This document shows positions 1 to 33,103 of a stretch of 33,103 nucleotides of DNA, one piece after another; position 1 is the stretch's first letter; each line of letters opens with the position of its first letter. The translations under genes were made by a program, and so were the position numbers. The DNA lies in the IMG/VR virus record IMGVR_UViG_3300030098_002236, positions 1-33,103 of that record. One strand, written 5' to 3'. This stretch comes from a virus. Lineage: Duplodnaviria > Caudoviricetes. Below the pieces are notes generated by a model. It did no database searches and had not been told where the DNA came from. It saw nothing but the letters and a program-made list of their open reading frames with translations.

Positions 1-306
1 TTACAGTTAAAACAAGCAGAAAAAGATTTTGAAATTCGCATGAAAGAATTAGATGTAGATATATTTAAGCTAGAAGCTGAAGATAAAAAAGATGCTAGAG
101 GTAAATTTAGTAAAGATTGGACAGCTAGAATTATGGGTATTGCTACTGTAGGTGGATTTTTAGGATATATATTTTTAGTAACTTTACAACCACCAGAACA
201 AAATAGTGAAGCACTAATAAATTTAGTTCTTGGATATTTAGGAGGATTAGCAAGTGCAGTTATTTCATTCTATTTTGGAGCATCTAACTCAAGCAAAGGA
301 GACTAA
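1..306 (+). CDS. Holin-like membrane protein, 5'-truncated
   Basis: Frame is open from base 1 (LQLKQAEKDFEIRMKEL...). Two hydrophobic segments (IMGIATVGGFLGYIFLV; LINLVLGYLGGLASAVISFYFG) and a YFG-S-S C-terminus; lies directly upstream of the lysozyme. Confidence 0.7.
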   Translation, partial: LQLKQAEKDFEIRMKELDVDIFKLEAEDKKDARGKFSKDWTARIMGIATVGGFLGYIFLVTLQPPEQNSEALINLVLGYLGGLASAVISFYFGASNSSKGD

Positions 307-307
307 A

Positions 308-751
308 ATGCAAATATCAAATGAAGGTATATCATTAATTAAAAAATTTGAAGGTTGTAAGTTAGAAGCATATTACGATGCCATTGATGTTTTAACGATT
401 GCTTATGGCAGAACTAAAGGAGTTAAAGCTGGTGATACTTGCACTCAAGAACAAGCTGATGCTTGGCTTGAAGAAGAACTACATGAGTATAGTGGATATG
501 TAAATGATGCAGTTAAAGTTGATTTAGAACAAAATCAATTTGATGCTTTAGTAGCATGGACATATAACTTAGGTCCTACTAATCTTAATAACAGTACAAT
601 GTTAAAAAAAATTAATGCAAAAAATTGGGATGAAACTCCTAATCAAATTAAACGCTGGAATAAAGCAGGTGGTAAAGTGTTAGAAGGTTTAGTAAGACGC
701 AGAGAAGCTGAGGCACTTTTATTTCAAGGTAAAGACTGGACAGAGGTATAA
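308..751 (+). CDS. Endolysin, GH24 (phage lysozyme) family
   Basis: MQISNEGISLIKKFEG..LEAYYD..DVLTIAYG (E/D/T triad), QNQFDALV, YNLG, GLVRRREAE. Start reassigned to ATG 308, just after the holin stop. Confidence 0.95.
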   Translation: MQISNEGISLIKKFEGCKLEAYYDAIDVLTIAYGRTKGVKAGDTCTQEQADAWLEEELHEYSGYVNDAVKVDLEQNQFDALVAWTYNLGPTNLNNSTMLKKINAKNWDETPNQIKRWNKAGGKVLEGLVRRREAEALLFQGKDWTEV

Positions 752-2620
752 ATGCCATTTTCTAAATTTGTATTTAAACCAGGCATAAATAAAGAAGGAA
801 CAAACTACTCTAATGAGGGTGGTTGGTTTGATGCAGATAAAGTTAGATTTAGAAAAGGTAGACCTGAAAGAATAGGTGGTTGGGAAAAAAATTCTTTAAA
901 TTCTTTTATTGGAACAGCTAGAAAAATACATACTTATAAAGATGCAGATCAATCTTTATATAATATTATAGGAACACATAAAAAATTATATGTGCAAGAA
1001 GGTACTACCTTTAATGATATTACTCCCATAAGATTAACGACAAGTGCAGGTGATGCAACTTTTTCTGCATCAAATGGTGATGCAACTATAACAGTAACTG
1101 AAAATGGACATGGTGCAGTAAAAGGAGATTTTGTAACTTTTAGTGATGCAGTATCTTTAGGTGGCAATATAACTGCTGCAATACTTAATCAAGAATATGA
1201 AATAGATACAATTATTAATAGTAACTCTTATAAAATAGAAGCAAAAAATTCTAGTGGTGGTGAAATAACAGCAAACTCATCAGATACTGGTAATGGTGGT
1301 TCTAGCACAGTTGCTGCATATCAAATAAATATAGGTTTAGATTTTTATGTTCCTTATAGTGGATTTGGTTCAGGAGCATGGGGATCAGGAACATGGGGTC
1401 AATCTCCAGCTTTATCATTAACAAATCAACTTAGATTATGGAGTATTGATAATTTTGGTGATGATACAATAGCTGCTGCTAGAAATGGCACAATATTTTA
1501 TTGGGATGAATCATCTGGAGTTGAAACAAGAGCAGTATTAGCAAGCAGTAGAGCAGGTGCTAGTAATGTTCCAACATCAGTATTTCAAATAATGATGTCA
1601 GATATTGATCGTCATGTTATTGCATTTGGATGCAATCCTATAGGTTCTTCAACAATAGACCCACTATTAGTACGTTTTTCTGATGCAGAAAGTGCAGTAG
1701 ATTGGACACCTACAGCAACTAATTCAGCAGGTGGTGTACAACTTTCTACAGGCTCTACAATAATAGGAGCTATGCAAACAAGACAAGAAATACTTATTTG
1801 GACAGATGCAGGCATAGTTTCAATGCGTTTTGTTGGAGCACCTTTTATATTTAGTTTTAATGAAGTAGCAACTGGAATGTCTTTAATATCACCTAATGCT
1901 ATGGCAACAGGTGGTAATACAGTCTTCTTTATGGATAATGGAGCTTTTTATCAATATGCAGGTTCTGCACAAAGATTACCATGTTCTGTTTTAGATCATA
2001 TATTTGATGATTTTAATTATTCTCAATCTTTTAAAGTATTTGCTGCATCAATACCACAACATAATGAAATTATATGGTTTTATCCTAGTGCTAGTTCTAC
2101 TGAAGTAGATAAATATATTGCATACAATTATTTAGAGCAATCATGGACAATAGGTACAACTAATGATGGCTTTACTAGAACAGCTTGGAATCCAGCATAT
2201 ATATTAGATAATCCTATAGCTGCTGGAAAATTAGATACTAGTGATAATAATTTTTTATATAATCATGAAGTAGGACATAGTGCTGATGGATTATCATTTA
2301 CAGCTTTTATAGAATCATCAGATTTTGATTTAGACCCAGATGGTGAAAATTTTATGTTTATATCTAAACTTATACCAGACCTTGAATACAGAGGATCAGA
2401 TGATACAGCTAATACTGTAAATTTTGTAATTAAAGGTAGAGATTATCCATTACAAAATTTATCTACATTACAAACAGTTGCTGTTACTCCTAACTCTACA
2501 TTTACAAATACTAGAGCAAGAAGTAGGCAAAGTGCTATCAGAATAGAAAATACAGCAGATAACTTTGGATGGCGATTAGGAGATTTAAGATTAGAACTTA
2601 GACAGGATGGCAAACGATAA
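752..2620 (+). CDS. Tail/head-completion protein (P22 gp10-like packaged-DNA stabilisation or tail tubular protein)
   Basis: 622 aa, beta-rich. PGINKEGT..GGWFDADKVRFRKG N-terminus, HG...GDFVTF insert, WRLGD-R-D-R C-terminus; sits before the ejection genes. Confidence 0.7.
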   Translation: MPFSKFVFKPGINKEGTNYSNEGGWFDADKVRFRKGRPERIGGWEKNSLNSFIGTARKIHTYKDADQSLYNIIGTHKKLYVQEGTTFNDITPIRLTTSAGDATFSASNGDATITVTENGHGAVKGDFVTFSDAVSLGGNITAAILNQEYEIDTIINSNSYKIEAKNSSGGEITANSSDTGNGGSSTVAAYQINIGLDFYVPYSGFGSGAWGSGTWGQSPALSLTNQLRLWSIDNFGDDTIAAARNGTIFYWDESSGVETRAVLASSRAGASNVPTSVFQIMMSDIDRHVIAFGCNPIGSSTIDPLLVRFSDAESAVDWTPTATNSAGGVQLSTGSTIIGAMQTRQEILIWTDAGIVSMRFVGAPFIFSFNEVATGMSLISPNAMATGGNTVFFMDNGAFYQYAGSAQRLPCSVLDHIFDDFNYSQSFKVFAASIPQHNEIIWFYPSASSTEVDKYIAYNYLEQSWTIGTTNDGFTRTAWNPAYILDNPIAAGKLDTSDNNFLYNHEVGHSADGLSFTAFIESSDFDLDPDGENFMFISKLIPDLEYRGSDDTANTVNFVIKGRDYPLQNLSTLQTVAVTPNSTFTNTRARSRQSAIRIENTADNFGWRLGDLRLELRQDGKR

Positions 2621-2823
2621 TGGCAGAAAAATCAACAATACCACTACCTATTGCTAATATAGAATATGATGAAGTTAATGAAACAGTTACAAGAAGAACT
2701 ATTGAACAAGCATTTCAAGATATTAACTCTGAAATAGGAACATTAAAAACAATGCAACAATCAGGTGTTAGCAAAGCCATACGCAAACATCAATTTTTAT
2801 TAATGGGTGTAAAACATGGCTGA
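2620..2823 (+). CDS. Small virion-associated coiled-coil protein
   Basis: 67 aa, start overlaps the upstream stop (TAATG), inside the structural operon. Confidence 0.6.
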   Translation: MAEKSTIPLPIANIEYDEVNETVTRRTIEQAFQDINSEIGTLKTMQQSGVSKAIRKHQFLLMGVKHG

Positions 2824-3154
2824 TAGTTTAAAAGTATTAGGACAGTTAGACCCAGCAGCTACTACAACAACTGTGCTTTATACAGTGCCTGATAAAACAC
2901 AAACAACAATAAGTTCTATAGTTGCAGCTAATAGAACAGGCTCTGCAATAACATTTAGATTAAGTGCTCATGTAGCAGGAGCAGGTGCAGACGATAAACA
3001 ATTTTTATTTTATGATAAATCTGTAGCAGCTAATGATTCATTTGCTATTGTTATTGGCATAACATTAAATCAAGCAGATGTTTTAAAAGTTTATACAAGT
3101 GCAGTAGATATGAGTTTTAACGTATTTGGTTGCGAAACCTTAGAGGAAAGATAA
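2816..3154 (+). CDS. Hypothetical virion protein
   Basis: 112 aa beta-rich protein (LYTVP...TTISSIVAAN...ITLNQADVL) of a type common in phage tail regions. Confidence 0.6.
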   Translation: MADSLKVLGQLDPAATTTTVLYTVPDKTQTTISSIVAANRTGSAITFRLSAHVAGAGADDKQFLFYDKSVAANDSFAIVIGITLNQADVLKVYTSAVDMSFNVFGCETLEER

Positions 3155-3157
3155 ATA

Positions 3158-5320
3158 ATGGATATAAAACAACAAACTAAAAACGTAGCATCACAAGGTC
3201 GTTATGGCGACTCTATGCTTTTGCACGTTAATCCAGCAGAAGTAAAAGGGCTAGCACAAGCCTTGCCTATAACAATTAATCCACAAACAGGACAGCCAGA
3301 AGCCTTCTTACCTTTTCTTGCACCAGTATTAGGTTCTATAGCAGGTGGTACATTATTAGCAGGTGCTACAGGTAGTGCGTTATTAGGTTCTGCTATAGGT
3401 TCTGGTCTAGCACAATATGCCGTAACAGGCGATCTTAAAAAAGGTTTATTAGCTGGTTTAACAGGATATGGTATTGGTACTGCATTACAAGGTGCAGGAG
3501 CAGCAGCACAAGGTACAGAAGCAGCTACAGCAGCAGCAGATAAAGTTACTAATGTAGCAACAACAGCAGCTACTGATTCAATAAGAGCATCCGCAGACCC
3601 AACTTTATTTCAAGCAGCAGTATCAGACCCTGTTTTAGGAGTTATGCCTGAAGGTCTTACAGCAGCAGGGCAAGAAGCAGTTGATTTATATGTTCCAAAA
3701 GCATTAGCTGCATCACAAGATACAATAGCACAAGCTGCAAAAACAGGTGTTGGAATACCAGGAACAGAAAGTTTTATACCTGGTTCAGAACAATATTTAG
3801 CTGCTGATCCTACTCTAGGACAAGCATTTACAGATGCAGGTGGATTTAGTATGGAAGGTGGTAAAAATATATTAACTGGCTTAACAAAACCAGGAGCTTA
3901 TATACCAGCATCAATAGGTATGGGTGGTACATCTATTATGGAATCACAAGAAGCATTTGAAAATATGCTTGCAAGAAGTGCTAGAGAGCAAGAAGAAGAA
4001 AGACAAAGGATAATAGCTGAAAATCCAGAAATGATACCTATAGCTACAGGTGGCATTACTAAAATGCAAGAAGGTGGTGATACTAGTATAGGTGAAGAAG
4101 AATATAATCAAGTTGCAGATAAAACAAATATTTATGATGGAACTTATAATCCTTATAATCCTTTTAATATAGGTAGCTATAGAGATACAGGATATGTGCA
4201 AAAAAGAGAAGCAGCACCTATAGACCCATATTTTATGCCAGGATTTCAAGGTGAAGCTACATACTTTACTAACTTAAATCCTAGTGCTACAGACATAACT
4301 AGTGGTGAAGCACCAGTTTTAGATACATCAGCAGGACAAGCACCCTCTCCTATGCCTAGAAGATTTGATCCTACACAAACTGTGGGTTATCAAAATTTCT
4401 ACGGAGATCAAGCACAAGATATAGTTCCACAAGTAGTTGATCCATATGCACCAGTGCAGTTTGAACAAGCACCTCCACCAGTATTAAATCAACCAAGACC
4501 TTTTCCAATAATGCCTATAGCAGGACCTCCTACTCAATTAGAAGATTCAGTAGAACCAATGCCTAGTAATCCAGGTATGGGTGATATAGGTAATTTAGTT
4601 CCTGGTGATCCAACTCCTAAAGCTACGGCAAAACCAACAACTCCAGAAGAAAGCGTAGATATAGCTAATTTTGTAAGTCCTAACTTACAAAATATGCCAC
4701 TTTTAGATTTTAGTAATCTACCCCCTGTAGATATAAATAAGTTACCAAACTTTGATTTTAGAAAAAAAGGTAAACAAACAGATATAGAAGTAGATAAACT
4801 TCCAGAAAATCTTCAAAAAATGTATGAATCTGGACCAAAAGGTAGAGAAGGTGTTGCTAAGATTGCTGCTGCAACCAATAAATTTCAAGCAGGTGGACCT
4901 ACTGAAATTATGCAAGACCCTTTAACTGCACAGTTAATACAGTTTTTAATGGGTGAAATACAAGACGATACTATTGTTGGAGACTTTATTAATAAATATG
5001 GTAATGAAGTATTTATGCAAGTAAGAGAACAAGTATTACAAAGTATAGTTCCTGGATCACAAACTCAAGGTCAGATACAAGGTATGGCTAATGGTGGTAT
5101 GCAAGATGATGTAACTGGAATGATAGGTGCAACACAACCAGTAGCTGTATCACAAGATGAATACATAATACCAGCAGATGCTATGTCTATGCTTGGTGAT
5201 GGCAGTTCAGATGCAGGTGCTAAAAAATTAGATGCAATGCTTGATAGGATTCGCATGACTAAAACAGGAACAACCAAACAAGCTAAAGAAATTGATGATA
5301 GCAAGGTAATGCCAGCATGA
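3158..5320 (+). CDS. Putative internal virion / DNA-ejection protein
   Basis: GRYGDSMLLHVNPAE..INPQTG.PE N-terminus, Gly/Ala-rich hydrophobic stretch, Pro-rich linker, C-terminal EYIIPAD..LGDGSSDAGAKKL. Confidence 0.65.
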   Translation: MDIKQQTKNVASQGRYGDSMLLHVNPAEVKGLAQALPITINPQTGQPEAFLPFLAPVLGSIAGGTLLAGATGSALLGSAIGSGLAQYAVTGDLKKGLLAGLTGYGIGTALQGAGAAAQGTEAATAAADKVTNVATTAATDSIRASADPTLFQAAVSDPVLGVMPEGLTAAGQEAVDLYVPKALAASQDTIAQAAKTGVGIPGTESFIPGSEQYLAADPTLGQAFTDAGGFSMEGGKNILTGLTKPGAYIPASIGMGGTSIMESQEAFENMLARSAREQEEERQRIIAENPEMIPIATGGITKMQEGGDTSIGEEEYNQVADKTNIYDGTYNPYNPFNIGSYRDTGYVQKREAAPIDPYFMPGFQGEATYFTNLNPSATDITSGEAPVLDTSAGQAPSPMPRRFDPTQTVGYQNFYGDQAQDIVPQVVDPYAPVQFEQAPPPVLNQPRPFPIMPIAGPPTQLEDSVEPMPSNPGMGDIGNLVPGDPTPKATAKPTTPEESVDIANFVSPNLQNMPLLDFSNLPPVDINKLPNFDFRKKGKQTDIEVDKLPENLQKMYESGPKGREGVAKIAAATNKFQAGGPTEIMQDPLTAQLIQFLMGEIQDDTIVGDFINKYGNEVFMQVREQVLQSIVPGSQTQGQIQGMANGGMQDDVTGMIGATQPVAVSQDEYIIPADAMSMLGDGSSDAGAKKLDAMLDRIRMTKTGTTKQAKEIDDSKVMPA

Positions 5321-5781
5321 ATGAAACAGCACAAAAACTAGAACAAGATATTGATATATCGTTAGTTTTACCTGGACAAGTAAGTATGATCTGGGATAAA
5401 TGCGAAAAAATATTATTGCGTTCTTGCAAAAGGTCTGGTGGCAGAATAAATCCAAAAGATATTTATGCTAGATGTATTGAAAACAGAAGCAGTCTTTGGA
5501 TTATATTTGAAACAGATACTTTAAATATTATAGGTTGTGGTGTAACACAACTACACGATTATCCAAGTGGTTTGCGTATGTTAAATCTAGAACATTTAGC
5601 TGGTAAACAATATTCAGAATGGGTCGATAAAGGTTTTGATACCCTATACAAATGGGCAAAAGACAATAAATGTGATGGTATAGAAGCATTAGGCAGACCA
5701 GGATTTTGGAACTGGATAAAGAAAGAAAAGGGCTGGAAGGAAACTTCTAGATTTTATGAACTTAAATTTGACAAGGATTAA
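5317..5781 (+). CDS. Putative GNAT-fold virion-associated protein
   Basis: 154 aa with LAG...W...AK...C..IE..GR.G.W pattern, located between ejection genes. Confidence 0.5.
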   Translation: MNETAQKLEQDIDISLVLPGQVSMIWDKCEKILLRSCKRSGGRINPKDIYARCIENRSSLWIIFETDTLNIIGCGVTQLHDYPSGLRMLNLEHLAGKQYSEWVDKGFDTLYKWAKDNKCDGIEALGRPGFWNWIKKEKGWKETSRFYELKFDKD

Positions 5782-5783
5782 TT

Positions 5784-7136
5784 ATGGGCGGAGGAAGTGG
5801 AGGAAGTAGTGCACCTACTGAACAAACAGTCTACAGTGAATCGTTACCACCTTATGTAGAGCCGTATTTTAAACGACTATTACAAAGAACTGAGGGAGAG
5901 TCTTTACAAGACTATACACCTTATGGTGGGCAAAGATTAGCGTATTTTTCACCAGATGAAAGAAAAGCTCAAGCTATGACTAGAGGTTATGCTCAAGCAG
6001 GCACACCTCAAGAATTTAGTCAAGCACAACAAATGCTTACTGGTTTAACAAAACCATACACAGCAGGTTATCAAGTTGGTACTGGACCACAAACATATAA
6101 AGCAGGTACATTAGGTTCATCACAGTATGCTGCTGGTACGTTTGATGCAGGATATGACCCATCTATGAGAGCATCTGGTTATACAGCTACAGCACCAACA
6201 GAACAATATCAACCTTTAGGTTTTGAACAAAATTTACAAAGGTTTATGTCTCCTTATCAACAGAATGTTATTGATATACAAAAAAGAGAAGCTAGAAGAC
6301 AATCAGATATTACAGGTGAACAGATTGGATCACAGGCTGCACAAGCTGGTGGTTTAGGTGGATATCGTGAAGCTATCTTACAAGCAGAACGTGAAAGAAA
6401 TCTAGGACAACAACTTGGTGATATTCAAGCTATGGGTTCTCAACAAGCATATCAACAAGCAGTTCAACAAATAGGTGCAGAAAGAGCAGCAGATTTACAA
6501 GCTGCACAATTTGGTCTACAACAATTTGGATTAGGTGAACAAGCTGCACAAAGACAAGAGCAACTTGCACAACAAGCATTTGCATTTGGAGAACAAGCTA
6601 AACAACAAGCAGCTAAACTTGGTCTTACTGCTCAACAACAAGAAGAAGCAGCTAGACAAGCACAAGAGAAGTTTAGACAAACTAGATTTCAAGCAGATCA
6701 ACAGGCTTTACAAGCTCAAGGTCAACAAGCTCTTGCAAAATTTCAAGCACAAGAAGCTGCACGACAAGCACAAGAAAGATTTGGGCAATCAGCTTATGAC
6801 TTATCACAACGATATGGACAGTCTGCTGCTCAACAACTTGCAGGTCTTGGTCAAGCTAGACAAGCAGATGTACAACAGAGAATTGCTGCATTAACAGGCA
6901 TTGGTTCTCAACAAAGAGCATTACGTCAAGCTGGACTTGATCTTGGATATGAAGACTTTTTACGTCAACAACAATATCCACAACAACAACTTGGTTTCTA
7001 TAGTAATATACTAAGAGGTGTGCCAGTTCAACCACAAAGAACTGTTAGCACATACACACAGCAACCTGGATTATTTCAACAAACTTTAGGACTTGGGCTT
7101 AGTGGTCTAGGTTTATATAAAGGCTTACAGGGATAA
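5784..7136 (+). CDS. Gln/Ala-rich DNA-transfer (pilot/ejection) protein
   Basis: MGGGSGG start, LPPYVEPY, FMSPYQQNVID, long Q/A-rich helical repeats, Gly-rich hydrophobic C-terminus. Confidence 0.7.
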   Translation: MGGGSGGSSAPTEQTVYSESLPPYVEPYFKRLLQRTEGESLQDYTPYGGQRLAYFSPDERKAQAMTRGYAQAGTPQEFSQAQQMLTGLTKPYTAGYQVGTGPQTYKAGTLGSSQYAAGTFDAGYDPSMRASGYTATAPTEQYQPLGFEQNLQRFMSPYQQNVIDIQKREARRQSDITGEQIGSQAAQAGGLGGYREAILQAERERNLGQQLGDIQAMGSQQAYQQAVQQIGAERAADLQAAQFGLQQFGLGEQAAQRQEQLAQQAFAFGEQAKQQAAKLGLTAQQQEEAARQAQEKFRQTRFQADQQALQAQGQQALAKFQAQEAARQAQERFGQSAYDLSQRYGQSAAQQLAGLGQARQADVQQRIAALTGIGSQQRALRQAGLDLGYEDFLRQQQYPQQQLGFYSNILRGVPVQPQRTVSTYTQQPGLFQQTLGLGLSGLGLYKGLQG

Positions 7137-7142
7137 CATATT

Positions 7143-8492
7143 ATGAGTTTAGTAGATAGAGCAAATGAATTAGAGTATGTTCCAGAAGAACAACTTATAC
7201 AAATGTCTCAGAGTCCTGAAGGGCAATATCCACAATTTTTAGTTTTATCTGAAATACAAAGACGCAATCAAATGAGGCGTATGTATGAAAATCAGACAGC
7301 TAAAATGAATCAACCTACCACAACTGTTGCAGAAGAATCAGTTATGGAGTTAGCTGGTCAAGGTGCTGTACCCATGATGGATTCGCTTTCATCTCTCTCA
7401 TCATCAGAAGGTGGTCTTAGGAGTATAGCACCGACCCCCATGAAGTCTGGTGGAATAACACAAATGCAATCTGGGGGTATTCTAGGAATATCAGGAGATA
7501 GTTTGTCACAAAGTTTTATAAATCCTATGGAACAGCAAATATCTAATCAAGAATTGCAAAGAACACAATCAATTTTAGATATGTTGCCTAGAAATGAAGA
7601 TGGCAGTATTGATAAAAGTGAAATAGCAAAAGCAGTAGGCAGTGGTCTTTTAACAGCAAGTGCTGTTGCAGCAATACTTATACCTGAACCAACATCATCT
7701 GCATTAGGTACTGCTAGATTAGCAAGTACAGGTCTTGGTAAAAATTTATTTCAACTTCCAGGAAAAATAAAATCTGGATTACAAAGTTTTATGGGCAAAA
7801 GAGCATTAAGTAAAGACCCTACAAAAAGATTTGGACCTAAAAATACTCAAGGATTAAAACCATTACAAACTACAAAACAAGTAGGTCAACAAGAAATTAA
7901 AAATTTAAAAATACCAACAAGATTAACTGGTCTTGGAGGTTTAGCTGTTGTTGGAAGTATGGTAGGTGATGGTGAAGATGAAACAAAACCACCCAGTAAT
8001 ACTAGTTTAACAGATGCAGAAAAACGTGCAGCATCTTCTTTACAAGATTTACAAAAATTATTAGATAAACCAACTGATACAACTACTACAGAAAAACAAG
8101 GTTTTGCATCAGATGATTTCTTAACACTTGCACAACTTGGTGGGATTTTAGGTGGTGCAACTAATCTTGGTGAAGCTGCTATGGGTATTGGTAATTTAGC
8201 AGGACAAATACAAACAACTAGACGTGAAGGTAAATTAGAAGGTCTACAAGGAAGAGTCCTTGCAGCACAAGCTGCTAAATATGAAGCTGATATTGCTAAT
8301 ATGAAACCAACACAAATAAATGCTCAATTACAGACAATAGAAAATTTAATACAAGCTGCAATAGATTCAGGCAATCAAGATGAAGTTTCTGAATTATTTT
8401 TATATCAACAATTATTAAATAAAAGACTTTTAGAACTTCAAGGCATTGATATACCTGAAAGTGGTTCTTACGAAAAATATAAAACAGCATAA
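7143..8492 (+). CDS. Putative DNA-ejection protein
   Basis: 449 aa, MKSGG/MQSGG motifs, IPEPTSSALG segment, position before the giant internal protein. Confidence 0.55.
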   Translation: MSLVDRANELEYVPEEQLIQMSQSPEGQYPQFLVLSEIQRRNQMRRMYENQTAKMNQPTTTVAEESVMELAGQGAVPMMDSLSSLSSSEGGLRSIAPTPMKSGGITQMQSGGILGISGDSLSQSFINPMEQQISNQELQRTQSILDMLPRNEDGSIDKSEIAKAVGSGLLTASAVAAILIPEPTSSALGTARLASTGLGKNLFQLPGKIKSGLQSFMGKRALSKDPTKRFGPKNTQGLKPLQTTKQVGQQEIKNLKIPTRLTGLGGLAVVGSMVGDGEDETKPPSNTSLTDAEKRAASSLQDLQKLLDKPTDTTTTEKQGFASDDFLTLAQLGGILGGATNLGEAAMGIGNLAGQIQTTRREGKLEGLQGRVLAAQAAKYEADIANMKPTQINAQLQTIENLIQAAIDSGNQDEVSELFLYQQLLNKRLLELQGIDIPESGSYEKYKTA

Positions 8493-11400
8493 ATGGAAAA
8501 AATAAATATACCTCGATATGGTGTAATTAGTCTTCCAGACAACATTGATCCAGTTGAAAGAGCACAAATAGCTGCTGATATTAAAAAAGATTTTGGCATT
8601 GATATAAATCAAACTACTATATTAGGTAGAGCAGCAGAGTTACCCAAAGGAATAGCCAGAGGTGCTATAGGTTTAGCAACTGATGTTCCATTAGGTATTG
8701 CATCTGTATTTGATGTTGGTAATGACGGAAAAATTGTTAAAGGCTTACAAGGATTTAAAAAGAAAGTAAGAGAAGAATCTCCATTAGCTGCTGAACCAGG
8801 ATATGAAGATTTGTGGACTACCAAACTTAGTGAAGGATTAGGATCATTTGTACCTTTTCTTGGTGCAGGTCTTGCAGGTCGAGCATTAACTCAAGCTCCA
8901 AAACCATTTTTTAGTAAAGGTTATTTTAAAACCCCAGAATTTACTTTACCTGCTGCATTAGCAGTACCCACTGGTGTTGCACAGCAAGCTGATAGAGTGC
9001 AGATGGCTAGAGAAATGGGTGAAGATGTTGGAGGTATCTCTGAAACAGTAGCAGAGTTATTAGGTGGTGTCATAGGCATATCAGAAGTATTACCTATTGG
9101 TGCATTATTAGCTAGAACATCTAAGACTGCATTAAAAGATTATGCACTTAGAGATAAAATTAGATCAGCTTTAATACAAGGTACACAAGAAGGTGCACAA
9201 GAAGTATTTGCTAGTCTTTCACAAGACCTTATAGCTAGAGGTTTATACAGTGATGAACTACCAATAGGTGAAAGTTTAGCTGATGAATTTACCATTGGTG
9301 GTGTTATTGGTGCAGGTGCTGATCTTGTTGTTAATAGTTTTGCTGGTCGTAGAGGTATTGGCAATGAAAATTTAAAACAAAGAGAAGCACAGTTAAGACA
9401 AAATAGAATACAGCTACAAGATGAAAAACGATTTGATAAAGCTGTAGAGCAAGGTTTAGTAGAAGAAATACAACCAGTAGAAGTTAAAGATAAGCCAGAT
9501 ATACCTATACCTGTAGGTGAAATACAACCATTACCAAACTTTGAGATTATTCAAGATACTCAAGGTAACTTTAATTTACTTGATACAAGCAAAGAAGGTA
9601 GTCCTGTTCTTAAAACATTTGAAGCAGAAGCAGAAGCTATCGTTGCTAAAGAAAAAGAACTTAATAAGTTAAGAGTAAAAAATCTTAAAATAGATATTGA
9701 AAATGCCCTATACAATCAAGGACTTATTAATAGTTCTTCTGGTTTTGATTTAGGTGTAACTCTATTAGACCCTAATAGTATTCAATTAAACCCTCAATCA
9801 ATATTAAACTTTGATTCAAAAGTTAAAAAAGTAGATCGTAAAGATATTGAATCTTATTTTACTAAAAAGAAAGTTGATTTAAAACCAACATATACAATGC
9901 AAGAAGTAAGAAAAATTCTTGCACCTAAAGACCTCAATAGATTGCAGTCAGATATGGCTCAACAAATATTTAGACAATCTGAAAAACGAGGCGAACCATC
10001 CATTCGTGATGATAAATCCCAAGTTAATGTAAACAATAAATATATTAAAGAAATAGCAGCATCTAAGAATATTGAATTAGATTTCAAAGACCCTGCTGTT
10101 CAACACTTTACCAGAGAAGTTACTGGTTATGATGATATATCCAAAGTAAAAAATCGTGGTGCAAAAGAATTATTTTTAGCACGTTTACATTCTCTACCTA
10201 AGTTTAATTTCAAAACAAAACTCCCAGACTTTAGACCAAGACAATATTCAGCAGAAGATATGGCTAACTTTGTAGCTAATATGGGTATTAACAATACTGA
10301 GTTCTCTGTTGCTGATCTACTTAAAGCTGGTCCTACAGCAGGAAACAAACCTGCAACGGAACAATTTGTAAGAGATTTAACAACCAGTGGTAGAGCTAAT
10401 AAAGTTGAAGGCACTAACAAATATAAAATAAATAAAAACTACGAGTTTGAAGTAGCTAGGAAAGCAGAAGGATTTAATGAAACACCAGAAGAGTTTGGTG
10501 AAAGACTTGTAAGAGAAGGTGTATTACCTCAAGAGACTATTGACCAGTTAATTGAGGCTGAGAAGGTGCGTCAAGAAAAATATTTACCACCGAAAGAAGT
10601 AGCTCCAAAAATGATTAACTTTGCACAATCTGTAGAAGAAGGCAGAGTTAATAAATTTGCACAAGAAGCTAGAAAAATACTAGATAAAGCAGGTCTTAAA
10701 GAAACTGGTGTAATTATTAGTGATGAGATTCTATCTACTGAGGGTTTAATAGAAACTCCTGATGGAGTTATTAAAAGAGACCCTAGAGCATATAGGGATG
10801 AAACAAGTTTTTCAGAAGGAGAATATGATAGAAATACAGACATAGTATTTGTTTCTTTAAATGCAGTAAATCCAGATGGTCTAGCTACTGATGCTGAGAT
10901 ACAACAACGTATTAATAGAATCATTGACCATGAAATGATTCATGCACTTAGGGCTAAAGATTTAATTAACGAACAAGAATATCAATATTTACGACAAGAA
11001 GTAAAACGCAGAAAAGTGCCAGAGTCTGTAGATGCAGAGGCATTTGCTAAAAATAAAACTTATTATCAACGTAGCATAGATTTAAATGAAAGAACTCTTC
11101 AAGGTAGAAATGTTGGTAAAGATGGAGCAGAAGAATTTTATGTAGAAGAAGCTATTGCTGAACTATATCGTAATAGATTCTCTCAACCAGCTATTCCAAA
11201 GAAAGCTGAAACTATATTTGAAAAGATTACACAGTTCTTTAAGTCTCTTGGTCAAGCATTTAGACGTTCTGGATTTGACAAGTCAAGCGATATATTTAGA
11301 GCAATAGAAGAAGGCGAAGTTGGTAAAAGACAACGTGGTGAAATAAGAACATTACGAGAAATAGATCGTGTGCCTCTTGCTGATGAACTACAACCTATTG

Positions 11401-14400
11401 TAGAAATAGACGAAACAAGACCAAGAACTCCATATACAACTATAGGGGTTAATGAAGATGGCAATGAAGTTATTATTTCCACAACACCTATAGAACAGTT
11501 TCCAGGCACTGTACCTTCAAGACCTCTTACAGGTTTAACACTTAGACCTAGAGCAGGAGTAGGTGGTCCAGATGCAACACCTGTTGGTGAAGTATATGAT
11601 GTAAAAAAATTAACACCAGAAGAATATTTAGATACTAAAAATTTTATTTTAGATAATTATAAAAAGATTTATAAAGACGTTCCTAAAGGTGTAAGAAAAG
11701 ATGGAAGAAAATTTCTTCAATGGATGAGAGATAATGCACCCAACGAAGATTACAAAATGATTTCTTCCAAAGTTTTAGAAACTTTAAATAAACTAGCTAA
11801 TGCAGGTATAGATACATTTATAGAAATTAAAGCATTGCCTCGTGGTAGAAGCGGACAAAATGCATATAGTCCATTAGAAGGACAAAATACAGTTACTTTA
11901 GCTAATAGAAGAGATTCAGGTCGTGATGATGGAGTAAATTATGAAACTATATTGCATGAGTTTATACATTCAGCGACTGTTCCTATTATTTATAAAAGAA
12001 AATTAGGTGGATTAAATAAAAAAGCAGATAAATTATTTAAAAATTTAGAAGAAATACAAGAAAAATTTGCAACAGAAATTTCTAGTCGTTGGAAAAATTT
12101 AAGAGATAAAATAGAAGAATATCAATCTACAGGAAATGAAGATATAGCATTAGAACTTGATAAATTAATATTAGAACCAGCAGAAAAATATTTACTTGAA
12201 GGAAGTCGTTATATAGATAATGGTAAATTTGAAAGAATAACCTCTCCATTAAACGAAGATAGACTTAAAGGTAGGATGCGTGAGTTAAATTTTAGAATTT
12301 TGCAAATGGGCAGACATTTTATTGGCTATCAAACATATGGATTACAAGAACCAAAAGGAAAAACTTTTAAAGAATTAAAAGAAAATAAACAAGCTGATCT
12401 TTCTGAGTTTTTAACTTTTGGTTTTACAAATAGACAGTTCCAAGAATTATTAGAAAGCGTTGATTTTGTACCTAAAAAACAAAGTGCATGGTCTAAGTTT
12501 GTAGATTCTATTAGAGAATTTATAGGACTGCCTGTAAAAGCTAATACTGCTTTGTCAGGATTTTTAGAAAATGCTTCTACATTAGTGGATATTGCTGCAA
12601 TAGAACCAAGTGATGTTTTATCAGGGCAAAAAGATGTAATTATAACAACATCAGATCGGCAATCTTTAGATGATGAAATAAATAAACTAGGAACGCAAAT
12701 ATACAACCTAGAACGTAGAGCAGAAGCTGATAGACAATATATTAGTAATGACACATATAACCAAGATATGCGTAGGATTGATGGTTTAAAAACTAGGCAA
12801 GAAGATTTAATACGACAACGTGCAGAGTTGCCTCCAGAACAGCCACCTTTGTTTAGTAGAGCACAAGATATTGGATCACCTCTTGATGAACCTCTTAGTT
12901 ATAGATTAAATGATAGAACTTTAGAACGTTGGTTAAAATATCATAACTATGAAAACTTAAATGAAAGACCAGGTGCACCTAGAACAGAAGGTGAGATAGA
13001 TGCAGCATATAGAAGAAATGATCCTGCTCTCAATGAATCTTATGTTTTATACCCAGATAGAGTAGAAACTTTCTTTGCACCTACTGGTGATAAGTTATCT
13101 AAAAAAACATACAAGAATCCAACACATAGACAATTACTTGTAGACTTTGATTACATACCTCGTACACAAGAAGATGTACCTTTATTTAGTAGAGCAGCTA
13201 CTAAAAATTCACCTGCATACTTAGATTTAACAAAAGAAAATTTAGAATATACAAATGAGTGGGCAAAAAATGAAACTGAAAATACTTCTCGTTTAATTTT
13301 ACCTTTTATTACAAGGATGCCTATAGATGATTTTTTAATGTTATCTTCTGATAAAACAATTTTTGAATTAATTAAATCTGAAAAACCAAAAAATGTTGAT
13401 GTTATGGGAGATACAGTAGCTGTTGATCCTAATTTTAATCCAGACATTTTTAATAAATTACCAAGAAGAATGAATAGATATGTTGGTGCATATCCTTATT
13501 TATCTATTAATGAAGATGGTAAAGTTATTGGGCATGAAGGTAGGCACAGATTAGTTTTAGGTCAAAAAGATGGTGCTATTGATGCACCAGTTATTATTAT
13601 GTTTGAACCAACAGGCAAAGCATTACCTCAAAAAGAAAAAATATATTCTGCTGAAAATTTAAAAGATTTAGAAATTACATCTTTAATACCTCAATTTAAA
13701 AATTCCGCAGTAGATAAAGTTGACCTATTAGAAGATACAAGTATCATTAATGACGAAAATATAAATCGTGCATTAGCAATAGCAACTTTACCAGATGGCA
13801 TAAAACAAAGAAAAAAATTAAATGATGAAAGAAAAAAATCTGCTTTATTTTCTATACAACAAATCCAAAATATTCCACAAAATTTAAGAAAAAATCCAAA
13901 ATATAGCTCTCAATTAGAAACGCACTACGATAATTTAATAAATTTAGGATATTTAAAATCTTCACCATTAGATATTTTAGATGTGCCTTTATTTAGTAGA
14001 AGCACAAGATTTGCAACAGATGAAAGCACATCAGAAAATAAAAAGCTAATAGAAGCCACTGAGAGAGTCGAGGAGATCGTTAAATCTACACCGAATGGTG
14101 AAATACCACCTGTTAATCCAAACGCTTCTGACGTAGCATTTAAAGCATTTCTAGATTTTAACGATACTAGCAATACATCTACCCCACCAGATGATATACC
14201 TACATTCTCTATTGGTACTATCCCAGAAGAGTATCAAGACCAAGTAGATAAGATTGGTTACACAGAACCAAGAAAATCATTTGGTGCAAGAATGATTGAC
14301 TTTACTTCTGATCCTATTAGTAATATTAAAAAATCATTTAGATCAGTAAGAACTCAACTTATTGATAAGTTAGATTTAATAGATAAAAAAATTACTCAAG

Positions 14401-16940
14401 CCATAGAAGATAATGACGAAGTAAGAGCTAATAATAATACAGCAGATACAGCAACTATGGCTGCATTACGCATGGCAGATAGAGCTAGAGGATTATTTCA
14501 AGGGATGCTTACAAGAGGTTTTGTTAGCGATTCCATACAAAATGAAAATGCTTTAGCCAATGTAAATGATCTTGAAATAAGTACAGTCTACAATCCTTAT
14601 ATTGAGGGTGATACTGGAACTGGTGGTCTTATGCAAATAATATCACCACTGTATGCAGACCCTACTGTAAACAGAGAGTTTTTGTTTAAGTTATATGCAA
14701 CATCAAAACGAACAGAAAATTTTGATAAGAACGGACAACTTGTTGATTCGCCTATATCAAGAGAGAAGGCAGCAGAAAATATTAGAAATATAGAACAAAA
14801 CTATCCTAGTGTTGTAGAGGTATATAATAATTATCAAAACTGGAATAACCAGTTAATAACTTTTGCAGAAAAAAAAGGATTGCTTGATAAACAACAAGCA
14901 CAATTATGGAAACAACACTCTGCATACTATCCTTTCTACAGAAAGATGGTGGATGAAGAAAATATTTTAGGTCCTCGTATTGCAGCAGGATCATTGCCTA
15001 ATAATCCATTAAGCATACAAATTACTGGATCAGAGAATCCATTAGATGTTGATCCTATAGAAGCTATAGCTAGAAATTCTTTATCTATATTAACAGCAGC
15101 TTTAAAAAATGATGGCACATCAAAATTACTTAGAGATTTACAAGCTATTGGAGATGCAAAAAAATTAGAATCACCTGACGAAATTAAAAGAGCATCACAA
15201 AATAGAATATTTGTTTTTGAGAATGGTCAAAAAACTTTCTATAGTGTAGAAGACCCAGAACTATTCTATGGCTTACAGTCTGTAGGTGGTATGAACACTG
15301 ACTTTATTACTAAGATACTTGCAATGCCAGCCTCTATATTAAGAGATACAGTTACAAGAGACCCAGGATTTGTTGTAGTTAATATACTTAGAGATACTTT
15401 GTCATCTGCTGTAACATCTGGTGCACCCATTGGTGCAGATGGATTCAGACCTGTTATAGATTCATTTAAGAATATGTTTGAGGACATGGAAAACTTAGAG
15501 AAGTTTGGTGTTCTTGGTGGATATGATTTCCAAAATGATGAGGGTACTGTCAAACAATTTATTGATAGAAGTATGAGACAAGAGGGTTTAATGCCTGACA
15601 ACTCAGCCAGTGCACAAGATATGTTCTTTAAACTTTGGGATGGGTTAGGTGCATTAACAACTAAATCTGATGGTGCAACAAGAAAAGCTGTATATGATGC
15701 AGTCTATAAAGACCTTATAAAAAGAGGGTATACAGAAGCACAAGCACAATCAGAAGCAGCCTATCAAGCACTTGAGATAATTAACTTTGGTAGACGTGGA
15801 CTATCACCAATGTTTAGAACAATTACTGCTGCGATACCATTTTTAAACGCAAGGATTCAAGGTCTTGATGTTCTGTTTAGATCATTTACTGGTAAATATT
15901 CTGCTGTAGAAAAACTCCAGGAAGGAGAAACCAGGGAAGATGTCAGAAAAAGAATATTAAAAACAGCAATCACAAGAGGTGGATTCTTGATGGCTCTGAC
16001 AGCCATATATTACATGATGGTTAGTGATGATGAAGAGTATCGAGGTCTTAGACGTGAAGTTCGTGATGACAACTGGATTATTCCATTAGTAGATGGCATA
16101 CCTGCTCTCAAGATTCCTATACCATTTGAGGTTGGAATGATCTTTAAAACGTTCCCAGAAAGGTTTATAGACGAGTTTATGGGCAGAGAAATAGAGCCAG
16201 AGCCTTTGACATCAGTTAAAAGACAATTAGGAACATCAGCCAAACTACCTTTCTTTGATGCAGGTTTAGGATTCCAATTATTAAAACCATTTGCTGAGGT
16301 ATATCAGAACAGAAATACTTTTACTAACACAGAGATTGTTCCCTACTATCAACAAAAATTAGAATCAGGACTACAATCTAGGCGTAGCACCAACGAATTA
16401 CTGAGGGTTATAGGTGAAACATTTAACGTATCACCTGCAAAGCTAGAGCATCTATTTAGAGGTTATACAGGAACACTTGGAGGTTATGTATTAGATGTAG
16501 CAGATGTTATTGCTAGAGGTGTTACAGGAACGCCTCTCATACCACCTAATCTTAATTCTATACCAGTGCTTAGAAGATTGCTTCAAGACACAGACAGGTC
16601 TGGAGGAGGACTACAGCAACAGTTCTATGAATTAAGAAGTGAAGTAGATACAGCAGTTCAAACTATGAACAAACTGAGAAAAGATGAAAGATTTGATGAA
16701 TACTCAGCTTATCGTTCCAATATGCAAGGCATCTTAAACATTAAAGGACAGGTCAGAAGTATAGAAAGATACATGGATAACTGGAGAAAACGTAGAGATA
16801 GACTTCTCAGAAGAACAGATATTTCGCCAACAGCGAGAGGTGAATTACTGAAACAAATGGAATTAGAAAGAGACAGACGACTAGCAATAGTGCCAGAATT
16901 AAGGGATAGAGCAAATATACCAGTGATTAGAGGTATTTAA
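8493..16940 (+). CDS. Large polyvalent internal virion protein (two HExxH zincin-like motifs, ParB-like motif, C-terminal LPD38-like domain)
   Basis: 2815 aa. HEMIH (10929-10943), HEFIH (11955-11969), GHEGRHR (~13530). C-terminal AIPFLNARIQG..RDDNW..IPIPFEVG..SPAKLEHLFRGYTGTLG is typical of LPD38. Confidence 0.8.
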   Translation: MEKINIPRYGVISLPDNIDPVERAQIAADIKKDFGIDINQTTILGRAAELPKGIARGAIGLATDVPLGIASVFDVGNDGKIVKGLQGFKKKVREESPLAAEPGYEDLWTTKLSEGLGSFVPFLGAGLAGRALTQAPKPFFSKGYFKTPEFTLPAALAVPTGVAQQADRVQMAREMGEDVGGISETVAELLGGVIGISEVLPIGALLARTSKTALKDYALRDKIRSALIQGTQEGAQEVFASLSQDLIARGLYSDELPIGESLADEFTIGGVIGAGADLVVNSFAGRRGIGNENLKQREAQLRQNRIQLQDEKRFDKAVEQGLVEEIQPVEVKDKPDIPIPVGEIQPLPNFEIIQDTQGNFNLLDTSKEGSPVLKTFEAEAEAIVAKEKELNKLRVKNLKIDIENALYNQGLINSSSGFDLGVTLLDPNSIQLNPQSILNFDSKVKKVDRKDIESYFTKKKVDLKPTYTMQEVRKILAPKDLNRLQSDMAQQIFRQSEKRGEPSIRDDKSQVNVNNKYIKEIAASKNIELDFKDPAVQHFTREVTGYDDISKVKNRGAKELFLARLHSLPKFNFKTKLPDFRPRQYSAEDMANFVANMGINNTEFSVADLLKAGPTAGNKPATEQFVRDLTTSGRANKVEGTNKYKINKNYEFEVARKAEGFNETPEEFGERLVREGVLPQETIDQLIEAEKVRQEKYLPPKEVAPKMINFAQSVEEGRVNKFAQEARKILDKAGLKETGVIISDEILSTEGLIETPDGVIKRDPRAYRDETSFSEGEYDRNTDIVFVSLNAVNPDGLATDAEIQQRINRIIDHEMIHALRAKDLINEQEYQYLRQEVKRRKVPESVDAEAFAKNKTYYQRSIDLNERTLQGRNVGKDGAEEFYVEEAIAELYRNRFSQPAIPKKAETIFEKITQFFKSLGQAFRRSGFDKSSDIFRAIEEGEVGKRQRGEIRTLREIDRVPLADELQPIVEIDETRPRTPYTTIGVNEDGNEVIISTTPIEQFPGTVPSRPLTGLTLRPRAGVGGPDATPVGEVYDVKKLTPEEYLDTKNFILDNYKKIYKDVPKGVRKDGRKFLQWMRDNAPNEDYKMISSKVLETLNKLANAGIDTFIEIKALPRGRSGQNAYSPLEGQNTVTLANRRDSGRDDGVNYETILHEFIHSATVPIIYKRKLGGLNKKADKLFKNLEEIQEKFATEISSRWKNLRDKIEEYQSTGNEDIALELDKLILEPAEKYLLEGSRYIDNGKFERITSPLNEDRLKGRMRELNFRILQMGRHFIGYQTYGLQEPKGKTFKELKENKQADLSEFLTFGFTNRQFQELLESVDFVPKKQSAWSKFVDSIREFIGLPVKANTALSGFLENASTLVDIAAIEPSDVLSGQKDVIITTSDRQSLDDEINKLGTQIYNLERRAEADRQYISNDTYNQDMRRIDGLKTRQEDLIRQRAELPPEQPPLFSRAQDIGSPLDEPLSYRLNDRTLERWLKYHNYENLNERPGAPRTEGEIDAAYRRNDPALNESYVLYPDRVETFFAPTGDKLSKKTYKNPTHRQLLVDFDYIPRTQEDVPLFSRAATKNSPAYLDLTKENLEYTNEWAKNETENTSRLILPFITRMPIDDFLMLSSDKTIFELIKSEKPKNVDVMGDTVAVDPNFNPDIFNKLPRRMNRYVGAYPYLSINEDGKVIGHEGRHRLVLGQKDGAIDAPVIIMFEPTGKALPQKEKIYSAENLKDLEITSLIPQFKNSAVDKVDLLEDTSIINDENINRALAIATLPDGIKQRKKLNDERKKSALFSIQQIQNIPQNLRKNPKYSSQLETHYDNLINLGYLKSSPLDILDVPLFSRSTRFATDESTSENKKLIEATERVEEIVKSTPNGEIPPVNPNASDVAFKAFLDFNDTSNTSTPPDDIPTFSIGTIPEEYQDQVDKIGYTEPRKSFGARMIDFTSDPISNIKKSFRSVRTQLIDKLDLIDKKITQAIEDNDEVRANNNTADTATMAALRMADRARGLFQGMLTRGFVSDSIQNENALANVNDLEISTVYNPYIEGDTGTGGLMQIISPLYADPTVNREFLFKLYATSKRTENFDKNGQLVDSPISREKAAENIRNIEQNYPSVVEVYNNYQNWNNQLITFAEKKGLLDKQQAQLWKQHSAYYPFYRKMVDEENILGPRIAAGSLPNNPLSIQITGSENPLDVDPIEAIARNSLSILTAALKNDGTSKLLRDLQAIGDAKKLESPDEIKRASQNRIFVFENGQKTFYSVEDPELFYGLQSVGGMNTDFITKILAMPASILRDTVTRDPGFVVVNILRDTLSSAVTSGAPIGADGFRPVIDSFKNMFEDMENLEKFGVLGGYDFQNDEGTVKQFIDRSMRQEGLMPDNSASAQDMFFKLWDGLGALTTKSDGATRKAVYDAVYKDLIKRGYTEAQAQSEAAYQALEIINFGRRGLSPMFRTITAAIPFLNARIQGLDVLFRSFTGKYSAVEKLQEGETREDVRKRILKTAITRGGFLMALTAIYYMMVSDDEEYRGLRREVRDDNWIIPLVDGIPALKIPIPFEVGMIFKTFPERFIDEFMGREIEPEPLTSVKRQLGTSAKLPFFDAGLGFQLLKPFAEVYQNRNTFTNTEIVPYYQQKLESGLQSRRSTNELLRVIGETFNVSPAKLEHLFRGYTGTLGGYVLDVADVIARGVTGTPLIPPNLNSIPVLRRLLQDTDRSGGGLQQQFYELRSEVDTAVQTMNKLRKDERFDEYSAYRSNMQGILNIKGQVRSIERYMDNWRKRRDRLLRRTDISPTARGELLKQMELERDRRLAIVPELRDRANIPVIRGI

Positions 16941-17296
16941 TTAAACAGTCTAGTTACTTTGTTGTAGCCTTTTGACTTGTAATACTCTATTTCTTTCTCT
17001 TCTTTCAAAGGTTTTAATTTAAAGAAGTCATTATGTTGTGGATATCTAGCATGAAATAACCTAGCGTAAAAACAAATGTAATCATTGCTGATCTTAAATT
17101 CCCCACCTTTGGTTTCAATCTCCTTGTTCCACCTTATGCGATTAACAATCGCCCAATGTGAGTAGTGCTTTCTACCACTGTTAATGGCATCAAACGTATA
17201 CTCCTCAAACTTTTTCCACACTTTAGGATTGGCTTTATGCCACGCCCACCACTTCTGCTTTCTCTCTTCTAATTGTTTTTCTAATTCTATAATCAT
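16937..17296 (-). CDS. Hypothetical phage protein
   Basis: 119 aa, GGAGG RBS upstream, NP.VW..F...IRW...FKISNDY..YARLF pattern. Confidence 0.75.
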   Translation of the reverse strand: MIIELEKQLEERKQKWWAWHKANPKVWKKFEEYTFDAINSGRKHYSHWAIVNRIRWNKEIETKGGEFKISNDYICFYARLFHARYPQHNDFFKLKPLKEEKEIEYYKSKGYNKVTRLFN

Positions 17297-17329
17297 CTAT
17301 CGCCTCCAACTTTATGTTTCCCGAAGGAT

Positions 17330-17419
17330 CATTGACCAGTAAATATTTATTGCATACCATCCCAGGCTGCCGTTCAAACATTGACTGGTAAATATTTTAT
17401 TTAGCAGCTTCCAGGCTGC
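17330..17419. repeat. Two imperfect ~41-bp direct repeats, each containing the TTKACYRGTMAA palindrome
   Basis: cattgaccagtaaatatttatt...ccaggctgc (17330-17370) and cattgactggtaaatattttatt...ccaggctgc (17379-17419). Confidence 0.8.
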
Positions 17420-17420
17420 G

Positions 17421-17810
17421 TCATTTTTTTTCATCTAACAACTCTTGAATCCAAGGTGCAAATCTAAAGTTCTCTTTATCTTCTTTAAACAAAGATACAA
17501 AGTGTTCTGCATCTACAAGCACCAATGGTTTACTTCTATTTCTTTTAATGACTACAAGTGGTTCATAGCCTTTGCAGTTCTCTTCTGCTTGTGCATACGC
17601 TTTCCAAACATTAACTGCTTCTTGATTCTTACATTCTATAGAATAAGGAAACTTCTCCCTTGATTGTTTGCCAAGAATAATATCCTCACCTTGACTTCCC
17701 ATAGGTCTTGATTCCAAGTCCTCTTCATCAAAACCCAACTTATCTATTAATAGTCTAGCAAACCACTGCTGTAATTTTCGACCTTTCGCTTTGGCACTTG
17801 ATGTTTTCAT
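17421..17810 (-). CDS. Holliday-junction resolvase-like PD-(D/E)xK nuclease
   Basis: SAKAKGR.LQ...GEDI...YSIECKNQE...QA...PLVVIKRNR motif. Confidence 0.8.
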   Translation of the reverse strand: MKTSSAKAKGRKLQQWFARLLIDKLGFDEEDLESRPMGSQGEDIILGKQSREKFPYSIECKNQEAVNVWKAYAQAEENCKGYEPLVVIKRNRSKPLVLVDAEHFVSLFKEDKENFRFAPWIQELLDEKK

Positions 17811-17983
17811 TCTTCGTAAACAAAAACCATGATCTCGTTTTCGCCTAGTTTAGCCATTCCAATTATCTCTTGCCCTTTAAACTTCTTTTCTGCTGTAGCA
17901 AAAGTTCTTGATTTAACTATAGGAGTATTAATCTTATGTTCTCCATCATCCCCATCCACGATAATCGACTTAATTATATTCAT
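17807..17983 (-). CDS. Small hypothetical protein, 58 aa (MNIIKSIIVDG...VFVYEE); not in ORF track
   Basis: Translated by hand; ATGA overlaps with both neighbours and a GGAG RBS. Confidence 0.7.
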   Translation of the reverse strand: MNIIKSIIVDGDDGEHKINTPIVKSRTFATAEKKFKGQEIIGMAKLGENEIMVFVYEE

Positions 17984-18291
17984 CCATACTCCTTTACTAA
18001 TTTATTTACTTGATCTAATAATTCTTGTTCAGTTCCATAAGCCTTAACAAATCTACTTTTATAAGGATGCCTACTAATAAAAGGTTCTTCCATACCACCT
18101 TGTCTGTGATGTTGAAAGCATAAAGGTAAGACTAGCGTATGTGCGTTTAATTTAGTTTTTCCATAAACATGATGAATTTCAGCAGGTGTATTTAAAAATC
18201 CTTTATTACGACACACTATGCATCCCAACTGAACAACTTTATCCATGTGTAGTTTCTCAGCTTTTGTTGGATTTCTTCCTTTTAAGGGCAT
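17980..18291 (-). CDS. Ref/DUF968-like HNH nuclease
   Basis: LGCIVC..AEIHH..LPLCFQHHR..H...F...YGTEQELL zinc/HNH pattern. Confidence 0.85.
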   Translation of the reverse strand: MPLKGRNPTKAEKLHMDKVVQLGCIVCRNKGFLNTPAEIHHVYGKTKLNAHTLVLPLCFQHHRQGGMEEPFISRHPYKSRFVKAYGTEQELLDQVNKLVKEYG

Positions 18292-18364
18292 TTTTTTTCT
18301 TCTCCCAAAGTCTTATCATCATTTGATATCTTTTTTTAGCTTTAGGCGATATCCGTTTGCTCAT
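18257..18364 (-). CDS. Very basic 35-aa peptide (MSKRISPKAKKRYQ...)
   Basis: ATGA-coupled to the GIY-YIG gene stop and fills the gap before the next gene. Confidence 0.4.
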   Translation of the reverse strand: MSKRISPKAKKRYQMMIRLWEKKKNALKRKKSNKS

Positions 18365-18897
18365 CTTAACTCTGAAATTGGTATTACTTTGTTGAGCCAA
18401 TTACTATTGTATTTAGGCTCATACCTTTTAATCAAAATCTTTTCCCAATACTTTCTCCTGTTTGTAGGCAATATTCTATAGCCATCAAACACTTTGTCTC
18501 TTACATGACTTCCAATCCTAGCATTAGGATTTTTACTTTCACCTATGTAAACTATTTCTTTATCGCAAAATAATAAATACACTCCTGACAAACAAAGATT
18601 CATAACTTTACTGCCTTGATAATTTACTACAGGTCTATTGGAATGTTTAACAGCTAGTAAGTTTTCATTTCTATCTTGTTGTGTTTCTCCATATTTATTT
18701 TTTACAGGTTTATGCCCTGTATTACCAACAGCAATTCCTGAAGTGCGATTACTTTTATTAAAACTAATAGGTGATGTTGCTGTAACAATATGACCATTAA
18801 CTGTGCCTATGGTATAACCATTATTGCTTATTGTTAAAGTATGTTCTCTGTAATTTTTTGTCCTTATCTCAGGTATATCACTCATTTTCTTGTTCAA
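18361..18897 (-). CDS. GIY-YIG domain protein
   Basis: SGVYLL..IVYIGES.N..RI..H..E..LI..Y.PKYN. Confidence 0.8.
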   Translation of the reverse strand: MNKKMSDIPEIRTKNYREHTLTISNNGYTIGTVNGHIVTATSPISFNKSNRTSGIAVGNTGHKPVKNKYGETQQDRNENLLAVKHSNRPVVNYQGSKVMNLCLSGVYLLFCDKEIVYIGESKNPNARIGSHVRDKVFDGYRILPTNRRKYWEKILIKRYEPKYNSNWLNKVIPISELR

Positions 18898-19075
18898 AGT
18901 AATCTGCGTTATTGCTAGTTATAGCTTGATACTTGTCTGGTATGGCATCTTCTTCTTCATCTTCATCCCATATAAAACTTACAGTAGTCTTACCAAAAGA
19001 ATCATACTGAATCTTCCATATCTTAAAAGGACAAGCATTAAGCCAAGCATAAAAGTCTCTAGAGTTCTTGTTCAT
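18878..19075 (-). CDS. Hypothetical protein
   Basis: 65 aa, FYAWL..CP motif, in operon orientation. Confidence 0.65.
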   Translation of the reverse strand: MNKNSRDFYAWLNACPFKIWKIQYDSFGKTTVSFIWDEDEEEDAIPDKYQAITSNNADYFEQENE

Positions 19076-19223
19076 TTAATAACTCTTTAAAAAGTAAATT
19101 TATTAAATCATACATATCACTAAACTCTTCTTGTGCCTCTGCACAATTCCAATCAACATCAATATTAGTTTTACATACCTCTAATAAAGTATTTCTAATT
19201 TTCTCAATTTTATTAATACTCAT
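19059..19223 (-). CDS. Small hypothetical protein, 54 aa (MSINKIEKIR...EQEL); not in ORF track
   Basis: Translated by hand; its start lies in the 33-bp repeat with a GAGG RBS. Confidence 0.6.
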   Translation of the reverse strand: MSINKIEKIRNTLLEVCKTNIDVDWNCAEAQEEFSDMYDLINLLFKELLNEQEL

Positions 19224-19420
19224 GCACCATACCTCTTGCGTTCTTCTCTAGCTTTTTTGTTCATCTTTCTCTTCTCCTAACCATAATTTAGTTTCTAAAG
19301 TATCGCCTATAAACTCCCAAACAAAATCCCAATTACTTCCATAATATTTTTTTAAAAGTTTTTCTAATTCTTTTTCAAATTGTTCGTTCATGCACCATAC
19401 CTCTTGCGTTCTTCTCTAGC
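19220..19420. repeat. Exact 33-bp direct repeat (19220-19252 and 19388-19420)
   Basis: tcatgcaccatacctcttgcgttcttctctagc occurs twice. Confidence 0.95.
19248..19391 (-). CDS. Small hypothetical protein, 47 aa (MNEQFEKELE...DEQKS), bracketed by the 33-bp repeats
   Basis: Translated by hand; ATGA-coupled to the upstream gene. Confidence 0.6.
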   Translation of the reverse strand: MNEQFEKELEKLLKKYYGSNWDFVWEFIGDTLETKLWLGEEKDEQKS

Positions 19421-19729
19421 GTTAACCATTTTAGTTCTCCATTCCTCAAAACCAATCTCTAATGCTTTCAACTGCACCTTACAAGAAGATAGGAATCCTT
19501 TAGCAACTCCTACCTTTAATCTAGCTTGATACAATTCATCTTGGTTCTCAGCATAAGTCTCTTGTGCAATATTAGTTTTATGACCCATAGACATTGCTTT
19601 AGTCTTTAATACAGCAAATATCTTTTTTACATCTGCCTCAGATTTAAACAACTCATACTCAGCTTTCTCTATAACTGGTGCAAGACTTCTAATTTCTTGC
19701 ATCCAATTTTCTTGTTGCTGTTCATCCAT
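19388..19729 (-). CDS. Coiled-coil hypothetical protein
   Basis: 113 aa, helical, FEEWRT..N.R.E C-terminus. Confidence 0.75.
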   Translation of the reverse strand: MDEQQQENWMQEIRSLAPVIEKAEYELFKSEADVKKIFAVLKTKAMSMGHKTNIAQETYAENQDELYQARLKVGVAKGFLSSCKVQLKALEIGFEEWRTKMVNAREERKRYGA

Positions 19730-19869
19730 TAGTCTTTATCCCACTTACAATTAATAATATCGTCAAAGACTTTTGGTTTAAACTTTTGCATAAAATAAAA
19801 AAATATAAGAGAACCAACATACAAAAATGCCAAAATTAATAAAATATTTATAAAAAACTCAAACATCAT
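19729..19869 (-). CDS. Small single-TM protein, 46 aa (MMFEFFINILLILAFLYVGSLIFFYF...); not in ORF track
   Basis: GAGG RBS, hydrophobic N-terminus, TAATG-coupled to the next gene. Confidence 0.6.
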   Translation of the reverse strand: MMFEFFINILLILAFLYVGSLIFFYFMQKFKPKVFDDIINCKWDKD

Positions 19870-20095
19870 AACCTCTCTTTCTAAGTTCAATTATTTGTTT
19901 ATCAGTCAATTTTTTCTCAGCTGTAATTATTTCTTCCCTATTAGATTCAAACTTATTCCAAGTCATAGTTTCTAATTGATTTTTGTTATTTAAATTACTT
20001 TGATAATAGTGAAACACAAGTTTTTTATCTTTTGCCTCTTTCTCTAATTCTAATTTTCTTTTATCAACTAATTTTTTTTTGTCTGGATAAGCCAT
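19859..20095 (-). CDS. Hypothetical protein
   Basis: 78 aa, in operon orientation. Confidence 0.6.
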   Translation of the reverse strand: MAYPDKKKLVDKRKLELEKEAKDKKLVFHYYQSNLNNKNQLETMTWNKFESNREEIITAEKKLTDKQIIELRKRGYDV

Positions 20096-20097
20096 AT

Positions 20098-20325
20098 TTA
20101 TACCCCCAATTTTGATTTATAAAACTCTTGTACTTTCTCAGAATTTTTTAATTCCAAGTATTCCATTAATACATCATGCGATCTGTCGCCATAAACTTTT
20201 TGCAAATCTCTAAGCAAGTCTGCGTAGGATGACTGGAATTGAAAAAATATATACTCGTCTATATTGTTTTCCAACTCCATGACATCCTCTTTAGTTCCAA
20301 GCATACTAGAATGGGATATCATCAT
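20098..20325 (-). CDS. Hypothetical protein (true start may be 20283, MELENN)
   Basis: ORF in operon orientation with a GAGG upstream of the internal ATG. Confidence 0.55.
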   Translation of the reverse strand: MMISHSSMLGTKEDVMELENNIDEYIFFQFQSSYADLLRDLQKVYGDRSHDVLMEYLELKNSEKVQEFYKSKLGV

Positions 20326-20590
20326 CAGTAAATGTAGGCTCTACTTTTGGTTCTTCAGTTTTCTTAGGCATAGGTATATCCATTCTTGCATACTTATAGT
20401 CCTTGCCATTCTTAGAAGTCCTATCCCATAAGGCAACTCTTAACTCTGGTGTTGCACCAGACTTTACCTTTTCTACTAACTCTTTTAAGAGTTCTTTAGG
20501 CAACTCGATAGTACCAGTCCAATCTGGTTGTTTCTCGTTATCCTTAAAGTCATTGGTGAAAATTGCACCATCACATTGCACTTTGTCCAT
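20306..20590 (-). CDS. Putative single-stranded DNA-binding protein (DUF736-like)
   Basis: K...QPDWTG...VALW..TSKNG..Y motif and an acidic DDDIPF tail; follows the annealase. Confidence 0.7.
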   Translation of the reverse strand: MDKVQCDGAIFTNDFKDNEKQPDWTGTIELPKELLKELVEKVKSGATPELRVALWDRTSKNGKDYKYARMDIPMPKKTEEPKVEPTFTDDDIPF

Positions 20591-21286
20591 TTAGCTTTCC
20601 TCCTTTTTATCAAGCTGTTTAACAATATCAACAATCTTCTTTTGTAAAGAATCATGCTGTTCCCTATAGTGTTCTTTAATATAAGTAATATCCTCCATGT
20701 TTGCCTTATACATAGACCTTATAGCATCCTCATCTTTAAGTCCTTTTGCTACAGTCAACATTCCATTTATTTTAGCAACTGCCCATGCCTCTGATTTATC
20801 ATCATCAACATTCTTAGGTTCTTCTTTAGGTTCTTCCTTTGGTTTTGCTTTATCTTTTTTAACTGGTTTAGATTCTTTATCATCACTAGGTAAATCTTCA
20901 CCACCATAGATGTAATGCCCTAGACCAAATAGAGCCAAGCATTTAACAAGACAACGCATTTTAGTATCATTAACGTGTTTTGAGTTAGGATTCTCTACTG
21001 CATTATATCTATTATCCATGACTGGTAGCCACATATCCCTTGTAAGAGTTCCTATCTTGACTTGGCATCTTACTTCTGCTGTACCATCTGGCATCTGCAC
21101 ATAAGGAATACCACTATCTTTTTGCTCATAGAATCTAATTTGTGCATCTGGATAATTCTCCATGAGAATACCCCACGCCCATGCCCATGATAAATAAGAC
21201 AAGTTCATCTTCTTTTCTACATGATCGCTACAATCAATTTTTGATAGCGTATCCCACACATCTTTATAACTAAGTTCTTTAGCCAT
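20591..21286 (-). CDS. Sak/Rad52-like ssDNA annealing protein (DUF1071)
   Basis: HVEKK..LSYLSWAWAW..LPVMD..MRCLVKCLALFGLGHYIY.GEDLP. Confidence 0.9.
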   Translation of the reverse strand: MAKELSYKDVWDTLSKIDCSDHVEKKMNLSYLSWAWAWGILMENYPDAQIRFYEQKDSGIPYVQMPDGTAEVRCQVKIGTLTRDMWLPVMDNRYNAVENPNSKHVNDTKMRCLVKCLALFGLGHYIYGGEDLPSDDKESKPVKKDKAKPKEEPKEEPKNVDDDKSEAWAVAKINGMLTVAKGLKDEDAIRSMYKANMEDITYIKEHYREQHDSLQKKIVDIVKQLDKKEES

Positions 21287-21482
21287 TGTTTATCTCCTCA
21301 ATTTTAAATGCTTCATTAACATGATAGAGCAAGTCTGCTATTGCATGACACTCTTGGATATCTATACCACCATACTCAAACAAACTAGTAGCACCTCGTT
21401 TAGATTTAAAATAGTTCTTTTTAATCCATTCCAAATGTCTTTCTGGAATTTTGACTGTGATGATATTTTCTTTATCTCCCAT
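21279..21482 (-). CDS. Hypothetical protein
   Basis: 67 aa, GGAGG RBS. Confidence 0.65.
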   Translation of the reverse strand: MGDKENIITVKIPERHLEWIKKNYFKSKRGATSLFEYGGIDIQECHAIADLLYHVNEAFKIEEINNG

Positions 21483-22368
21483 TGTTTACCTCCTCTTGGT
21501 ATTGATTACAAAACTCAGCGACATTACAGTAATTGCCTGTGCAACGCATACACTCTCCCTTAGAATGTTCTATTGACACGCCTGTAAGTTCGCCATCCTT
21601 TATATACTTCTCAGCATCATCAAGACTAGGTAAAACCCTAACAGCAGTTTTCCTACCTTTCTTCATTACTCTGTAAGTATCTTCTTTCTTCCACCTTTCC
21701 TCGTCAGAACACAAGGGAAGTTCATCATTCAACAAAGCACTTAACTCTGAATCTTGATGTAGTGAAACTCTTTCTTCTATAAACTTTGTTTGTTCTTCGT
21801 AAGACCAAACTGGTATTTCAACAACAGTAATTGCACTAACTGGATAATCACCACCACGTCTTTGACGTTCACGTTTGTTCCAGTCTCTAGCTACAGCAAT
21901 AATATTTAACTGGTCTATAGTTTCTCTTGTGTGTACTTGGTGTAACCATGCATAACAATTTAGTTGTTGTTCCCAATCTGGTTTGCCACCTTTCATTGCA
22001 GATATGACAGTCCATACAGAAGTTACCTTATAATCTTTTAAAGTGTTTTCATCTTTTGCCAAGCTATCTGTTTGTCCACTGATAGTCCACCCATGAACAT
22101 CTGCAAAGTATCTTTGTTCAGTTACAGTATCATCATGGTTTTCATTGGCTCTTTCTAATACAGCATGGATGCCTTGACCTAAGAGTTTCCATACCTCGTC
22201 TGAATAATCTACAGTGATTTGTTCTTGATGTTGTTCATTTAACAATCTAATTCTAGGAGGTTGCAATAAACCAGTAACAGATATAACTGATTCCCCCTTG
22301 CTGTATTGATCATTCTTTAATGCTCTGATGATCTCTACTGGTACGTTATGTTTATTTGTATATTTCAT
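21472..22368 (-). CDS. PD-(D/E)xK Cas4-like exonuclease (annealase partner)
   Basis: SVT.L..P, G..IH, SGQTD..DYK, QLN.YA, C-terminal RC..NYC.V.EFC.QY. Confidence 0.85.
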   Translation of the reverse strand: MKYTNKHNVPVEIIRALKNDQYSKGESVISVTGLLQPPRIRLLNEQHQEQITVDYSDEVWKLLGQGIHAVLERANENHDDTVTEQRYFADVHGWTISGQTDSLAKDENTLKDYKVTSVWTVISAMKGGKPDWEQQLNCYAWLHQVHTRETIDQLNIIAVARDWNKRERQRRGGDYPVSAITVVEIPVWSYEEQTKFIEERVSLHQDSELSALLNDELPLCSDEERWKKEDTYRVMKKGRKTAVRVLPSLDDAEKYIKDGELTGVSIEHSKGECMRCTGNYCNVAEFCNQYQEEVNNGR

Positions 22369-22439
22369 TTTTTAGTAAATATCCAAAAAGTTATTGCCCA
22401 CACTAAAATAAATAAAGGTATCAGCAACAGTTCTATCAT
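22365..22439 (-). CDS. 24-aa hydrophobic peptide (MIELLLIPLFILVWAITFWIFTKK)
   Basis: Fills the gap and is ATGA-coupled to the exonuclease. Confidence 0.45.
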   Translation of the reverse strand: MIELLLIPLFILVWAITFWIFTKK

Positions 22440-22449
22440 TTTTTTGGTA

Positions 22450-22701
22450 TTACTTTGTCCTCCATATACCCACGCCATTTGGTCTTTGTGCTACAGTAAA
22501 GTTTTTACCAGTGTTTTCAAACTTTTTCTTATATCTTAGAACAAAATTTCTAATGGTTTTTATTTCTGTTTTTATATTGTCTGTTGCTATGGGTACAAGT
22601 ACCATTTGACCTAACTTTAAATCATCTAGTGGTAAATCATATTTTCTTGGTTTGCCTCTATTCTTAGGAATAGGCACTCCACTTTTAATTTCAAACTCCA
22701 T
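22450..22701 (-). CDS. Putative small DNA-binding protein
   Basis: IKSGVPIP..R...KY.LP...L..G...GV.IWR pattern. Confidence 0.65.
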   Translation of the reverse strand: MEFEIKSGVPIPKNRGKPRKYDLPLDDLKLGQMVLVPIATDNIKTEIKTIRNFVLRYKKKFENTGKNFTVAQRPNGVGIWRTK

Positions 22702-22941
22702 TTAAATCTCCTTTTTTACTTTATCAATTAAACTTTTTGCCTTTGCATTAACAGACTTAGCATCTTCTAACATTTCATTTGCACATAAGTTATACAGAAA
22801 TGCCTTGGTGACATTGTTGTTTTGATTATGATATTTAATAAAATATTGAAGTTGTTTTGCTTTGTTGATGCCAGTGTCTTTATGTATTTCGTCTAAAGTA
22901 TTCCACAATTGTCCATCAATCCAGATGTTGACGTATGCCAT
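22702..22941 (-). CDS. Putative ribbon-helix-helix regulator
   Basis: N-terminal VNIWID strand followed by helix-TG-INKA-helix; first gene after the promoter. Confidence 0.5.
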   Translation of the reverse strand: MAYVNIWIDGQLWNTLDEIHKDTGINKAKQLQYFIKYHNQNNNVTKAFLYNLCANEMLEDAKSVNAKAKSLIDKVKKEI

Positions 22942-22975
22942 AAACTATCCTCTCTCAATAAATGTTTATAAGATA

Positions 22976-23004
22976 ATGTTAAGATGATGTGTTGCATTTG
23001 TCAA
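22976..23004 (-). promoter_or_regulatory. Sigma70 promoter for the leftward recombination operon
   Basis: TTGACA-17-TAACAT. Confidence 0.7.
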
Positions 23005-23020
23005 TAAGATTATTTAGTAT
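22992..23020 (+). promoter_or_regulatory. Sigma70 promoter for the rightward replication genes (likely leaderless transcript)
   Basis: TTGCAT-17-TAGTAT with ATG 8 nt downstream and no RBS. Confidence 0.55.
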
Positions 23021-23028
23021 AGATAAAT

Positions 23029-23310
23029 ATGAATGAATCTACAAAAGAAGAAAAAAAATTAGATAGTTTGGTTTTAAAACAAGCAGTTAGAGATTTAGCT
23101 TCTAAGGATGTAGATTTATCCACTGGTGCAGAGGACTTCTTTTATTCAAAAGATTTTAAACAGCTATGTTTAAGGCTAGACATTGATATTGAAATCATGC
23201 GTAAAGCCATTAGGGAGTTAGTTGAATATCCAATTATATCTAAAAAGAAAATTGCTAATGATATAGCGAGAATGATAGATAAGAGTTTTATGCACTTAGA
23301 TAATTATTAG
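23029..23310 (+). CDS. Hypothetical protein
   Basis: 93 aa, V..QA..D...A..FF.S.DF..LC pattern, upstream of the primase-helicase. Confidence 0.7.
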   Translation: MNESTKEEKKLDSLVLKQAVRDLASKDVDLSTGAEDFFYSKDFKQLCLRLDIDIEIMRKAIRELVEYPIISKKKIANDIARMIDKSFMHLDNY

Positions 23311-23400
23311 TAGGTACATACTATATATATGTAATTACTAATTTTTTTTATTAGGTAACTACTAAAGTAGTTAATTATATACATAGTAAGGAGGTTAAAT

Positions 23401-25146
23401 ATGTATGTCAATCAAAAAGTAGAAAATTCAACAAGTGATTTGCCAATAGGACAACACAAAATTAGTTGTCCAGATTGTCAAGGCACTAGATCAAAAAACA
23501 AAAGAGACAAACCTTTATCTGTAAATATAGATTCAGATAGAGTTGTTTTTAATTGTCATCACTGTGGCAGTAACGGAGTTATATCAAAAAAGAGGAGTTT
23601 TAAAATGGAGGTCGTAAAAGAACCAGTCAAGAATGTAAAAGTTGTTAAGCCAAAGAAAGAAACAGAGGGAGAATCAGCTAAATGGTTGGCAGAAAGAGGT
23701 ATATGTTTGCAAACTGCAATCACATCTGGTTGCATCCCAGCTCAAAAGAAATATAAACCAGTCATAGGTTTTTCCTACCTTGACGAGGATGGCAAGGTCA
23801 TTGCTATGAAGTATCGCAGTGCAAATGGCGACAAGATGTTCTGGTGGGAGGGCAGTGAAAACAGATTGTGGGGTTTGAATCCAAAGAACAAAGCATTAAA
23901 AGACATTGAAGATACGATAGTCATTACAGAGGGAGAAATGGATTGTCTTGCTATCAAAACAGCTTTTAAAGACTATGCCAACATAGAGGTTTACTCAGTT
24001 CCCAATGGTGCACCAAGCAAAATAAACGATAACAAGATCGACCCAAGTGAAGATAACAAATTCAAATACATATGGGAAGATAGAGCCAAGTTTGAGAAAA
24101 CCAAAAGAATAATACTAGCAACAGACAATGATTCGGCAGGTGATGTACTGGCACATGAATTAGCTAGAAGATTAAACATAGCAAGATGCTATCGTATTGA
24201 TTACAAAGGACACAAAGACAGCAATGATGTCTTAATTGTTGAGGGTTCAGATGCATTAAGAAAACAAGTTCTTAATGCGAAACCAATACCTTTGCATGGA
24301 CTTAACAGCATTGACCACTATCAAGAAGAATTACAAAACCTTTATGAGCAAGGCAAACCTAGAGGTGTAACAACTGGGTTTCCAACAGTGGATGAGCTAT
24401 TCACTCTGGCTACAGGAAATTTATTTGTTGTAACTGGCTACCCTGGGGATGGCAAGTCAGCGTTTATTGACCAGTTAATAATCAATGTTGGTAGAACCTC
24501 TGGTTGGAAAACCTGTTACTGCTCTTTTGAAAAGCCACCAAGTCTCCATGCTGTACAACTCGCACAGGTACTAACTGGCAAACCATTCTTTGAGGGTCAG
24601 AATCCACGAATGAATCAAGAAGAGAAAGACTTTGCTGAATCATGGATTAGAGATCACATACTGTTTCAAGACTATCTTGGAGGAGAATTGCCTACAATAG
24701 AAGCAATCCTTGAAAAAGGTCAGTCAGCAGTTATGCGTTATGGCATTAGATGTTTAGTCATAGACCCTTACAACTTCATTCATAACGATAAGCACACTGG
24801 TCTAGAAACTGATATGGTCAGTGAAATGCTTACCAAAGTACAGCTTTTCGCCAAGCAACATGACGTATTGGTATTTTTTGTAGCACATCCAACAAAACCA
24901 TTTGTAAGAGACGGAAAAAAGAATGTCTGTACTGGTGTTGATATAGCTAAATCAATGGCATGGTTTAGTAAAGCAGACATGGGAATGACAGTCTATCGAG
25001 GTGATGAGGGAGTAGAGATTCATTGTTGGAAATGTCGTTGGGGTTGGAATGGTAGTTTAGGCAGTGTAAACTTAACTTTCAATCCTGTTAATAATCAGTA
25101 TGAACAAGCAGAAGTTATTGCAGACAACTACGACTGGGATTTCTAA
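23401..25146 (+). CDS. Bifunctional primase-helicase (T7 gp4/Twinkle-like)
   Basis: Zn finger CPDC..CHHC, TOPRIM ITEGEMD/SVPNGA/TDNDSAG, Walker A TGYPGDGKS, IDPYN, VAHP.K; AGGAGG RBS. Confidence 0.95.
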   Translation: MYVNQKVENSTSDLPIGQHKISCPDCQGTRSKNKRDKPLSVNIDSDRVVFNCHHCGSNGVISKKRSFKMEVVKEPVKNVKVVKPKKETEGESAKWLAERGICLQTAITSGCIPAQKKYKPVIGFSYLDEDGKVIAMKYRSANGDKMFWWEGSENRLWGLNPKNKALKDIEDTIVITEGEMDCLAIKTAFKDYANIEVYSVPNGAPSKINDNKIDPSEDNKFKYIWEDRAKFEKTKRIILATDNDSAGDVLAHELARRLNIARCYRIDYKGHKDSNDVLIVEGSDALRKQVLNAKPIPLHGLNSIDHYQEELQNLYEQGKPRGVTTGFPTVDELFTLATGNLFVVTGYPGDGKSAFIDQLIINVGRTSGWKTCYCSFEKPPSLHAVQLAQVLTGKPFFEGQNPRMNQEEKDFAESWIRDHILFQDYLGGELPTIEAILEKGQSAVMRYGIRCLVIDPYNFIHNDKHTGLETDMVSEMLTKVQLFAKQHDVLVFFVAHPTKPFVRDGKKNVCTGVDIAKSMAWFSKADMGMTVYRGDEGVEIHCWKCRWGWNGSLGSVNLTFNPVNNQYEQAEVIADNYDWDF

Positions 25147-25633
25147 TCTACAGTTAAACGAAATAGGTAATGCCTACTTACATAAACGTAATAAAGTAGG
25201 CATAGTTCCTATTAAAAAAAGTAGACAAGGTAGAGCCATTGTCTACGATCAACATATCATTGACAGACTGTATATCGACAGTCACATAAACGAACAACAA
25301 CACAACATACTAAATCAATATCTTTCAGTGATATCAAGGAGTGGTTGTTTTCCATCCTGCTTCCCAGACGCAAATAAAATATTTACTGGTCAATATCCAA
25401 ATTCGCCTCCAAAAGCAATCATACTCGTTGGTGTACAAAAGCATTTGGCAAAAGAGTTAGGTGTAAAAAATGAATCAAGATTATGGAAAATCTTTGTAGA
25501 TAACCCAAAGAAATTGGGTAAAAGGGATATTAAATTGGTTAATGCTTTAGCTGAAAGCCTTATGACTTATTGGTTCATTGGTCATCAAAATCCTGTTTCT
25601 TTGTTTCAACAAGCCCTGTCAAACCCCATTTAG
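25100..25633 (+). CDS. Hypothetical protein (start uncertain)
   Basis: 177-aa open frame following the helicase. Confidence 0.6.
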   Translation: MNKQKLLQTTTTGISNLQLNEIGNAYLHKRNKVGIVPIKKSRQGRAIVYDQHIIDRLYIDSHINEQQHNILNQYLSVISRSGCFPSCFPDANKIFTGQYPNSPPKAIILVGVQKHLAKELGVKNESRLWKIFVDNPKKLGKRDIKLVNALAESLMTYWFIGHQNPVSLFQQALSNPI

Positions 25634-25829
25634 GCTCAACAGGTGAAGTGTGGACTATCACTTCTTCTTTAGCAACATGGTCATCAACTGTTACATTTTT
25701 ATCATCAGCTAACGAATGAATCATGTGAATCATTTGTTTATTTAGTGATCTATTTTCTTTTTTTGCTAACGCATGAGCAAGTTTATATGTATCTTCTGAA
25801 CATCTAATGAATAGACTTTTGTGTGTCAT
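25575..25829 (-). CDS. Arc/Mnt-like ribbon-helix-helix repressor
   Basis: KSLFIRCSE..Y..A..LAKKENRSLNKQMIHMI matches the Arc 'RS.N..I' signature. Confidence 0.75.
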   Translation of the reverse strand: MTHKSLFIRCSEDTYKLAHALAKKENRSLNKQMIHMIHSLADDKNVTVDDHVAKEEVIVHTSPVEPKWGLTGLVETKKQDFDDQ

Positions 25830-26109
25830 CTTTCAAATCCTCGTAATCAATATTAATCGAACCCTCTACTTTACCTACAGCAACACTCTCTCTTCCAACC
25901 TGCCAAAACTTACCCTCTTTCAGAGTTTCTATGGCATGATCTAAATAGTGTTCATTCGCACCCAACAGAGGATGATCTAGTAAAGTAATAGCAAAGGACA
26001 TTGCATCTACTTCTGTATCAAACAACCAAACTAAATGTTTCCACTCTCCTACAGAGTTATATTTATCTCTTACATCTAATTCAAAGGTATGTCTAATAAC
26101 AGCAAACAT
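25804..26109 (-). CDS. Hypothetical protein (probably leaderless)
   Basis: 101 aa; TACAAT -10 element at 26116-26121 lies 6 nt upstream of the ATG. Confidence 0.65.
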   Translation of the reverse strand: MFAVIRHTFELDVRDKYNSVGEWKHLVWLFDTEVDAMSFAITLLDHPLLGANEHYLDHAIETLKEGKFWQVGRESVAVGKVEGSINIDYEDLKDDTQKSIH

Positions 26110-26162
26110 TAAATTATTGTAAGCGAAGTGCTATCAAAATGAAAGTAAATGTTCTACATAGA

Positions 26163-26210
26163 ACACAGTATATAGTGATTTTTTTGAACGGAAAACACAA
26201 GATGTTGGGG
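26163..26210. promoter_or_regulatory. Tandem NrdR-box-like sites
   Basis: ACACAGTATATAGTGA (26163-26178) and ACACAAGATGTTGGGG (26195-26210) against consensus acaCwAtATaTwGtgt; 32 bp apart. Confidence 0.6.
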
Positions 26211-26400
26211 ATCAGGTGCTACGCGTAAAAAGAATATTTACTAGTCTAAGGTTTTTCCAGAAGGATCGAAAATCAAAATATTTTTAAATCAGGAAACTGG
26301 GATGGTAAGTTTTACAAATACCAATACAAATAACAATACCAACACAAATACAAATTCTGTCTCAATCAATCGACTGTCTCTCGTTAATTTTTTTTAGACC

Positions 26401-26433
26401 AAAAAAAAGGGAAGATTTTTACATCTTCCCTTT
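26401..26433 (-). terminator. Intrinsic terminator
   Basis: GGGAAGAU-GUAAAA-AUCUUCCC followed by U8. Confidence 0.85.
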
Positions 26434-26504
26434 AGGTGTTAGGTTATTACTAACTTATTAACACAGTAGGAGGTTTTAATTACTATGTTAATCAAACATA
26501 CTTG
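26401..26504 (-). ncRNA. Predicted ~100-nt sRNA with an anti-Shine-Dalgarno loop
   Basis: Own promoter and terminator. 11-bp stem UUAACAUAGUA/UACUGUGUUAA with loop AUUAAAACCUCC; second hairpin GUUAG/CUAAC. Confidence 0.65.
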
Positions 26505-26509
26505 GTTTT

Positions 26510-26538
26510 AATATAGGTCAAAAGATTGCAAAACGCAA
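26510..26538 (-). promoter_or_regulatory. Sigma70 promoter of the predicted sRNA
   Basis: TTGCGT-17-TATATT. Confidence 0.6.
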
Positions 26539-26541
26539 TAG

Positions 26542-26583
26542 TTATCCACAATTTATTAACAACTTGTCCACAGGTTGTTTACA
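26542..26583 (+). promoter_or_regulatory. Array of four DnaA-box-like 9-mers at 11-bp period
   Basis: TTATCCACA (26542, perfect), TTATTAACA (26553), TTGTCCACA (26564), TTGTTTACA (26575). Confidence 0.65.
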
Positions 26584-26731
26584 TCCATATTTTTACCAGT
26601 AAATATTTATTTTGAGCTTTCCAAAACACGTTAGCGACTACTATCACCCAACTACCAACAATCAATATATACCAGTAAATATTTATACAATCAGGTGATC
26701 GGGCTTCTACCACTTTCTCTTTATTTTTGCC

Positions 26732-26770
26732 AAAAAAAAAGCGATAGCCACTAATTAAAGTAGCTATCGC
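26732..26770 (-). terminator. Intrinsic terminator of the early operon
   Basis: GCGAUAGCUACU-UUAAUU-AGUGGCUAUCGC followed by U9. Confidence 0.9.
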
Positions 26771-26990
26771 CCATGACAATTTCTTTTGTGAGTTTGTCAA
26801 ACGCACTGCTATTCGTTATTTATACCTGTTATTTATCGTTAGCATTTAATATTTATTTTGCTTGGTACTTGCACTCTAGCAACTGGCAAGTCTAGTTTTT
26901 GTTTTCAAGAGCCAAACTAACAGACTCATGCAATTTCAGTTATTTTATTTTATGTCGTATAACTGGACACAACGTTCAAGATCGACATTC
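26771..26990 (-). ncRNA. Putative structured RNA (3' trailer) with a pseudoknot and a module shared with the hammerhead insert
   Basis: Interleaved stems AUGUCG/CGACAU and CAGUUAU/AUAACUG; 22 nt at 26841-26862 are identical to 29923-29944. Confidence 0.5.
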
Positions 26991-26992
26991 AC

Positions 26993-27190
26993 TCAGCTAT
27001 TCTCTTCCATAAAAGAAGTTCTAGCATCATGATAAAAGGCAACTTGAACACCTTGATAAGTTCTAATATCAGCAACACTATCTAAACCAACTTTTTCTTG
27101 GTCAGATAATGTGCTAATAATCACCCAATCTTTATGTCCAAATTCCTCTTCGCAGTGGTCATCTATGATTTCAGTAATATCTCTGCTCAT
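26993..27190 (-). CDS. Small acidic hypothetical protein
   Basis: 65 aa, GAGGAG RBS, ATGA-coupled. Confidence 0.7.
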   Translation of the reverse strand: MSRDITEIIDDHCEEEFGHKDWVIISTLSDQEKVGLDSVADIRTYQGVQVAFYHDARTSFMEENS

Positions 27191-27393
27191 AATTTCAACT
27201 CCTCTTCATCAGACACACTGATTAATTCATAGTCTCCACCTTGAGATTTAATTTCCTCCCACTCTTTACTGGCATCATCAGAAAAATCGCCACTTAACAT
27301 TAAATTAACAGCATCTTCCTCAGATTCAGCGATTACCTCGCATCTCTCAGTAGTAGAAAAATCCATTTCAAATACATATCTTTTTATAGTCAT
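27187..27393 (-). CDS. Small acidic hypothetical protein ('V.AESEEDA' type)
   Basis: 68 aa, AGGAGG RBS. Confidence 0.75.
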   Translation of the reverse strand: MTIKRYVFEMDFSTTERCEVIAESEEDAVNLMLSGDFSDDASKEWEEIKSQGGDYELISVSDEEELKL

Positions 27394-27421
27394 AAAACCT
27401 CCTATTTTTTATGTATTTATT

Positions 27422-27488
27422 TAAGTTTCTGTTTCACCTATTTTTAGGCTCATCAGTGAAAAACACCCATTTTTCAGACAAAAACTCA
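27422..27488 (-). ncRNA. Hammerhead ribozyme, type III (HH1)
   Basis: UGAGUUUUUG-UC^UGAAAAA(UGGGUG)UUUUUCA-CUGAUGA-GCCUA(AAAA)UAGGU-GAAA-CAGAAACUUA; predicted cut between 27477 and 27476. Confidence 0.85.
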
Positions 27489-27585
27489 GATTTCGACCTC
27501 TCAGAATCCTCTCTCTTGCATTAAGACGATAAGGGTAAGGGTCTAGCATAGGCTAGATTACCCTACCCTTAAATCGAATCAGACG

Positions 27586-28851
27586 TTAGTGAAACTCAGA
27601 AACGTTGACGTATACGTTCTCCCCAAAAGGAAATTTAGGGTCATACTCATAACCATTATGAGTTATCGCCCAAATTACAGGAACGCTTGGCTCTACTTTT
27701 GCATCCACTTCGCCATAAGCATCTGTGAAATAAATAAAGGCACAAACTTCCTCAACATCATCTGAATAGTTATTAAAGAGATTAAAAGGAGGGTCAAAAT
27801 CTGTTCCTCCTCCACCTCTTACCTCTAGTTCAATATCATCACCCATTGAGAGATCAAATACATCCCACCATTCATCCTCGCTATTTTTTCTTACAGTAGT
27901 ATCGCAATAGCAAACTCTTACTTTATCAATGTTGCAAGATTCACATATTGCCTGTAATTCCTCAGAAAAAATGTTGAGTTCAAATTGTGAAACTGAACCA
28001 CTGGTATCAATGGCAACTGCAATTTCCCCACCCTCATTAGAACGTATCTTGCTAGGTAAATTAATACCCCTCCAAGAATGACGTTTATTCAGTCTTGACC
28101 ATGATTGATCTTTTAGGGTCATTGAAGTTAGTAAATCAGATAACAAGTCTCTCCAGTTAAGAGTTCCACCCTTAACAGCATCAACTCTTCCAGTCATTGA
28201 GGAAGTTCCACTCAGACTGGCGATCTTATCAGCGAAAAACACTTGCGATCTGATAGCATTAGACATTTCTTCCTTTTCAGATTCATTAAGAGGTTTACCC
28301 TCTTCGTTCACTGCATCCCATACCTCACCTACAAGTTTAGGTATGTTGGAATACTTATCATCACTTGATGATTGTGAATTGCTATCTGAATCATCAGAAT
28401 TGCCATTTGCACTATTGCACTCATCTATTGCTTGTTGCAAGGCATCATCATTAGTATCAAGTTCTCGATAGACTTGTTCAGCAGTCCACCCACGATACTT
28501 ATAATTAAATAATCCACCTTGAGGTAAATCCATGCCTAGATCAATTTTGATATAAGCATTGATTACATAATCAGTAGCTACATTCCATAGTTCGTGATTA
28601 CGTTTACCTCGTCTAAGTGGATGTTCCCATACAACGTGCATAGATTCATGGATGAGAACACACTCTATCTCTTTATCTGTTATCTCTTTAACAAACTTAG
28701 GATTCCAAAGTATCTCTTTTCCATTGGTAGCCATAGTGTCGCACTTATCAGTTTCTACTAATTCAAGATTAAGTAGCATTGATGCAATTCCTACATCATG
28801 TTTCATTAATCTTGCTCTTGCTTGTAAAACTCTATCAGTCATCTTTACCAC
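27586..28851 (-). CDS. DUF2201-type metallopeptidase + vWA domain protein
   Basis: TMATNG, HESMH (HExxH), WNVATDYVIN, MIDAS DTSGS, GGGGTDF, FTD. Confidence 0.92.
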   Translation of the reverse strand: MVKMTDRVLQARARLMKHDVGIASMLLNLELVETDKCDTMATNGKEILWNPKFVKEITDKEIECVLIHESMHVVWEHPLRRGKRNHELWNVATDYVINAYIKIDLGMDLPQGGLFNYKYRGWTAEQVYRELDTNDDALQQAIDECNSANGNSDDSDSNSQSSSDDKYSNIPKLVGEVWDAVNEEGKPLNESEKEEMSNAIRSQVFFADKIASLSGTSSMTGRVDAVKGGTLNWRDLLSDLLTSMTLKDQSWSRLNKRHSWRGINLPSKIRSNEGGEIAVAIDTSGSVSQFELNIFSEELQAICESCNIDKVRVCYCDTTVRKNSEDEWWDVFDLSMGDDIELEVRGGGGTDFDPPFNLFNNYSDDVEEVCAFIYFTDAYGEVDAKVEPSVPVIWAITHNGYEYDPKFPFGENVYVNVSEFH

Positions 28852-29803
28852 CTAGTTTTTTCATTAATCCACCTTTCAATGGGTCAATGGCTTTATCTAG
28901 ATCATCAGCAACTTTTTTACGTTTTGCATCTCCAATATCAGTCTCATCTCTAAGAGAATCAATACTGTTAATGGTAGACAAAACAGCTACTAGACTTTGG
29001 TGAGCATTAGCTATATCAATGTCATTGCCTAATACGTCTTGATTGACGTTAGGAATAACTTCAACTGCTTTTCGCAATTTATCGAAACTAGAATCTTTAA
29101 AGAATCCACCCTTTTTATTAGTAGGGTCATAAGATTTAAGTTTCTCTGATATATGCTCAACTTGTTCTACTAAAGCATCAACAGTAGTCTGAAATATTGT
29201 CTTAACATTTTTGCTAAGTCTCTTTTCAGCATCCTGTTCGATACGTTTTCGCAAGTCAGCAGATACGTTTAATCTGATATCGTTGCTATAGCTAGGTATT
29301 AAAGAAATCTCAAAATCAAATTTGAATTTATCTTTAATATCATCCACTGGTGGATAATCACCCATATTGAAAGCATGACCTAAAACTTCTTTAGCATCAA
29401 TAATCATATTAGGATAGTTCTTACAAAACTCATCAACTTCTTTAAAGAAGTCTTGCCTTGCTTGATCTACTGCCTTTTGCAAATTGTCTAATTGACTATT
29501 TGGGCATAATCTCCACCCACTTACGACCTTGTTATCATCATCCGAGGAATTATCATCCCAAGGCAAAGTCAGTGGATAGTAGCTATCATTTCGCACTTTG
29601 TTAATGATTCGTCTAAAGTATTTATTAGCATTGAATCCAACTAAATGCTTGGCAACGTGCAACAAAGATTCATCACTTGTATTAGTAATATCAGCTAAGT
29701 TATTACGAAGTGATTTATCAGTTTTAATGCCACTCCAAAACTTAGTAGTAAGTCTTACCAAAGTAGCATTTTCACTTAACGTATTAGTATTTTCATTTTT
29801 CAT
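28835..29803 (-). CDS. Helical protein, DUF3150-like
   Basis: 322 aa; K.L, TLPW.D..W.L, F..NYP, YP....I..KF pattern; lies between the ATPase and vWA genes. Confidence 0.6.
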   Translation of the reverse strand: MKNENTNTLSENATLVRLTTKFWSGIKTDKSLRNNLADITNTSDESLLHVAKHLVGFNANKYFRRIINKVRNDSYYPLTLPWDDNSSDDDNKVVSGWRLCPNSQLDNLQKAVDQARQDFFKEVDEFCKNYPNMIIDAKEVLGHAFNMGDYPPVDDIKDKFKFDFEISLIPSYSNDIRLNVSADLRKRIEQDAEKRLSKNVKTIFQTTVDALVEQVEHISEKLKSYDPTNKKGGFFKDSSFDKLRKAVEVIPNVNQDVLGNDIDIANAHQSLVAVLSTINSIDSLRDETDIGDAKRKKVADDLDKAIDPLKGGLMKKLGGKDD

Positions 29804-29858
29804 AAAACCTCCTAGAAAAATATATACTGGTTAATAATATTTCCTATCATTAGGAAAC

Positions 29859-30044
29859 ACCTAGACTGGAAAGTGTTTGTCAAAGTAGTACCTTGATATA
29901 AGACTATTCATTTATCTCGTTGAGCATTTAATATTTATTTTGCTCGTCTAACGCGGTTGTACTTAAATGGGAAACCCCTTCTCCCATATACCATAGACTT
30001 CTACTCTCCAGTTTCGCCTAAATTTCATAGGCTCATCAGTAGGT
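29859..30044 (-). ncRNA. Hammerhead ribozyme, type I, with a ~134-nt insert in stem III (HH2)
   Basis: ACCUA-CUGAUGA-GCCUA(UGAAAUU)UAGGC-GAAA-CUGGAGAGU...ACUUUCCAG-UC^UAGGU; predicted cut 29864/29863. Confidence 0.85.
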
Positions 30045-30045
30045 T

Positions 30046-31095
30046 TTAATACTCTAAGTCTTGATGCTCAACTTTAAATTTTGCATAGACTGAAGTATCA
30101 ATTAATTCACTTCTCCTAGTGATAGATTGTCTTACGAAAAACAAACTAAACTCTGGAGTAGCGAATTTCTGAACATAGGCAAGAGCATTTTCAAAATAAT
30201 CTACAACTAGAGATTTTTTTGCACTCTTGATTACATCCACTAAGGCAACAGCAGTGGCAAAACAAAGTCCTACTTTGTCAACGACTTCCACGTCTTTACC
30301 ACTTACTATGTCGCTTAGATTTGGAACATCATCCATTAGTGAAATGAAGTTAGTAAATTCAATTGCTTGTATTTCCCCAACATCACATTCAGCTATTTTC
30401 TGAATGAGTTCTTTAGGTGGATTGGTTTTTAATGTATCACTCAATCTCGACCATGCTCTAGGGCTTGGTTGAGGAGTAGTGATCTTGGCATCAAAATCAT
30501 TAAGAAATTGAGGTTGAAAGTTCAGATAACCTACTACCCTACTATCAACATCATTCTCAATTGCCCACTTATCCCAATCTTGAAAGTCATGCTCAAAATT
30601 AATTAATGAGCATCTTCCAATAACATGACTAGGAAGTTTGTTAGAACCAGCACGATCACTCGCCCTGTTTCCAGCACATATCATTTTCCACCCTTTAGGC
30701 AAAACGTATTCGCCTAAACGCTTTTCATAGATCAATTGACCTACCACAGCTTGAACGCTTGGATGTGCTTGGGCATACTCATCAAAAAATAAGACACCCT
30801 CGCCACTCTTGGGAAGATTACCTAAAAAGGCTCTCTTTTGTCCTCCCTCATCATCTATATAAGGAAGTCCACCAAGATCAACTGATTCATATAACGAAAG
30901 TCTAAAATCAATAAATCCAAACTCTTTTGACTTAGGATTAATGTTATCAACGACTATCTCTCTACTATCAGCTAACTCAGTAGCTAATTGCCTAACTACA
31001 GCAGATTTTCCAACACCTGTTCCACCTAGTAGAAAAGGCGTGTTTCCACCACCTAAAACAGATTTCATAATCTGTAATGCTTGACTTGGTTTCAT
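30046..31095 (-). CDS. MoxR-like AAA+ ATPase
   Basis: Walker A GGTGVGKS, Walker B LFFDE, AGNR, SPRAW. Start set at MKPSQ after the GGAGG RBS. Confidence 0.92.
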   Translation of the reverse strand: MKPSQALQIMKSVLGGGNTPFLLGGTGVGKSAVVRQLATELADSREIVVDNINPKSKEFGFIDFRLSLYESVDLGGLPYIDDEGGQKRAFLGNLPKSGEGVLFFDEYAQAHPSVQAVVGQLIYEKRLGEYVLPKGWKMICAGNRASDRAGSNKLPSHVIGRCSLINFEHDFQDWDKWAIENDVDSRVVGYLNFQPQFLNDFDAKITTPQPSPRAWSRLSDTLKTNPPKELIQKIAECDVGEIQAIEFTNFISLMDDVPNLSDIVSGKDVEVVDKVGLCFATAVALVDVIKSAKKSLVVDYFENALAYVQKFATPEFSLFFVRQSITRRSELIDTSVYAKFKVEHQDLEY

Positions 31096-31167
31096 AATAA
31101 TTCCCTCCATGAAACAAAGTTAGTAAAAAGATTTACCAGTCAATAAAAAATATTTTCCAGTAAATCC

Positions 31168-31231
31168 ACCTAGACTAGATCAAGTCTCCTTGATCTAGTT
31201 TCGCAAGAATCTCACTTGCTCGTCAGTAGGT
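31168..31231 (-). ncRNA. Hammerhead ribozyme, type I (HH3)
   Basis: ACCUA-CUGACGA-GCAAG(UGAGAUU)CUUGC-GAAA-CUAGAUCAAG(GAGA)CUUGAUCUAG-UC^UAGGU; predicted cut 31173/31172. Confidence 0.95.
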
Positions 31232-31573
31232 TTAGGTCAAAACATTAGAGATACGTTCCTCATTAGGATTCACCCAACGATCTCTAGACATAAGACCATT
31301 TTCTAAAACGTATTCTAGATGCTTAGTAGCATTATTAATGTTATTAAACATTCTTGCTCTATAACCACTCTCATCACATAAATAGCAGTCAAATTTTGTT
31401 AAAAAATAATAACTCCTATTTTCACCATACAACTCTTTAATTAAGTCATATACATTCCAAGAATAAATATAAACCTCAATTTCGTTATGTGGCTCGACTA
31501 TTCTTGTATTGTCTCTCCAAACTTTCCAGTCCTTAGAGACAACTTTTTTCTTAGACCATTTAATACTATTCAC
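31232..31573 (-). CDS. Hypothetical early protein (GTG start)
   Basis: 113 aa, GGAGG RBS, flanked by HH4 and HH3. Confidence 0.7.
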   Translation of the reverse strand: MNSIKWSKKKVVSKDWKVWRDNTRIVEPHNEIEVYIYSWNVYDLIKELYGENRSYYFLTKFDCYLCDESGYRARMFNNINNATKHLEYVLENGLMSRDRWVNPNEERISNVLT

Positions 31574-31599
31574 GAAATACCTCCCAGTATTTAATAATT

Positions 31600-31665
31600 A
31601 CCTAGACTAAACCCTAAATAATTAGGGTCTAGTTTCGCCAAAATTTCATTGGCTCGTCAGTAGGC
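31600..31665 (-). ncRNA. Hammerhead ribozyme, type I (HH4)
   Basis: GCCUA-CUGACGA-GCCAA(UGAAAUU)UUGGC-GAAA-CUAGACCCUAA(UUAU)UUAGGGUUUAG-UC^UAGGU; predicted cut 31605/31604. Confidence 0.95.
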
Positions 31666-32075
31666 TAAATTGCTAGGGCAACTGGCTCATCTAAAAATAG
31701 ATCATTCTCAATCTCTCGCAATATATAAACCTTGCTAGGGTCTATCTCTATGCAAGTAGTGTTTGACGAAATTAAAAGAGCATCCATGTAAAGGTATTGA
31801 TCTCCTTTAGATTGTTTCAAGTAAACTAAATCACTCTTAAACAGTTCACAAAATAAAGTGTTTAGTCTCTCTCTCGTTGTAACTGTTCCCCACCCACACA
31901 TAGAGAAACATAAGTGAATATTATTACTTAAATTTTCGCTAGGATGATTGTTCTCCCACCATGCAATTTTATTGTTATGCAGAAAAATCTCACCATTCTC
32001 GGTGTAAGTATTTCCCACAGTTTTTTTCTTATCATTAATAAACGCTTTCGCAATTTCTATAGATACTTTTCTCAT
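31665..32075 (-). CDS. Hypothetical early protein (MRKVSIEIAKAF...)
   Basis: Start reassigned to 32075 behind GGAGG, since the longer track start lies inside HH5. LHNNKIA..GWGTVTTRERLN pattern. Confidence 0.8.
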   Translation of the reverse strand: MRKVSIEIAKAFINDKKKTVGNTYTENGEIFLHNNKIAWWENNHPSENLSNNIHLCFSMCGWGTVTTRERLNTLFCELFKSDLVYLKQSKGDQYLYMDALLISSNTTCIEIDPSKVYILREIENDLFLDEPVALAI

Positions 32076-32083
32076 AAATAAAA

Positions 32084-32156
32084 CCTCCAAAGTTTTATGT
32101 TTCTTGAACCCCATTAGGGGATTCTCTTCAGCACGTTAGTTCGTGGACATAGGAGG
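32084..32156 (-). ncRNA. Variant hammerhead ribozyme, type III (HH5)
   Basis: CCUCC-UAUG-UC^CACG(AACUAA)CGUG-CUGAAGA-GAAUCCCC(UAAU)GGGGUUC-AA-GAAA-CAUA...GGAGG; extra AA before GAAA; predicted cut 32146/32145. Confidence 0.7.
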
Positions 32157-32183
32157 GAAATTAATCCCCCCTCTCTTTAAAAA

Positions 32184-32390
32184 TCAAATACAGACCTTAA
32201 CCACATTCTTTACAGATTCAGAATAGCTATCTTGTTCAATTGTTTCCCATTCGCATAAAGGTTCATTATCTTGGGCAATAACTTTCGCTTGTTCTTCGTT
32301 ATCAGCTTTCACTATTTTGAATACCTTATAAGTGTATTCTCCTTGTACTTTGTATCTACTCATCTTCGTTTGTTGATCTACTTTCATCAT
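32184..32390 (-). CDS. Small hypothetical protein ('VKADNEEQA' type)
   Basis: 68 aa, GGAGG RBS; first gene of the leftward operon. Confidence 0.75.
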   Translation of the reverse strand: MMKVDQQTKMSRYKVQGEYTYKVFKIVKADNEEQAKVIAQDNEPLCEWETIEQDSYSESVKNVVKVCI

Positions 32391-32394
32391 TCAT

Positions 32395-32467
32395 ACCTCC
32401 AAGTATGTTTCTTGAACCCCAAAATAGGATTCTCATTCAGCTTGTTAATTCAAGGACACATGGAGGT
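32395..32467 (-). ncRNA. Variant hammerhead ribozyme, type III (HH6)
   Basis: ACCUCCA-UGUG-UC^CUUG(AAUUAA)CAAG-CUGAAUGA-GAAUCCUA(UUU)UGGGGUUC-AA-GAAA-CAUA-CU-UGGAGGU; predicted cut 32455/32454. Confidence 0.65.
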
Positions 32468-32747
32468 TGTGTCAGTAGTTCTTACTTTTCCCTAGTTTGA
32501 TTTTTCAGCTATCGCTTACTGGTCAATGTTCAAGAGGAATTTCATACCCTTAAAGAATCTCAGAGAGATTCACCCACGCCCATTTGTTTTAAGTCAAGGT
32601 CTCGTTCCAACGACTACTGGCTTTATATTTCACCAATACAAGTATTTAAACAGATTACAGCATCATTGTCTAATCATATTTATCTATATATCTGATAGCT
32701 AAATGAGATCATTACCAAGAAGACAATAACCAGTTAATATTCAATCT

Positions 32748-33103
32748 ATGGAAAACGACAAAACAAAACCAAAACTCCAAGTAATAAAAGCAGATGATCT
32801 AACCATTAAGCAGAGGTCATTTGTTAATGAGATCGTTAAGGGCAAGTTAGGAAGTTATAAAGAGGTCTATGCGAAAGTCTATGACGTTGCTCTAACCAAA
32901 GGAGGGAACATTCCTAAGTGGGTAGAAGTGGAAGCATCTAAGTTAGTAGCTAACCCTAAGATAGCACTAAGCATACAAAAGGCTTTAGAGCGTAAAGAGG
33001 TCAGTTCAGTAGCATCTAGCCTTAGAACTAGGAACTATGTCATAGAACAGTTATATAAAGAGTCCAGAGAGTCTGATAGTGATTCAGCTAGGATTAGAGC
33101 ATT
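32748..33103 (+). CDS. terS: Terminase small subunit, 3'-truncated; not in ORF track
   Basis: Translated by hand: MENDKTKP...LTIKQRSFV...ASKLVANPKI...DSARIRA, open to the window end. Confidence 0.75.
   Translation, partial: MENDKTKPKLQVIKADDLTIKQRSFVNEIVKGKLGSYKEVYAKVYDVALTKGGNIPKWVEVEASKLVANPKIALSIQKALERKEVSSVASSLRTRNYVIEQLYKESRESDSDSARIRA

Follow-up and report, generated by a model that had tools for sequence, protein, structure and literature searches.

Genomic context of the predicted sRNA gene

The window, i.e. the whole stretch of 33,103 nt analysed here, is a 33-kb virus record. Its structural genes are encoded on the plus strand, its middle part holds genes for replication and recombination, and a primase-helicase gene is located at 23401; a minus-strand operon extends from ~32400 to 27000 and adjoins a weak small-terminase match. 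The operon (27430..32440, minus strand), presumed to be early from its position, encodes AAA ATPase, DUF3150 and DUF2201 proteins and ends in a terminator at 26772-26739. Some 200 nt beyond this terminator, likewise on the minus strand, lies the gene of a predicted sRNA of ~103 nt (26401..26503, minus strand), to which both the z-score of the fold and syntenic homologues across 23 clades point. The sRNA gene is intergenic, overlaps no conserved gene and is located 0.9-6 kb away from its predicted targets, and the ORFs flanking it matched no PHROG or Pfam family. Two further features were observed in this region, a long hairpin with a non-coding stretch (27490-27610) between the DUF2201 gene and a hammerhead-type core at 27456, and a low-complexity ACCAAT/ACAAAT repeat (26313-26355), which draws unrelated contigs when reads or contigs are aligned.

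Searches of five near-complete relatives (96-100% estimated completeness) for tyrosine integrase, serine recombinase and S24 repressor (PF00589, PF07508, PF00717) gave no hit in any of them, which leaves the lysogeny switch considered in an earlier note unsupported in its classical form; the RNA would instead time lytic growth or hold back a genome that is not integrated. A class I/II reductase (PF02867) was likewise not found in these five relatives. Concerning the host, a search of the genome contigs gave no match and the search for AAA ATPase homologues returned no host clue; the DUF3150 gene had no relative among GenBank phages, and the primase matches at only ~33%.

Architecture and predicted fold of the sRNA

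The sRNA gene is preceded by a sigma-70-type promoter (26510..26538, minus strand), identified by sequence and conservation, with TTGCGT at 26538-26533, a 17-nt spacer and TATATT at 26515-26510; this is the promoter described in the earlier note, and our consensus promoter scan did not list it. The predicted start lies 7 nt past the -10 box. The fold of 26401-26510 reaches -29.4 kcal/mol (z -5.7), and none of 200 shuffles was as good. Hairpin 1 (26457..26492, minus strand) is predicted from the fold and clade-specific; its loop AUUAAAACCUCC agrees with the earlier description, whereas the stem comprises 12 pairs and not 11. The loop (26480-26469), together with the first stem bases, makes up the putative anti-Shine-Dalgarno seed (26467..26480, minus strand) with an unpaired probability of ~0.9-1.0, the last two of the 12 target-complementary bases being in stem 1, outside the loop. 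Between the clade of the window and the loci L011, L134 and L135, two double-sided changes are found in hairpin 1 (registered by hand), and no structure covariation was detected on a 6-sequence MAFFT alignment.

A second, 5-bp hairpin and a U8 terminator are both present, as had been noted before. Hairpin 2 (26438..26454, minus strand), assigned by fold and motif count, carries the second recurrent motif AGUUAG, and 27 of 74 family members have AGTTAG no more than 40 nt past the seed (shuffled mean 1.9, maximum 7). The AGUUAG at 26444-26456 (minus strand) might be a protein-binding site. The intrinsic terminator (26401..26433, minus strand) consists, by sequence and fold, of an 11-bp stem followed by U8, and the identity of the relatives L001 and L002 with the window ends directly after this U tract. 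In L006 (9150-9440), as well as in L001 and L002, the sRNA terminator is directly followed by an inserted 72-codon gene that has an RBS of its own. On its own strand, the sRNA in the window contains only a 3-codon AUG frame without RBS. Contigs from seven metatranscriptome runs (X1, X4, X5, X6, X7, X8 and X12, of 12 RNA or possibly-RNA runs) touch the flanks and not 26388-26509, where assembled contigs cannot show absence; contigs of run X13, which is of unspecified type, cover 26388-26509.

Conservation of the unit in related phages

Searches with the neighbouring proteins yielded 161 loci with the downstream anchor gene, the window included, of which 121 contain a total of 77 distinct units, the source of the sets of 74, 71, 66, 52 and 23 distinct members used here. 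L199 and L202 (wrong CCTCC chosen) and L154 (incomplete) were dropped before counting, and L200 (in the gene tests) as well as loci with too little upstream sequence were also left out; L020 was rejected as a chance pattern match. The interval between the DUF2201 gene and the anchor is fully covered in 105 loci, 91 of which have CCTCC with a terminator after it, and CCUCC with a terminator is present in 73 out of 85 distinct syntenic intervals of related phages. For comparison, seven control 5-mers gave 0-7 in these 85 intervals; the control GGTGG in 23, GGAGG in 43 and an opposite-strand CCTCC in 38 of them count against the sRNA reading. A promoter-like site, mostly of the TTGC(A/G) type, is located upstream of the seed in 63 out of 71 distinct homologues (shuffled mean 9.5, maximum 19).

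The CCUCC is the sole invariant block in the 74 distinct members, by selection of the set, and its flanks are AU-rich. Predicted lengths range from 62 to 174 nt (median 92), with the usual layout of hairpin, open seed, hairpin and terminator. In 66 predicted transcripts the seed lies in a loop (9), in a linker (35) or is partly paired (22), and it is predicted to be open (0.7 or more) in 46 of the 66. The loop itself is not conserved in relatives: the seed-in-loop arrangement that the earlier note had drawn from the window is confined to its clade and one other, the linker being the commonest position. Promoter, seed and terminator, on the other hand, are kept across 23 clades while lengths and stems change, which argues against the locus being a non-functional terminator region of the early operon with a chance or copied anti-Shine-Dalgarno sequence. 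AT-rich DNA does fold easily, as that explanation would have it, yet the operon already ends in a terminator of its own, and we regard a non-functional locus as extremely improbable.

Rfam searches gave no gathering-score match to the sRNA in the window, eight loci and seven genome stretches, the best overlap being sraA (E 3.5; 23.6 bits, cut-off 56), which mostly covers the terminator. A literature search of open main texts returned no publication on this phage sRNA family. Judged by this comparative sequence evidence, the units represent a real, hitherto undescribed sRNA family of a large group of uncultured marine phages.

The reverse complement of the seed requires consideration, as GGAGG could be the RBS of a minigene on the opposite strand (MLIKHTWF in the window), or the RNA could be a type I antitoxin. 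An opposite-strand ATG does follow GGAGG at 3-13 nt in 43 of 74 members, then AA in 27, and CAT stands 5-12 nt before CCTCC in 38 of 74 members compared to 11 in shuffles; moreover, an RBS would likewise follow the RBS style of its phage. However, the ATG is absent in 31 of 74 members, including the close relatives L011 and L134, and the ORFs have 2-102 codons (median 11; 6, 8 or 10 in the clade of the window) with no common peptide, so that the 8-codon ORF weighed in the earlier note against the sRNA is not conserved in relatives. In addition, the polarity of promoter and U tract is conserved on the other strand, and no conserved small hydrophobic toxin ORF was found on the opposite strand. 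The minigene or antitoxin explanation is thus left with a very small probability. The ATG excess could possibly stem from inverted copying of a gene start; an anti-AUG pairing in register was not supported, as the spacing of the opposite-strand ATG does not fit the cognate targets (p 0.80).

DnaA-type and NrdR-type boxes at the sRNA promoter

The promoter region holds features that went unnoticed in the earlier note, phased DnaA-type or tandem NrdR-type boxes being present in 54 out of 71 members. In the window, three DnaA-type boxes of the same orientation and 2 bp apart (26542..26572) were found by sequence, one perfect (26542-26550), one with two mismatches (26553-26561) and one with a single mismatch (26564-26572), the nearest lying 3 nt from the -35 box; they were scored against the 9-mer consensus of DnaA boxes. 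E. coli DnaA prefers boxes 2-3 bp apart (PMC11317965). Across the family, such boxes occur in 44/71 upstream regions, compared to 2/71 downstream regions and 3/168 coding windows, and in 52 distinct promoters they end 3 (21), 14-15 (24) and 25-26 (26) nt upstream of the -35 box. An ORF over these boxes (26579-26806) is probably spurious, with a 1-nt gap in L003. The -35 box itself sits in an ATTGC-N5-GCAAT palindrome (26519-26539), and ATTGC-N4/5-GCAAT is found in most family members; a similar palindrome, TTGCATTTGTCAAT, was observed at about 22990-23010 between the divergent ORFs 22941 and 23029.

NrdR boxes have the consensus acaCwAtATaTwGtg (PMC4009431) and occur in tandem, 31-32 bp apart (PMC2892513), and a tandem matching this consensus and spacing (26163..26210, 32 bp apart) lies in the window downstream of the sRNA, in front of the conserved ORF 26109. 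In 14 relatives without DnaA-type boxes, tandem NrdR-type boxes are instead located directly upstream of the sRNA promoter. Altogether 30 NrdR-type tandems were found, spaced by 31 (8) or 32 (22), while only 1 of 1420 shuffles gave a tandem; 20 of 71 members have one within 200 nt upstream of the seed, and in 13 cases the second box ends 2-9 nt before TTGC. Within these 200 nt, 34 of the 71 members carry DnaA-type boxes only, 14 NrdR-type boxes only, 6 both and 17 neither. Both box geometries are shared with nrd promoters under DnaA and NrdR control, from which the present arrangement differs in that the boxes precede a phage sRNA and that PF02867 is lacking in the five relatives searched. Tandem NrdR-type boxes in a phage clade in which the five near-complete relatives yielded no reductase may reflect phage use of a host dNTP sensor.

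A dispersed motif, ACYRGTAAATATT or ACYRGT(A/T)AATATT, is found within 400 nt of the sRNA in 60 of 71 members and occurs at about 15 mostly intergenic sites of the window (motif search: 15888, 17335, 17384, 23762, 24470, 25390, 26245, 26595, 26671, 29826, 31140-31161, 32729); it is likely an operator for a phage regulator. A candidate binder is the 84-aa protein encoded at 25575-25829 (minus strand), with Arc/ribbon-helix-helix look-alikes in Atlas (score 0.93) and no match for ORF 25829 in a PDB sequence search; ORF 22702-22941 resembles this Arc-like protein by eye.

Both the DnaA-type boxes in 44 of 71 members and the proximity of ACYRGTAAATATT in 60 would also suit a unit that belongs to a DnaA-dependent replication origin as primer, activating transcript or copy-number RNA, and lambda pO/OOP sits by its origin. 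Against this, the fixed distance of the boxes from the -35 box and their replacement by NrdR-type boxes in 14 members fit transcription control, the motif is spread over the window, GC skew follows gene direction only, and the co-variation of the seed described below would be left unexplained. We therefore hold a role in an origin to be quite improbable.

Predicted targets of the seed

As the earlier note had it, the 12-nt sequence TAGGAGGTTTTA is present exactly at 27393-27404 and 29803-29814 (both minus strand), where it covers the RBS of a 68-aa ORF and of a DUF3150-like gene, respectively, both predicted targets by exact 12-nt complementarity. A one-mismatch copy lies at 32079-32090, and the partial complement proposed for the RBS of ORF 32075 was confirmed as a 10-nt match (32079..32088, minus strand; predicted target). 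For the primase-helicase, the match is stronger than the partial complement claimed, since 8+7 pairs form around a bulge over the RBS of its predicted target region (translation start, 23381..23421, plus strand), with a seed duplex of -21.2 kcal/mol that is the best of 44 start regions scored in the window (including a few alternative starts) and -30.3 with the 5' half of the sRNA. The ranking among these 44 is primase-helicase, 29803, 27393, 32075 and 32390. Including opening costs, the extended sRNA-target duplexes net only -3 to -7 kcal/mol.

Sites of TAGGAGGTTTTA with at most two mismatches number 10 (expected, 5.2), a count attained by 1 of 100 shuffles. Considering that the window has 36 GGAGG sites, each with a probability of ~0.0004 for seven matching flank bases, it is unlikely that two exact 12-nt complements at gene starts arise by composition alone; as the flanks of RBSs are themselves non-random, we rely on the comparative tests here. 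The first codons of the primase-helicase gene are predicted to add 15 pairs with the sRNA in the window, a pairing of the 5' block that is also strong in a few lineages (L165, L151, L129, L091) and was rejected as a family-wide trait (8 better, 8 worse). The primase leader shares ACAUAGUA with the 5' stem arm of the sRNA and, we infer, could pair with the loop and then displace the arm. The palindrome-rich, AT-rich stretch at 23310-23400 upstream of the primase-helicase gene is kept in relatives, with AGTAAGTATATAC just before the RBS.

Co-variation of the seed with the RBSs of each phage

When the seeds of 52 phages were paired with their own and with foreign targets, the mean contiguous match was 7.36 nt for cognate and 6.65 nt for non-cognate pairs (0/5000 permutations), and per gene the cognate pairings were stronger for the primase (-15.1 vs -12.4 kcal/mol), AAA (-16.2 vs -13.9) and DUF3150 (-15.2 vs -13.2). 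Five out of six genes mostly without GGAGG gave no cognate effect; o23029, which lacks GGAGG, does show it in the raw test (p 0.0007), which counts against our reading, as does the VWA gene with GGAGG in 81% of members and no effect. As relatives are not independent, a FastTree tree (85 rows) with path-independent pairs was used. On these independent pairs the sign tests of single genes were not significant (primase 9:4, AAA 7:4, DUF3150 8:3, VWA 6:5); pooled over all GGAGG starts, the cognate was favoured in 16 of 19 pairs (sign p 0.002), and with pairs limited to changes nearer the core in 9 of 11 (within 2 nt) and then 5 of 5, the pooled and narrowed tests having been chosen after the single-gene ones. 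For the primase, 9 of 11 pairs limited to changes within 2 nt of the core were better and 1 worse. With one member per clade, the phage's own primase took rank 1 among 23 in 8 of the 23 clades (~1 expected). Cognates were also favoured for AAA and DUF3150 (0/5000 permutations), but not for VWA, the exonuclease and ORF 25829, with a borderline result for ORF 26109 (p 0.05).

Directly before GGAGG, 258 of the 371 starts in the upstream operon have a U, and 128 out of 203 starts elsewhere have an A. Within the operon this base switches together with the sRNA: it is U in 231 of 300 starts if the sRNA is complementary to U, and A in 30 of 51 starts if the sRNA is complementary to A. In five of six whole or large genomes, operon starts pair better with the sRNA than the rest (p < 0.01), G002 being the exception (p 0.23), and this is because perfect GGAGG is concentrated in the operon (in G001, 8 of 11 operon starts vs 10 of 60 others). 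Rare seeds find their counterpart at the primase start of the same phage, namely GCGGAG in L061/L171 and GGAGGAGTT in L092. Mismatched clades exist as well, e.g., L103/L106/L110, whose seeds pair with GGAGGU and whose AAA sites read GGAGGA, and the primase start lacks GGAGG in L055, L063, L157 and L089. Repeated inverted copying of an RBS could also produce such co-variation.

These data bear on the possibility that the sRNA mainly silences host mRNAs with a strong Shine-Dalgarno sequence, the phage matches being incidental. The invariant core is a universal anti-Shine-Dalgarno, a host-type promoter would fire on entry into the cell in phages whose five searched relatives carry no integrase, and the CCUCCU seed in the clade of the window is compatible with canonical AGGAGG sites. 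Nevertheless, the seed flanks follow the sites of the carrier phage, CCUCC is followed in 57 of 74 seeds by an A that fits the UGGAGG of the operon rather than AGGAGG, and perfect GGAGG is enriched in the phage operon itself, which would be struck first. Silencing of the host as the main role is consequently unlikely in our judgement. The proposal of the earlier note, a trans-acting repressor of early phage genes, agrees with the stand-alone unit and the RBS-matched seed, with the amendment that the primase-helicase is at least an equal target.

Hammerhead-type cores in the upstream operon

A motif scan located six hammerhead-type cores on the minus strand of the operon (32440, 32131, 31660, 31226, 30039, 27456). 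None of them reaches the Rfam gathering score, Hammerhead_3 matching 30006-30095 below it with E 1.2e-5. The hammerhead-like fold before ORF 32390 (32390..32470, minus strand; motif scan and fold) has a closing stem that pairs a cis ACCUCCA with the RBS of this ORF, and a similar CCUCC is paired with the downstream RBS at the 32131 core by eye, so that cleavage at both cores (32440, 32131) would unmask the RBS. Predicted cleavage would free these sites, and the sRNA could supply the same CCUCC sequence in trans. The first 10 nt of the sRNA are complementary to 32401-32410 of the ORF 32390 leader. That the 32440 hammerhead cleaves the sRNA in trans was rejected, as by eye stem I cannot form. 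Multiple hammerheads flanking single genes are described for prophage polycistrons, and three bacterial examples cleave in vitro (PMC3088659). The operon 27430..32440 has the same layout and differs from those polycistrons in the sRNA that accompanies it and the RBS within a ribozyme stem, neither of which is mentioned in the accessible text of that paper.

Discussion

By prediction, the element has the attributes of a trans-encoded sRNA, with its own promoter and terminator, no conserved ORF and an exposed, co-varying seed. Likenesses to known small RNAs exist. The C4 RNA of P1 and P7, to which the P4 CI RNA is related, is a small RNA encoded by a phage, too, and silences genes of that phage by base pairing; its seed and target differ together between P1 and P7, setting immunity. 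Without C4, the icd-ant operon is not fully repressed (PMC8198154). In contrast to C4, we find a stand-alone gene with its own terminator and a seed aimed at the Shine-Dalgarno sequence itself, many dispersed predicted targets including the primase-helicase, and neither repressor nor integrase in the five relatives; the C4 Rfam model gave no match up to E 5 in 26000-33103. P22 sar and lambda OOP are short phage RNAs as well, each transcribed from a promoter of its own, and dampen regulators of the phage, yet they are cis-encoded and antisense to one mRNA each, whereas here short matches to distant sites are found and the sRNA does not overlap a target on the opposite strand. Sar blocks translation initiation of ant (PMC12197685), and the phage sRNAs in the accessible text of that source, whose Table S1 comprises 38 sRNAs, act on one phage mRNA or on host genes. 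The Arc-like gene two ORFs downstream of the sRNA recalls the sar context and is a lead only. Trans-acting sRNAs with C-rich seeds are also known from bacteria, such as CyaR, which protects the SD region of ompX (10.1101/2024.10.08.617194), and mycobacterial 6C, which binds many mRNAs including dnaB via C-rich loops without chaperones (PMC6486639). These are host-encoded and aimed at host mRNAs, unlike the present seed, which co-varies with the carrier phage's own sites, and the CyaR and 6C Rfam models did not match the sRNA of the window.

Taken together, the element is probably the gene of a conserved phage sRNA whose CCUCC seed blocks translation of the phage's own operon and of the primase-helicase as a group, a reading that rests on sequence comparison. 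Host RNA polymerase would transcribe the predicted sRNA from the sigma-70-type promoter, and the exposed seed would pair with the GGAGG RBSs of the presumed early operon and the primase-helicase mRNA, blocking their translation jointly. We infer that host DnaA or NrdR may set the sRNA level, which would tie the output of phage early and replication genes to the replication or dNTP state of the host; the sRNA would either time the lytic cycle or keep a non-integrated genome waiting. A further-reaching version, a host-replication checkpoint in a widespread marine clade devoid of integrase and classical repressor, is possible and rather doubtful: here the DnaA/NrdR-set sRNA would re-mask ribozyme-unmasked RBSs and block the primase-helicase, so that the phage waits while its host is short of dNTPs or not replicating, and the joint drift of seed and RBS would lead to clade-specific immunity.

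In conclusion, the targets of this sRNA family appear to be an entire class of mRNAs of the carrier phage, reached via their RBSs, while the rest of the phage genome would escape through weaker RBSs. With more than 70 seed/target variants found in nature, the proposed pairing can be tested directly, and a promoter that swaps between two host replication sensors offers a testable way in which non-integrating phages of slow-growing marine bacteria could delay lysis.

Follow-up and report, generated by a model that had tools for sequence, protein, structure and literature searches.

Genome-specific stem I matching in a phage hammerhead ribozyme array and its probable link to gene-cassette recombination

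Clustered hammerhead ribozymes have been described around variable genes of prophages, and their cleavage has been observed in vitro (Perreault et al. 2011, PMC3088659). Processing of transcripts into gene-length mRNAs was proposed in the same report, where spliced or circular products were also considered and sought, and were not detected. The purpose of hammerhead arrays in phages is regarded as unsettled (PMC6765202). Two same-sense hammerheads likewise stand at the unit ends of retrozymes and of hammerhead viroids (PMC7229834, PMC6155905, PMC7761336, PMC6765202). A further relevant system is provided by the PeSL cassettes of T4-type phages. These short regulatory repeats separate small, non-essential genes in a variable region and act as recombination points for modular shuffling (PMC2839356). 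Here, we compare with these systems an array of hammerheads in a virus record of 33.1 kb from an uncultured aquatic tailed phage, the whole of which (33,103 nucleotides) is called the window. Our preferred reading, held with moderate confidence, is that its hammerheads give linear single-gene messages and act as recombination joints in the DNA.

Six hammerheads in a minus-strand gene block

The window codes for an endolysin, virion proteins, a primase-helicase, a Sak-like annealing protein, an exonuclease and the terminase small subunit. No close cultured relative was found, its AAA ATPase being below 60% to all 794 matches, and a virion protein reaches 33–39% to a gammaproteobacterial phage, roseophages and pelagiphages. 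The hammerhead array sits within a minus-strand block of small genes, the AAA ATPase, a DUF3150-like protein and a DUF2201 protein. Read in the direction of this strand, the block comprises a 68-aa ORF (32184..32390) without a match in PHROG or Pfam, a 136-aa ORF (31665..32075; PHROG 554, of unknown function) whose TAG stop overlaps the 5' arm of the hammerhead HH4, and a 113-aa ORF (31232..31573) whose TAA abuts the 5' arm of HH3. The last of these is a swappable cassette gene, its position being occupied by other genes in close relatives. There follow the 349-aa AAA ATPase (30046..31095, with its ATG at 31095; PHROG 1297, E 7e-71, and a weak match to Pfam AAA_5), the 322-aa DUF3150-like protein (28835..29803), a 418-aa putative metallopeptidase or VWA-like protein with DUF2201_N and DUF2201 (27586..28842), and, at the end of the block and ahead of a terminator-like hairpin (26772-26739), two small ORFs of 68 and 65 aa (26993..27393).

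In a descriptor scan of the window, six hammerheads and no more were found, each of them on the minus strand. The stretch 27300-32700 accounts for all six, whereas 200 dinucleotide shuffles gave 0.11 matches on average and never more than 1. The CUGANGA and GAAA boxes, the NUH triplet and three helices are present in all six motifs, and ribozyme activity is predicted from this agreement with the consensus. With Rfam alone, only the 5' half of HH2 was matched, at 38.3 bits and below the gathering score of 48.5. The cut is predicted after C17 in each copy. HH6 (32395..32467, type III, cut after 32455) carries an additional base in its CUGA box, two A are inserted between its stem II and GAAA, and the CCUCC upstream of it can pair with the GGAGG of the next gene; HH5 (32084..32157, cut after 32146) is of type III with the same AA insertion. 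The three central copies are of type I, namely HH4 (31600..31665, stem I GCCUA/UAGGU with a G.U pair, cut after 31605), HH3 (31168..31231, ACCUA/UAGGU, cut after 31173), which is directly followed by a leader hairpin, and HH2 (29859..30044, ACCUA/UAGGU, cut after 29864), the loop III of which contains a multi-hairpin insert of 128 nt (29875-30002). HH1 (27422..27488, cut after 27477) is again of type III, though of another family than HH6 and HH5.

Among close relatives the loop III insert of HH2 varies in length and sequence, the stem III region spanning 145-304 nt, and 22 identical bases are common to this insert and positions 26841-26862. In the predicted fold of 30044-29800 (minus strand), the partner of the HH2 5' arm is not UAGGU but the ribosome site of the following gene, a possible alternative state.

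Much of what the preliminary description had read from the window is upheld. The three type I copies do have a common 3' arm, UAGGU, while stems II and III differ in the descriptor scan; its fragment sizes of 309, 432 and 1309 nt are correct; and the 113-aa gene (31232-31573) and the ATPase lie where it had placed them. On paper, the 432-nt and 1309-nt pieces, each starting with UAGGU and ending with a free 5' arm, could each re-form a hammerhead as it had claimed. Compatible ribozymes of the same type stand at the ends of the units HH4-HH3, HH3-HH2 and HH6-HH5, and not of HH5-HH4 or HH2-HH1. The match that it had noted between the halves of HH6 and HH5 (UAUG/CAUA, CCUCC/GGAGG) is present, but the GGAGG is the ribosome-binding site of the next gene, and the CCUCC/GGAGG part is also found in type III copies without a tandem partner, which speaks against reading it as a sign of circles.

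The type III variant of HH6 and HH5 is characterized by the two extra A between stem II and GAAA and by a loop I of the AAUUAA type, and 48 distinct ribozymes with the AA insertion were found in related loci, among the matches listed. A CCUCC-like stretch lies just upstream of the cut in 44 of these 48 and GGAG lies downstream in 46, mostly without a tandem partner, among the matches listed; the upstream CCUCC could hide the ribosome site of the next gene until cleavage. The AA insertion before GAAA, present in the window, is absent among the core variants in section 8 of PMC3088659, and an insertion after A6, as in HH6, gave low activity according to that report.

Stem I matching within and between genomes

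The first set of relatives consisted of 80 loci fetched through the ATPase, together with the window; 165 hammerhead motif matches lie on the ATPase strand, and the opposite strand has none. The ATPase loci contain 53 distinct type I copies, each of which combines an RCCWA/UWGGU stem I with a UGARA-type loop II, the 3' arm being UAGGU in 31 and UUGGU in 22. Their stems II and III vary with pairing kept, pairing being part of the scan filter, and a separate search without any stem I requirement recovered the same stem I arms. An extra pattern scan requiring CCWA yielded 19 distinct multi-copy RCCWA signatures, including one that is a partial copy of another and one with a 3' arm beyond its locus, and none of the 19 mixes UAGGU with UUGGU; the chance compatibility of two random RCCWA ribozymes is 49%. 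Single-copy signatures account for 57 of 76, many of them with kilobases of flank and some in short loci. The UAGGU/UUGGU variant changes several times, yet clusters, on a quick ATPase tree, and the same types of stems II and III are found with either variant. Inside the UAGGU clade there is one lone UUGGU copy, in locus L043. Its surroundings (~5590-5650) and those of the copy in L044 (~2220-2275) have a near-identical upstream context and identical stem II, and the ATPases differ by ~1-2%; stem I is of the UUGGU type in L043 and of the UAGGU type in L044, each matched to itself.

For the wider class, stem I was left open and the UGARA loop was required, long flanks being available for 80 loci per scan. 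This gave at least 291 distinct ribozymes of type I, all with a UGARA-type loop II, in at least 802 loci, many of which overlap. Among the matches listed, stem I of this class is about 5 bp long and free in sequence, with 88 different 3' arms across which pairing is preserved, and an A directly precedes it in 273 of 291 ribozymes. Neighbouring copies nevertheless agree, 37 of 41 distinct pairs (not independent, with 13 from the clade of the window) being cross-compatible as against 6.6% of random pairs among the matches listed. Among neighbours with at least two differences in the 4 positions of stem II, 24 of 24 pairs are compatible, compared with 5.8% of random ones, among the matches listed. 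Stem I is identical in 90% of neighbours and 6.4% of random pairs, stem II in 34% and 8.1%, and stem III in 24% and 2.6%, while the mean stem II difference is 1.78 of 4 for neighbours and 1.85 for random pairs, all among the matches listed. Grouping of the pairs by eye into 18 lineages gave 16 compatible ones, eight with stem I outside RCCWA, among the matches listed. The locus L615 has the same stem I with unrelated stems II and III, and within arrays no part varies less than the 3' arm.

The homogenisation of stem I is thus real, specific to stem I and not universal. This is the pattern, homogenised within genomes and different between them, that the preliminary description had put forward for comparison (37 of 41 neighbours against 6.6% of random pairs, among the matches listed). 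A clash of stem I between adjacent copies, which it had taken as evidence against circles, was found as well, albeit in the smaller part, with 37 pairs compatible and four incompatible among the matches listed. These four fall into two groups (L201, at 392-1500, L479 and L609; L297). Since they exist, and three of them have identical stem II, matching is not obligatory under either a circle or a recombination model. Outside the pair statistics stand a five-copy array around L469, compatible by eye and with a short stem I, as well as L342, and also L061, which is compatible. Whether the cross is counted as for a circle or as for skipping a unit makes a difference for only one pair (L551, 5 versus 4). 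In whole-record scans of 5 phages, multiple copies always lay in one region and on one strand, and a search of 8 loci with Rfam found no other ribozyme class able to partner lone copies. The UGARA-loop pattern also occurs in many bacterial phyla and in ammonia-oxidising archaea (L312-L391), nearly always singly among the matches listed.

Sufficient flank was available for 68 ATPase loci, of which 43 have a motif right after the gene (35 of type III and 8 of type I). Type I copies on both sides of the ATPase are confined to 8 of the 68, which all belong to the clade of the window; in another 10, the ATPase is preceded by type I and followed by type III. Type III hammerheads just after the ATPase, with a U-U mismatch opening stem II and an AUA or GUA triplet, were observed in L018, L024, L029, L042, L068 and others. 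An AT-rich quasi-palindrome centred on ACCAGT/ACTGGT is repeated near the ribozymes of the window (26588-26690, 29819-29845 and 31128-31166) and is possibly an operator. In 60 of 68 loci, a loose form of it follows the ATPase at a distance of no more than 330 nt, and L038, L041 and L079 have copies that lie within the stems of ribozymes.

Recombination at ribozymes and the competing explanations

The layout runs from stop codon through 5' arm, core, 3' arm, leader and ribosome site to gene. In 67 of 102 distinct RCCWA ribozymes, or 67 of the 86 with an upstream ORF called, the upstream stop lies directly against the 5' arm or overlaps it, so that a homology box starts exactly at the gene end. 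Different genes lie between the same ribozymes in close relatives. L009 carries one extra cassette compared with L008, and its junction is at the stop-arm-core box, the upstream gene end and this box being common to the two loci before stems II and III diverge. Such a junction cannot be a product of RNA ligation, as a unit joined at the cut site keeps its own stems II and III. Different gene ends stand ahead of the same HH3 in the window, L003 and L004, and at the position of HH4 two types of stem II and two of stem III are found in each of the four possible combinations (window, L001, L003, L008). The switch between L053 and L067 lies at the cut-site box and fits either an RNA or a DNA route.

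Hammerhead cleavage gives products with a 5'-OH start and a cyclic-phosphate end. According to the reading that we prefer, a single long phage transcript would be cleaved by the six hammerheads into linear messages of one or two genes each, and gene cassettes would be swapped by DNA recombination at the ribozymes, which probably maintains the match of stem I in a genome. If a crossover fell inside a type I ribozyme, hairpins II and III would be left whole and the 5' and 3' arms of stem I would be drawn from different copies, and a working ribozyme would then be obtained only if these arms match. Identical arms would at the same time lengthen the short homology boxes, stop-RCCWA-CUGANGAG and GUC-UWGGU, and the likely agents of swapping are the genome's Sak-like annealing protein and exonuclease. 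The cut pieces, with a 5'-OH start and a cyclic-phosphate end behind hairpins, may pair end to end, and a small share of them may be ligated as a by-product. Some points weigh against recombination joints. Cleavage and recombination are both predictions here; the variant switches among close kin (L043), yet none of 19 multi-copy signatures is mixed, and this lack of mixed arrays may need stronger selection within genomes than rare crossovers give. The predicted end pairing of two cut pieces would suit circles, and the recombination and circle models predict the same matching, for which reason the neighbour-pair statistic cannot separate them.

In the other model, the matching arms have been selected because they let the two ends of an excised piece pair and a hammerhead form again, after which the ribozyme itself or a host ligase of the RtcB type would seal the piece into a circular single-gene mRNA; in a softer form of the model, the message is end-paired but unsealed. 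We regard this as unlikely, and it is rather doubtful that a genome-specific 5-base stem I code leads to excised gene RNA being sealed as circular mRNA or re-joined to another piece. The 37 closable pairs among 41 neighbours, which involve several unrelated stem I sequences among the matches listed, speak for circles, as does the presence of ribosome site, gene and stop in both type I units of the window. Closing is, however, confined to 8 of 68 ATPase loci and to one clade, 57 of 76 RCCWA signatures are single-copy in the loci examined, some of which are short, and the HH5-HH4 and HH2-HH1 pieces are unable to close. Across the ATPase loci, cutting is conserved and closing is not, as far as both can be predicted from the motifs. 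Crossovers inside the ribozymes would moreover be a sufficient reason for matching arms, and the circular mRNAs of the preliminary description are not favoured by these comparisons.

Folding and ligation chemistry bear on circles in both directions. With ViennaRNA, end pairing of the two window pieces is predicted at a probability of ~0.79 and 0.98 at 20 C, and over 24 short units at a mean of 0.44 against 0.27 in interior-shuffled controls, a weak indication; long-range pairing is unreliable in this program, and these values were given little weight. Accessible arms are needed for self-cleavage in any case, which can explain why native pieces pair better than shuffled ones, and in local folds the precursor stem I has a probability of only 0.00-0.44. 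Extended hammerheads ligate 2000-fold faster than minimal ones (PMC6155905), a point in favour of circles. Retrozyme monomers were circularised by RtcB to 30-80%, but their self-ligation reached only 1-3% (PMC7229834). RtcB was found in none of 5 phage records, of which 4 have a completeness of at least 90%, a count covering phage records alone. A sealed junction would, in addition, be the parental and presumably active ribozyme, and would be expected to re-open. The circular products looked for by Perreault et al. (2011, PMC3088659) were not detected by them. Of 16 RNA-library runs with matching contigs, none contained half of the sequence words, and the shares were too small for a statement on habitat. 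Contigs from five of these runs were compared with the window (X2-X5) and with L009 (X1, X2, X4, X5), and no back-joint was found in them, a weak test given that these contigs have patchy cover, come from related strains, may be DNA and can reveal presence only. One X2 contig, which may be DNA, crosses the HH2 cut site in genomic order, whereas the X4 and X5 contigs end short of both ATPase cut sites and are uninformative on them. The loose ends of X4 and X5 at 30002 were rejected as a junction, since they match the different loop III insert of L009 and reflect strain variation.

Shared descent alone appears improbable. In this view, duplication in a lineage produced the copies, and stem I evolved at a lower rate than stems II and III, with no selection for cross-pairing. 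Many arrays beyond the family of the window share stem II as well (L248, L481, L493, L509, L551), the variant clusters on the ATPase tree, and the incompatible pairs reveal that divergence is tolerated, all of which speak for descent. Across genomes, however, stem I is no more conserved than stem II (6.4% versus 8.1% identical, among the matches listed), and among the matches listed neighbours are identical in stem I in 90% and in stem II in 34%, with a mean stem II difference at the random level (1.78 against 1.85). The unrelated stems II and III of L615 argue in the same direction, as does compatibility in 16 of 18 by-eye lineages, the pairs being non-independent and taken among the matches listed. 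The plain duplication offered by the preliminary description fits poorly with neighbours whose stem II is as different as at random while stem I is matched, among the matches listed.

It is very unlikely that a genome-specific partner, either a small RNA or a protein, reads the UWGGU at the 5' end of the released messages. The 3' arm is indeed least variable within arrays, but G/U-rich 3' arms tolerate wobble changes on the opposite arm, which explains the asymmetry. A conserved candidate small RNA (~26512-26400) with CCUCC in its loop has a stretch complementary to UAGGU in the clade of the window; its homologues in the UUGGU genomes L018, L020, L039 and L048, compared by eye, lack the matching switch, and the UAGGU genome L024 lacks the complementary stretch. 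This candidate (26400-26512, minus strand) has a terminator-like hairpin at its end and a hairpin loop that contains AAAACCUCCUA, the complement of the ribosome sites which follow HH2 and HH1. Elements resembling this candidate were seen in L001, L008, L018, L020, L024, L039, L048, L052, L066 and L068. The other alternative of the preliminary description, that stem I is fixed in sequence by tertiary contact between it and the UGARA loop on stem II, deserves hardly any credence and as a class-wide rule appears largely refuted by the motif comparisons: all 53 distinct type I copies in ATPase loci combine RCCWA/UWGGU with such a loop, but among the matches listed from other phages and prophages the same loop II stands with 88 different 3' arms, so that no such contact fixes CCUA/UAGG, and only the ~5 bp stem and the preceding A are kept (273 of 291, among the matches listed).

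Relation to described arrays, retrozymes and PeSL cassettes

That stem I is matched within genomes yet free between them can be measured, and it points to an interaction between the copies, at the level of either DNA or RNA. It makes the question of what arrays are for testable with a few short transcripts, for which incompatible arrays provide natural negative controls. Should recombination be the cause, ribozymes serve phage evolution as plug-and-play joints between genes; circles, if any were detected, would be a new, ribozyme-built natural route to circular mRNA in bacteria.

Both retrozymes or hammerhead viroids (PMC7229834, PMC6155905, PMC7761336, PMC6765202) and the window have two same-sense hammerheads at the unit ends, and a released unit with 5'-OH and cyclic-phosphate ends can re-form one ribozyme. 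In retrozymes and viroids, however, the flanking copies repeat one element, circles have been demonstrated and the unit is a mobile or replicating RNA, whereas the copies in the window have diverged, the units are coding genes of a DNA phage and circles are only predicted. Swap junctions are also found at the 5' box, off the cut site, which does not agree with spread of the unit as RNA; the lack of opposite-strand ribozymes in 80 loci and the window counts against rolling-circle replication or RNA spread, and a reverse transcriptase (RVT_1) is absent in 5 of 5 related or similar phage records.

The likeness to PeSL cassettes (Arbiol et al. 2010, PMC2839356) is that a repeat in a variable region serves as a shuffling joint, and natural chimeras point to recombination junctions within the repeat here too. 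A PeSL is a promoter plus a terminator, and DNA mini-circles have been demonstrated for it (PMC2839356), whereas the repeat of the window is formed by a catalytic RNA, with a spanning helix that has to remain paired once a swap has taken place; no pair of sigma-70 promoter and terminator was found at the ribozymes of the window. The hammerhead array works like a PeSL, yet is none.

Among ribozyme families, the consensus of Rfam Hammerhead_3 (RF00008) has similar core boxes and a UGAAAU-type loop II. Scores against it and the RAGATH-1 hammerhead (RF03152) are nevertheless below gathering (38.3 of 48.5 in the window; 35.5 of 56.3 in L183), and the three central copies of the window, as distinct from both, are of type I. 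The closest resemblance is to the arrays of Perreault et al. (2011, PMC3088659), in which several same-strand copies also flank single genes or short blocks and gene identity is inconstant; beyond what that report describes, arrays of the window type exhibit genome-specific stem I matching, signs of crossovers within ribozymes and a stop codon at the 5' arm. No earlier report of genome-specific stem I matching was found in the open-licence literature. The array of the window belongs to a known kind, and what is new is the quantified, genome-specific matching of stem I together with natural chimeras that explain it.

Follow-up and report, generated by a model that had tools for sequence, protein, structure and literature searches.

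The third of three hammerhead ribozymes in a minus-strand phage operon carries, at the far end of its stem III, what sequence comparison suggests to be a conserved, independently folding RNA domain, and a paralog of the core of this domain precedes the terminator at the end of the same operon. The reading that we favor, to which we assign a probability of roughly 0.35, is that two messages carry the domain at their 3' ends as a recognition tag, and that it is not a switch.

Genomic context of the ribozyme-bearing operon

The analyzed stretch of DNA (hereafter, the window) comprises an entire IMG/VR virus record (33,103 bases), whose completeness is estimated at 56%. It encodes proteins typical of tailed phages, including an endolysin, virion proteins, a DNA-ejection protein, a RusA-like resolvase and a Sak-like annealing protein, as well as an exonuclease, a primase/helicase and a small terminase subunit, and no near relative of its right-hand 7 kb (26000-33103) was found among GenBank phage records. 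A 2815-aa ORF on the plus strand (8493-16940) has PHROG matches restricted to its final 700 residues, all of them to families without an assigned function. The insert-bearing operon runs on the minus strand from about 32390 to 26993, with small ORFs first, and contains three genes (AAA ATPase, DUF3150 and DUF2201/VWA-like metallopeptidase) that constitute one gene set:

31110-30046, minus strand: MoxR-like AAA ATPase, with stop codon at 30048-30046
29803-28835, minus strand: DUF3150 protein, the operon gene after the ATPase
28851-27586, minus strand: DUF2201 metallopeptidase with a VWA-like domain, followed by two further small ORFs

Three type I hammerheads at gene junctions

Hammerheads were located with a type I motif finder of our own, combining the core words with four stem II pairs, seven stem III pairs and at least four of five stem I pairs. 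The search outlined three type I hammerheads in the window; they are paralogs, they belong to the minus strand of this one operon, and each lies at a gene junction. HH-c, the third, lies between the ATPase and DUF3150 genes, and is the only one of the three to carry the conserved RNA domain:

31600-31665, minus strand: HH-a, type I; core start 31660, stem III loop of 14 nt, predicted cut after C31605
31168-31231, minus strand: HH-b, type I; core start 31226, stem III loop of 12 nt, predicted cut after C31173
29859-30044, minus strand: HH-c, type I; core start 30039, predicted cleavage after C29864
30044-30040, minus strand: HH-c stem I 5' strand ACCUA (motif finder), pairing with UAGGU
30039-30032, minus strand: HH-c core CUGAUGAG (motif finder)
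30031-30016, minus strand: HH-c stem II, 5 bp
30015-30013, minus strand: HH-c core GAA (motif finder)
30012-30003, minus strand: HH-c stem III 5' strand ACUGGAGAGU, followed by the 128-nt loop (30002-29875)
29874-29865, minus strand: HH-c stem III 3' strand ACUUUCCAGU, followed by C17 (29864)
29863-29859, minus strand: HH-c stem I 3' strand UAGGU (motif finder)

A stem I of (A/G)CCUA with UAGGU is common to the three hammerheads. The 5' end of HH-c adjoins the ATPase stop codon, and the minimum-energy fold of 29850-30050 is exactly the type I hammerhead (z = -2.68), with an open stem I of 5 bp, a closed stem II of 5 bp and a closed stem III of 10 bp, counting the A15.1-U16.1 pair. An initial annotation of the window had described a 9-bp stem III enclosing about 134 nt. 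The hammerhead is real in this outline, but stem III comprises 10 bp and its loop 128 nt; the value of 134 nt, like those of 14 and 12 nt for HH-a and HH-b, belongs to a 7-bp definition of stem III.

Eighteen distinct HH-c sequences were obtained, and 16 of them were aligned, the two omitted differing only outside the aligned stretch. The type I core (C3 U4 G5 A6 N7 G8 A9, G12 A13 A14, A15.1-U16.1, C17) is complete in all 16 distinct variants, with N7 (U or A) as its sole varying position. Stems I to III are 99.4% paired across these variants; stems I and II are invariant, and stem III is 98.8% paired across all 16. Four stem III pairs switch between G-C and G-U or between U-A and U-G through changes in the 3' strand only. 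These switches are not double changes and carry little weight alone; each of them keeps a pair that exists only in sense-strand RNA.

No Rfam model matched HH-c at the gathering score, with Hammerhead_3 giving the core 38.3 bits against the 48.5 needed; these models do not allow a 128-nt stem III loop. At a loose threshold, Rfam places a type III register at 30095-30006 on the minus strand, using a GUC inside the ATPase ORF; were it real, it would cut 14 codons before the ATPase stop codon. This register was rejected, since by eye its stem I has only two consecutive core-adjacent pairs, and the type I stem I is the one common to HH-a and HH-b. It is probably a spurious artefact of models unable to span the 128-nt loop. 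Separately, the HH-a core can also be drawn with the HH-b substrate strand 533-562 nt downstream, with stem I shared and stem III nearly so, and cross-pairing or alternative cutting of the HH-a/HH-b type is conceivable in the window and also in the related loci L005 and L011.

A protein search of viral contigs with the ATPase returned 28 loci. Hammerhead core and insert are present in eight of the nine loci at 89-99% identity, the ninth ending just after the core start. In twelve loci at 65-75% identity (L012-L023) the hammerhead at the corresponding gene junction is, by eye, of type III, and five further loci (L024-L028) present another hammerhead core, of type I form, with a stem III loop of about 37 nt that holds the hairpin ACCCU-GUGACA-AGGGU; two loci (L029 and L030) have no hammerhead at the ATPase junction. 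The ATPase/DUF3150 junction hence harbors a hammerhead in nearly all relatives, with differing topology.

A repeated 22-mer in the insert and the operon trailer

The 22-mer AGCATTTAATATTTATTTTGCT (plus strand) occurs exactly at 26841-26862 and 29923-29944. These are the only two matches when up to three mismatches are allowed, with none in 100 shuffles and 0 expected by chance, and the 22-nt identity of two copies put forward in the initial annotation is hence confirmed. On the minus strand the similarity extends beyond the 22-mer as (C)AAC(GA)GATAAAT, with a local score of 52 against a maximum of 29 in 1000 shuffles, and TTTGACAAAC is present 38 and 39 nt past the 22-mer in the two copies. 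The ordered series of shared elements that had been proposed is therefore substantiated for these three, but its AAGTAC element, upstream of the 22-mer, is not above chance alone, its score being reached by 914 of 1000 shuffles.

A conserved domain within the stem III insert

The insert folds alone with a z of -1.95 on the sense strand and of -0.96 on the antisense strand. Its length ranges across relatives from 132 to 293 nt with an unchanged hammerhead core, the stem III loop having 132-136 nt in A and A' inserts, 247 nt in long A', and 196, 227 and 293 nt in B, C and D, respectively, and the other hammerheads of the same operons in these relatives have stem III loops of 10-33 nt. About 125 nt are common to all insert types, with a core consisting of the elements P0, P1, P2 and J. 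The elements of the insert in the window, and the P0 strands of each type, are:

29875-30002, minus strand: stem III insert, the 128-nt loop of stem III
29967-29987, minus strand: hairpin P1 (AUGGGAGA...UUUCCCAU), with conserved GAAGNGG in its loop
29922-29945, minus strand: hairpin P2, stem GAGC/GCUC with a 16-nt A/U loop AAAAUAAAUAUUAAAU; includes the 22-mer
29901-29921, minus strand: strand J (AACGAGAUAAAUGAAUA) then GUCU; A-rich, with (G)AUAAA, 3' of P2
29875-29884, minus strand: UUUGACAAAC, common to insert and trailer
P0, type A: GAAGU with ACUUU
P0, type B: GAUUUAAAAGU with ACUUUUAAAUU
P0, type C: (UA)AGUAAAAGU with ACUUUUACU(UG)
P0, type D: UAGUAAAGU with ACUUUACUA

P0 is the helix of 5-11 bp that closes the domain, a role taken in type A' by stem III itself, and it shows three double changes between classes B and C and a paired one-base-pair deletion in D. 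The linkers from stem III to the domain measure 1 and 4 nt at one extreme, in type A, and 103 and 60 nt at the other, in type D, where they contain additional hairpins. P1 forms in all 16 variants with four different stems (AUGGGA/UCCCAU, AGGGA/UCCCU, AAGGA/UCCUU and AAGGU(G/A)G/CUACCUU).

P2 is thermodynamically weak, with 3-5 bp around a 16-nt loop. Its stem is nonetheless paired in 27 of 27 distinct copies, in five variants (GAGC/GCUC, GAGC/GCUU, AGGGC/GCCCU, AGGGC/GCCUU and AGC/GCU); one difference between classes is a double change from A-U to G-C, and 10 of the 16 hammerhead copies have G-U forms. Across the 27 distinct copies, 13 of the 16 loop positions are invariant, and in an alignment of 22 copies the invariant columns amount to 17 of 20 in the P2 core against 2 of 50 elsewhere, a contrast that, on comparative grounds, we take to be the signature of selection on the P2 loop sequence itself. 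Downstream of J, GUCU can pair with AGAC (29949-29946) as P3 in type A, a weakly supported pairing whose register, by eye, is off by one between classes. The GUCUA/UAGAC helix is found in insert type A only, in three of the 16 distinct variants, and is absent from A'. Among the inner helices listed in the initial annotation, AUGGGAGA/UUUCCCAU (P1) and GAGCA/UGCUC (P2) are hence kept in relatives, but GUCUA/UAGAC is not kept beyond type A.

Two other features of the insert were considered. All classes allow a pseudoknot of the GG in the P1 loop with the CC of the linker that follows, but 155-421 of 500 shuffles did equally well in 12 of the 16 variants, whereas in four A' variants it is rarer (25-64 of 500 shuffles equal), and the pseudoknot is retained as no more than an idea. 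A small ORF within the insert, which starts with AUG in type A, was rejected: by eye a 2-nt indel in locus L114 shifts its frame, and A' lacks the AUG. No terminator or promoter was found inside the inserts of the relatives L003 and L007.

A second copy directly before the operon terminator

The second copy of the 22-mer lies in a trailer module after the last ORF of the operon, with the following elements:

26773-26891, minus strand: trailer module, after the last ORF and directly before terminator T1
26890-26886 with 26872-26868, minus strand: trailer 5' hairpin, CUUGC with GCAAG
26867-26864 with 26826-26823, minus strand: trailer P3, UACC with GGUA
26862-26860 with 26843-26841, minus strand: trailer P2, AGC with GCU, loop at 26859-26844
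26840-26827, minus strand: trailer J
26806-26788, minus strand: trailer fourth hairpin, with UUUGACAAAC in and around its loop
26730-26772, minus strand: intrinsic terminator T1, a 14-bp stem followed by a U9 run

Thirteen distinct trailers were obtained, and the alignment comprises 11 of the 12 complete ones, the one omitted differing only in the length of its U-run. The trailer is conserved from its first base (ACUUGCCAGUUGCUAGAGUGC) to the terminator in 12 distinct trailers, and this conservation holds in four of them (T2, T5, T9 and T12) that follow a different upstream gene. The trailer was modeled as a 5' hairpin, P3 enclosing P2 and J, a further hairpin whose loop contains UYUGACAAA, and T1. 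In the 11 distinct trailers this model has 98.0% of cells paired, a figure that falls to 25-44% if the partner strands are shifted. Pairing of P3 is complete (100%), one pair occurring as GC in seven trailers, AU in three and GU in one, and two other pairs switching to wobble; P2 is invariant in these 11 distinct trailers, and the fourth hairpin shows one A-U to G-C double change together with four unpaired cells. RNAalifold prefers other pairings of the repeated GCUA/UAGC words in the trailers, and its fold and the trailer model are indistinguishable there because the GCUA/UAGC columns never vary.

The trailer shares the core P3, P2 and J with the insert, and has neither P0 nor P1. The GUAC/GUAY pairing that the initial annotation had assigned to both copies is retained in the trailer as P3, but in the hammerhead copy it is restricted to type A. 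A covariance model of the P3/P2/J core (R1) returned 11 hits of 63-71 bits in the window and six close relatives, placing two copies, and only two, in each genome. Nowhere else in 235,765 bases, which cover the relatives at 65-75% identity as well, did a score exceed 25 bits. In the L005 trailer (4838-4905), the 3' end of another ORF replaces the P3 5' strand and the P2 5' half, with J onward intact, and the exchange junction falls inside the conserved A/U loop of P2. Because the 5' half of P2 is replaced by the end of another ORF, P2 is dispensable in this trailer. A likeness of the trailer 5' end to the HH-c substrate strand was discarded, as it was absent from the twelve best-scoring windows, in which the best unrelated window scored 25.

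A search against Rfam 15 identified no family at the gathering score for either insert or trailer, and matches with E up to 10 were only terminator-driven or due to chance, in agreement with the earlier statement that the motif is not a recognized one. The distribution of the loop word was assessed in three sets of sequences:

Viral contigs: 28 loci, 8 related
Metagenome contigs: 112 loci, 30 related
Bacterial and archaeal genomes: 54 loci, 0 related

In no locus did the loop word occur twice within 600 bases. Mimicry of a CRISPR repeat was rejected, since a degenerate 20-mer never occurred more than once per locus in the 112 metagenome and 54 genome loci, and no arrays were present. The motif is confined to a narrow clade of uncultured marine phages. 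The initial annotation had made its reading depend on conservation or covariation in related phages; conservation and some covariation were found there, with low diversity and few lineages of one clade, so that each covariation rests on one to three events.

Evidence for an element acting as RNA

Constant orientation in all 28 distinct copies, compensated helices, many G-U pairs and a lower z on the sense strand all favor sense-strand RNA, and the comparative data hence indicate that the element common to insert and trailer is a real structured RNA motif on that strand. The initial annotation had set against its own reading a DNA site independent of orientation; all copies were found on the sense strand, beside a ribozyme or a terminator.

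A site acting as DNA (a promoter, an operator or a replication-related element), with merely incidental hairpin potential, is in our view unlikely. It would account for the presence of CAAAATAAATATT, the first 13 nt of C plus the loop, at three minus-strand sites against 0.01 expected, the third of which (26614-26602) is the left part of an instance of a separate over-represented motif, AWATATTWACYRGT. It would also agree with the position of the trailer, which adjoins a non-coding stretch with two words that we take to resemble DnaA boxes. However, a scan for sigma-70 promoters only (-35 and -10 hexamers with correct spacing) found none at either copy or in the L003 and L007 inserts, and a promoter 100 nt before a terminator would make little sense except to produce a small RNA. 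Moreover, the stems on either side of the loop change yet stay paired, with many G-U pairs and hence pairing only in sense-strand RNA, and the orientation is constant in the 28 distinct copies.

The AWATATTWACYRGT motif is an observation in its own right. It presents 14 matches, where 0.64 would be expected, and is partly palindromic. Most of its sites are intergenic, 10-50 nt before start codons; it also occurs just past the cut sites of HH-b and HH-c, and inside long perfect hairpins in the distant relatives L012 and L014. Its positions are 17335-17397, 25377-25390, 26232-26245, 26587-26608, 26671-26684, 29818-29836, 31127-31161 and 32729-32742. At 17330-17420 on the minus strand, in the gap that separates the RusA-like gene from the following ORF, a unit of about 49 nt (GCAGCCUGG...AAUAUUUAC(C/U)(A/G)GUCAAUG) is present in two tandem copies, each with this motif at its end. 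Candidate roles for the motif are those of a phage promoter, an operator and a hairpin in the 5' UTR.

The non-coding stretch beyond T1 spans 630 nt (26110-26740, minus strand), between T1 (26772-26739), T2 (26433-26406) and the next gene, and contains no ORF of at least 50 aa save a partly overlapping, family-less frame of 75 aa (26579-26806). The two presumably DnaA-box-like words, TGTGGACAA and TGTGGATAA, are at about 26571-26540, and a CCUCC word like the 16S anti-Shine-Dalgarno sequence is at about 26473. The deepest RNA-library contig (13.5x) covers 26525-26687. This stretch may be a replication origin or a small-RNA gene.

Proposed role and alternative explanations

In the recognition-tag reading, the ATPase message would, after the predicted cleavage at C29864, end 3' with the domain, clamped by stem III; because the cut site is 3' of the domain, the upstream product would retain it. 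The DUF3150/VWA message, if terminated at T1, would carry the paralog at its own 3' end, and both halves of one gene set would then end in the same element. The part recognized would be the invariant 16-nt A/U loop on its short G+C stem, and a protein or RNA reading this loop could jointly control how stable the two messages are, how they are translated or where they are located. The RNA evidence comes from four marine RNA-library runs, as contigs only and from relatives with other insert types; one of these contigs crosses the HH-c cut site uncut, and the contigs yielded no RNA ends that could be used and are no proof of expression.

The initial annotation had offered an aptamer or protein-binding domain, making the hammerhead allosteric, or an ncRNA carried as cargo, and the cargo half of this proposal fits the data better than the allosteric half. 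One form of cargo would be a trans-acting small RNA, 3'-UTR-derived and ending at T1 in the case of the trailer, with the ribozyme making the 3' end of the hammerhead paralog. Conservation of a trailer block of about 160 nt, T1 included, whatever the upstream gene, is in line with such an RNA, and an RNA-library contig spanning 26741-26941 with no mismatch provides a weak hint in the same direction. We nevertheless regard a small RNA as improbable, given that neither a 5' end nor a promoter for it was found and that the hammerhead copy would stay on a 1.3-kb message unless cut again. A complementary target for the loop was not found either in the window, which belongs to a record only 56% complete: complements of the loop were confined to the antisense of the copies themselves, with 11 matches at up to three mismatches against 5.3 expected.

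It is likewise doubtful that the insert has no function of its own, being a tolerated expansion of the arm in which the 22-mer is a leftover of duplication or a stretch of homology for module exchange. Insertions at the periphery are frequent among these hammerheads, with stem III loops ranging from 10 to 293 nt and stem II insertions apparent by eye in L012 and L023; the L005 exchange junction lies inside the P2 loop, and the flanks are mosaic. The loop, however, is invariant at 13 of 16 positions in 27 copies while its flanks have diverged to about 50-60% identity, and the helices around it change with compensation, a pattern of purifying selection and not of decay.

An allosteric ribozyme combined with a riboswitch, in which the ligand of an aptamer controls both HH-c self-cleavage and T1 termination, would explain why loops and junctions are conserved as in aptamers, and why the copies lie in a ribozyme arm and directly before a terminator, two classical expression platforms. 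We consider it very unlikely. The 10-bp stem III is paired in all 16 variants and needs no help from the insert, and linkers that can be as short as 1 and 4 nt or as long as 103 and 60 nt, and that include additional hairpins, leave no conserved communication helix. The second copy has no ribozyme and, lacking P1 and P0, would not form the same pocket as the first, and no riboswitch family matches. T1, with its 14-bp stem and U9 run, faces no competing anti-terminator of similar strength that we could find, and no mutually exclusive pairings linking a sensor to ribozyme or terminator were found in the HH-c variants or in the trailer and T1. The allosteric hammerhead (HH2) of the initial annotation is accordingly not upheld for HH-c, where stem III is always paired, linkers are variable and a second copy occurs without a ribozyme.

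Little probability also attaches to an antitermination element, akin to lambdoid nut/boxB or to put, that would load a factor for read-through of T1. The short G+C stem and A-rich loop, located directly before a strong terminator, beyond which come a second terminator and further minus-strand genes, resemble such elements. However, the 16-nt loop is far larger than boxB loops, no N-like protein was identified in the record, and the ribozyme would cut the hammerhead copy away from the polymerase. Least probable of all is a natural hammerhead with a ligand or protein sensor in stem III, the same sensor being reused before the operon terminator; if true, one signal would set the cutting of the ATPase message and read-through at the operon end, and this would be, to our knowledge, the first natural allosteric hammerhead.

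Comparison with known systems

The boxB hairpins of lambdoid nut sites present to a protein an A-rich loop on a short G+C stem, and occur in more than one copy per genome in the transcribed strand. P2 is like boxB in its short G+C stem, its A-rich loop and its multiple copies in the transcribed strand, and unlike it in its 16-nt loop, in the absence of any N-like gene that we could see and in having one copy embedded in a ribozyme. Aptazymes and natural riboswitch-ribozyme pairs carry a folded domain on an arm of a self-cleaving or self-splicing RNA, connected by a short and weak communication helix, and allosteric ribozymes work through such a short, marginal helix, which the sensor stabilizes. 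HH-c shares with them the folded domain on an arm, but its stem III has 10 bp and its linkers are variable.

A search of the open-access literature found no description of such a domain, motif words matching only unrelated, primer-type text. What is new in HH-c is a combination of features: the long insert is itself a conserved, covarying domain, this domain recurs outside the ribozyme at the end of the operon, and it belongs to no described family. Since hammerheads with long stem III loops are missed by standard ribozyme models, as the lack of an Rfam hit at threshold illustrates, layouts of this kind may be under-counted.

Clustered hammerheads flanking genes in phage and prophage operons were reported by Perreault et al. 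in 2011 (PMC3088659), with a proposed role in cutting polycistronic RNA into gene-length messages. Like the hammerheads described here, they lie several close together at gene junctions, within one long phage transcript, and have a canonical core; a conserved stem III domain of more than 100 nt with a paralog in the operon, as present here, is not among the features described in the parts of that report on which we draw. Phage-operon hammerheads are thus known, and HH-c bears on what they may do beyond cutting: it provides a concrete example, amenable to experiment, of a hammerhead whose purpose may be to generate a defined 3' end on which another RNA element is presented.

The split hammerhead of rodent lectin mRNAs, reported in 2008 and described by Hammann and Westhof in 2009 (PMC2920678), is similar to HH-c in that a single transcript contains both its enzyme and its substrate part, with as many as hundreds of nucleotides between them. 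That hammerhead is mammalian, and the sequence between its parts is called unrelated in the sections of that review relevant here, whereas in HH-c the intervening sequence is a conserved, covarying domain.

Follow-up and report, generated by a model that had tools for sequence, protein, structure and literature searches.

An apparently undescribed type III hammerhead variant in front of early phage genes, with a candidate Shine-Dalgarno switch

The role of hammerhead ribozymes in bacteria and phages is called open in passages of two reviews (PMC6765202, PMC6155905). The elements described here share with the type III hammerhead (RF00008; PMC3088659) its topology, its three stems, the CUGANGA and GAAA strands, the A15.1-U16.1 pair and the GUC triplet, and, like the clustered phage hammerheads treated in part of the same paper, they are placed between small phage genes. 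Unlike RF00008 type III, the variant has AA between C11.1 and G12, a fixed 4-bp stem I with an AANNRA loop, a variable loop II and an anti-Shine-Dalgarno (anti-SD) hairpin closing on C17, and there is no Rfam match at either of the two copies, HH6 and HH5, with which this study began. The natural core variants given by Perreault et al. 2011 (PMC3088659), in the part of that paper considered here, are A6a, U13a, 2a/2b and A6C; A6a, a core insertion known there with low activity, is the type to which the extra core nucleotide of HH6 and 31 of 114 family members belongs, and that part does not list any insertion between stem II and G12.

Three further systems invite comparison. In the engineered ribosome-binding-site ON-switch of Hartig, which in the portion of the source used here is built on the Schistosoma type I ribozyme with stem I lengthened (PMC3664830), the helix of the uncleaved ribozyme holds the ribosome site and cleavage frees it, as we predict for HH6; HH6, however, occurs in nature, its SD helix continues stem III beyond a bulge and faces competition from two hairpins, and before cleavage the RNA is predicted to be bistable. 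RAGATH-1, the pseudoknot hammerhead (RF03152; PMC12192606, in part), is likewise a variant hammerhead with an extra upstream hairpin, but it is of type I, with a short stem II and its loop in a pseudoknot, whereas the AA variant is of type III with a stem II of at least 6 bp; the RF03152 model gave no match to the variant in the window (defined below) or in 20 loci, and matched a neighbouring element only. A literature search with Weinberg et al. 2015 and the Perreault alignments outside its scope found no description of the AA variant or of a natural phage SD switch. The third system is viral. The early mRNA of phage T7 is cut into pieces by RNase III, altering access to ribosome sites; processing there is catalysed by a protein, whereas at the present locus both the cutting and the anti-SD would be built of RNA.

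The window, that is the whole stretch of 33,103 nucleotides that was analysed, comprises the entire virus record IMGVR_UViG_3300030098_002236, with an estimated completeness of 56%. Virion, primase/helicase and terminase small subunit genes are encoded in it, and the minus strand between 27 and 32.4 kb carries a block of small genes together with genes for an AAA ATPase, DUF3150 and DUF2201, which we infer to be the early region. Direct reading of this block yields six hammerhead-like elements: HH6, HH5 and four with canonical cores. The latter, all on the minus strand, are a type I hammerhead at 31600..31666, a second type I at 31168..31231 upstream of the AAA ATPase gene, an element at 29859..30044 whose best reading is a type I hammerhead enclosing some 130 nt in stem III, and, at the end of the cluster, a type III hammerhead lacking an anti-SD (27421..27489, limits approximate) that has a homologue in locus L351. 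One contig from an RNA run skips 29874-30002, inside the element at 29859-30044. Over part of that element the Rfam Hammerhead_3 model scores 38.3 bits, and the resulting call at 30006-30095 is the only hammerhead in the Rfam search of the window; HH6 and HH5 were missed, and between 32040 and 32540 the search gave nothing hammerhead-like even at E up to 10.

Contigs from runs labelled as marine metatranscriptomes match some pieces of 150-200 nt of the region with zero differences, and the habitat of the phage is therefore likely marine. Cultured relatives were not found: a DNA search gave five short chance matches, and the ATPase was 26-35% identical among the matches listed. Naming a host from a loose genome scan was given up, two real elements among 120 loci being too few; one of the two lies in a Latescibacterota MAG. 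On the minus strand at 26743-26854 the window also holds a weak tmRNA-like match (14.3 bits, E 0.06), covering a tag-like stretch that ends in a terminator hairpin (26772-26739). Between the terminase gene and the leader there is a conserved motif, GTAATGCTCAC, with the form TAATGCTC in 15 of 35 representatives; in relatives it precedes the leader hammerhead by about 300 nt, and in the window it is near 32715. The motif is possibly a promoter or a genome-end signal.

HH6 lies on the minus strand in front of a 68-aa ORF. Hammerhead consensus assigns its cleavage triplet GUC to 32455..32457, with the predicted cut at 32455/32454. There follow a 4-bp stem I, CUUG/CAAG, with loop AAUUAA (32441..32454), in accordance with covariation and the AANNRA loop consensus; an 8-nt core, CUGAAUGA, with an A6a insertion (32433..32440); stem II, with G-C at II.1 and tandem C-G pairs at II.5 and II.6 (32414..32432); the AA insertion between C11.1 and G12 (32412..32413); and GAAA, or G12-A13-A14-A15.1 (32408..32411). 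Upstream of the cut lies the anti-SD CCUCCA (32461..32466), whose modelled pairing with the SD is 1.0. In the fold of the 5' product it is contained in the loop, ACCUCCA, of a hairpin that we call hairpin A (32455..32473), with a 6-bp stem that closes on the cut nucleotide C17 and a 5' arm that imitates the 3' strand of stem III. Downstream, the 3'-product fold and covariation identify hairpin B (32392..32407), which shares sequence with the 3' strand of stem III and has UGGA, from the SD, in its loop. The SD itself, GGAGG, is at 32400-32396 and the AUG at 32390; the ORF (32184..32390), for which no family match was found, lies between HH6 and HH5 as part of an optional cassette that is absent in relatives.

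HH5 (32100..32148, minus strand) was recognised by reading the sequence, and scores 70.0 bits with our model R1, whose underlying alignment contains HH5. It has GUC at 32148-32146 (predicted cut 32146/32145), stem I CACG/CGUG with loop AACUAA, the core CUGAAGA (32131-32125), stem II (32124-32106), AA (32105-32104) and GAAA (32103-32100). Upstream is a GC-rich hairpin (32151..32172, -14.4 kcal/mol) that contains CCUCC (32156-32152), and downstream, as judged from the fold, a hairpin B (32078..32098) with the SD GGAGG at 32088-32084; the AUG at 32075 on the minus strand opens a 136-aa ORF assigned to phrog_554, of unknown function. The initial annotation had pointed to the 8-nt core of HH6, the AA between stem II and GAAA in both copies, a shared loop I AAYUAA on differently paired stems and a CCUCC(A) 5' of each cut that is complementary to the next GGAGG, and all of these are found at the positions given. 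A pattern built from HH6 and HH5 has two matches in the window and none in 100 shuffles, which is a circular test.

The initial annotation had also proposed looking for a variant family, and one was found. A pattern scan of viral contigs gave at least 119 loci, with some 150 estimated, and 96 distinct elements including the two window copies; the pooled loci comprise 114 distinct elements with covarying stems (full flanks required, stems I and II each of at least 4 bp), which fall into 38 clusters at 85% identity. Covariation was computed on 73 of 101 distinct core sequences. In this set, which was filtered on pairing of stems I and II and for which the search patterns prescribed most core letters, 98.0% of cells are paired compared with 78.1% after shuffling, both sides have changed in 10 of 14 pairs, and the covariation score reaches 0.547, compared with 0.159 for shuffled and less than 0.1 for slid controls. 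Stem III is 93% paired, and neither it nor the variety of pair types was filtered on. In loci L077, L083 and L096 the variant comes directly after a terminator-like GC hairpin, the U run of which overlaps the 5' strand of stem III.

As to class, three stems surround the junction with the open ends at stem III, the type III topology. The core C3-U4-G5-A6-N7-G8-A9, its letters preset by most search patterns, is exact in HH5 and in 83 of 114 elements and has one extra nucleotide in HH6 and in 31 of 114; the GUC cut triplet (112/114), the A15.1-U16.1 pair and the H17 cut site, all partly preset by the patterns, are present. The one consensus feature that fails is G12-A13-A14 directly after pair 10.1-11.1, where AA intervenes. 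The RF00008 gathering score of 48.5 was never reached, with 25-26 bits in two of 20 loci and no match at HH6 or HH5. Because both this consensus position and the Rfam threshold fail, we file the family as a type III hammerhead variant, missed by Rfam and apparently undescribed. That the AA variant cleaves is in our judgement highly probable.

Given the CUGA core, the AA insertion goes together with a stem I of 4 bp capped by an AANNRA loop, and the association is seen from either side. When AA was fixed and a 14-nt stem-loop I left free, 79 of 97 distinct hits formed stems (the 18 without were left out), and 78 of the 79 had an AANNRA loop; when AAUUAA and the CUGA core were fixed and the insertion left free, 84 of 92 formed stems (eight without were left out), and the insertion was exactly AA in all 84. 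Near-invariance extends to the G-C pair closing loop I (114/114) and to the C-G pairs at II.5 (113/114) and II.6 (114/114). Loop I, AA and pairs II.5-II.6 are thus conserved together with a loop II that varies in both length and sequence, and we take the C-G pairs of stem II to be the probable docking site of loop I, with the AA bulge setting the geometry. Watson-Crick pairing of the loop I UU with AA can be discarded, as loop positions 3 and 4 vary and AA is constant. Selection experiments have found a one-base insertion before G12 to be tolerated. PMC10085705, in the part considered, takes the G12-A13-A14 block after stem II as uninterrupted.

The exception to this association is a sub-variant, present in 6 of 17 loci, that has only one A and in which C3 is altered. 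It occupies the leader position in L561-L564, L567 and L559, and also occurs at L371:788-840, L418:953-1006, L429:1676-1730 and L430:2899-2951; its core reads U-R-UGAAGA, without C3 and with a single A before GAAA, and most members keep the anti-SD, the partner being shifted in L564 (CCAAA with UUUGG). Possibly the core change is compensated, or else the form does not cut. An apparent chimera at L416:1480-1525 joins a type I 5' half to a single-A variant 3' half. The same phages also carry a sister type III form (L383-L387, L414:1327-1382, L415:1192-1248) with a 5-bp stem I, an AAUUAA loop, a 2-nt bulge three pairs further up stem II, a GUA or AUA cut triplet and, in some members, A6a.

We now turn to the anti-SD. 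CUCC occurs within 17 nt upstream of 83 of the 114 elements, and in a descriptor search covering 110 distinct hammerheads in 80 loci around ATPase relatives it precedes 28 of 29 variants, compared with two of 34 other type III and none of 47 type I hammerheads. (A scan for an anti-SD before any type III core was too loose, with three real elements among 120 loci from 2 of 64 parts.) The CUCC variant is the first hammerhead of its cluster in all 25 loci that hold one. CUCC usually stands in the loop of hairpin A, whose 3' arm consists of the stem III strand plus C17 and which competes with stem III. Hairpin A is found in 69 of 83 CUCC-bearing elements and in one of 31 CUCC-free ones, with a dozen covaried stem variants; by unique context it is present in 36 of 46, against 17.4 in permuted sequences (maximum 27), and with at least 5 bp in 33 contexts against 7.0, the loop CUCC being kept. 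It halts at C17: in 40 of 51 contexts there is no Watson-Crick extension past the cut, and the mean extension is 0.22 against 0.43 when permuted. GGAG is itself unable to covary, and the pairs flanking it surpass permuted partners by a narrow margin, 2.2 compared with 1.93 (p=0.008, without correction for relatedness). CUCC as an SD for the opposite strand was rejected, a start codon following in three of 69 cases, none of which opens a 30-aa ORF.

Hairpin B, with the SD in its loop, is present in 55 of 77 contexts compared with 31.9 permuted. As a feature specific to a switch it must be rejected, for it is general, occurring after 22 of 28 type I, 19 of 26 other type III and 20 of 22 variant hammerheads. 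The SDs of early genes lie in hairpin loops showing GGA in 61 of 76 unique contexts (L351-L430; in the window at 31590 and 31105), and such loops could be operators for a GGA-loop-binding protein.

The core and the anti-SD module are separable, as is evident from three groups. Locus L381 combines both hairpins with a canonical core; in a GC-rich subfamily (L119, L126, L157, L174, L192) the SD lies within stem III itself, with U-A replacing A-U beside CUCC; and 31 of 114 members have no CUCC. With CUCC locked away in six more, it follows that the variant core does not need the switch. In a CUCC-free subfamily (L003, L004, L018, L032 and relatives) the cut-site octamer AGATAGTC is repeated 16 nt upstream.

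According to the initial annotation, stem III of both copies hides the SD. For HH6 the SD is indeed paired in the model, but the helix is an extension past a bulge, outside stem III proper. For HH5 the claim fails: its CCUCC is locked in the -14.4 kcal/mol GC-rich hairpin and the modelled anti-SD:SD pairing is 0.0, as it is in all six elements of the HH5 type (HH5 and five counterparts). The GC-rich hairpin is likely a 3'-end guard for the 68-aa mRNA; it was rejected as an intrinsic terminator, having no U run after the stem and not being among the terminators predicted on the minus strand. In L415, a positional counterpart of HH5, the arm is altered to CCACC; in L001 and L008 a leader of the HH6 type is joined straight to the gene downstream of HH5-type elements, and one contig skips 32131-32461. 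HH5 is best read as a duplicate on an optional gene cassette, its relic anti-SD now part of a guard hairpin.

How far the HH6 type could act on translation was examined with secondary-structure energies, which leave aside the tertiary core, kissing loops and Mg2+. With the active fold constrained at 37 C, CUCC pairs with GGAG (above 0.5) in 62 of 69 elements, and the modelled accessibility of the HH6 SD rises from 0.03 to 0.78 upon cleavage. The median cost of reaching the active fold is 3.1 kcal/mol, rising to 7.2 without the anti-SD, and is 1.0 kcal/mol in 34 other type III hammerheads. The binding of the products to each other, for its part, weakens from -10.0 kcal/mol without the hairpin arms to -3.8 with them (n=63; HH6, -12.9 to -6.5).

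The uncleaved state is less one-sided. The energies of hairpin A and the SD helix differ by no more than 2 kcal/mol in 44-50 of 63 elements at 20-37 C and in 31 of 63 at 10 C, at which temperature hairpin A is favoured by more than 2 kcal/mol in 29 of 63, a result that counts against a switch; in HH6 the SD helix is favoured by about 3 kcal/mol. In unconstrained precursors SD pairing exceeds 0.5 in 31 of 69 at 37 C and 20 of 69 at 20 C, HH6 being predicted OFF, and the values depend on the span folded, with pairing above 0.5 in 21 of 95 for one span and a median of 0.48 in 83 for another. The uncleaved RNA is therefore predicted to be bistable in these models rather than simply OFF. The initial annotation's proposal of a natural ON-switch keeps its footing in the active-fold model of HH6, where the SD is held, but it took no account of hairpins A and B or of the bistability of the precursors.

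From the observed anatomy, covariation, coupling of loop I to the insertion and position of HH6-type elements, the following sequence of events may be proposed. During transcription hairpin A would form first and mask the GUC cut site, and about 60 nt later the SD would emerge; the CUCCA loop would pair with UGGAG and the hairpins would swap strands, an exchange by which stem III forms and the SD becomes hidden. The variant core would then cleave, with the AANNRA loop docked near the AA bulge and the tandem C-G pairs of stem II in substitution for the usual loop-loop contact. Finally, hairpin A would re-form at the new 3' end and hairpin B would re-form also, so that the products part and the SD becomes accessible. 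The first early gene would in this way have its translation tied to cleavage, and delayed by it. We put at about even the chances that HH6 self-cleaves and acts as an SD-gated cut-and-release switch, with HH5 a duplicate that only cuts. Against this reading count the possible descent of all members from a single ancestor and the low activity published for A6a in one case. The full proposal, a natural switch without protein that comprises a new tertiary module, cuts only after capture of the SD, ejects the SD by refolding and times the first early gene, is advanced more tentatively.

Alternatively, these elements may serve plain mRNA processing, in which cutting is constitutive, hairpins guard 3' ends and speed product release, and SD pairing serves only to stabilise a weak stem III, changing translation little. 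Such an account suits HH5 and its five counterparts, and also the 31 of 114 members without CUCC, the end of hairpin A at the cut and the ORF ends that lie close upstream in 8 of 10 elements with CUCC only; clustered phage hammerheads have, moreover, been proposed to cut long transcripts (PMC3088659, in part). A guard hairpin, however, needs no fixed loop, yet CUCC is kept across differently paired stems and is rare beside other hammerheads. Furthermore, only 5 of the 67 elements with hairpin A have a same-strand ORF that ends within 80 nt upstream, so that a guard would in most cases lack a message to protect, and the upstream leader is mostly non-coding with ordinary folding (median z -0.3, n=35). 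The same folding values, together with the lack of any Rfam family above threshold in 20 loci, led us to reject a structured non-coding RNA in the leader. We consider plain processing a credible but rather unlikely account of the HH6 type.

An occupancy sensor would reverse the direction of control. A ribosome or a GGA-loop-binding protein on the SD would block strand exchange, and the RNA would be cut only when the first gene is untranslated. In the models, blocking the SD raises the active-fold cost from 3.1 to 5.25 kcal/mol (HH6, 1.5 to 5.0); the SD lies a median of 9 nt from GAAA in variants compared with about 22 in other type III hammerheads; and in the stepwise fold of HH6 hairpin A comes first and is kept until the SD emerges. 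That the HH6 SD is predicted to be captured upon emergence nevertheless speaks against a sensor, as does the want of a known binding protein or host, and the idea appears distinctly improbable.

It is very unlikely that the elements do not cut at all and are instead a hammerhead-derived repeat, structural or prone to recombination, through which small gene cassettes are shuffled. The two core deviations of HH6, the loss of C3 in the single-A sub-variant and the cassette between HH6 and HH5 that is missing in relatives could be so understood, and contigs from RNA runs span the predicted cut, although contigs cannot show ends and may be DNA; the stems, however, covary as RNA structure, hairpin A ends at C17, and the elements are in register with canonical hammerheads of the same clusters. 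Least probable of all is that the released leader acts in trans, the anti-SD loop of its terminal hairpin binding ribosome sites of host or phage mRNAs in the manner of small RNAs with C-rich loops, for although most of the 5' product does not code for protein and a CUCC-loop hairpin would form its end, the cis SD 60 nt away already explains the loop and the folding of the leader is not unusual.

The variant stands in front of early genes in this phage and in dozens of relatives, and of the two copies first flagged only HH6, the first, is predicted from its modelled folds to be of the SD-switch type. The AA variant marks a class missed by Rfam models, and a conserved 2-nt insertion by the general base G12, together with a fixed loop I, widens the known hammerhead fold. 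It also offers a short two-state element with natural controls in the same genomes, namely HH5 with its locked anti-SD, the 31 CUCC-free members and L381. If the proposed switch is true, synthetic switches could adopt its hairpin, which stops at the nucleotide of the cut and would drive the products apart, and phage ribozymes would have a testable job.
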